From Candidatus Angelobacter sp. (lineage in GTDB: Bacteria > Acidobacteriota > Terriglobia > Terriglobales > Acidobacteriaceae): 32,649 nt of DNA. The notes beneath the pieces are model-generated. The model worked only from the letters and a program-made list of their open reading frames with translations. It had not been told where the DNA came from and made no database searches. A program made the position numbers and the translations under genes. This document shows positions 1-32,649 of this stretch, in pieces. The stretch is taken from positions 1 through 32,649 of the forward strand of contig DATFDA010000139.1 of the NCBI GenBank assembly GCA_035252525.1, in the 5' to 3' direction. How positions within the stretch are numbered: the first letter of the stretch is position 1; each line of letters starts with the position of its first letter.

Positions 1-218
1 GTTATAACGGTTGGTCGCTGATCAGGGTGAGCTTTGCTTCCGTTCTGCTCAATGTAATTAATCTTTGCCTGCATGCTGCCCGCCAGGCGATGCGTTCCGC
101 CTGATGCACCCTGTGTAACGGGCGATCCGCTTGCGGCAGCAACTTTGGTATCCTGCCGGTCCAGGTACACGTAAGCACAAACCAGCAGGACCGTAAGAAT
201 GATCCATGAGAATTTCAT
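1..218 (-). CDS. hypothetical small membrane-anchored protein (3' end runs off the window)
   Basis: ATG at 218..216 overlaps the stop of the upstream AsmA-family gene (ATGA, 215..218). My translation is MKFSWIILTVLLVCAYVYLDRQDTKVAAASGSPVTQGASGG..., with an N-terminal hydrophobic helix. The frame stays open to position 1. It is absent from the ORF track because it has no in-window stop. Confidence 0.4.
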   Translation of the reverse strand, partial: MKFSWIILTVLLVCAYVYLDRQDTKVAAASGSPVTQGASGGTHRLAGSMQAKINYIEQNGSKAHPDQRPTVI

Positions 219-2785
219 TGTGTTCTTGCGGCAGTGGCTTCAATGTGAGGCGAAGCGGCAATCAGCGGTTTATCCAGCGCTCCGGTGATCTCCCAGTGCG
301 AGCCGCTGTTGCTCAGCTTTAGCTTTGTCTGCATGTCAACCAGGGACACTGTTCCGCTCATATCATAGATGCGGTTTTCTGCTCTGAATTTGCTTGGCAG
401 CACCCGCAGCATTTGTTTATCAATCTCAAGCGCTCCCTGCAGGCTCTGGAACCGCAGAGGCTTGTCTCCGTCCAGCAGCAGGGAATGCGAGACGCCGTTG
501 TTGATCACATATTCCACGCGCCCATTCACGCTGTCGGCCATCTCCTGCGGAGTCGCGCCTTCAAACTTGAGCGCATAGTTCAAGTCGGCCCGTCCGCTCA
601 CCCACGATGTGGCCAGGGCAACATTCGTCTCTTTGGGATCAAGGTGGTCCATTGCCACGCCGTTCGCGCTTCCTGTCGCAGTGAAGCGCGGCCGCGATGT
701 GCTCCAGTCAGCGTGCCACTCGCCTTGCGCGGTTCCGCCTGCAAGTTTGGCATTGATTCGGCTTACCAGCAGCGCCTTGTCGCCAACCTGGACATGTGCC
801 GTGAATTTTTCCAGCGGCAATTGTGCCACGCTGAACTCTCCCACGGACAAAGTGCCGCTGGCGCGAAAATCCGGCAGCTTGCTGGAATCGGAAAAGAAGG
901 GAATGCTCCAGCCCTTGTCGGTGACGCCGAGCAGTTTGCCCAGATCTGTCATTGTCAGCGAATCTGAATGCAGATCAAACTCCAGAGGGCACGGCGGGGC
1001 GGCGCCAGGACAGTTCCACGGAACATTGACTGTTCCTGCAAAGGAAACCGGCGTATGTTCAAACTGGGCCTTGATGTTTGCCAGCACCAGTTCAATTTCG
1101 CTGAGCTGGGCATCGGCTTCAGTGATCACGAGCCGGTCTTTGATCCCGGGAATCCACGATGCCACATTTTGCAGATGCGCTGTGCCGCGCACGGCTGGCG
1201 GAGCAAAGTTGGCCCATGGTCCGCTGATATTCAGGTCAACTACGGCAGACGCCGTGGTGTTGCCAATATCGCCAGAAAAGCCGCTGGCGTGGCCCAGCGC
1301 GAGCAGCCTTTCCAGCGGAACCATTCCTTTCACACCCAGCCAGTAGCCGGTTCCGTCCGCGGTAGCCTGCACTTGCACTGAAGTTGAAGGTCCCATCTGC
1401 ACCGAGAAAGAATCAAATGTGAGCGTGTCATTAGAGCCATTATGTGGCTGCTGCTGCTGTTTGCCTTTCTTCGCAACCGCAGGAGTTGTGCTCTCGGCCG
1501 GGCCAATATGAAACCTCACCGGTGTTACTGCAAACGGTTTTTCTGCTGTGGCCGACTCCAGCAGGAACGCTGAAGTCATTCCCGTGCCGTGCCAATCCCG
1601 TACGCCATTGCGAGAGTGGAATCCGAAAGCCGCATTCAGGTCGCCTGTCGCCGTCAGGTCATCTGGAAGGGTACGGCGGGCGTGCCGCGCAAAGGTGGTA
1701 AGCATGGAGATCGGGATGCGCGTGGCCACCATGGAAAGGTCGTAATCACGGGGCATTTTAGCCGACCAGCGGGCTGTGAGCAGGACGCCGCCACTGCTCA
1801 GCGGAGTGTCACATTTCATCTCCAACGCTTGATGCTGGTAGTCGCCCAGGCAGCGCGTACTCAGCCTGGGCATTTGGTTGCGATTGATGTCGTAACGCCG
1901 GAAATCCCTCAGCTCCGCCGATGCCACAATGTGGAGATTTGTCACCGTTCCTGAAAGCTGTGCGCTTCCGCTCAGCCCGCCTCTCCAGCCGCGGTCTTTG
2001 CCTATCACCAGAGCGGACAATTGACCGAGTTGGCCCTTATCCCAGGCAACCGCAAGCTTGATTGGCATCTGCGGTAAATCGGGTGACCGCCGCAGATCTC
2101 CCTCCAGCCGAACCGTGCCCGTGTCACTCAAATTCATGTCTGTCCGGACCGGCTGACCCTCCAGCCTCACATGCCACACGTCTTCCGCCGCCAGCCAGAA
2201 CGCGAAATCAGTATTGGTGAATGAAAACGGCTTCTTCTCCGGACCCACCTTAAAGTTAATGCGGCCGCCACTGGCTTCAATGTAGGGAAAACGCGGCCGC
2301 CCTTCCGCCTGCCGCTTTGCCGTAGGAGCAGAAGGCACCTGCTCCACTCGCTTGATCAGCGATTCCAGGTTCCAATGGCCGTTGGAGTAAACCAGGTTCA
2401 GGCTGGGAGCGGCTTGATCATCCGTCAGCTTTAGGTTTGCGATCTCCAGCCGCCCGTGCCACAAAGAGGTAAGCCTCAGGTCAGCCGTCACCTTTCCGCA
2501 CATCAGCAGCGGCTCAGCGCTGAAGGCGGGATCATCCATTACTTTGAGGTCGTATATGTCGAATCCCGGACGGGGAAAAACCCGGTATTTGACTTGCCCA
2601 ATCTTCACCTGCCGGCCCAGAGCGCTGCTCAAGGATCCCGCGAGGCTATCGCGAAAGCGTACACCGTTAATGTTGGGCGGCAGGAAAATTGCCAACGCCA
2701 ACAATGCAACGGCAGCGACGATGAACTTCTTCCGGCTGATGGATTTCTCCTGCCTTAGTGCACCAGGTGCAAGGTTCGACGCCAA
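215..2785 (-). CDS. AsmA-family outer-membrane biogenesis protein
   Basis: 856-aa ORF with a single N-terminal TM (KKFIVAAVALLALAIFLPP). This is followed by an AsmA-like N-terminal region (RFRDSLAGSLSSALGRQVKIGQVKYRVFPRPGFDIYDLKV...LEIANLKL) and a long beta-rich body. The listed start is TTG at 2785, which overlaps lepB by 31 nt; the true start is uncertain (see finding). Confidence 0.75.
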   Translation of the reverse strand: MASNLAPGALRQEKSISRKKFIVAAVALLALAIFLPPNINGVRFRDSLAGSLSSALGRQVKIGQVKYRVFPRPGFDIYDLKVMDDPAFSAEPLLMCGKVTADLRLTSLWHGRLEIANLKLTDDQAAPSLNLVYSNGHWNLESLIKRVEQVPSAPTAKRQAEGRPRFPYIEASGGRINFKVGPEKKPFSFTNTDFAFWLAAEDVWHVRLEGQPVRTDMNLSDTGTVRLEGDLRRSPDLPQMPIKLAVAWDKGQLGQLSALVIGKDRGWRGGLSGSAQLSGTVTNLHIVASAELRDFRRYDINRNQMPRLSTRCLGDYQHQALEMKCDTPLSSGGVLLTARWSAKMPRDYDLSMVATRIPISMLTTFARHARRTLPDDLTATGDLNAAFGFHSRNGVRDWHGTGMTSAFLLESATAEKPFAVTPVRFHIGPAESTTPAVAKKGKQQQQPHNGSNDTLTFDSFSVQMGPSTSVQVQATADGTGYWLGVKGMVPLERLLALGHASGFSGDIGNTTASAVVDLNISGPWANFAPPAVRGTAHLQNVASWIPGIKDRLVITEADAQLSEIELVLANIKAQFEHTPVSFAGTVNVPWNCPGAAPPCPLEFDLHSDSLTMTDLGKLLGVTDKGWSIPFFSDSSKLPDFRASGTLSVGEFSVAQLPLEKFTAHVQVGDKALLVSRINAKLAGGTAQGEWHADWSTSRPRFTATGSANGVAMDHLDPKETNVALATSWVSGRADLNYALKFEGATPQEMADSVNGRVEYVINNGVSHSLLLDGDKPLRFQSLQGALEIDKQMLRVLPSKFRAENRIYDMSGTVSLVDMQTKLKLSNSGSHWEITGALDKPLIAASPHIEATAARTQ

Positions 2786-3525
2786 CGCGTCATGCCGATA
2801 AAGTGTGTGGCCGTATAAATGAAAGATCCAATGCGCTGTGGAATCGTTCGCGGCTCAAAATCTTCTGCGGTTTGATTCAAAGACCACGCAATAAACAACG
2901 GGCCACCCATGATGTTTTCCTTGGGAACGAATCCCCAAAAGCGGCTGTCATAGCTTACGTCGCGATTGTCTCCCATGGCGAAGTAATGTCCCGCTGGAAC
3001 AACAATGTCCGGGCCGTCGCGATACTTGTGCATGCTCTGCGCCCATTCCGGAGTAGCTCTGCCATAAGGGCTGGCTGACGGGAAATCATCACGATACTCA
3101 TCCGGCGCATGGTATGGGCTGTTCACGTCGTAATAAACATACGGTTCCTTCTGCTCCACGCCGTTGAGAAAGACGTTGCGGTCCACCAGGTGAATATGAT
3201 CGCCGGGAACGCCGACGATCCGCTTGACCAGGTACAGCCCAGGTTCCGCAGGTGATACAAAAACAGCGATATCGCCGCGATGGATGTTGCGGTATGGCAT
3301 CAGCGGACCCGGGAACCCTTTTCCGGTTGGAGTAAGCCGGTCAACAAAGACGTGATCACCAATTAAGAGCGTCCGCTCCATGGACGATGAAGGTATCTCA
3401 AAATGCTGAATGATGAATGTAATAATGAAGAGACCGGAGACAAAGACCGCAGCGAATCCGGCAATGGATTCGGCCAGCGTCTCCTTCTGTTTTTCCTGTT
3501 TCGAACTCTTGGTCTGGTCCGTCAA
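2755..3525 (-). CDS. lepB: signal peptidase I (copy 1 of 3)
   Basis: Carries the Ser box IPSSSMERTLL, the Lys box VKRIVGVPGD, GDNRDVSYDSRFWGFVP, and an N-terminal TM (FAAVFVSGLFIITFII). The track ORF extends to 3777 but would overlap copy 2 by 227 nt. Alignment with copy 2 (KETLAESIAG vs KETLPESIAS) and an AGGA 8 nt upstream favour TTG at 3525..3523. Confidence 0.85.
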   Translation of the reverse strand: MTDQTKSSKQEKQKETLAESIAGFAAVFVSGLFIITFIIQHFEIPSSSMERTLLIGDHVFVDRLTPTGKGFPGPLMPYRNIHRGDIAVFVSPAEPGLYLVKRIVGVPGDHIHLVDRNVFLNGVEQKEPYVYYDVNSPYHAPDEYRDDFPSASPYGRATPEWAQSMHKYRDGPDIVVPAGHYFAMGDNRDVSYDSRFWGFVPKENIMGGPLFIAWSLNQTAEDFEPRTIPQRIGSFIYTATHFIGMTRWRRTLHLVH

Positions 3526-3550
3526 TTCTGCTGTCCTGAATGAAAAAGTA

Positions 3551-4339
3551 TCAATGCACCATGTGGAACATCCGGTTCCAGCGGGTTTCAGTAAAGAAAT
3601 GCGTGATGATGTGGAGAATGAATCCTGCTCGATCAGATAATGAAGTGTGCTGGTACTCGTCAGAGGGAGTCTCGAAAGACCAGTAAATGAACAGGGGTCT
3701 TCCAATGATGTTTGCCTGCGGTATAAATCCCCAGAAGCGGCTGTCCAGGCTGTTTGCCCGGTTGTCTCCCATTCCAAAATAGCTGTCCTTGGGGACCACT
3801 AATTCTCCATTTTGAATGTTGCTGCGCAAGATCATGGGCCATTCAGAAGCCACTCCAGGAACTCCGGCCGCTGGATATTTGGGAAAGTCATCACGGTAGG
3901 CCATGTAGAAACCATGGTCCGGATTCAGGTACGGTTCGTTCTGCGCCTGCCCGTTCACGAACAGCTTCCCACTTTCCAAGTGAATCCTATCTCCCGGTAC
4001 AGCAACAATCCGTTTAACCACATACATTCCTGGCTCGGTTGGATGAAGAAAGACAATTACCTCACCCCGGTGCGGCGAGTGATAAGGCATTAGCGGCCCA
4101 ACATATCCCGCTTGGGGAGCGGGCGTAAGACGGTCAACAAACACGTGGTCGCCTATCAGCAACGTGTCTTCCATGGAGCCTGAAGGTATTTCGAACGCCT
4201 GCACAACAAAAGTGATAATGAAAAGCCCGGCCACAAAAACAGACGCGATGCTTGCGATTGATTCTGGCAGCGTTTCTTTGTGCTTTTCCGGTGTTTTTTG
4301 TTTCCTGGCTTTAGCTTGCAAACGGGCTTCCCTGGTCAA
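3551..4339 (-). CDS. lepB: signal peptidase I (copy 2 of 3)
   Basis: 262 aa with IPSGSMEDTLL, VKRIVAVPGD, GDNRANSLDSRFWGFIP and an N-terminal TM (IASVFVAGLFIITFVV). Confidence 0.9.
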   Translation of the reverse strand: MTREARLQAKARKQKTPEKHKETLPESIASIASVFVAGLFIITFVVQAFEIPSGSMEDTLLIGDHVFVDRLTPAPQAGYVGPLMPYHSPHRGEVIVFLHPTEPGMYVVKRIVAVPGDRIHLESGKLFVNGQAQNEPYLNPDHGFYMAYRDDFPKYPAAGVPGVASEWPMILRSNIQNGELVVPKDSYFGMGDNRANSLDSRFWGFIPQANIIGRPLFIYWSFETPSDEYQHTSLSDRAGFILHIITHFFTETRWNRMFHMVH

Positions 4340-4348
4340 GAGTTTGAC

Positions 4349-5215
4349 TCACAGTACGCGATGGAAGATGCGGTCCCACCGGGCCAACTGAAGAAAATGG
4401 GCCAGCAGTTGTCCTGAATCAAACAGTTTACCATTGGAGCCGTGTCCGGCCCCGGAAGCGTTGCCATCATTGATGGAGAGATAGATTACCAGCGGGCGAC
4501 CCATGATATTGCCCCGAGGGACAAAGCCCCAGTAGCGGCTGTCCAAGCTCTGATCACGATTGTCGCCCATCACAAAATACTCGCCCCTGGGTACCACCAG
4601 CTCACCATGGTCCATATAGCGGCCCATTTCGCGAATCCAGCGCCGGTTCACATCCAGAGGCAGGCGTTCACGCAGGGGAAAATTGTCGCGATACACCTCA
4701 AAATTCGGCATGGAGTGGATGGCGTAACTTTCATCCAGGCGCACGCCATTGACGAACACGGCCTTGTTTTGCAGGTGAATCCTGTCCCCCGGCAACCCGA
4801 TTACCCGTTTGACAAAATACTGCGTAGGGTCCACAGGATAGTGAAACACCACCACGTCTCCGCGTTGGATGGGACGATAGGGAAGTAGCCAGTGCCAGAT
4901 GCCGCCGCCGTCGGCAAAGTGCATCTTGTCCGCCAGAAGAAAATCGCCGATCAGCAGCGTATTTTCCATGGATTCTGAAGGGACGCGAAATGCCTGGATG
5001 ACGAAAGTGATCATGAACACCACAATCACCAGCACTGAAATTGCAAATTGAATTCCCTGCGGGCCGTGTGCAGGAGGAAATTCCTGAACCGGTGTTGTCT
5101 GTGGCGTTTCCAGGGTAGGCGTGGGTTCAGTGGCGGCCTGCTCCATCAAATTGTCCGATTCAATCGCGGGCTGTGGAGCAGCGGCCTGTTCGTGGCCTTG
5201 GAGATTGTCGTTCAT
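4349..5215 (-). CDS. lepB: signal peptidase I (copy 3 of 3, longer N-terminal tail)
   Basis: 288 aa with VPSESMENTLL, VKRVIGLPGD, GDNRDQSLDSRYWGFVP and a TM (FAISVLVIVVFMITFVI). The ATG at 5215..5213 overlaps the rnc stop (ATGA). Confidence 0.9.
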   Translation of the reverse strand: MNDNLQGHEQAAAPQPAIESDNLMEQAATEPTPTLETPQTTPVQEFPPAHGPQGIQFAISVLVIVVFMITFVIQAFRVPSESMENTLLIGDFLLADKMHFADGGGIWHWLLPYRPIQRGDVVVFHYPVDPTQYFVKRVIGLPGDRIHLQNKAVFVNGVRLDESYAIHSMPNFEVYRDNFPLRERLPLDVNRRWIREMGRYMDHGELVVPRGEYFVMGDNRDQSLDSRYWGFVPRGNIMGRPLVIYLSINDGNASGAGHGSNGKLFDSGQLLAHFLQLARWDRIFHRVL

Positions 5216-5973
5216 ACCGGCTCCACCGTCTGTCCGCGCAGATACTCCAGTGCCTGCTTGGCCGCGAGCTGCTCCGCTTTTTTCTTAGTCGCGCCTTCAG
5301 CCCGCGATACGTATTCCGGTTTAGGATGGCCCTGGGAATAGATCCGTGCTTCCACCGTGAACGTTTTACGATGGTCCGGCCCCTCTTCCTTTACTGTGGC
5401 ATAGACCGGCTGCAATCGTCCCGAGGACTGCAACAATTCCTGAAGCGCTGATTTGTAATCCGCCAGGCTGAATTCATTCGAGCTTTCCGTGCTTACGCGG
5501 TCCAACTCCGGTAAGAGAATCTCGTCGATGATGAAGGACCTCGTCTTGTCCATTCCTGCGTCCAGGTACATGGCTGCAATCACCGCTTCCAGCGCGTCAG
5601 AAAGGAGAGTGGATTTTGTGCGGCCTCCGCTGCGTTCTTCTCCGCGGCCCAGGCGGAGATACTTCCCGAGTTGCAGGCGGCTGGCCACACTTACCAGATG
5701 TCCGGCGCTCACAAGATGAGCTTTTAATTTTGAGAGCTGGCCTTCATGAAAGCCGGGAAAGCGCTCAAACAGCAACTGGCTCGTGACCATTCCAAGTACC
5801 GCGTCGCCCAGAAATTCAAACTGCTCGTTATCGCGGACTTCCACGCCGGTTTCCGCCGCGCCTTTGGACTCCTCGTGCGCATGCGAGCTGTGAGTCAGAG
5901 CCCGCTGTAACAGCTCCGGACGGCTGAACTGGTGCCCCAATACGTTTTGCAAATCGGCGAGATCGGGATTCAT
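5212..5973 (-). CDS. rnc: ribonuclease III
   Basis: Carries the RNase III signature (ALTHSSHA...NEQFEFLGDAVLG) and a C-terminal dsRBD (DYKSALQELLQ...GPDHRKTF...GATKKKAEQLAAKQAL). The track starts at GTG 5979. ATG at 5973 gives MNPDLADLQNVLGHQF, a typical RNase III N-terminus. Confidence 0.92.
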   Translation of the reverse strand: MNPDLADLQNVLGHQFSRPELLQRALTHSSHAHEESKGAAETGVEVRDNEQFEFLGDAVLGMVTSQLLFERFPGFHEGQLSKLKAHLVSAGHLVSVASRLQLGKYLRLGRGEERSGGRTKSTLLSDALEAVIAAMYLDAGMDKTRSFIIDEILLPELDRVSTESSNEFSLADYKSALQELLQSSGRLQPVYATVKEEGPDHRKTFTVEARIYSQGHPKPEYVSRAEGATKKKAEQLAAKQALEYLRGQTVEPV

Positions 5974-5978
5974 ATCCA

Positions 5979-6839
5979 CTACTGCGGAGGTTCGGCTCCT
6001 GTTTCATCCACCGAACGCCGGCCGCGGCCCGCCAGACCGGAAAGACGGTCAAATTCGATTTCGGCAAGCCGCTGCAATTGCGGGTGGGAACTCGCAAGCT
6101 GTAGCGCCTGCTGCACCGAACTTAGAGCTGCTGCATATTTTTTTCGATGGTCCTGGGCCAGGGCCAGGTGGTACCAGATATAAGGATCAGGTGTAATTTG
6201 CTTGAGGACAGCCGCACGGGTAAGGTCTCGTTCGGCCGATGCGTCATCCCCGGTCTTTAAAGCCATCAATCCCAGGGCAGAGTACGCCATGGACTGCAAC
6301 GTTGTGCGGTAAACAGCCGCTTGCTGGGGTGAGGCCGCCGCGGGCGGAACAAAGCCGCTTCCTACGCTGTCAATCGCGTGATTTGCGGCTTGTCGGATCT
6401 CATCCATTTTTTTTGCCTTGTCAGCGTCGTTGGCTCCCAGACCGTCAGCCAGCACTGTGGCGGTTAGCACAAGGGCCACAGCGTGGTGGGGATTCAGTGC
6501 CAGGACCTTCTGCGCCATGGCGAGCGTGCCGGCAGGATTGTTTTCCAGTTCATAGGCCCGCATGGCCTTTGAGTAGAGATACTGGCGCAATTCGCTGTCA
6601 GGGTACTTCGCTGCAAAATTGTTTGCTGCCATCTCCCCCGCATTAGCGCCAGCGATTGCATAGGCAGCGTTGAAATCCTCGCGCTCCTGCTGGCTTTTAG
6701 CGGGTGGATGCAGCGCTGCCCGTTCCGGGGGCGTCACGCCTCTGCCATCGCCAGCCTGCGCTTCGATCCGTCCCGGCGCGAACGCCAGAATGATGGCAGC
6801 GAACAGAAAAAGCGCCGGTATTGTGAGGCATGGTTTCAT
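5979..6839 (-). CDS. secreted TPR-like repeat protein (paralogue A)
   Basis: 286 aa with a signal peptide (MKPCLTIPALFLFAAIILAFAPGRIEAQA) and a helical-repeat body. It shares long blocks with 6906..7745 (FAAKYPDSELRQYLYSKAM, KVLALNP..ALVLTATVL, PDPYIWYHLALAQDH). Confidence 0.75.
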   Translation of the reverse strand: MKPCLTIPALFLFAAIILAFAPGRIEAQAGDGRGVTPPERAALHPPAKSQQEREDFNAAYAIAGANAGEMAANNFAAKYPDSELRQYLYSKAMRAYELENNPAGTLAMAQKVLALNPHHAVALVLTATVLADGLGANDADKAKKMDEIRQAANHAIDSVGSGFVPPAAASPQQAAVYRTTLQSMAYSALGLMALKTGDDASAERDLTRAAVLKQITPDPYIWYHLALAQDHRKKYAAALSSVQQALQLASSHPQLQRLAEIEFDRLSGLAGRGRRSVDETGAEPPQ

Positions 6840-6905
6840 CAGGAATTAAGTAACTTGCTGTGCAGCGTGACGCCTAGGCTGCGGATGTGCTTCTTCCAAA
6901 ATACT

Positions 6906-7745
6906 TCATTTATGCGGAGACTGTGAACTATTTGGCTGTGCCGCCTGAGTACCAGTCAGTTTCATCAGCCTGTCACGTTCGCCTTGGGCCAGCTTGTCCA
7001 GATCAGGATTTGAACCGGTATAACGAAGCGCCTGGTTCACAGATGCCAGCGCTGCCGCATATTTACTCTGGTGGTCCTGGGACAACGCCAGGTGGTACCA
7101 GATATATGGATCAGGCTGGGTCTTGTTCAGATCAGCCGCGGACTGCAACTCCTTTTCTGCGCTGCTGTCATCGCCCGTCTTTAAATCCATGATTCCGATC
7201 GCGGAATGCGCCATGGAAAGCAACGTGCTTTTATAGGCGGTCACTTGTTCGGGAGTTGCGCTGACAGGAGGTGTGAATGAGCTATCCACGCTCTCCAGAG
7301 CCCGGCTGGCATTTTTCTTGATTTCAGCTATCTTTTGCTGCCGGTCCGGATCGGAATCGCTCAGACTGTCAGAGAGCACCGTCGCAGTCAGAACCAGAGC
7401 GATTGGATTATCGGGATCGAGCGCAAGCACCTTTTCGCCCATCGTCAGCATTTTGTCTGGCTGGTTCTCATTCTGGTATTCGTGCATCGCCTTAGAGTAA
7501 AGATAGGCGGTTAACTCACTCTGCGGGTACCTGGCAGCGAAGTCATTGGCGGCTTTCTCCATGGCAGCGCCGCCGGTTATCGCGTATGCAGTGTTGTAAT
7601 CTTTGTATTCCGCTTGCGATTTTGCCTGTGGCGGCCGTTTGACGGCGGGTTTCTGCTGTGCATGCGTTGTGGGTGACTGCTGAAGAGACCAGCCCACAAC
7701 AGCCAATGCGCAAACCATGAACAGTGATGTACCCAGTTTCTTCAT
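6906..7745 (-). CDS. secreted TPR-like repeat protein (paralogue B)
   Basis: 279 aa with a signal peptide (MKKLGTSLFMVCALAVVGWSLQ). It is a paralogue of 5979..6839 and even shares a 20-nt DNA string, gccaggtggtaccagatata, near 6165..6184 and 7088..7107. Confidence 0.75.
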   Translation of the reverse strand: MKKLGTSLFMVCALAVVGWSLQQSPTTHAQQKPAVKRPPQAKSQAEYKDYNTAYAITGGAAMEKAANDFAARYPQSELTAYLYSKAMHEYQNENQPDKMLTMGEKVLALDPDNPIALVLTATVLSDSLSDSDPDRQQKIAEIKKNASRALESVDSSFTPPVSATPEQVTAYKSTLLSMAHSAIGIMDLKTGDDSSAEKELQSAADLNKTQPDPYIWYHLALSQDHQSKYAAALASVNQALRYTGSNPDLDKLAQGERDRLMKLTGTQAAQPNSSQSPHK

Positions 7746-7752
7746 TCAATTC

Positions 7753-9177
7753 CTATTGCTGCTTTGGCCTGGCAGCAGGCTGGTAAGGAGCTTCAATGCC
7801 TTTTTCGGCTGCGGCGCGGGTATCAGCCGCGGGATCGCCTGCCGCCAGCGCGGCGCGGTAATGCTGCAAGGCAGCGTCGCGGTTTTCCTGGAGGTCGTTG
7901 ATCCTCCCCAGATATATGTGGCTCCAGGCCAGGGTTCGCGGATCACGCGCTGACTGCACCGCCTGTTCAAAGTCAAAACGGGCCTCATCCATTTTGCCGT
8001 CCAGCGTGGCAATCCGCGCCAGCAGAAAGACGGCGCGTCCTGGTTCATCACCGCCGTGGTTGTGCTGCAACACCTGGCTGGCAAGTTTCTGGGCCCCTTC
8101 CTTGTCACCCGAGGCGAATTTCTGCTCTGCTTCGTTGAGCAGGCTGGCCTGGACAATGGCCTTTGCCGGGCTGATGACCTCCGGGTCCGCTTCGGCGGCG
8201 AACGTTACTTCGCGCGCGCGCTTGCGCTCGTGGTCCAGGTCAAGGCTGTGCAACAGGTCGCCGTAAACCGTCCTCATGCCGCCTGAGCCCTTTTCAAAGT
8301 TGGCCAGCGCGTCATAAAAATACTGCGTCAGCACAAAGCCCTGCTCCACCGAGTGTTCTACAAAGGCCTCCCGAGCGCGCTCATTGCTTTTGGGAATCGT
8401 TAGTCTGGCCTCAATGGCCCGGATCAGGCACTCGTTTACCATCAATGCAATGTCCTGCTTGAAGGAGCGAGAAAGCGGCGCGCTGCGTATATCCAGCAGA
8501 ATCGGTTCCAACCTTTTCAAACTGGTTCCGTGGGAAGCCGCCAGAGGATCGAGCACAAAGTGAAGATAGGTGTGGCGGATCTCGTTGCTGGGAATCTTGC
8601 CCTGCTTGTCCGGTGAATACACAACGTAATAGTCGTTGCCGTAATTGCGCGCCTCCACCAGCGCGGGCGAAAGCTGAGGCTCCAGAAACACTGCGAACCT
8701 CTGGCCGGGATAGGTGGAGAACGGCAGTTTCAAAAATACGTCAGTCTGGTTGATCAACGCCGAGACGGGATCGTGCAGCTCCTTGACCAGAGTTTCATAG
8801 CTGCCCTGGTGCTTCTGCCAAAGCTTGTGTATCTGAGCCGCCTGATAGTAGTTCTTGAGCAGTGGAATCACGCCCAGCACGTAGGACGCGTCGGGAGGCA
8901 TATCGCCTTCCGGAATCTCAGTGGTAAAAGCAGGAGGCTCACTCAGTTCCAGGGCCAGGGAGACGTACTGTGAAATACCGTTCGTGCCATTGGCCGGCTG
9001 ATGCTCATTCCAGAATTGGCAGATGGCATCACGTGAACGCGCAGCTTCCGGCGACTTCTGCGTCACCGCCAGAAGATCAGCCTTTACTGCCTGGCGAAGC
9101 TCCAGTGAGTCTGCTAACCCGGAATCATACCCGCAACTATTCAGCGCTGAAAACAAAGTGAAGAATGATTCGCTCAC
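7753..9177 (-). CDS. hypothetical protein with C-terminal TPR repeats (probably secreted; real start likely upstream near 9276)
   Basis: 474-aa ORF from GTG 9177. The C-terminus has TPR-like repeats (GDKEGAQKLASQVL, MDEARFDFEQAV, RDAALQHYRAALAAGD). The frame stays open upstream and encodes a signal peptide (see finding). Confidence 0.7.
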   Translation of the reverse strand: MSESFFTLFSALNSCGYDSGLADSLELRQAVKADLLAVTQKSPEAARSRDAICQFWNEHQPANGTNGISQYVSLALELSEPPAFTTEIPEGDMPPDASYVLGVIPLLKNYYQAAQIHKLWQKHQGSYETLVKELHDPVSALINQTDVFLKLPFSTYPGQRFAVFLEPQLSPALVEARNYGNDYYVVYSPDKQGKIPSNEIRHTYLHFVLDPLAASHGTSLKRLEPILLDIRSAPLSRSFKQDIALMVNECLIRAIEARLTIPKSNERAREAFVEHSVEQGFVLTQYFYDALANFEKGSGGMRTVYGDLLHSLDLDHERKRAREVTFAAEADPEVISPAKAIVQASLLNEAEQKFASGDKEGAQKLASQVLQHNHGGDEPGRAVFLLARIATLDGKMDEARFDFEQAVQSARDPRTLAWSHIYLGRINDLQENRDAALQHYRAALAAGDPAADTRAAAEKGIEAPYQPAARPKQQ

Positions 9178-9312
9178 TTCAAGCTGCGCCCGTGTTTCCT
9201 GGGCAATTGAGAGACGGGAGCCCGCGATCGCAAACAGCAGCAGGGAGAAGAAAAAGAATGAAAGTTTCGGCCTCAGGATTCCTCCAGAATGTGCGGGAAA
9301 CTCAAGTTTAGG

Positions 9313-9353
9313 CCAGAAAAACCAAGAGGGTCAAACCGGCTCAGGTTTGACCC
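9313..9353 (-). terminator. intrinsic terminator after the anti-sigma gene
   Basis: Perfect 10-bp stem (GGGTCAAACC at 9328..9337 pairing with GGTTTGACCC at 9344..9353) and a 6-nt loop. On the minus strand it is followed by TCTTGGTTTTTCTGG. Confidence 0.7.
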
Positions 9354-9385
9354 TTGATTTTTGACGCCCCGAAAGCTGGCGTTCG

Positions 9386-10042
9386 CTATCCTTTCACGTT
9401 TACATGGGAAAACGACATGATGGCTTTCCCCGGTACCGCCTTGCCAAAGGACTGCGCCGGGGCAAACACAGTAAAGAGAAGAGCCCGGTTCAGTTCCATC
9501 CGGACCTGCGCGTTGTCCTGCCCGGAGATGATGCGGTAAGCCTCCACGCGGCCATCCACCCCGACATAAGTCTCAATCACCACCGGCGAATCCAGATTTA
9601 ACTGGCTGTCAACATCTGACATTTCCAGCCGCGGCGGTGTGTAAAGAAGGGTGGGAACATCATCGTCCGCGCTGACTCTTGCCGGAACAAAGAACCCGAT
9701 GACTGCCGCAAAGAAAATCATGGCAGCAAGAACGCCTGCGGTAGCGGGGAACATCACCGCATGGGCCGCGTTTTGCAGCCGCACCCAGTACGCGCTTAGC
9801 CAGTTCTGTCGCCGACGTGATTTTTCACTGGCAATGACTATGCGCAGCTTCAATGCCAGCTCCGGAGGAGCCTGCTTACGGCCCAGTCCCGCTACTATTT
9901 CTCGCGTTTTCTCAAGCGATGCATATTCAGACTGGCACTTTGCACACTCATGTAAGTGGCCGGACACCTGATGCATCTCCGTACCTGTAACAGCTCCGTC
10001 AAGGTACAGGGAGAAAAGCGGCTTTGCCTCTGTACATCTCAT
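9386..10042 (-). CDS. anti-sigma factor (zf-HC2 type, single-pass membrane)
   Basis: The N-terminus MRCTEAKPLFSLYLDGAVTGTEMHQVSGHLHECAKCQSEY matches the H-x3-C-x2-C zinc anti-sigma motif. It has a central TM (PATAGVLAAMIFFAAVIGFFVP) and lies 2 nt downstream of the ECF sigma gene. Confidence 0.85.
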   Translation of the reverse strand: MRCTEAKPLFSLYLDGAVTGTEMHQVSGHLHECAKCQSEYASLEKTREIVAGLGRKQAPPELALKLRIVIASEKSRRRQNWLSAYWVRLQNAAHAVMFPATAGVLAAMIFFAAVIGFFVPARVSADDDVPTLLYTPPRLEMSDVDSQLNLDSPVVIETYVGVDGRVEAYRIISGQDNAQVRMELNRALLFTVFAPAQSFGKAVPGKAIMSFSHVNVKG

Positions 10043-10044
10043 GA

Positions 10045-10773
10045 CTACGCCTCCACTTCCCGTTGCCCCGGCAAAACAGACCCAGTCTTGACCGGCTGCG
10101 GCCTCTTGCCGCTCCCCACTTCAGAACCCAGTTCGTGGACAAATAATTCCAGGCGTCTCTTCAGCGCGTCGCGGCCCCGGATAAGCCGGGACTTGACTGT
10201 GCCAAGCGAAACCTGCAAAACGTCCGCGATTTCTTCATACGACAGTCCCTCAATGTCCCGCAGCACCACCGTGGTGCGGTAGGGTTCGGGGACCTGCTTC
10301 AGTTCACTTTCAACCCGGGCTCGGATCTCTTCATGCTCGAAGATCTCCATGGGGGATTCGCCACGGTCTACCAGCGTGTCACATAAACCAAAAGAGTTGC
10401 CTTCCCAATCCTCGTGCGCTTCCATGGAAGTTTCTTTGCTCTTGTGGCGGAACCACCAGCGCCTCTGGTTGGAGGCTTCATGGATGGCTATCCGGTATAA
10501 CCACGTTTTCAGGCTGCATTCGCCATTGAAACGCTTAATGCCACGAAAAACCTTGAGAAAGACTTCCTGTGTGGTGTCGGCCGCATCGGTGGGATCGGTC
10601 AGGATGCGATACACAAGGCTGTAAATCGGTTGGTGATAATGCGCAATCAGCCAGTTGTAAGCCTCGTCAGAACCGGATTTCAGTTCTTCGACGATGGAGG
10701 CTTCTTCTGCCCTTACTGCTATGGCGCTGGCTATGTTGCCCACTGCTGCTGCTGCTCCCGCCATTCTTCTCAT
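10045..10773 (-). CDS. ECF (sigma-70 family, group 4) RNA polymerase sigma factor
   Basis: Region 2 is QEVFLKVFRGIKRFNGECSLKTWLYRIAIHEASN and region 4 is PEPYRTTVVLRDIEGLSYEEIADVLQVSLGTVKSRLIRGRDAL. It has short N- and C-terminal extensions. Confidence 0.9.
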   Translation of the reverse strand: MRRMAGAAAAVGNIASAIAVRAEEASIVEELKSGSDEAYNWLIAHYHQPIYSLVYRILTDPTDAADTTQEVFLKVFRGIKRFNGECSLKTWLYRIAIHEASNQRRWWFRHKSKETSMEAHEDWEGNSFGLCDTLVDRGESPMEIFEHEEIRARVESELKQVPEPYRTTVVLRDIEGLSYEEIADVLQVSLGTVKSRLIRGRDALKRRLELFVHELGSEVGSGKRPQPVKTGSVLPGQREVEA

Positions 10774-10893
10774 GGCGTCACCTCAACGTTACCAAGAATA
10801 TGGAGCCGCGACAACTTTTTCCCCATTTGGCTGCGTAACCGCCGTAACTTGCAGGGCTTACACGCGGTTTCGCCCCTCAATGCTCTTAATTTA

Positions 10894-10922
10894 TTAGACC
10901 CCGGATCAGACTTGTAAGTTCC
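10894..10922 (-). promoter_or_regulatory. candidate ECF-type (sigmaE-like) autoregulatory promoter
   Basis: The minus strand reads GGAACTT (10922..10916), a 17-nt spacer, then TCTAA (10898..10894). It lies about 120 nt upstream of the sigma-factor ATG and resembles the GGAACTT-N16/17-TCnAA consensus. Confidence 0.4.
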
Positions 10923-10944
10923 AGAAAGGAAGACTTGGGCAGGA

Positions 10945-11700
10945 TTATTTGGGACTGGGGGTAGGGGAGGGAGATGGCTTGGAACTCTTTTTCTTTGTTG
11001 ATTTTACGTGCTTTCCCTGATCGTCGTCATCCACCACAATCCGCTTTACCCCGTTGCGCTCGGTGATTATATGCACGCCTTTGGGGGCTTTGCCCCCGCC
11101 TGGCTGGGCCGTGGAAGAAGCCACAGGAGCGGTCCCGTTGGGCAATACCGGGGACCGCTTCCTGCTTTCGATCTGTGAAGCCGTTTGTTCGATATAGGTG
11201 GAGAGGTTCTGGCGGGCCGAGTCGAGGGCGGCCGCATCATTGGCCAGCGGTTCGTATTCCTCCCGTTTGCCCAAGACCCCGGCGGCATCCGTCAGAGACG
11301 TGAGGTACTCGTAAACAATGGTTATGTTGTGATACAGCTTGAAAGTGGCAGACATGCTGCCCCGGCTGTTTTCCACGTCATTGATCAGGCCGGGGATGGC
11401 GTAAGTCACGTTGCGCTGGATGGAATCCGCCATCTTCTGCAGTTGGTCTTTCTGGTCGTTATCTGTCTTCCACTTTTCAATCCGCAGCTTGCCGAGGTCT
11501 CCGTTGGTGGAGAGCGCGGCTTTCTGGATCTGCTCGATAATCAGGTTGAGGTTTGCCTGTATGGGCGTAGCATTCGCCGGTGGTTGAGTCTGTTCCGGGG
11601 GCTGCACCGGTTGTCGTGCCTGGGGACCTCCTCGCGGCTGGGCCGTGGCCGCGATCACCGTCAGACACACGAGTGTCACAGTTGCAAGGGCCTTTGTCAT
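10945..11700 (-). CDS. uncharacterised secreted protein (paralogue of 13366..14046)
   Basis: 251 aa with AGGAGGGAGA immediately upstream of the ATG and a signal peptide (MTKALATVTLVCLTVIAATAQP). It has a helical core and a Lys/Pro/Ser-rich tail. Confidence 0.75.
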   Translation of the reverse strand: MTKALATVTLVCLTVIAATAQPRGGPQARQPVQPPEQTQPPANATPIQANLNLIIEQIQKAALSTNGDLGKLRIEKWKTDNDQKDQLQKMADSIQRNVTYAIPGLINDVENSRGSMSATFKLYHNITIVYEYLTSLTDAAGVLGKREEYEPLANDAAALDSARQNLSTYIEQTASQIESRKRSPVLPNGTAPVASSTAQPGGGKAPKGVHIITERNGVKRIVVDDDDQGKHVKSTKKKSSKPSPSPTPSPK

Positions 11701-11736
11701 TCTCCCTCCTGCTAGTTACTAGATGAGAGTAGCCGG

Positions 11737-11764
11737 TTGGCAGGTTACTTGAGGGGCTTACAAT
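11737..11764 (+). promoter_or_regulatory. candidate sigma70-type promoter for the alkylation-repair gene
   Basis: TTGGCA (11737..11742), a 16-nt spacer, then TACAAT (11759..11764), 17 nt before the ATG at 11781. Confidence 0.3.
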
Positions 11765-11780
11765 CTCCTGGGAAAAGCAC

Positions 11781-12497
11781 ATGCCGGCGCCCAAATCACC
11801 CAGCCCAATAGGATACACAAAAGCCAGGCAGGCGCTCCGGCGCTATGGCAATCCGGCCCGGGCGCAGGTTTATGGCTGGTACTTCAAGGATCCCGGCCAG
11901 GACAGGTTCCTGGGCGTGAGCACAAAAGATATGCGTAGCGTGGCCCGCCAGTTCCGTGATCTGGCCATGCCGGACGTAAGAAAACTGATGCTTTCGCGCG
12001 TGCATGAGGAACGCTCGCTGGCCCACGCGATCCTGCGCTGGAAGTTTGAAAAGGGCAGTGAGGCGGAAAGGGAAAAGATCTTCAATTTCTATATCCGCCA
12101 TCGGGATACGATTCACAGTTGGGACGGAGTAGACGACAGCGCCCCGTACATTGTTGGTGCTTACCTTCTTGAGCGCGACAAAAGCCTGTTATATGACCTG
12201 GCTCGCTCGCCCCGCATCTGGGACCGCCGGATCGCCATGGTGGCAACGCTCTGGTTTATTCGCCACGGCCATATTCAGGACACTCTCAAACTGGCAGAGG
12301 TGCTGCTCAAAGATAAAGAAGATCTCATTCACAAAGCTTGCGGCTGGGCCCTTCGCGAAGTGGGGAAGAAAGACTTGCCATCCCTGAAGCGATTTCTGAA
12401 GCAGCACTGCCGCACCATGCCAAGGACCATGCTGCGCTATGCCATCGAAAGATTCGAGGAAAGCGAGCGGCAAAAGTACCTGAAGGGAACCGTCTGA
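11781..12497 (+). CDS. DNA alkylation repair protein (AlkD/AlkC-like HEAT-repeat glycosylase family)
   Basis: 238 aa. YGNPARAQVYGWYFKDPGQDRFLGVSTKDMRSVARQF and WDGVDDSAPYIVG...RIWDRRIAMVATLWFIRHG...HKACGWALRE match the pattern of the DNA alkylation repair enzyme family. Confidence 0.8.
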   Translation: MPAPKSPSPIGYTKARQALRRYGNPARAQVYGWYFKDPGQDRFLGVSTKDMRSVARQFRDLAMPDVRKLMLSRVHEERSLAHAILRWKFEKGSEAEREKIFNFYIRHRDTIHSWDGVDDSAPYIVGAYLLERDKSLLYDLARSPRIWDRRIAMVATLWFIRHGHIQDTLKLAEVLLKDKEDLIHKACGWALREVGKKDLPSLKRFLKQHCRTMPRTMLRYAIERFEESERQKYLKGTV

Positions 12498-12581
12498 CTC
12501 AGGTTCGAGGCGGTCATCCAACCATCCCAGGGCCTGGGATGTTCTAAAATGTTGCGCATCCGTGATCTCGCGGGAGGATCT

Positions 12582-13358
12582 ATGCCGCGCTCAGTCCTCG
12601 GTCTGATTCTTATTCTTACCTGGTATTCCCCCTCTGGCGCGCAACATCTGCTCCATACAAAAAAAGGCAAGGCGCAACCTTCTCCGCAGGTAACAAAACC
12701 TGAGCAGCCATTAGAGTTTGCGCTTTGGGAGACGCAATCCGACCTGCGCAAGCGGGCAGGCGAGCCGCAACAATATTTCGTCCCGGCGATTCAGAAGCTG
12801 ATCAAGCCATCGGAGCTGCGATATTACGCGGACAACTATCAGAAAGTGGACGACGTCTTTTACCGCGATACCGCTGCCGGAGAAGTTCGAATTCTGGTCG
12901 CTTACGCGCGAGATGAGTCACAGGGCCACTTGAATCCAGAAATTCGAGTGGAGAAAGTCCATTTCTTTTTTGACAAAGATGTGAGCCTGCGTCAGGCGCT
13001 CGCTTCCATTCAGGAACTGCGCCAGCTCTGTTCAGGTGGATGCATTCTGAACGGGATGTCTTCCAGCGTGGTTGCGCAGCCGGCGAATCCCAGCGAAGCC
13101 CAAATCAAGCTCGCGCACGATATGAAGCCTAATTGGCGTGGGCAGGACATGAGTGATGCCACTCCCGGAGCGGAGGTGTTTTATGTGGATAGCCCGTATC
13201 CAATTGATTTCGAGCACAGCCCGGTGGAGCGCATTGATTACACGCTCATGAGCAATGCCGGCCGCGAGCGCTATACCATGGCCATCGTAAATAAGCAGCC
13301 CACGGTGCTGGATGTCTGGCATCCGCGCGTGGGCGATCCGCAAATCGTTGCCCAGTAA
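12582..13358 (+). CDS. hypothetical secreted protein
   Basis: The ORF is open from 12549. ATG at 12582 is preceded by GGGAGGA and gives the signal peptide MPRSVLGLILILTWYSPSGAQ. I recognise no family. Confidence 0.6.
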   Translation: MPRSVLGLILILTWYSPSGAQHLLHTKKGKAQPSPQVTKPEQPLEFALWETQSDLRKRAGEPQQYFVPAIQKLIKPSELRYYADNYQKVDDVFYRDTAAGEVRILVAYARDESQGHLNPEIRVEKVHFFFDKDVSLRQALASIQELRQLCSGGCILNGMSSSVVAQPANPSEAQIKLAHDMKPNWRGQDMSDATPGAEVFYVDSPYPIDFEHSPVERIDYTLMSNAGRERYTMAIVNKQPTVLDVWHPRVGDPQIVAQ

Positions 13359-13365
13359 AGCTTGT

Positions 13366-14046
13366 TTAGTACTGGTTGGTGTACTGGATTGCAGCTTTCT
13401 TTTTGGCTACGGGCGGCTTCTTTGCCGGCGGATCATCATTATCAATAATGATCTTGCGCGGCATGTCAGTCGGCGATGAATCAGAAGAATACACGTTAAA
13501 AGCAGCAGGACTGCCGCCGCTGAAGCCGCCGCTATCGGCAGCAGCAGCGCGCTGCATGATGTAAGAGGAAAGTCCGCGGCGCAGCCGCGTGAGCTGGTTA
13601 AAATCAATCGCCAGCGGCTCGTACTCGTCTTTCCTGTTGCCGTACTCCTCCGTCGCCATCAGCAGTGTATCCAGCGTCTCGCAGACCAGGCTTAGATCTT
13701 CATAGACCTTGAAGGTTGGCGCAAGATTCCCATGTGCGTTCAGGGCATCGCGGATCATCTCCGGAAGCGGGCCTCTAAGGTTACGTTGCAGGGAAACGGC
13801 CGCCTCTTCAGCGTGGTTCTTGTGCGAGCTGCTGGTAGTGAAGCCGCTTTTCCAGCCGCCTTTCCAGCGCTCGATGTGCGTGTGAGAAATGTCAGTGAAC
13901 GTGGCCGCCGTGGTGCGATCAAGCTCCAGCAGCATGGAGGTGAGGTCCGTGCGAGCCGGAGCAACCTGTGTTCTGCCGCGCTGTTGCGCGCAGAGAGGAA
14001 GGCTCAGCGTTAAAACAGCAATGATGGCAGCCAGGGAAGTTTTCAT
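13366..14046 (-). CDS. uncharacterised secreted protein (paralogue of 10945..11700)
   Basis: The ORF is open to 14085. ATG at 14046 has AGGAG 7 nt upstream and gives the signal peptide MKTSLAAIIAVLTLSLPLCAQQ. It shares motifs with 10945..11700. Confidence 0.75.
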   Translation of the reverse strand: MKTSLAAIIAVLTLSLPLCAQQRGRTQVAPARTDLTSMLLELDRTTAATFTDISHTHIERWKGGWKSGFTTSSSHKNHAEEAAVSLQRNLRGPLPEMIRDALNAHGNLAPTFKVYEDLSLVCETLDTLLMATEEYGNRKDEYEPLAIDFNQLTRLRRGLSSYIMQRAAAADSGGFSGGSPAAFNVYSSDSSPTDMPRKIIIDNDDPPAKKPPVAKKKAAIQYTNQY

Positions 14047-14244
14047 GGGCACACTCCTGTTGGCAATAAGGAAGCATAGCTTCACTTTGTCCGGAAGACG
14101 CGGTTACCTATGTACAACGAACTGCACCTTAGGGCATGGATTCCCTGGCGAGCGGCGGTGTCCCTCCGGTAAAGACGCAGGCTATACTCATCAGTGACCC
14201 AGGCCCGGCAGTCTCCATGCACTTCTCACATTCTTAGGAGCACT

Positions 14245-15009
14245 ATGGAAGAGAACATCATCTCCAGCGCTCAGGACCGCATTCTGACGGTCCGAATCAA
14301 TCGTCCTGGCAAGAAGAATGCGCTCACTCGCGCAATGTATATCGCCATGACAGAGGCGATTCACCGGGCCGATGAGGATCCAGCTATCCGCGTAATTTTG
14401 CTCACGGGTACCGACGATTGTTTTACCGCCGGCAACGATATTGCCGATTTTGCCGCCGCCAAACCTGGCGAGACGCCGGTTGCACTGGAATTCCTTCGAG
14501 AGCTGGCAACCGCTAAAAAACCCGTAATCGCAGCGGTCGCCGGAGTCGCAATTGGAATCGGCACTACCATGCTGCTTCATTGTGACCTTGTGTACGCTGC
14601 CGAAACGGCGCGATTTCAGCTTCCTTTTGTGAATCTGGGCCTGTGTCCTGAAGCGGGCTCTAGCCTGATTTTGCCCCTGACGGTTGGGTATCATGAGGCG
14701 GCCGATCTATTGTTCTTCGGCGAACCTTTCGGCGCTGATGCGGCGCGCCATCTGGGACTGCTAAATCGCACCCTTGCTCCTCATGAGCTCATGCCCAAAG
14801 CTCTGGAACGCGCTCAGCAACTGGCGGAAAAGCCTCCATCCGCACTGCGCACTACCAAGATGCTGCTGAAATCCGGTTCGCGCGAGGCCATTGCCAAAGC
14901 CATGGACCGCGAGACAGAGCAATTCGCCGCGCTGTTGCAAGGCCCTGAAGCCAAAGAAGCCATGATGGCGTTTCTGCAACGACGCAAGCCGGATTTTTCA
15001 AAATTCTGA
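14245..15009 (+). CDS. enoyl-CoA hydratase/isomerase (crotonase) family protein
   Basis: ILTVRINRPGKKNALT...ILLTGTDDCFTAGNDI...KPVIAAVAGVAIGIGTTMLLHCDLVYA is a classic crotonase fold signature. ATG at 14245 is preceded by TAGGAG; the track start at 14194 is less likely. Confidence 0.88.
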   Translation: MEENIISSAQDRILTVRINRPGKKNALTRAMYIAMTEAIHRADEDPAIRVILLTGTDDCFTAGNDIADFAAAKPGETPVALEFLRELATAKKPVIAAVAGVAIGIGTTMLLHCDLVYAAETARFQLPFVNLGLCPEAGSSLILPLTVGYHEAADLLFFGEPFGADAARHLGLLNRTLAPHELMPKALERAQQLAEKPPSALRTTKMLLKSGSREAIAKAMDRETEQFAALLQGPEAKEAMMAFLQRRKPDFSKF

Positions 15010-15019
15010 TGCCAGGCCT

Positions 15020-15526
15020 ATGTCGAATTTGACTGTTCGCCCTGCCAGAGTCGAGGACCTTCCCCGGCTGACTGAGATCTACAACTATTACGTTCTGAAC
15101 TCGCCCGTTACATTCGATCTGGAACCGTACACGGTGGAGCGCCGCATGCCGTGGTTCTCGCAATTCGGCGTCACAGGGCGGCATCGTTTGCTGCTTGTGG
15201 AAGCAGACGGCCTGGTGCTGGGCTATGCGGGAACAACACGATTTCGCCCAAAGGCTGCATACGACACCACGGTCGAAACCACCGTCTATTGCAGTGCAGA
15301 CAACACGCGCAAGGGACTTGGAAGCATGTTGTATTCCGCATTGTTTGAGGCCATTGCGAAAGAAGATATTCACCGCATTGTTGCAGGATTCACTCTGCCC
15401 AACCCGGCTTCACAAGCTTTGCACCAACGCTTCGGGTTCAAACTGGTAGGTGTCTTCCACGAAGTTGGACGCAAATTCGGACGCTACCATGATGTTGCCT
15501 GGAATGAAAGACCTCTTCGAATGTGA
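15020..15526 (+). CDS. GNAT N-acetyltransferase (phosphinothricin/methionine-sulfoximine acetyltransferase-like)
   Basis: 168 aa. VRPARVEDLPRLTEIYNYYVLNSPVTFDLEP...RKGLGSMLYSALFE...NPASQALHQRFGFKLVG is a PAT-type GNAT pattern. Confidence 0.8.
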   Translation: MSNLTVRPARVEDLPRLTEIYNYYVLNSPVTFDLEPYTVERRMPWFSQFGVTGRHRLLLVEADGLVLGYAGTTRFRPKAAYDTTVETTVYCSADNTRKGLGSMLYSALFEAIAKEDIHRIVAGFTLPNPASQALHQRFGFKLVGVFHEVGRKFGRYHDVAWNERPLRM

Positions 15527-15600
15527 CCGCGCTTGAAATTCATTCGCCCGTCCGGCTTCAAGAGCCAACGGCCAATAGCTAGTCGCTAGTGGCTGCTTCT

Positions 15601-16965
15601 TTAGCACCTCACAACTTTTTCGCTCACAATGCCCCTGGTCGCATTGCGAGTGTCAATCACAAGCTGAGAGTGCTGCACGATCCACTCGTAGTCGTAGCTG
15701 GAATGGTCGGTGACAATTATGACTGCATCAAACCGCTGCAGATTTTCGAGCGGCGTGTTCTGCATCTCCAGTTTGTATTTCCGGCCGTGGCCCACGTATT
15801 CAAAGAATGGATCGTTGTAGTTGACCTGAGCGCCTTCTTTTTGCAGCAATTCAATGATGGTGAGCGCCGGCGATTCCCGCAGGTCGTCAATGTCCTTTTT
15901 ATACGCGACTCCCAGCACCAGCACTTTTGATCCATTCAGGCTCTTGCGCTGGCGGTTCAGCGCTTCCATGGTGGCGGCAACAACGTGGTAGGGCATGCTG
16001 AGGTTGATTTCGCCGGCCAGCTCGATGAAGCGCGTATGAAAATCGTACTCTTTGGCTTTCCAGGAAAGATAGAACGGGTCCAGCGGAATGCAGTGGCCGC
16101 CGATTCCCGGGCCGGGATAAAAAGGATGGAAGCCAAACGGTTTGGTAGAGGCCGCCTGGATCACCTCCCAGATATTGATCCCCATGCGCAAGCAGAGCAT
16201 CTTTAGTTCGTTTACCAGAGCGATGTTCACGCAGCGGTAAATGTTCTCGAGCAGCTTGGTCATCTCGGCGACAGCAGGGGCAGAGACCGGGACCGTGCGA
16301 TGGAAGATGGCGCCATACAGCTTGCAGCAAAGTTCTGTGGCCGCAGGATTGAAGCCGCCTGCCACCTTGGGAATGTCCGCGCGCGCCACTGTGTCATTGC
16401 CGGGATCTTCGCGTTCAGGCGAGAAGGCGACAAAAAACGTGCTGTTGCCATTGTTCTCTCCGCGCGCGGCTTTCAGCCCGCGAGGGTTCTTTTCCAGAAT
16501 CGGGACCAGCAGCTCTTCCGTGGTACCGGGATAGGTGGTGCTCTCCAGCACAATCAACTGTCCCGCGCGAAGGTGTGGAGCGATGGCCTCCGCAGTGGCA
16601 ACGATGAAACTCAGATCAGGTTCGTGATGATCATTCAGCGGCGTGGGAACAGCAATAAGCACCGCGTCCATCTCCGCAATGCGCGAGTAATCCGTGGTAG
16701 CGGTGAAACCTGCCGCCTGCGCCGCCTGGATCTCTGTTTCCGGGATGCGCACAATATATGATCCGCCTTGCGCCAGCATATCGACTTTGGTTTTGTCGAT
16801 ATCGAATCCTGTCACACGAAATTTTTGTTCGCTGAACAGAAGCACCAGGGGAAGACCAACGTAGCCGAGTCCGATAACTCCGATCCGTGCGGTCCGGTCA
16901 GCAAGTTTTTGGTGCAGAGATTCAAATTGCGCCGAAGATACAGTCTGTGCAGTGCTCATCAACAT
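15601..16965 (-). CDS. nucleotide-sugar (UDP-N-acetyl-hexosamine type) dehydrogenase
   Basis: It has the Rossmann motif IGVIGLGYVGLPL, the catalytic region GFHPFYPGPGIGGHCIPLDP, and a C-terminal UDP-binding domain (KVLVLGVAYKKDIDDLRESPA). By SD spacing the start may be the second ATG, at 16959. Confidence 0.88.
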   Translation of the reverse strand: MLMSTAQTVSSAQFESLHQKLADRTARIGVIGLGYVGLPLVLLFSEQKFRVTGFDIDKTKVDMLAQGGSYIVRIPETEIQAAQAAGFTATTDYSRIAEMDAVLIAVPTPLNDHHEPDLSFIVATAEAIAPHLRAGQLIVLESTTYPGTTEELLVPILEKNPRGLKAARGENNGNSTFFVAFSPEREDPGNDTVARADIPKVAGGFNPAATELCCKLYGAIFHRTVPVSAPAVAEMTKLLENIYRCVNIALVNELKMLCLRMGINIWEVIQAASTKPFGFHPFYPGPGIGGHCIPLDPFYLSWKAKEYDFHTRFIELAGEINLSMPYHVVAATMEALNRQRKSLNGSKVLVLGVAYKKDIDDLRESPALTIIELLQKEGAQVNYNDPFFEYVGHGRKYKLEMQNTPLENLQRFDAVIIVTDHSSYDYEWIVQHSQLVIDTRNATRGIVSEKVVRC

Positions 16966-17120
16966 CCTTCAAATGGAGGCCGGCGGGCATTCATCTGTGA
17001 TCAGGCCCGGCAGCGGCCATTGGAAAAATTATGTCACAGATGCCGGTACTTTCAGTTTGACTATTAAAAGAAGGTCCAGAGAACAGAAAATTTATGAGTG
17101 GAGGCCGGGCGAATCCCGGG

Positions 17121-17675
17121 TTAATCTACGCCGTCGCTGCTTGAGCCGCCAAGGGCCGCCTGGCTCCAGTCCGGTGCTCCATCACCCTGCAGAGCATAGC
17201 GGTAGAATCGGGGATGGCCGCGCATTTTCCAGTAGTTGGTGTCATATTCAGAAACCTTCACGCCGGAACGCAAAGCGCTGAGGAACTGGTGAGTGTCAGG
17301 GTCTATCACAATTCCTACGTGACCGCGCCAGACAATAATGTCGCCAGGAAGCGGAACACGAACACGGCGGAAGGCGTCTACACCATCATAGAGGTCGCGG
17401 GAAGTTGCGTAATCATAAGGGAGCCCTGCGCGTGCATAAATATCATGCACCAGGTGCGAGCAATCCAGGCCGGCCCAGCGTAACTGGTGCCCCAACCGCT
17501 TCACAACGGTTTCTGCAAGGGCCGATGGCGCAATGTCCCAGACCTCTTCATCCGCAGTCACATGCGTCCGAAACGTCTGTACCATTTTTTGCTGTGCGAC
17601 CGCTACGTTCGTTCCCCCAACGACGCAGGCGATCATGAAAAACCAAAAAAATGTGAGTGTTCCCAGGCTTCGCAT
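17121..17675 (-). CDS. NlpC/P60 (C40) family peptidase, secreted
   Basis: It has a signal peptide (MRSLGTLTFFWFFMIACVVGGTNVAVAQ), a catalytic Cys context (GLDCSHLVHDIY) and a His context (GDIIVWRGHVGIVID). Confidence 0.8.
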   Translation of the reverse strand: MRSLGTLTFFWFFMIACVVGGTNVAVAQQKMVQTFRTHVTADEEVWDIAPSALAETVVKRLGHQLRWAGLDCSHLVHDIYARAGLPYDYATSRDLYDGVDAFRRVRVPLPGDIIVWRGHVGIVIDPDTHQFLSALRSGVKVSEYDTNYWKMRGHPRFYRYALQGDGAPDWSQAALGGSSSDGVD

Positions 17676-17787
17676 TCGGCACCGATATTTACATCTTCAA
17701 ATTTCGATGCAGGCAGAAAGCAATCCAGAGCTGGATTTATGTAAAGGCCGGGCGATGCAGAGTCACAGGCCGAAGATGCCTTTCAAT

Positions 17788-18363
17788 TCAGAGTTGCTGC
17801 ACTTCAAGTTCGTGTATGCGCGCGTATGTGCGCTCGAATTCGGCTTTGAGAATCGGGTTGGGATCAGTCAACTGGGAGACGACATTTCGCGCCCAAACAA
17901 AGTAGTCGCGTTTTCGCTGCGTGGGCCAATTTGATGGAGGAGTGGAGAGCAGCGCCCGCAGGTTGGAAATTTTATCTGCCAGCTTCAGCGTTTGTGCCCG
18001 GGGTGATTTCTTATGCGCGGTCTGCACCTGGAGCTCCTTGCGCTGCTCTTTCGGTAGAGACTTGTCATCTGTAACTTCCATCACCAGCGCCGTCACGTCT
18101 TTGCCAAAGCGCTGTTCGAGCTCCTGCGGGGTCACATCAGTATCTTCGACCGTGTCATGCAAAAAGCCGGCCATCACCAGGTTGGCGTCCAGCAGATTAC
18201 TGCTGCGCGCGATCAATTCCGCCACCTCAATCAAATGATTGACGTATGGTTCGGCTGCTTCGCCTTTGCGCCTTTGTCCTTTGTGACGCTCGGCAGCGAA
18301 ATGCGCAGCGGCCAGGATGCGCTGAACGTGGTCAACACAATCATTCTGCTTTTCCTGCGACAT
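17788..18363 (-). CDS. stand-alone HD-domain (p)ppGpp hydrolase-like protein (small alarmone hydrolase type)
   Basis: 191 aa. HFAAERHKGQRRKGEAAEPYVNHLIEVA and AGFLHDTVEDTDVT match RelA/SpoT hydrolase-domain motifs. There is no synthetase domain. Confidence 0.75.
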   Translation of the reverse strand: MSQEKQNDCVDHVQRILAAAHFAAERHKGQRRKGEAAEPYVNHLIEVAELIARSSNLLDANLVMAGFLHDTVEDTDVTPQELEQRFGKDVTALVMEVTDDKSLPKEQRKELQVQTAHKKSPRAQTLKLADKISNLRALLSTPPSNWPTQRKRDYFVWARNVVSQLTDPNPILKAEFERTYARIHELEVQQL

Positions 18364-18381
18364 GCAATTTCCCCTTCCACG

Positions 18382-18897
18382 CTAGTGGCCGCGCTGGGCC
18401 ATGACAATTTTGGCTGTGGTTATTGCCTGCCCAACGTGCCGCTGGCTATGATCCGCCACGTGCACCAGCAAGCCGGCAACGGTTGTGGGCAACTGCTTTT
18501 TCCCAACCTTGCGGCTTTCCTCAAGCTCAGCCGGTGAGAACGCCCGAATACGCCGCGCGCTCTTGGTAAATCCCACTACCAGTTCCGCCAGGAGCTCATT
18601 TCGCGTTGCTCCGGGAGAAAGCTCATCTTTTAGCGCCGCAAGCTGTTCGCTGGTAAGCTGCGCGCCTTCAGCATAGGTCAGCAGGCGGTCAGCGCTGCGG
18701 GTGATGTGGCGCAGGTGAAATGCCACGGGGGCAATGCCTCCGGGACGCGCGTTCAATTCCTGGTCGCTCAGGCCATCGCACCAGCGCTCCAGGTCTTCGC
18801 GCGCCAACTCCAGTGCGTGCAGCACCGCGCGCTGCACAGCAGGCACTTCCGTCAGTGTGCCGCGCAGCCATGGCTCGGGCTGTTCAATCTTGTTCAT
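18382..18897 (-). CDS. DinB-family (DinB_2-like) four-helix-bundle protein
   Basis: 171 aa. WLRGTL...LHALELAREDLERW...IAPVAFHLRHI...ADHSQRHVGQAI shows the His triad spacing typical of the DinB superfamily. GGAAGG lies 7 nt upstream of the ATG. Confidence 0.75.
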   Translation of the reverse strand: MNKIEQPEPWLRGTLTEVPAVQRAVLHALELAREDLERWCDGLSDQELNARPGGIAPVAFHLRHITRSADRLLTYAEGAQLTSEQLAALKDELSPGATRNELLAELVVGFTKSARRIRAFSPAELEESRKVGKKQLPTTVAGLLVHVADHSQRHVGQAITTAKIVMAQRGH

Positions 18898-19236
18898 CCA
18901 TTAACCTTCCTGCCTTTAAGATAAGTGACAAAATGCTTACGAACAAGCAAGGCGCGAACAAGCGTTTATCGGTGCGTGCGCGAATCCCTGAGGAGATCCC
19001 TCTCACAATCTGAGTGACATTTCGCTTTCGGGCCGAAAAGGTAATCTCGCCCCGAGTCCCATCCCTTGCGAAAGGTTACAGATTACTTGTACATGTCCGC
19101 CTGCGGCGAATTTCCAAAAACGAAACAAGCTGGCAATGCCGGGTTCGCGCAGCGTCATGGCACCTAGAATGTTCTCCCTCCCCGCTCCCCGCCTGAAGGT
19201 GCAGTGAGTTTTTTAACTCGTTTGGAGGCGAGAACA

Positions 19237-21060
19237 ATGAACGTCAAATTATCTCCCCGTTATCTCAAAATCGTATCTGTGCTGGGTGCTGCTTTAGTAT
19301 TTCTGTCACTGAGTGCCCTGGCCCAGAGCAACACAGTCACATTTCTGCGTACTGACCAGCCCGGAACCTGGTTTCAGAACGTTGCCGGGCCAATTGCAGG
19401 CACGCAGTCGCTTGCAGTGGCCACGCCGGGTGTGCAAGTTTTATTCAACGGAGATTCCAGCACAGTACACACGGTAACCAGCCTGATCTTCCCGACCGGC
19501 GCGGCAGGCATGCCCTTTGACTCGGGCACAGTGCAGAATGCGACCCAGGTCTCCGTCACGCTGACCACACCGGGTTTGTATGTCTTCACCTGCAAAATCC
19601 ATCCTTATATGTTTGCCGCCGTAATCGTGGATGACCCGGCAACGCAGGGACTGGACCTGGGCGAGAACGTCAGCCTTGTGACCGGCGTAAGTGTCCCCAC
19701 GAGCAGTGATCTAGCCACTCGCCTGCTTCGGACCTTCTTTATCGCCACCAACCCCGATAACTGGCAGGACCACACCAAGGCGACCTGGCACATAACTTAT
19801 CCCAGCGTTCCGGTGCGGATCACCGGTGGCGCTGTGGTGAATCTGGCGGACGTGCTGAATGCCCGTTACGGCAATGACTTGCCGATCGCCAAGCCGTTCA
19901 ATCCCGCAACGCCGGGCGTGGGTGAAGTGTGGGTGGATACCCAATTCGAATTGACGGCGCACAAAGACAAACCCGGAACCACCACCGCCGTTAGCACCAC
20001 AGACTGGAAGCCAATTCGCAAAGTAGCCCTTCCGCAGATTGACATGAACAATCCACACAACATGTGGACGGATCGCGACCAGAAGCTGATTTATCAAACC
20101 ATGTGGTTTGACAATCGCATGGCCGTGTTTGACCGTATTACCGGCAAGCTGGTGCGAGACGTGACTGTCGGGCCTGCGCCGTCACACGTGATGACCCGCA
20201 CGGATACTGACCATCTTCACGTCGCGCTCGACGGAGAAGACAGCCCGTTCGCCGTGGTTCAGCTTACGCCGGGAGGCGCCGCCATTGAGCGTCGCATCGA
20301 TATCGAGGGCGGACATCCCCACGCGCACTGGATGGGGCACGACGGCAAGAGCATGGTGACTCCGAACACGTTTGACAACACATCCACAATTTTTGATTTC
20401 AACACGGATGCTGTGCGCGCGCTGGTGCCCACCGGCAATCTGCCCATCGCCACGGGTATGATGCCCGACGATAGTAAGTACTATCTGGATAATTTCCTCG
20501 ATAGCAGCATGCAGGTGATTGATACTCACACTGGAGCCACCATCAAAACCTTCAGCCTGCTGGCGAACTATGATCCCATCAGCGGAGCTATAACCGGACC
20601 CGTAGGTGCGCTTCCCATTCAGACTCCTGTAAGTCCGGATGGCACAGCCGTAGTGACAGCCAACATCCTGACCGATACGATTACCATCATCGACACCAAA
20701 ACAGATACCCTGGTTGCGGCCCTGCCCTGCGATGCCGGATGCCATGGCGTGCAGTTCGGCGCCAAGCGTGGAGGCGGGTACTATGCCTATGTCAGCAGCC
20801 AGTTCTCCAATACCGTTGAGGTGGTGGATATCGACCCCAACCACGACGGCAATGTAGCTGAAGCCAAAGTTGTTGGTCGTATTCTGCTGAACGCGCTTCC
20901 TTCAACCCACACCGATGACCAGATTGTCGGCTTGGCCGGGATGGGCGGACAGGGTGTGCTCGCAGTGCCGGTGGTTTACAACGGATGGGTGCAGAACCTG
21001 CCGCAGAACTTCAAAGCCAAATTGACACCCGCGCAGCGAAATCCGTTCCCCGCGAAGTAG
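19237..21060 (+). CDS. secreted cupredoxin (type-1 Cu, amicyanin-like) / YVTN-type beta-propeller fusion protein
   Basis: GGAGG lies 8 nt before ATG 19237, and the signal peptide is MNVKLSPRYLKIVSVLGAALVFLSLSALAQ. Candidate cupredoxin ligands are His (19468..19470) and C-K-I-H-P-Y-M (19591..19611). The C-terminal ~340 aa show ~45-aa periodic P-x-x-x-x-x-(P)DG blade motifs. Confidence 0.8.
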   Translation: MNVKLSPRYLKIVSVLGAALVFLSLSALAQSNTVTFLRTDQPGTWFQNVAGPIAGTQSLAVATPGVQVLFNGDSSTVHTVTSLIFPTGAAGMPFDSGTVQNATQVSVTLTTPGLYVFTCKIHPYMFAAVIVDDPATQGLDLGENVSLVTGVSVPTSSDLATRLLRTFFIATNPDNWQDHTKATWHITYPSVPVRITGGAVVNLADVLNARYGNDLPIAKPFNPATPGVGEVWVDTQFELTAHKDKPGTTTAVSTTDWKPIRKVALPQIDMNNPHNMWTDRDQKLIYQTMWFDNRMAVFDRITGKLVRDVTVGPAPSHVMTRTDTDHLHVALDGEDSPFAVVQLTPGGAAIERRIDIEGGHPHAHWMGHDGKSMVTPNTFDNTSTIFDFNTDAVRALVPTGNLPIATGMMPDDSKYYLDNFLDSSMQVIDTHTGATIKTFSLLANYDPISGAITGPVGALPIQTPVSPDGTAVVTANILTDTITIIDTKTDTLVAALPCDAGCHGVQFGAKRGGGYYAYVSSQFSNTVEVVDIDPNHDGNVAEAKVVGRILLNALPSTHTDDQIVGLAGMGGQGVLAVPVVYNGWVQNLPQNFKAKLTPAQRNPFPAK

Positions 21061-21083
21061 ATTTGCCAAATCGCAACTGATGG

Positions 21084-21122
21084 AAAAGGCTGGTCTCTGG
21101 TTCTGTTTGAGGCCAGCCTTTT
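21084..21122. terminator. bidirectional intrinsic terminator between convergent genes
   Basis: AAAAGGCTGGTCTC (21084..21097) pairs with GAGGCCAGCCTTTT (21109..21122), with one G.U pair and an 11-nt loop. There are A/T runs on both sides. Confidence 0.6.
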
Positions 21123-21146
21123 AGCATAAGAATTTGGAATTTTGCG

Positions 21147-21728
21147 TTAACGTGCTGCCGCTTTTTCAGGGGTTGCAGCGCGGCTGACGGCGGCCTCCAC
21201 CTGAACGTGAACAGTGCATTCAGGGTCGCCCTTCAACATGCAGCGGGACTCCACAATGCTGACTGTCTTTCCGTAATGCCTGGCAGCGCCCTTCACAATT
21301 CCTTTCAGCAGCGCGCACATCTTGCGCCTGGAATCGTAGGAGATGGTCACACGGTCGTCGGCCAGGCGCCGCACCACCAACTGGGGCGGCGCCACTCCGG
21401 GATGGAAGCGCACGATTTTGTGAATGGTGTCCTCTGTGTTGCAGAGGAAATCCACCAACGTCCAATCCGGCTTTACCAGGAAGGAATACTGGCGAATGAG
21501 ATCCGGAGCAATGAAATCGCCAAAATCTTCGAGGATCGTGTTCACGTCCATGCCCGTCATCTTGCAAGCGGTAGTCACCAAAGAGAGAAGGTCATGATCA
21601 GGATAGACTGAAGCCGCCAAATACAGATTTCCCTTAAGTCCGGCTTTTTCCTGCAAAATGTCCCAGGTCTCGGCATCGAACTTGGTTTCTACATACTTCT
21701 TGAGCTCTGAAAATATCAAGCCATGCAT
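21147..21728 (-). CDS. H-NOX (heme NO/O2-binding, HNOB) domain protein, stand-alone
   Basis: 193 aa. The N-terminus MHGLIFSELKKYVETKFDAETWDILQEKAGL parallels known H-NOX proteins. A proximal-His candidate is H103 (TIHKIV), P110 is present, and the heme-propionate motif Y-x-S-x-R is present as YDSRR. Confidence 0.88.
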   Translation of the reverse strand: MHGLIFSELKKYVETKFDAETWDILQEKAGLKGNLYLAASVYPDHDLLSLVTTACKMTGMDVNTILEDFGDFIAPDLIRQYSFLVKPDWTLVDFLCNTEDTIHKIVRFHPGVAPPQLVVRRLADDRVTISYDSRRKMCALLKGIVKGAARHYGKTVSIVESRCMLKGDPECTVHVQVEAAVSRAATPEKAAAR

Positions 21729-21855
21729 GGAACTTCCCCTTGTTCTGCTCTATCGCAATCAGAATTTTTGATGTGTTCGAATCATGATATGAGGATTCGT
21801 TCCTTCTGCCATGCATAGCAGCCGGATTTTCGAAATTTAGAAACAGGGGTTACTG

Positions 21856-22086
21856 TTGGCCAATGAACCTGCAAGCGAACTTTCGGGAAGACAACAGCCC
21901 ATGCCGTCTCCACATCCGTTGACTTTGGAGGAAGCAATGGAAATGAACACGGAAAAGCAGAGACAGGAGCAGGAAAATAGAAAGCCCTCTGCAGACGACG
22001 CCGAATCCCGGCTCAACGACCAGGACCCCGGTGAGCGCCAGAAAGAAAACCAGAACCAGCAAAAGGACGACCCGCTAGCGGCTTAG
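21856..22086 (+). CDS. possible small highly charged protein (49-76 aa)
   Basis: The ORF is rich in Q/E/K/D. An internal ATG at 21937 is preceded by GGAGGA (4-nt spacing). An antisense hydrophobic ORF (21850..22062) competes with it, so coding status is uncertain. Confidence 0.3.
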   Translation: MANEPASELSGRQQPMPSPHPLTLEEAMEMNTEKQRQEQENRKPSADDAESRLNDQDPGERQKENQNQQKDDPLAA

Positions 22087-22124
22087 CCGAGCGTGTTCAA
22101 ACGTTGTTTGGCCATCGCGTATGC

Positions 22125-24389
22125 TCACTCCACGGTGATGCTGATTGTCTGCTTGAAAATCACTCCCTTAGTGTCTTTGGCTTGAACGGTGAGGCGGCGC
22201 ACTCCGCTGGCCATTGCTATTGATGTATCCAAAGAACCTCCACTGACGGTGAACACCGCCGTGCCATCCACATAAATCTGGATGAACGAAACGGTTGCGG
22301 AATCGCGCGTAGCCGCCTGCACATGGACCGGAGAGCTCACAGATGCGCCATTCGCCGGCGAGCAGATGGTCACAGAAGGCGACGTCGATCCGGGGTTGCA
22401 AGTGCCTGGGCTGGGAGTTGGTGTAGGAGTTGGTGTAGGAGTAGGAGTGGGAGTGGGCGAACTTCCGCTTACGTTTACGGAGATAGTCTGCTTGAAAATG
22501 TTCCCGGCGCTGTCCTTCGCCTGGATAGTGAGCCGGTGCGTGCCCACGGAAGCTGAGATGGAGGTATTAAGAGACCCTCCGCTGGTGGTGAATACAGCTT
22601 TGCCATCCAGATAAATCTGAATAAACGAAACGGAAACGGAGTCTCGCGTTGTCGCCTGCACCTGCATCGGCGAACTTACAGTAGCACCGTTTGTGGGTGA
22701 GCAAATGGTAACTGACGGCGAAGTTGGGCCCGGGCTGCACGCGCCGGGGGTTGGCGTTGGAGTCGGCGAGGGAGTTGGGGTGGGTGTTGGACTCGGGGTC
22801 GGTGTTGGGCTTGGCGATGGCGTCGGGCTTGGAGTTGGCGTCGGAGTCGGGGTAGGAGGCGGAGAAGTGCTGTCTACAGTGATTGAGATAGTCTGCTTGA
22901 AGATGTTTCCTGCCGCATCCTTCGCTTGCACAGTGAGCCGGTGCGCGCCCGCGGACATTGGGATGGAGGTATTCAGAGTACCTCCGCTTTGGGTTACAGC
23001 AGCTTTGCCGTCAACATAGGCCTGAATAAAAGAAACAGTTGTGCTGTCTGTAGTTCCCGCACTCACGTCCACCGGAGAACTTACAGTTGCGTTATTGGCA
23101 GGGTTACAGATTGTCACCGAAGGTGAAGCGGTGCTGAGTGTGCAAGGCGCAGAGGAACTCTTGGTCAGGTAGAACTCCAATTGCGTGGTCAGGCTGTCAC
23201 TCGCTGTCTCCGTTTGGGATGAATTATTCCAGCCGCTGCCAGAGGCGCTTAGGCTATAGCTGGCTGGAGGCACAGAGAGGCTGTAAGTACCGTCAGACGC
23301 GGTTACGGTAGAAGCGCTTCCTGCCGTTACGGTCACGCCGCCCGCAGCCGCACAGGTGGATTGATTTCTGATTTTGCCGCTGATCTTTGAGCTGCCTGTG
23401 TTCGGGTTGGGATTATGGTAGGGAACTGTGAACTGCTGCGACGCGCCCGTCATGTACTGGTTGAGAAATGGAGAGTACGTCTGTACAGAGATGGTGTTGG
23501 AAGCCGGATGAAAGGTGAGAATTTCCAGCCAGCCGTCGCCGCCATTGGGAAAATCCTGCATATCGGCGAAAATCTGGTTGACCAAATTCCCGTTATCGCC
23601 TACATCTTCGCGATGGGAGACGGAGCCGCCCGTAAAATGGCCGTTCAGAACCATGATCACATTCGAGTGCTTTCTCAACCGCTGCCACATCTGCTGTCCG
23701 TTGGCGTTGCCTGGTCCCATGTCCTGAGTGTCGCAAGTGTCCTCGCGCAGCCCTACCGTTCTTAGATAAGAATGTGTGACTACAATGGCTTCCTTGTCCG
23801 GATTGGCTGACAGGATAGATTCCGCCCAGTCCAGCGCGGCGCTACGGGGCCGGAATTCCAGAATCACGAAGAGATACTGCTTACCGTTGATGGTAAGAAT
23901 GCCGTAGAAATTTTCGTTGCTGCCGGAAGGATAGCTTCCTTTGTAGTACGCTTTGCCGGAATAGCGCGCAGGACCGAACCACTGATTGAATCCGGTCACA
24001 CTGCGGCTTTTGGGATTGGCGCCGTCATAGTCATGGTTCCCGATTGCCAGCATGTAAGGGACGCCGGCATTGTCCAGAACGCGAATGGCTGCATCGGCAT
24101 TCTGTTGCTGGGCGGTTTGCGCGCCATCGTTGACGATATCGCCCACCCCCAGCACCATCTGAATGTTGAGTCCATCCCGGTTCGCAGCAATCCAATTGGT
24201 CTGGCTGTTCATCACCTGGGGAAAAAATTGGGCCTCATTCTGAGTGTCAGGCAAGACGACGATGGAAAAATCCTGAGCTGTAAGGACATGGGTTAAATCC
24301 AGCAGAAACACGAATAGCAGACACAACGGGTACAAACGACGAAGCGGCAACATCCGGAACCTCAGAGCAAGGATGCTTGCGAACGCCAC
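22125..24389 (-). CDS. secreted calcineurin-like metallophosphoesterase with CarboxypepD_reg-like and three Ig-like C-terminal domains
   Basis: It has a signal peptide region (LPLRRLYPLCLLFVFLLDLTHVLTAQD). Metallophosphoesterase motifs are VVLPDTQ, GVGDIVNDG, AIGNHD, VVTHSY and LNGHFTGG. These are followed by three ~90-aa repeats separated by (PT)n linkers. The start may be the internal ATG at 24353. Confidence 0.82.
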   Translation of the reverse strand: MAFASILALRFRMLPLRRLYPLCLLFVFLLDLTHVLTAQDFSIVVLPDTQNEAQFFPQVMNSQTNWIAANRDGLNIQMVLGVGDIVNDGAQTAQQQNADAAIRVLDNAGVPYMLAIGNHDYDGANPKSRSVTGFNQWFGPARYSGKAYYKGSYPSGSNENFYGILTINGKQYLFVILEFRPRSAALDWAESILSANPDKEAIVVTHSYLRTVGLREDTCDTQDMGPGNANGQQMWQRLRKHSNVIMVLNGHFTGGSVSHREDVGDNGNLVNQIFADMQDFPNGGDGWLEILTFHPASNTISVQTYSPFLNQYMTGASQQFTVPYHNPNPNTGSSKISGKIRNQSTCAAAGGVTVTAGSASTVTASDGTYSLSVPPASYSLSASGSGWNNSSQTETASDSLTTQLEFYLTKSSSAPCTLSTASPSVTICNPANNATVSSPVDVSAGTTDSTTVSFIQAYVDGKAAVTQSGGTLNTSIPMSAGAHRLTVQAKDAAGNIFKQTISITVDSTSPPPTPTPTPTPSPTPSPSPTPTPSPTPTPTPSPTPTPTPGACSPGPTSPSVTICSPTNGATVSSPMQVQATTRDSVSVSFIQIYLDGKAVFTTSGGSLNTSISASVGTHRLTIQAKDSAGNIFKQTISVNVSGSSPTPTPTPTPTPTPTPSPGTCNPGSTSPSVTICSPANGASVSSPVHVQAATRDSATVSFIQIYVDGTAVFTVSGGSLDTSIAMASGVRRLTVQAKDTKGVIFKQTISITVE
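22128..23144 (-). repeat. three tandem ~270-nt coding repeats (Ig-like domains) separated by PT-linker microsatellite-like tracts
   Basis: The repeat units are 22875..23144, 22470..22739 and 22128..22400. Their translations all read C..SPSVTIC.P.N.A.VSSP..V.A.T.DS..VSFIQ.YVDG.A....SGG.L.TSI....G..RLT.QAKD..G.IFKQTIS..V. The linkers at 22740..22874 and 22401..22469 are GGNGTN-type hexamer runs. Confidence 0.9.
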
Positions 24390-24675
24390 TTAAACGAAGC
24401 CAGCGCGGAGCAGCACGAATGCTTTTCTTGCAATGTTGTTCAGTTGGAAGCTGCATGTGCTCTGATGGTTGGATAGATTGCAAAAACTTGGGTAAAAAGC
24501 GCGTTGCAGAAGAATGGTGAGGCTATGATTCGGCTTAGAACCTTATACCGATCGCTCCTATGATTAGGAGTCACTGATTTTCTGGATCAAGCAATCGTTT
24601 GATGCAGCTAAACATCAACTCACAAACGGAGCATTGCATTGAACCGAATGAGCAGAGATCGCTAGGAGAGAGAAG

Positions 24676-25554
24676 ATGAAAGTAGGATTTGTTGGACTGG
24701 GCGCCATGGGCTCAGGCATGGCTCGTAACCTGATCAAGGCGGGTCACAACGTTACCGTTTATAACCGCACTCGCAGCCGGGCTGACGAGCTCAAGCCCGA
24801 CGGAGCAATTGTGGCGGACACCGCGGCACAGGCAGCCTCTGGCGCAGAGGCTGTGTTCACCATGCTGGCTGACGATCACGCTCTGGAAGAAATTACTTTT
24901 GGAGCAGGCAAGCTGCTGGAATCATTGCCCGCAGGCTCTGTTCATTTGAGCGCCAGCACCATCAGCGTACGACTATCGCGCCGTCTCACTGCCGCGCACC
25001 GCGAAAGAGGACAGCATTATCTTGCCGCGCCTGTCTTCGGCCGGCCTGATGCAGCGGCAGCGGCAAAGCTCTTTGTGGTAGCAGCCGGTCCCCAATTTCA
25101 GATTGAGCGCTGCCAGCCTTTGTTCTCCGCGATAGGACAAAGAACGTTTGTTGCCGGAGCCGAGCCGCCCATGGCAAACGTGGTAAAGCTCGCGGGAAAT
25201 TTCCTGATTACAACCATAATTGAGGGCCTGGCGGAATCTTTTGCACTGGCGCGCAAGTCAGAAGTTGATCCCGGACAGATGCTGGAAATCCTGACCGGTT
25301 CTCTGTTTCCTGCACCGATCTATAAGAACTATGGTGCGATGGTGGCGCATGAAAAATTTGAGCCGGTCGGTTTCAAATTGAAGCTGGGCGCAAAAGATAA
25401 CCGGCTGGTTCTCTCAGCTGCTGAGGAGGCGGGTGTTCCTATGCCCATCGCCAGCCTGGTGCGCGACCAGTTTCTGGCCGCGATGGCACAAGGGATGGCA
25501 GAGGATGACTGGGCGGCGGTGTCGAAGGTGGTTTACAAGAATGCGGGATTGTAG
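24676..25554 (+). CDS. NAD(P)-dependent beta-hydroxyacid dehydrogenase (3-hydroxyisobutyrate / 6-phosphogluconate dehydrogenase-like family)
   Basis: It has the Rossmann N-terminus MKVGFVGLGAMGSGMARNLIKAGHNVTVYNRT, the motif VKLAGNFLITTIIEGLAE, and KLGAKDNRLVLSAAEEAGVPMP. AGGAGAG lies upstream of the ATG. Confidence 0.88.
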   Translation: MKVGFVGLGAMGSGMARNLIKAGHNVTVYNRTRSRADELKPDGAIVADTAAQAASGAEAVFTMLADDHALEEITFGAGKLLESLPAGSVHLSASTISVRLSRRLTAAHRERGQHYLAAPVFGRPDAAAAAKLFVVAAGPQFQIERCQPLFSAIGQRTFVAGAEPPMANVVKLAGNFLITTIIEGLAESFALARKSEVDPGQMLEILTGSLFPAPIYKNYGAMVAHEKFEPVGFKLKLGAKDNRLVLSAAEEAGVPMPIASLVRDQFLAAMAQGMAEDDWAAVSKVVYKNAGL

Positions 25555-25636
25555 CTTGTTCTAAACGCTGAAAGGCATATGGCCGTTCGGCGCTCGGGGT
25601 AGCCGGTGCCTTGGTCTCCTTGTGCGGCGCTTTGCG

Positions 25637-25861
25637 CTAATCAAGATTCTTGAAGAGTTGTGAGATGGACAGGCCGAAGATGCGGGAGAGTTTGAGGATG
25701 GTGCTTAGGCGAATGTCTTTTTTCCCGAGTTCGAGGCCGGAGGTAAAAGAGCGGGCAAAACCACTTTCATGCGCAAAGGTCTCCTGAGACCATCCGCGCT
25801 GTTCGCGCAGCCGGCGGATACGTGCACCGAGCTTCTGCCGCACTTCGGTTTCCTGTTGCAT
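25637..25861 (-). CDS. XRE-family helix-turn-helix transcriptional regulator
   Basis: 74 aa. LGARIRRLREQRGWSQETFAHESGFARSFTSGLELGKKDIRLSTILKLSRIFGLSISQLF is a typical HTH_3/Cro-C1 pattern. Confidence 0.85.
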   Translation of the reverse strand: MQQETEVRQKLGARIRRLREQRGWSQETFAHESGFARSFTSGLELGKKDIRLSTILKLSRIFGLSISQLFKNLD

Positions 25862-26062
25862 TCACCAATAACATGGATATAAACTCTCTCTCCGTCCACG
25901 CTCTGTCGTTTGACTCTCTATCGTAGACAGGAGCGAGGTACGGGGAGAGGCATCACAACACGGCGCTCTGCCCCGCTCGATTCCATTCCCGCAAGTGGAT
26001 CCCGGGGCGGAGCTTTCGTGCGGCGGGATGATAGCAGATTCATGAGAACTTTTTAATCTGAA

Positions 26063-26383
26063 TTGCGATGTCTGCATCGGGCGCGGTTGGGCAAGAGGCA
26101 AGATAGGTTGGTTGAGCGATTGGCAATTTCACACGGTGAAGAGGTGCGGTATGTGGTCTGTTGGACAGAAGCTGATGGCCTTTATTCGTGCGGATGCGAT
26201 CACGAGACAATAGAGTCGGCAATGAGCTGCCTGATCCCGGATGGAAGGAGCTTTATACGGGCAGTGGAGAACGGGACCACGCGATCACTGGATGATGCTG
26301 AGTTAAAAGAGTTTCTGGGGGCGCTCACCGTTCGATTTACGGTTTTACGAAGCTGGGAGAAGGAGCCAGGGGCTGCACTGTAG
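26063..26383 (+). CDS. hypothetical small Cys/His-containing protein (start uncertain)
   Basis: The ORF opens at TTG 26063, and alternative TTG/GTG starts exist 40-90 nt downstream. The core is VRYVVCWTEADGLYSCGCDHETIESAMSCLIPDGRSFIRAVENG. It is divergent from the XRE gene. I recognise no family. Confidence 0.4.
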   Translation: MRCLHRARLGKRQDRLVERLAISHGEEVRYVVCWTEADGLYSCGCDHETIESAMSCLIPDGRSFIRAVENGTTRSLDDAELKEFLGALTVRFTVLRSWEKEPGAAL

Positions 26384-26482
26384 CCACGTTCCGGGCGCGG
26401 CGTTGACGCGACCCGCCAGGGTCTCGCCGTAGATGCGGTTCAGCATGCGAATTATCAGTGTGCCCCCCCGAAATAGAATCGC

Positions 26483-26522
26483 CGTGATCGCACGTCATCG
26501 CAGCGTGATCGCGCGTGATCGG
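26483..26522. repeat. four helically phased copies of CGTGATCG-like octamer
   Basis: The copies are GTGATCGC at 26484, GTCATCGC at 26494, GTGATCGC at 26505 and GTGATCGG at 26515, giving a period of 10-11 nt. A further GTGATCA lies at 26669. They sit in the convergent intergenic region. Confidence 0.6.
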
Positions 26523-26692
26523 AAAAGGTATCAAGACAAAAAGGCAAATACATAGATCCTTCGACTTCGCGCCATCGTAGGTTGGAGAAGGACACTTTGC
26601 GGTGGCGCTCCGCTCAGGACGACTAGGTTCGCTTGCGACGCCGGCACTCGTTCCGGTGCCGCGAGTCCGTGATCAAGTGAAATGAGCCGCGC

Positions 26693-27940
26693 TCAACCGA
26701 ACACCTGGCTCCACAAAAACAGCAGGTTTGAGATCAGCATGCCGCCGGCGGCACAGCCGAGCCAGAAGTTTTGCAGGTAGCTGTTGGTTGTGCGCATGAG
26801 ACGGCGGTCATTGGAGATGAACAGGATGCAGAGGAAGATTGGGACAAGCACAATCCCGGCCAGGACCTGCGACCAGTAAAGCACTTTGATGGTGTTGATG
26901 CTGAAGAAATCGACGGTCGCGGCCACAAAGACAGTGACGGAAATCGTGACGAAAAAGAAGCGGGCGCGCCAGGGAGGCATGGAGAGTCCGGATTCCCAGC
27001 CAAACGCTTCTGACACGGCGAAGCACAGCGAAGCCACAAGAATGGGCAGCGCGATGAGCCCGGAGCCGATGATGCCAAATGAAAAAAGAAAAGGGCCAAG
27101 CTGCCCAAAGGGGGCCAGGGCTTCCGCCGCGGTCCGAGTGGTCATGCTGGAAGGGACGGCCACATGCAACTGCGACGCAGCAATCATGGCGGAAAGAGAA
27201 ATTACGCAAGCTACAAAGGTTCCGGCATGGGAGTCGGTTACATGGGCCTGGGCAACGCCTTCCGGCAGGCCGCGGCGCGAACTGGTTTGCCAGACGATAA
27301 CATCAGGCGTCAGCAGCGAACCGAACACTGCAACCACGCCCATGGTATAGGCCTGGCTGCTTTCTATTCTGGGTATGAGCACACCGCTGGCCACAGAAAG
27401 AAGAGATCCGCTGGCGTACCACGCAGCAATAACGTAAGCGACAAGAATTAGAGAAATGAGTCCAAGAGCTTTTGTGGTTTTTTGATAGTTGCCGATGATC
27501 AGCAGGTACCAGACCATGAAAGCGATTACGGCGAGAAAGTAAACCCGCGGTTGGCCGGTGACGAGCGAACAGCTATCCGCCACAGCGACAATGTCGCCGA
27601 TGATCATGGCCAGGTTAACAACCACAATCAAAACAGCCAGGGCTACAGCCTTGTGGCTGCCGTAGTGTTCGCGCACCAGATCGATCAGCCCACGGCTGGT
27701 TTCCCGTCCAATGCGTGAGGAGACCGCAAATACAGTCTGCAGAACGGGAATGCAAAGCAGCACAACCCATCCGAGGCTATAGCCGAAGCCGGCCCCGGCT
27801 ACGGTGGCAGTGAGGACGGCTGCGGGATCAAGGTCGGCAGCGCCGGAGATAATTCCGGGCAGGAGATTTCTGGCGCGCTCCCACAAGGTGGGCTGCTCTG
27901 GGGTCGACGGCGGGCTGTCGAAGGAGAAATATGTGGCCAT
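26693..27940 (-). CDS. NRAMP-family (MntH-like fold) cation transporter with non-canonical binding-site residues
   Basis: 415 aa and polytopic. The TM1 region GAADLDPAAVLTATVAGAGFGYSLGWVVLL aligns to E. coli MntH [27 protein letters not shown]. The TM6 region FGSLLTPDVIVWQTSS aligns to LGATIMPHVIYLHSS. Confidence 0.75.
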   Translation of the reverse strand: MATYFSFDSPPSTPEQPTLWERARNLLPGIISGAADLDPAAVLTATVAGAGFGYSLGWVVLLCIPVLQTVFAVSSRIGRETSRGLIDLVREHYGSHKAVALAVLIVVVNLAMIIGDIVAVADSCSLVTGQPRVYFLAVIAFMVWYLLIIGNYQKTTKALGLISLILVAYVIAAWYASGSLLSVASGVLIPRIESSQAYTMGVVAVFGSLLTPDVIVWQTSSRRGLPEGVAQAHVTDSHAGTFVACVISLSAMIAASQLHVAVPSSMTTRTAAEALAPFGQLGPFLFSFGIIGSGLIALPILVASLCFAVSEAFGWESGLSMPPWRARFFFVTISVTVFVAATVDFFSINTIKVLYWSQVLAGIVLVPIFLCILFISNDRRLMRTTNSYLQNFWLGCAAGGMLISNLLFLWSQVFG

Positions 27941-28107
27941 TTCAGCTACAAAGGGTTAGAGGCAGTTGGGTAGGATGGGTTGGCTGAGCGGCAGGATTCG
28001 CCATCTACAAAGCGAGGGCGGACCAGACATGAGTTCGCCGCCAGAGACTCCGCTGGAATCGCCGCGATGAATGATAGTCTGTCTGCGTTCGGAGGAGGCT
28101 GCTCTTG

Positions 28108-29481
28108 ATGAACAAATTGCTGACCTGGTTGATATTGACAGTTGGAGTGGGCTGTTTAGCTGTCGGGTCCGGTGTTCAGGCGCAGGAGGTGGGGTCCACC
28201 TCGGCATCAACGCAGGCGCCGCTGACACTGACGTTGCAAGACGCATTGAAGCGGGCGCGGGCCAACAGCGTACCTTTTCAAGCGGCGCTCACGGACCAGG
28301 GTGTGGCGCACCATGACAAGGTGCAAGCGCGGGCAGTCCTGCTGCCCAAGGTGAGCTACCAGAACCAGTTCATCTATACGCAGCCGGCTGAGGGTCCCAC
28401 AGGTTCCGCCAACCCGGGTTCAACGGCGGCCAGTGCGCAGGCGCCGCGCTTTATCGCCAATAATTCAGTGCATGAATATTTGAGTGAGGGCGTTGCGGAA
28501 GAGTCGCTGGGCTATGTTCAAGTGGCGGACTATCGTAAGGCGAAAGCGCTGGAATCCGTGGCAAGGGCCAAGGCGGAGATTGCATCGCGCGGGCTGGTGC
28601 TCACGGTAGTCCAGAATTACTACGGATTCATTGCTGCACAACGCAAGTTTGCCAGCGTGCAACTGGCGGCAACAGAGGCGGAAAACTTCCTGAACCTGAG
28701 CCGCAAGCTGGAAAACGGCGGCGAAGTGGCGCATTCAGACGTAATCAAAGCCCAGATCCAATTTAATGATCGCCAGCGGGATTTGCGGGAAGCGCAACTT
28801 GCCATGGACAAAGCAAGGCTGGATTTAGCGGTGCTGCTGTTCTCCGACTTCAACCAAAATTTCAGTGTGGTTGACGATTCTGAATTGGCGCCGCCACTGG
28901 CGAGTTTCGACGAATTCGCGCGAGTGGCGCAGACCAAGAGCCCGGATGTGAGAGCGTCCGCCTCGGCGCTGGAGGCTGCCGGTTACGAGCTTTCATCTGT
29001 GCGCGGAGAATACTTTCCATCGCTGACACTGAATTATTTCTACGGCATTGATGCTCCGCAGTTTGCTGCGCGCGCGCCGGATGGAACGCGCAATCTGGGC
29101 TACGCGGCTTCAGCCACCTTGAATATACCCGTATGGAACTGGGGAGCCACGCACAGCAGGGCAGTGCAGGCTGATCTAAAACGAAAGCAGGCACAGCGCG
29201 AGCTATCACTGGCGCAGCGCAAGCTGCTGGCTGACATGCGTTCTCTCTATGCCGAAGCCGCGGCGGCGCGCGATGAGCTGGAAATCCTGAGGCAATCTGC
29301 CGACCTTGCCGCAGAAAGCCTGCGCCTGACGACCTTGCGCTATCAGGGCGGTGAAGCAACCGTCCTGGAAGTGGTGGATGCCCAGAACACGCTGACCCAG
29401 GCCCGCAACGCTTATAGCGACGGCGTGGTGCGCTACCGTTCCGCTCTGGCCAATCTGCAAACCCTAACGGGTACAATGTGA
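28108..29481 (+). CDS. TolC-family outer membrane efflux protein
   Basis: GGAGGAGG lies 9 nt upstream of ATG 28108, and the signal peptide is MNKLLTWLILTVGVGCLAVGSGVQAQE. Duplicated OEP repeats are present (LTLQDALKRARANS...; coiled-coil segments; C-terminal YRSALANLQTLTG). Confidence 0.88.
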   Translation: MNKLLTWLILTVGVGCLAVGSGVQAQEVGSTSASTQAPLTLTLQDALKRARANSVPFQAALTDQGVAHHDKVQARAVLLPKVSYQNQFIYTQPAEGPTGSANPGSTAASAQAPRFIANNSVHEYLSEGVAEESLGYVQVADYRKAKALESVARAKAEIASRGLVLTVVQNYYGFIAAQRKFASVQLAATEAENFLNLSRKLENGGEVAHSDVIKAQIQFNDRQRDLREAQLAMDKARLDLAVLLFSDFNQNFSVVDDSELAPPLASFDEFARVAQTKSPDVRASASALEAAGYELSSVRGEYFPSLTLNYFYGIDAPQFAARAPDGTRNLGYAASATLNIPVWNWGATHSRAVQADLKRKQAQRELSLAQRKLLADMRSLYAEAAAARDELEILRQSADLAAESLRLTTLRYQGGEATVLEVVDAQNTLTQARNAYSDGVVRYRSALANLQTLTGTM

Positions 29482-30803
29482 CTCTAAAGCTTATGATCCA
29501 GTGCTGCCGTAAATACCCGCTGCGCGCGGGCGCTTGCCTGCTGACGGCAGCCTTGCTGGTTTGCGGTTGCGGAAAATCAGAAAAAGCCGAGGAGCCTGAA
29601 GTTACAGTACAGGCAGTTGCCGCCAAAACCGCCGACATCTCAAAAACGGTGAGCGCGGACGCGGTTATATTTCCACTCGCACAGGCCATCATTACTCCCA
29701 AGGTCAACGCTCCGGTAAAGAAGTTTTTTGTCGCGCGCGGACAAAAAGTGCGCCAGGGGCAGTTGCTGGCAGTCCTGGAAAATCGTGATCTGAGCGCTAC
29801 GGCCCTCGACAACAAGGGCGCATTTGACCAGGCCGAAGCCAGCTACAACAACAGCGTGAATGCTGCATTGCCGGAAGAGGAGCAGAAATCAGAGCTCGAA
29901 GTGCAATCAACCCAGCAAGAACTGGATGCTGCGCAGAAGCTGTATTCAAGCCGGCAGGATTTATTTAAGCAGGGAGCACTGCCACGCAAAGACCTGGATG
30001 CAGCGGCGGTCCAGCTTGCGCAGGCAAAGACGGCCTATGATACGGCAAAAAAGCACCTGGACTCGCTGAATGCGGTCGGGAAGCAGGCCACGATCAAGTC
30101 TGCTGGAGGGCAATTGACATCGGCCCGAGGGAAGCTGCTGGCGTCAGAGGCGCAGCTTAGTTACACGGAGATTCGCAGCCCCATTGACGGCGTGGTGACC
30201 GACCGTCCGCTGTATCCGGGAGAGATGGCGTCCACGTCCGCGCCGCTGCTCACGGTGATGAACACCACCCAGATAATTGCCAAGGCGCACGTGGCGCAGT
30301 CAGATGCGATGCTGCTGCGCAAGGGAGATCGCGCGACAGTGACGGCAGCAGGGTTGGAAAAACCGTTGAACGGCATGGTGACGGTGGTGAGTCCGGCGCT
30401 CGATCCCAACAGCACGACGGTTGAGATCTGGGTGCTGGCGCCGAATCCGGAGCAGCAGTTGCGTCCGGGGATGTCCGCACAGCTTTCGATTACCGCACAG
30501 ACTGTGCATAACGCGCTGGTAGTTCCCAGCAATGCGCTGCTGAATGCAAACGGTGATGCGGCCGAGGTGATGGTGATTGATGCGCAGAACACGGCACAGA
30601 GTCGCGACGTGAAGTTAGGCGTGCAGACAAGCCAGGAGACGCAGATTGTTTCTGGGTTGAAGGCCGGCGAACAGGTGGTTACAGAAGGCGCTTACGGTCT
30701 GCCCGACAAGACAAAGGTCAAAATCGAGAAGCCTGCGACGGTTGTAGAAGGCAAGGAGAAAGCGAGTCCCCGAAGCAAGCCTGAGAGCGACGATAAAGAC
30801 TAG
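29478..30803 (+). CDS. efflux RND transporter periplasmic adaptor (membrane fusion protein)
   Basis: GTG 29478 overlaps the TolC stop (GTGA); an alternative ATG lies at 29493. It has a lipoprotein-like N-terminus (LLTAALLVCGCGK), HlyD/MFP hallmarks (ITPKVNAPVKKFFVARGQKVRQGQLLAVLE, coiled coil, IRSPIDGVVTDR) and beta-barrel domains. Confidence 0.88.
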   Translation: MTLKLMIQCCRKYPLRAGACLLTAALLVCGCGKSEKAEEPEVTVQAVAAKTADISKTVSADAVIFPLAQAIITPKVNAPVKKFFVARGQKVRQGQLLAVLENRDLSATALDNKGAFDQAEASYNNSVNAALPEEEQKSELEVQSTQQELDAAQKLYSSRQDLFKQGALPRKDLDAAAVQLAQAKTAYDTAKKHLDSLNAVGKQATIKSAGGQLTSARGKLLASEAQLSYTEIRSPIDGVVTDRPLYPGEMASTSAPLLTVMNTTQIIAKAHVAQSDAMLLRKGDRATVTAAGLEKPLNGMVTVVSPALDPNSTTVEIWVLAPNPEQQLRPGMSAQLSITAQTVHNALVVPSNALLNANGDAAEVMVIDAQNTAQSRDVKLGVQTSQETQIVSGLKAGEQVVTEGAYGLPDKTKVKIEKPATVVEGKEKASPRSKPESDDKD

Positions 30804-30805
30804 CC

Positions 30806-32649
30806 ATGGCAGATGAACGCAAAACCACGAGCAAGGCGTCGCCTGTCGGGGCACGCACGCAGTGGTTTGCCGCGAACGCCAAGTCACTGATCTTCACAAT
30901 TGTAGTGGTGGCGCTCGCGGGAGCTTATCTTTCCACTACTATTCCTGTCTCGGTTTTTCCTTCCACGAATTTTCCTCGGGTAGTGATTGCGGTGGACGCG
31001 GGCGTGATGCCGATTGATCAAATGTCGGTCAGCGTGACCCGGCCAATTGAGCAGGCCATTAATAGCGTGCAAGGGCTGGAATCCGTGCGCTCTATTACCA
31101 GCCGCGGGGAAGCGGAAATCGATTTATATTTCGAATGGAACGTGGAAATGTTCCAGACTCTGCAGCGCGTGGACGCTGCACTGGCCAGGGTACAGGGCGA
31201 TCTGCCTCCGGGCACCAAGGTCGATACCCACCGGCTCACCTTTGCCTCCTTTCCCATCCTTGGTTACAGCCTCACTTCAGACACGGTACCGCAAACGCAG
31301 CTTTGGGAACGGGCCACCTATGACATTGCCCCACGATTGAACCGCCTGAGCGGTGTGGCCACGGTGCTGGTGCAGGGCGGCCAGGAACCTGAAGTGCACA
31401 TTACTCCTGATCCGGCAAAGCTGCTGCAGGCATCGGTAACCGTGACTGACATCCTCAATGCCATCAAGTCGGCAAACCTCATCGATTCTCCGGGATTGTT
31501 TGAGCGCAATCATCAGCTTGTGCTTGGGTTGGTGAATGCGCAGGCGCAGACGCCCGCGCAACTGGCGAGCATCGTGGTCAAAAACACCCAGGCAGGTGTT
31601 CCGGTAAGAATTGGCGATGTTGCCACGGTGCAGAATTCAGTCAGGCCGCTTTATACCATGGTGCGCGCAAATGGCCGGCAAGCCGTCCTTCTGAATGTGA
31701 ACCGGCAGCCGGACAGCAACACCGTCGCCGTAGCGGATGAGCTGCATGCTGAGATTGAGAACATCCGGCGCACGCTGCCGCCTGGAATACATCTCGATGA
31801 TTTTTACGACCAGTCTGGAATGGTGCGCGCATCCATCAAGAGCGTACGCGACGCCATCCTCATTGGCCTGTTCCTCTCGGCCATGGTGCTCATCGTCTTC
31901 CTGCACGATTGGGGCAGCTCAATCGTGGCCGGCCTGGTGATACCGGTCACCATTATGGTGACCTTTATCATCCTTAAACTGCTGGGCCAGAGTTTCAACC
32001 TGATGACGCTCGGCGGACTGGCTGCGGCAGTTGGACTCGTCATTGACGACGCGATCGTCGTGGTGGAAAACATTGTTCTTCATCGCGATGCCGGCGAAGG
32101 CCGGCTGGACGCTGTGCAGAGCGCGCTTTCTGAAATCACAGTTCCCTTGATCGGCTCCACTCTCACGCCAATTGTTGTGTTCATCCCGCTCATTTCCATC
32201 AGTGGCGTCCTGGGAACATTTTTCAGCGCGCTGGCAGTCACCATGTGTGCAGCCCTGCTCACATCGCTGCTTCTGGCGCTTTTGTGGACACCCACGCTCA
32301 GCCACTACCTGATTCGGCGCCATGCCTCTGTGCCGCCGCCGGCGGATGCAGCCGAAGATGATAACGGTGATATGGACCAGGAGATCAAGAAGCTCATGGC
32401 TGCCGAAGAGGCGTCCATGCGCGGGTTCTTCCGGCGGGTGATTGACTTCTACGAACGCTGGCTGCGCCGCGCGCTCGAGCGGCCGCTCTGGCTTACCGGA
32501 GGTTGTGTGCTGCTGGTGCTGATCTCCGTTGCGTGTTATGCCACGCTGGATTCAGAAGATTTGCCGGAGATGGACGAGGGCGGATTCATCGTGGATTATC
32601 TGATGCCCGCTGGAAGCTCTTTGCAGGAAACTGATCGCGTTGTCTCGCA
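30806..32649 (+). CDS. efflux RND transporter permease subunit (AcrB/CzcA superfamily; 3' end beyond the window)
   Basis: My translation from ATG 30806 is MADERKTTSKASPVGARTQWFAANAKSLIFTIVVVALAGAYLSTTIPVSVFPSTNFPRVVIAVDAGVMPIDQMSVSVTRPIEQAINSVQGLESVRSITSRGEAEIDLYFEW... The frame is open to 32649. It is absent from the ORF track because it has no in-window stop. Confidence 0.88.
   Translation, partial: MADERKTTSKASPVGARTQWFAANAKSLIFTIVVVALAGAYLSTTIPVSVFPSTNFPRVVIAVDAGVMPIDQMSVSVTRPIEQAINSVQGLESVRSITSRGEAEIDLYFEWNVEMFQTLQRVDAALARVQGDLPPGTKVDTHRLTFASFPILGYSLTSDTVPQTQLWERATYDIAPRLNRLSGVATVLVQGGQEPEVHITPDPAKLLQASVTVTDILNAIKSANLIDSPGLFERNHQLVLGLVNAQAQTPAQLASIVVKNTQAGVPVRIGDVATVQNSVRPLYTMVRANGRQAVLLNVNRQPDSNTVAVADELHAEIENIRRTLPPGIHLDDFYDQSGMVRASIKSVRDAILIGLFLSAMVLIVFLHDWGSSIVAGLVIPVTIMVTFIILKLLGQSFNLMTLGGLAAAVGLVIDDAIVVVENIVLHRDAGEGRLDAVQSALSEITVPLIGSTLTPIVVFIPLISISGVLGTFFSALAVTMCAALLTSLLLALLWTPTLSHYLIRRHASVPPPADAAEDDNGDMDQEIKKLMAAEEASMRGFFRRVIDFYERWLRRALERPLWLTGGCVLLVLISVACYATLDSEDLPEMDEGGFIVDYLMPAGSSLQETDRVVS

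Follow-up and report, generated by a model that had tools for sequence, protein, structure and literature searches.

The window, by which we mean the whole stretch of 32,649 nucleotides that was analysed, carries on its forward strand a gene for a secreted protein in which a cupredoxin domain, an insert and a beta-propeller follow one another. On the reverse strand next to it lies a gene for a stand-alone H-NOX protein. The features to which we refer are listed here, with the residues counted from the ATG.

19237 to 21060, forward strand: the whole gene of the cupredoxin-insert-propeller protein, 607 aa, secreted (open reading frame, stop codon counted in)
19237 to 19323, forward strand: Sec-type signal peptide, residues 1-29, with the predicted cut between ALA and QS (read from the sequence)
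19327 to 19635, forward strand: cupredoxin domain with the predicted type-1 copper (T1Cu) site, residues 31-133 (pseudoazurin profile match; beta-sandwich in the model)
19468 to 19470, forward strand: H78, the upstream T1Cu ligand, in STVHTV (98% conserved, 102 sequences)
19591 to 19611, forward strand: T1Cu ligand loop C119-K-I-H122-P-Y-M125, of the form C-x2-H-x2-M (98-99% conserved)
19636 to 19911, forward strand: insert domain, residues 134-225, about 90 aa, at the junction of cupredoxin and propeller (pLDDT 92-95; conserved)
19912 to 21057, forward strand: seven-bladed beta-propeller of the YVTN/lactonase type, residues 226-607 (Pfam YNCE, 1l0q, strand pattern)
20056 to 20058, forward strand: H274 in NNPHNMW, start of the innermost strand of blade 2 (99% conserved)
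20185 to 20187, forward strand: H317 in PSHVMT, innermost strand of blade 3 (99% conserved)
20320 to 20328, forward strand: H362-A-H364 in HPHAHWM, innermost strand of blade 4 (99% and 98% conserved)
20728 to 20745, forward strand: C498-D-A-G-C502-H503 in blade 7, a Cys pair followed by a hub His (H503 99% conserved, aligned with the His of NosZ EPH)
21147 to 21728, reverse strand: stand-alone gene for H-NOX, a haem NO/O2-binding protein; a convergent neighbour (Pfam HNOB, 8e-35)

A GGAGG ribosome-binding site can be read 9 nt 5' of the ATG at 19237. The signal peptide has no twin-arginine motif, and the homologue listing gives a hydrophobic N-terminus in essentially all members. The AlphaFold2 model of the protein (pLDDT 91, pTM 0.89) contains seven four-stranded blades with the C-terminal strand closing blade 1, where the original prediction had recognized six. 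The coordinates and residues of that prediction hold once its H285, H328, H371-379 and H514 are counted from the ATG as H274, H317, H360-368 and H503. The insert (134-225) has helices at 158-170 and 203-211 in the model and many invariant residues in the alignment, and it is missing in a group of relatives of about 470 aa. As judged from its sequence, the gene product is a member of an uncharacterised family of secreted proteins with a T1Cu domain fused before a propeller and with predicted copper binding.

The cupredoxin domain matches the pseudoazurin 2ux6 by profile (1.2e-5) and, in a sequence search of the PDB, also the C-terminal cupredoxins of 6hbe and 9cck; the aligned cupredoxin of 6hbe has CSIHPYM, which is the same ligand-loop spacing. 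The His...Cys-x(n)-His-x(n)-Met set of a type-1 (blue) copper protein is found on this fold, and its four residues H78, C119, H122 and M125 are 98-99% conserved in an alignment of 102 sequences with 36-100% identity. The domain is predicted to hold copper in a site that is complete and conserved. A complete T1Cu set before the propeller is what had been claimed, and C119, H122 and M125, whose conservation across homologues had been put forward as a check, are kept in 98-99%. The likeness to amicyanin that had been drawn is borne out in the C-x2-H-x2-M spacing of the loop, but the amicyanin model TIGR02657 scores 15.6 bits against a cutoff of 110 bits, and the domain is equally close to pseudoazurin.

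The propeller scores 32.1 bits with Pfam YNCE (PF21783, cutoff 27.1 bits) and matches 1l0q at 6.5e-19 by sequence and 3.5e-19 by Foldseek. With a model above its cutoff and a seven-blade fold, it is a seven-bladed propeller of the YVTN/lactonase type. Five histidines (H274, H317, H362, H364 and H503) are 98-99% conserved in the alignment of 102 sequences, and the remaining ten histidines of the protein are 2-79% conserved in the same alignment. According to the strand assignment of AlphaFold2, the five lie at position one, two or three of the innermost strands in blades 2, 3, 4 and 7, where they take the place of P-x-G in the YVTN repeat as aligned to 1l0q; histidines at the P-x-G position of the blade starts had been predicted. 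The predicted set itself has to be narrowed. It had contained the whole run HPHAHWMGH, of which only H362 and H364 are conserved, and because H360 (35%), H368 (68%) and H328 (79%) are not, the hub set consists of the five histidines. One residue-pair deeper in the inner strands there is a conserved layer of methionines (M276, M319, M366, M408).

Some members of the family depart from this pattern. H364 is missing in the relatives of about 470 aa. In one divergent member, P0138, the T1Cu ligands are lost together with H274, H317, H362 and H503, which speaks for a coupling of the two sites. The two cysteines C498 and C502 are 94-96% conserved yet lost in some members. They are unlikely to be metal ligands because both are absent from some members that are otherwise intact, and a disulfide between them is more likely. 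From the strand positions and the alignment to NosZ, we infer that the five histidines form a metal site in the hub, and the window protein probably combines such a site with the T1Cu site.

How close is this arrangement to NosZ, the nitrous-oxide reductase of clades I and II, and to L-NosZ, the lactonase-type clade III? H362 falls on the PHG histidine of NosZ and H503 on that of the EPH motif, by phmmer and by hhalign (probability 71%, E 3.8e-5). In the profile alignment, the GPLH His is paired with A405 of the window protein, and a lower-ranked alignment places NNPHNMWTD (H274) opposite HHPHISMTD of NosZ. A regular-expression search of the window protein finds neither the CuA motif CX2FCX3HXEM, which four real NosZ sequences taken as controls do contain, nor any of the CuZ motifs DXHH, PHG, GPLH and EPH; the motif list, applied as a filter for L-NosZ, comes from the MiDAS preprint. 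The NosZ models TIGR04244 and TIGR04246 are not among the matches of the window protein up to E 1, and the L-NosZ model NF052460 gives 39.1 bits against a cutoff of 700 bits. Weak matches to the L-NosZ/NosZ models are obtained with the window protein and with the relatives of about 470 aa. There is no nosR or nosDFYL in the window or in the set of neighbours conserved over 87 loci, and NosZ is not among the top 50 Foldseek matches in the PDB, where the YVTN and lactonase propellers rank first. The window protein is neither NosZ nor L-NosZ, and the likeness is one of analogy, not of membership. What stands of the term "NosZ-like" is that H362 and H503 are in register with CuZ ligands; the motifs and nos genes are absent, the histidines are five and the electron-transfer site is a T1Cu. 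Model searches had been proposed as a check on the prediction; those run here leave NosZ and L-NosZ below their cutoffs and Pfam YNCE above its own.

The relatives of the window protein carry information on the direction of electron flow. Although the window protein has no module with the motifs of the two-domain laccases (HxH, HxH, HxxHxH, HCHxxxHxxxxM), its relatives are tied to such laccases in three ways: as a full fusion, as an adjacent gene, or in a split form with complementary ligand sets. Representatives of 930-1110 aa have a SLAC-type two-domain laccase at the N-terminus, and in two metagenomic loci (L150, L156) a single chain contains all four sets of copper motifs. In seven metagenomic loci a complete two-domain laccase gene on the same strand precedes the gene at a distance of 0-24 nt. 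The split form is found in six metagenomic loci; the upstream protein keeps only the His motifs of domain 1, and the fusion keeps only the motifs of domain 2 and HCH. Seven archaeal loci have the long fusion, with the split seen in the upstream gene of 6/7. These linkages suggest that, in such relatives, electrons would flow from the hub through the T1Cu and the laccase to O2. The recurrence of fused or adjacent O2-reducing laccases also suggests that the hub oxidises its substrate, opposite to NosZ, a direction that we hold to be probable with moderate confidence. The laccase-linked members are a minority of the family, and their linkage could also mean a different wiring. Two assignments of the extensions were rejected. 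They are not NirK (SLAC-type laccase at 2e-35, nitrite reductase model at 28 bits with a cutoff of 296), and the long archaeal forms are not supported as MCO4 (9CCK), as their laccase module matches bacterial small laccases instead. The RefSeq name of the family, "copper oxidase", is not a domain-based assignment for the window protein because the laccase module is missing from it.

The family has more than 2787 homologue clusters and occurs in at least 550 species genomes, where it is named only "copper oxidase". Its members are common in soil bacteria and present in each of the three ammonia-oxidiser groups; homologues at 54-77% identity occur in ammonia-oxidising bacteria, Nitrospira and soil ammonia-oxidising archaea, and 48 of the 80 closest species-genome loci belong to Nitrosomonas/Nitrosospira, Nitrospira or the Nitrososphaerales (soil ammonia-oxidising archaea). 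Many carriers are heterotrophs. The distribution is patchy, with no sequence from Nitrosomonas europaea or Nitrosopumilus among the matches listed. Proteome tables of N. ureae contain two proteins named "Copper oxidase", tied to the family by name only.

The gene neighbourhoods are less uniform than the protein. The H-NOX gene whose adjacency had been pointed out is real, but it lies next to the gene only in five loci that are closely related (the window, L001, L005, L008 and L009). Its convergent orientation means that it is not co-transcribed and, together with its restriction to one clade, makes it weak evidence. In locus L001, genes for Crp, ScdA and NnrS also lie upstream. Near the gene in the window there is neither a laccase nor a cytochrome c nor a nir/nor/nos gene, and clustering of the neighbourhoods of all 87 loci gives no conserved nitrogen-cycle or redox partner: nir, nor, nos, hao and copper chaperone genes are absent from them, and cytochrome c occurs only in Methanoperedens. 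Nitrosomonas and Nitrospira loci have two neighbours in common, a DUF5666 protein and an unannotated protein of 415 aa. DUF6502 and an unknown downstream protein of 225 aa are restricted to Nitrosomonas, and glycosyltransferase, radical-SAM and DUF547 genes to Nitrospira. Upstream FNR/NnrR-type boxes (TTGAT-N4-ATCAA, up to 2 mismatches allowed) are found at 23/75 loci and in 101/375 control windows, which is no enrichment, and a promoter and terminator scan gives nothing exceeding the shuffled expectation.

Our best reading, held at roughly even confidence, is a periplasmic metallo-oxidoreductase that has two centres, belongs to an uncharacterised family and oxidises a small substrate. The five hub histidines would bind a catalytic metal centre on one side of the propeller hub, and the metal would most likely be copper, possibly more than one ion. 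The small substrate would be oxidised at this centre and the electrons would exit singly via the T1Cu domain. In many relatives they would next enter the O2-reducing two-domain laccase, whether it is in the same chain, comes from the neighbouring upstream gene or is divided between the two, and in the stand-alone form of the window they would go to a separately encoded acceptor. Of the original prediction, a periplasmic redox enzyme with a hub metal wired to a T1Cu, the Sec export, the T1Cu and the conserved histidines are retained, and the likeness to NosZ is kept as an analogy with a direction that is probably opposite. As for the substrate, nitrifiers are strong among the close homologues and the clade of the window has NO-related neighbours, so our guess, made with low confidence, is a reactive nitrogen species, for example NO or hydroxylamine. 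The archaeal "CuZ domain-containing proteins", which are apparently related, show no correlation with the production of N2 or O2 (PMC13464753), an observation that goes against the best reading. So do the lack of a conserved nitrogen-cycle or redox partner, the patchy distribution, the many heterotrophic carriers and the minority share of laccase-linked members. A bolder version, which we regard as improbable, is that the family is one of the missing copper enzymes of nitrification. The hub would oxidise NO to nitrite, as the "NO oxidoreductase" still to be assigned in ammonia-oxidising bacteria, or would convert hydroxylamine/NO in archaea and comammox Nitrospira; the T1Cu would pass the electrons to the respiratory chain, or straight to O2 in the laccase-linked forms, and soil Acidobacteriota such as the host of the window would use the enzyme to remove NO.

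The same features can be combined in other ways. If the protein were a reductase (an "inverted NosZ"), electrons would enter by the T1Cu and a copper cluster in the hub would reduce N2O, NO or another oxidant. The histidines at CuZ-equivalent positions (H362, H503), the weak L-NosZ/NosZ model matches of the window protein and its relatives of about 470 aa, and the H-NOX, NnrS and ScdA neighbours in one clade are in keeping with this, as is the fact that, in ammonia oxidisers, no enzyme has been identified that reduces N2O or dismutates NO (PMC13464753). We nevertheless consider a reductase unlikely. The conserved histidines are five and not seven, the NosZ motifs are absent, the site is a T1Cu and not a CuA, and nosDFYL and nosR are not nearby. 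A reductase is hard to square with O2-reducing laccases that are fused or adjacent, and the archaeal proteins do not track N2 production (PMC13464753).

Metal ions could also be the substrate, with a His/Met channel binding Cu(I) or Mn(II)/Fe(II) and the T1Cu, with or without a laccase, oxidising them. Such a role would be like that of the periplasmic cuprous oxidases. The conserved His, Met and Trp at the strand starts (HNMW, HVMT, HAHWM, TGMM), which resemble known Cu(I) sites, the laccase partners of the relatives and the high copper demand of the nitrifier carriers all fit this alternative, as does the RefSeq name "copper oxidase", a label only. It seems quite unlikely to us, however, given that none of the 87 neighbourhoods contains cop, cus or pco genes or chaperones, that known cuprous oxidases need no propeller, and that the Met of the inner strands may be mere core packing. 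It is very improbable that the propeller is non-catalytic, a binding or scaffold module or the seat of a structural metal such as Zn, with the protein acting as an anchored electron carrier. Many YVTN propellers are cofactor-less and the relatives match the model of the zinc chaperone AztD weakly, but the five histidines are 98-99% conserved in members from two domains of life, where overall identity is 36%, their positions match catalytic CuZ ligands, and P0138 loses the T1Cu ligands and the hub histidines jointly.

The known copper propeller enzymes are few, namely NosZ and thiocyanate dehydrogenase. Each of them runs chemistry of environmental weight. If the best reading is true, the family, which is abundant in soils, would be a third copper-propeller type, with another ligand set, another electron-transfer domain and probably a reversed electron flow relative to NosZ. 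Even with a substrate other than a nitrogen oxide, the three laccase arrangements, one of which splits the ligands of the trinuclear site complementarily over two genes, would make up an oxidase system that had not been described before. The enzymes that oxidise NO, oxidise hydroxylamine, dismutate NO and reduce N2O are unassigned in these nitrifiers (PMC13170337, PMC13464753), and the family offers a candidate that is concrete and clonable and that makes clear predictions.

Searches of Pfam and other models, of the PDB, by profile, by Foldseek and of the literature return no characterised family with the cupredoxin-insert-propeller architecture. The literature search for functional studies of the family returns only a passing mention, in a 2026 paper that names archaeal "CuZ domain-containing proteins" with two or three N-terminal cupredoxin domains and gives them no function (PMC13464753). 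These may be the long archaeal form, to which they are matched by description only. The word "undescribed", used earlier for the protein, needs some tempering, as the archaeal proteins that this paper mentions may be of the same type.

The closest matches in sequence and fold are the cofactor-less YVTN/lactonase propellers (the archaeal S-layer protein 1L0Q, YncE, 6-phosphogluconolactonase). Their strand starts have Pro-x-Gly and lack His, and they have neither a cupredoxin nor a redox role. A closer parallel in wiring is MCO4, the archaeal laccase Nmar_1354 (PDB 9CCK), in which a pendant T1Cu cupredoxin with a short ligand loop is placed to feed a two-domain laccase (T1Cu-T1Cu distance 13.5 A). 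It occurs in ammonia oxidisers as well, and it oxidises a nitrification intermediate, NH2OH, with O2 (PMC11761707). The window cupredoxin gives a weak match (E 0.028) to this pendant domain. A propeller is missing from Nmar_1354 and a laccase module from the window protein, and in the long relatives the laccase modules are like the SLAC-type small laccases of bacteria and not like 9CCK. The pair of amicyanin and methylamine dehydrogenase is similar in that a cupredoxin with a C-x2-H-x2-M loop takes electrons from a seven-bladed propeller enzyme, but in the window protein the two are fused. The propeller of methylamine dehydrogenase is not known to carry a hub metal, and its quinone cofactor is on a second subunit.

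With NosZ, the window protein shares the periplasmic location, a seven-bladed propeller wired to an electron-transfer domain of cupredoxin fold, and innermost-strand histidines, which in NosZ bind the hub copper cluster. It differs in its inverted domain order, with the cupredoxin N-terminal, in having a mononuclear T1Cu instead of the binuclear CuA, five conserved histidines instead of the seven of CuZ and an extra insert domain of 90 aa, and probably in working in the oxidative direction. The canonical nos accessory genes are missing, as has been reported for L-NosZ (PMC13477213). The oxidative reading has its nearest functional analogue in thiocyanate dehydrogenase, which is not matched in the PDB sequence and profile searches or among the top 50 Foldseek matches. 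This enzyme has a trinuclear copper centre that is ligated by histidines in the propeller hub, and it oxidises a small anion and passes the electrons to an external carrier; the fused cupredoxin of the window protein has no known counterpart in it.

The cupredoxin-propeller gene starts at an ATG 9 nt 3' of a GGAGG ribosome-binding site, and the original prediction's coordinates all agree with the sequence. The gene and its two flanks are as follows.

19237..21060 (+): cupredoxin-propeller ORF, ATG at 19237, stop at 21058..21060, 607 aa
18382..18897 (-): DinB-family gene, divergent flank
21147..21728 (-): H-NOX gene, convergent flank

Because one flank is divergent and the other convergent, the gene is taken to be monocistronic. 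Elsewhere the 32.6-kb window holds housekeeping genes (signal peptidases, RNase III, an ECF sigma factor, UDP-glucose dehydrogenase, Nramp and an efflux system), and no nir, nor or nos genes were found in it. Two signal peptidase I (S26) genes (2755..3777 and 4349..5215, -) form a close-set pair upstream of RNase III. The gene at 22125..24389 (-) encodes a secreted protein of 754 aa in which a calcineurin-like phosphoesterase precedes three bacterial Ig (Big_7) domains; the long Pro-Thr/Pro-Ser linkers that space these domains explain the GC-skewed repeats and spurious antisense Gly-Val ORFs there.

The protein begins with a Sec signal peptide (ending ...SALA, before QS). In a confident AlphaFold2 model (54 homologues in the alignment; pLDDT 91, pTM 0.89), residues 31-133 form a beta-sandwich, residues 134-225 a structured insert, and the rest a propeller of seven four-stranded blades, where the C-terminal strand closes blade 1. 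Library searches gave only weak matches, to pseudoazurin and amicyanin for the cupredoxin and to YncE/lactonase (Pfam) for the propeller. Among solved structures the propeller is closest to 1L0Q, an archaeal S-layer YVTN propeller (6.5e-19 by sequence, 3.5e-19 by fold), and the cupredoxin aligns with pseudoazurin (profile search, 1.2e-5) and with the C-terminal cupredoxins of the Thermus nitrite reductase 6hbe, whose loop is CSIHPYM, and of Nmar_1354 (9cck).

Conservation was examined in 102 family members from bacteria and archaea (36-100% identity), drawn from species genomes and 50%-identity cluster representatives. The type-1 copper (T1Cu) ligands H78, C119, H122 and M125 and the propeller residues H274, H317, H362, H364 and H503 are all 98-99% conserved, and ten other His just 2-79%. 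The HPHAHWMGH run, proposed as hub His, is thereby narrowed: H362 and H364 are conserved, H360 and H368 are not. H328 (numbered from ATG 19237) is not among the conserved His. The predicted blade-initial placement is borne out, as the AlphaFold2 model puts every conserved His among the first three residues of an innermost strand, and in the alignment to 1l0q these sites match P-x-G of the YVTN repeat. On the same strands, two residues further along, M276, M319, M366 and M408 are 87-94% conserved. In P0138, a divergent member, the T1Cu ligands are gone together with H274, H317, H362 and H503; P0134 lacks the T1Cu ligands alone. It is firm that the window protein is conserved and exported, and that it combines a predicted T1Cu site with a propeller hub lined by His, whose geometry we infer.

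More than 2787 clusters (90% identity) match the protein at E <1e-5; an exhaustive search of cluster representatives gives 4449 matches at E <=1e-3 and 138 at E <=1e-30, and relatives occur in at least 550 species-representative genomes. RefSeq names the family 'copper oxidase', and we found no functional study of it in the literature. The closest kin are in Candidatus Angelobacter and other Terriglobia (Acidobacteriota), the best being 98% identical and from soil metagenomes. Nitrosomonas/Nitrosospira supply 27 of the 80 loci closest to the acidobacterial query (cultured carriers include N. ureae, N. oligotropha, N. marina, N. communis, Nm33, Nm51 and N. multiformis), followed by Acidobacteriota (17), Nitrospira (13), Nitrososphaerales archaea (8), unclassified Betaproteobacteria/Burkholderiales MAGs (5) and Candidatus Methanoperedens (1); the rest are Chloroflexota, Binatia, Rokubacteria, Actinomycetota and one Chitinophagaceae-labelled contig. 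Paralogue pairs on separate contigs occur in Nitrosomonas sp. Nm33 (L025+L069), an N. ureae MAG (L037+L052) and a Dehalococcoidia MAG (L024+L028). In a broader superfamily, ~470-aa proteins join the T1Cu cupredoxin straight to the propeller without the 134-225 insert and retain four of the five His (NPHN, PAHV, GPHG, GAHG). Directly 3' of such a short relative, loci L095 (2797..3222) and L096 encode a 141-aa membrane-anchored cupredoxin with a CuA-like C-x3-C-x3-H (CSVLCGKGH; Pfam Cupredoxin_1 2.7e-19, weak COX2), possibly a second electron-transfer partner in trans.

The window gene, like most family members, is a stand-alone form. Elsewhere in the family the cupredoxin-propeller is linked, in three genetically independent ways, with a two-domain multicopper oxidase that is of the small-laccase type known from bacteria (2e-35 to its best PDB match). 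In the complete fusion (P0133, P0141, L150, L156) a single chain carries all four copper motif sets. Seven metagenomic loci have a separate, complete laccase gene upstream in the same orientation, at a distance of 0-24 nt. The split form is found in six metagenomic loci (L145, L148, L155, L163, L165, L167), and also where seven archaeal loci carry a long fusion, six of them with the split in the upstream gene (L071, L075, L078, L079, L081, L086). Here the upstream ~340-370-aa protein has domain-1 His motifs only (HTHGxH, WPWHDH) and no HCH, and the downstream fusion's laccase module has domain-2 motifs only (HxHTFHxHAH) with its own T1-site HCH (HCHVFAHM). This complementary split implies a trinuclear site built between the two proteins, since only there would a full site be possible. 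L085, a 2.8-kb contig labelled as a Chitinophagaceae MAG, encodes a protein and truncated laccase module closely resembling the Nitrososphaeraceae long form, and is probably misbinned archaeal DNA.

In Nmar_1354, an archaeal laccase of known structure that carries a pendant cupredoxin, the two T1 coppers are 13.5 A apart, and the enzyme oxidises hydroxylamine with O2 (PMC11761707). On the simplest reading, electrons would pass from the hub to T1Cu, the laccase T1, the trinuclear site and O2, which would make the propeller the substrate-oxidising end. The hub likely binds a catalytic metal, most plausibly copper, and we lean towards an oxidative role for the window protein. NO or hydroxylamine as substrate is a tentative guess, drawn from the taxonomic pattern and from the context of H-NOX and NnrS genes. 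Recent papers describe two gaps: the enzyme with which ammonia-oxidising bacteria oxidise NO is still to be identified (PMC13170337), and so are those by which ammonia oxidisers reduce N2O and dismutate NO (PMC13464753).

An adjoining, convergent H-NOX gene is present both in the window and in four related loci of the Angelobacter clade, which differ in their outer flanks. The window H-NOX is stand-alone (193 aa, YxSxR motif YDSRR, weak V4R-like C-terminus), with no kinase or cyclase gene beside it. In one of these four, L001, from the contig of a 77% identical relative, the 9 kb upstream (600..9550) carry genes for Crp-family, ScdA/hemerythrin (iron-centre repair) and NnrS proteins, for a molybdopterin oxidoreductase and its 4Fe-4S and Rieske subunits, and for an MFS transporter, which together look like a nitrogen-oxide stress or respiration cluster. 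Outside that clade no NO-related neighbours recur; neighbour clustering over 87 loci returned only unknown-function proteins and lineage-specific genes, and the region upstream of the gene shows no enrichment of an FNR-type box. A Gly-/Asp-rich DUF5666 protein (~580 aa) and a ~415-aa acidic putative outer-membrane protein lie 1-3 kb upstream in Nitrospira (L020-L039) and Nitrosomonas (L034-L077), which suggests horizontal transfer of this block between nitrifier phyla.

Rival readings of the protein are a metal-ion oxidase, a non-catalytic propeller and a NosZ-like reductase. PMC13464753 describes archaeal 'CuZ domain-containing proteins' bearing two or three cupredoxin domains at the N-terminus. 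Going by this description, they may be the family's long form; the paper finds no correlation of them with N2 production, and this speaks against a central role in that pathway. The NosZ-like architecture of the original prediction is an analogy, and the protein is not a NosZ. None of the NosZ/L-NosZ recognition motifs (CX2FCX3HXEM, DXHH/GXHH, PHG, GPLH, EPH) occurs in it, whereas four real NosZ sequences from plasmids, used as controls, each carry all NosZ motifs; the L-NosZ model gives 39 bits against a 700-bit cutoff, and generic YVTN models score no worse. Profile-profile comparison of the family propeller with NosZ gives a local alignment (E 3.8e-5) at 71% probability, a moderate hhalign result; alignments of repeat proteins can also shift register. 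Blades 4-7 are in register, with H362 on the PHG His, H503 on the EPH His and the invariant A405 on the GPLH His. NNPHNMWTD is paired with NosZ HHPHISMTD in an alignment that ranks lower (20% probability) and uses another blade register, and plain phmmer places the GPHG blade of a ~470-aa relative on the PHG-His blade. By these alignments the family His appear to hold the structural positions that bind CuZ, the hub copper cluster of NosZ. The window protein has a smaller putative ligand set than NosZ, placed to one side of the hub (blades 7, 2, 3 and 4).
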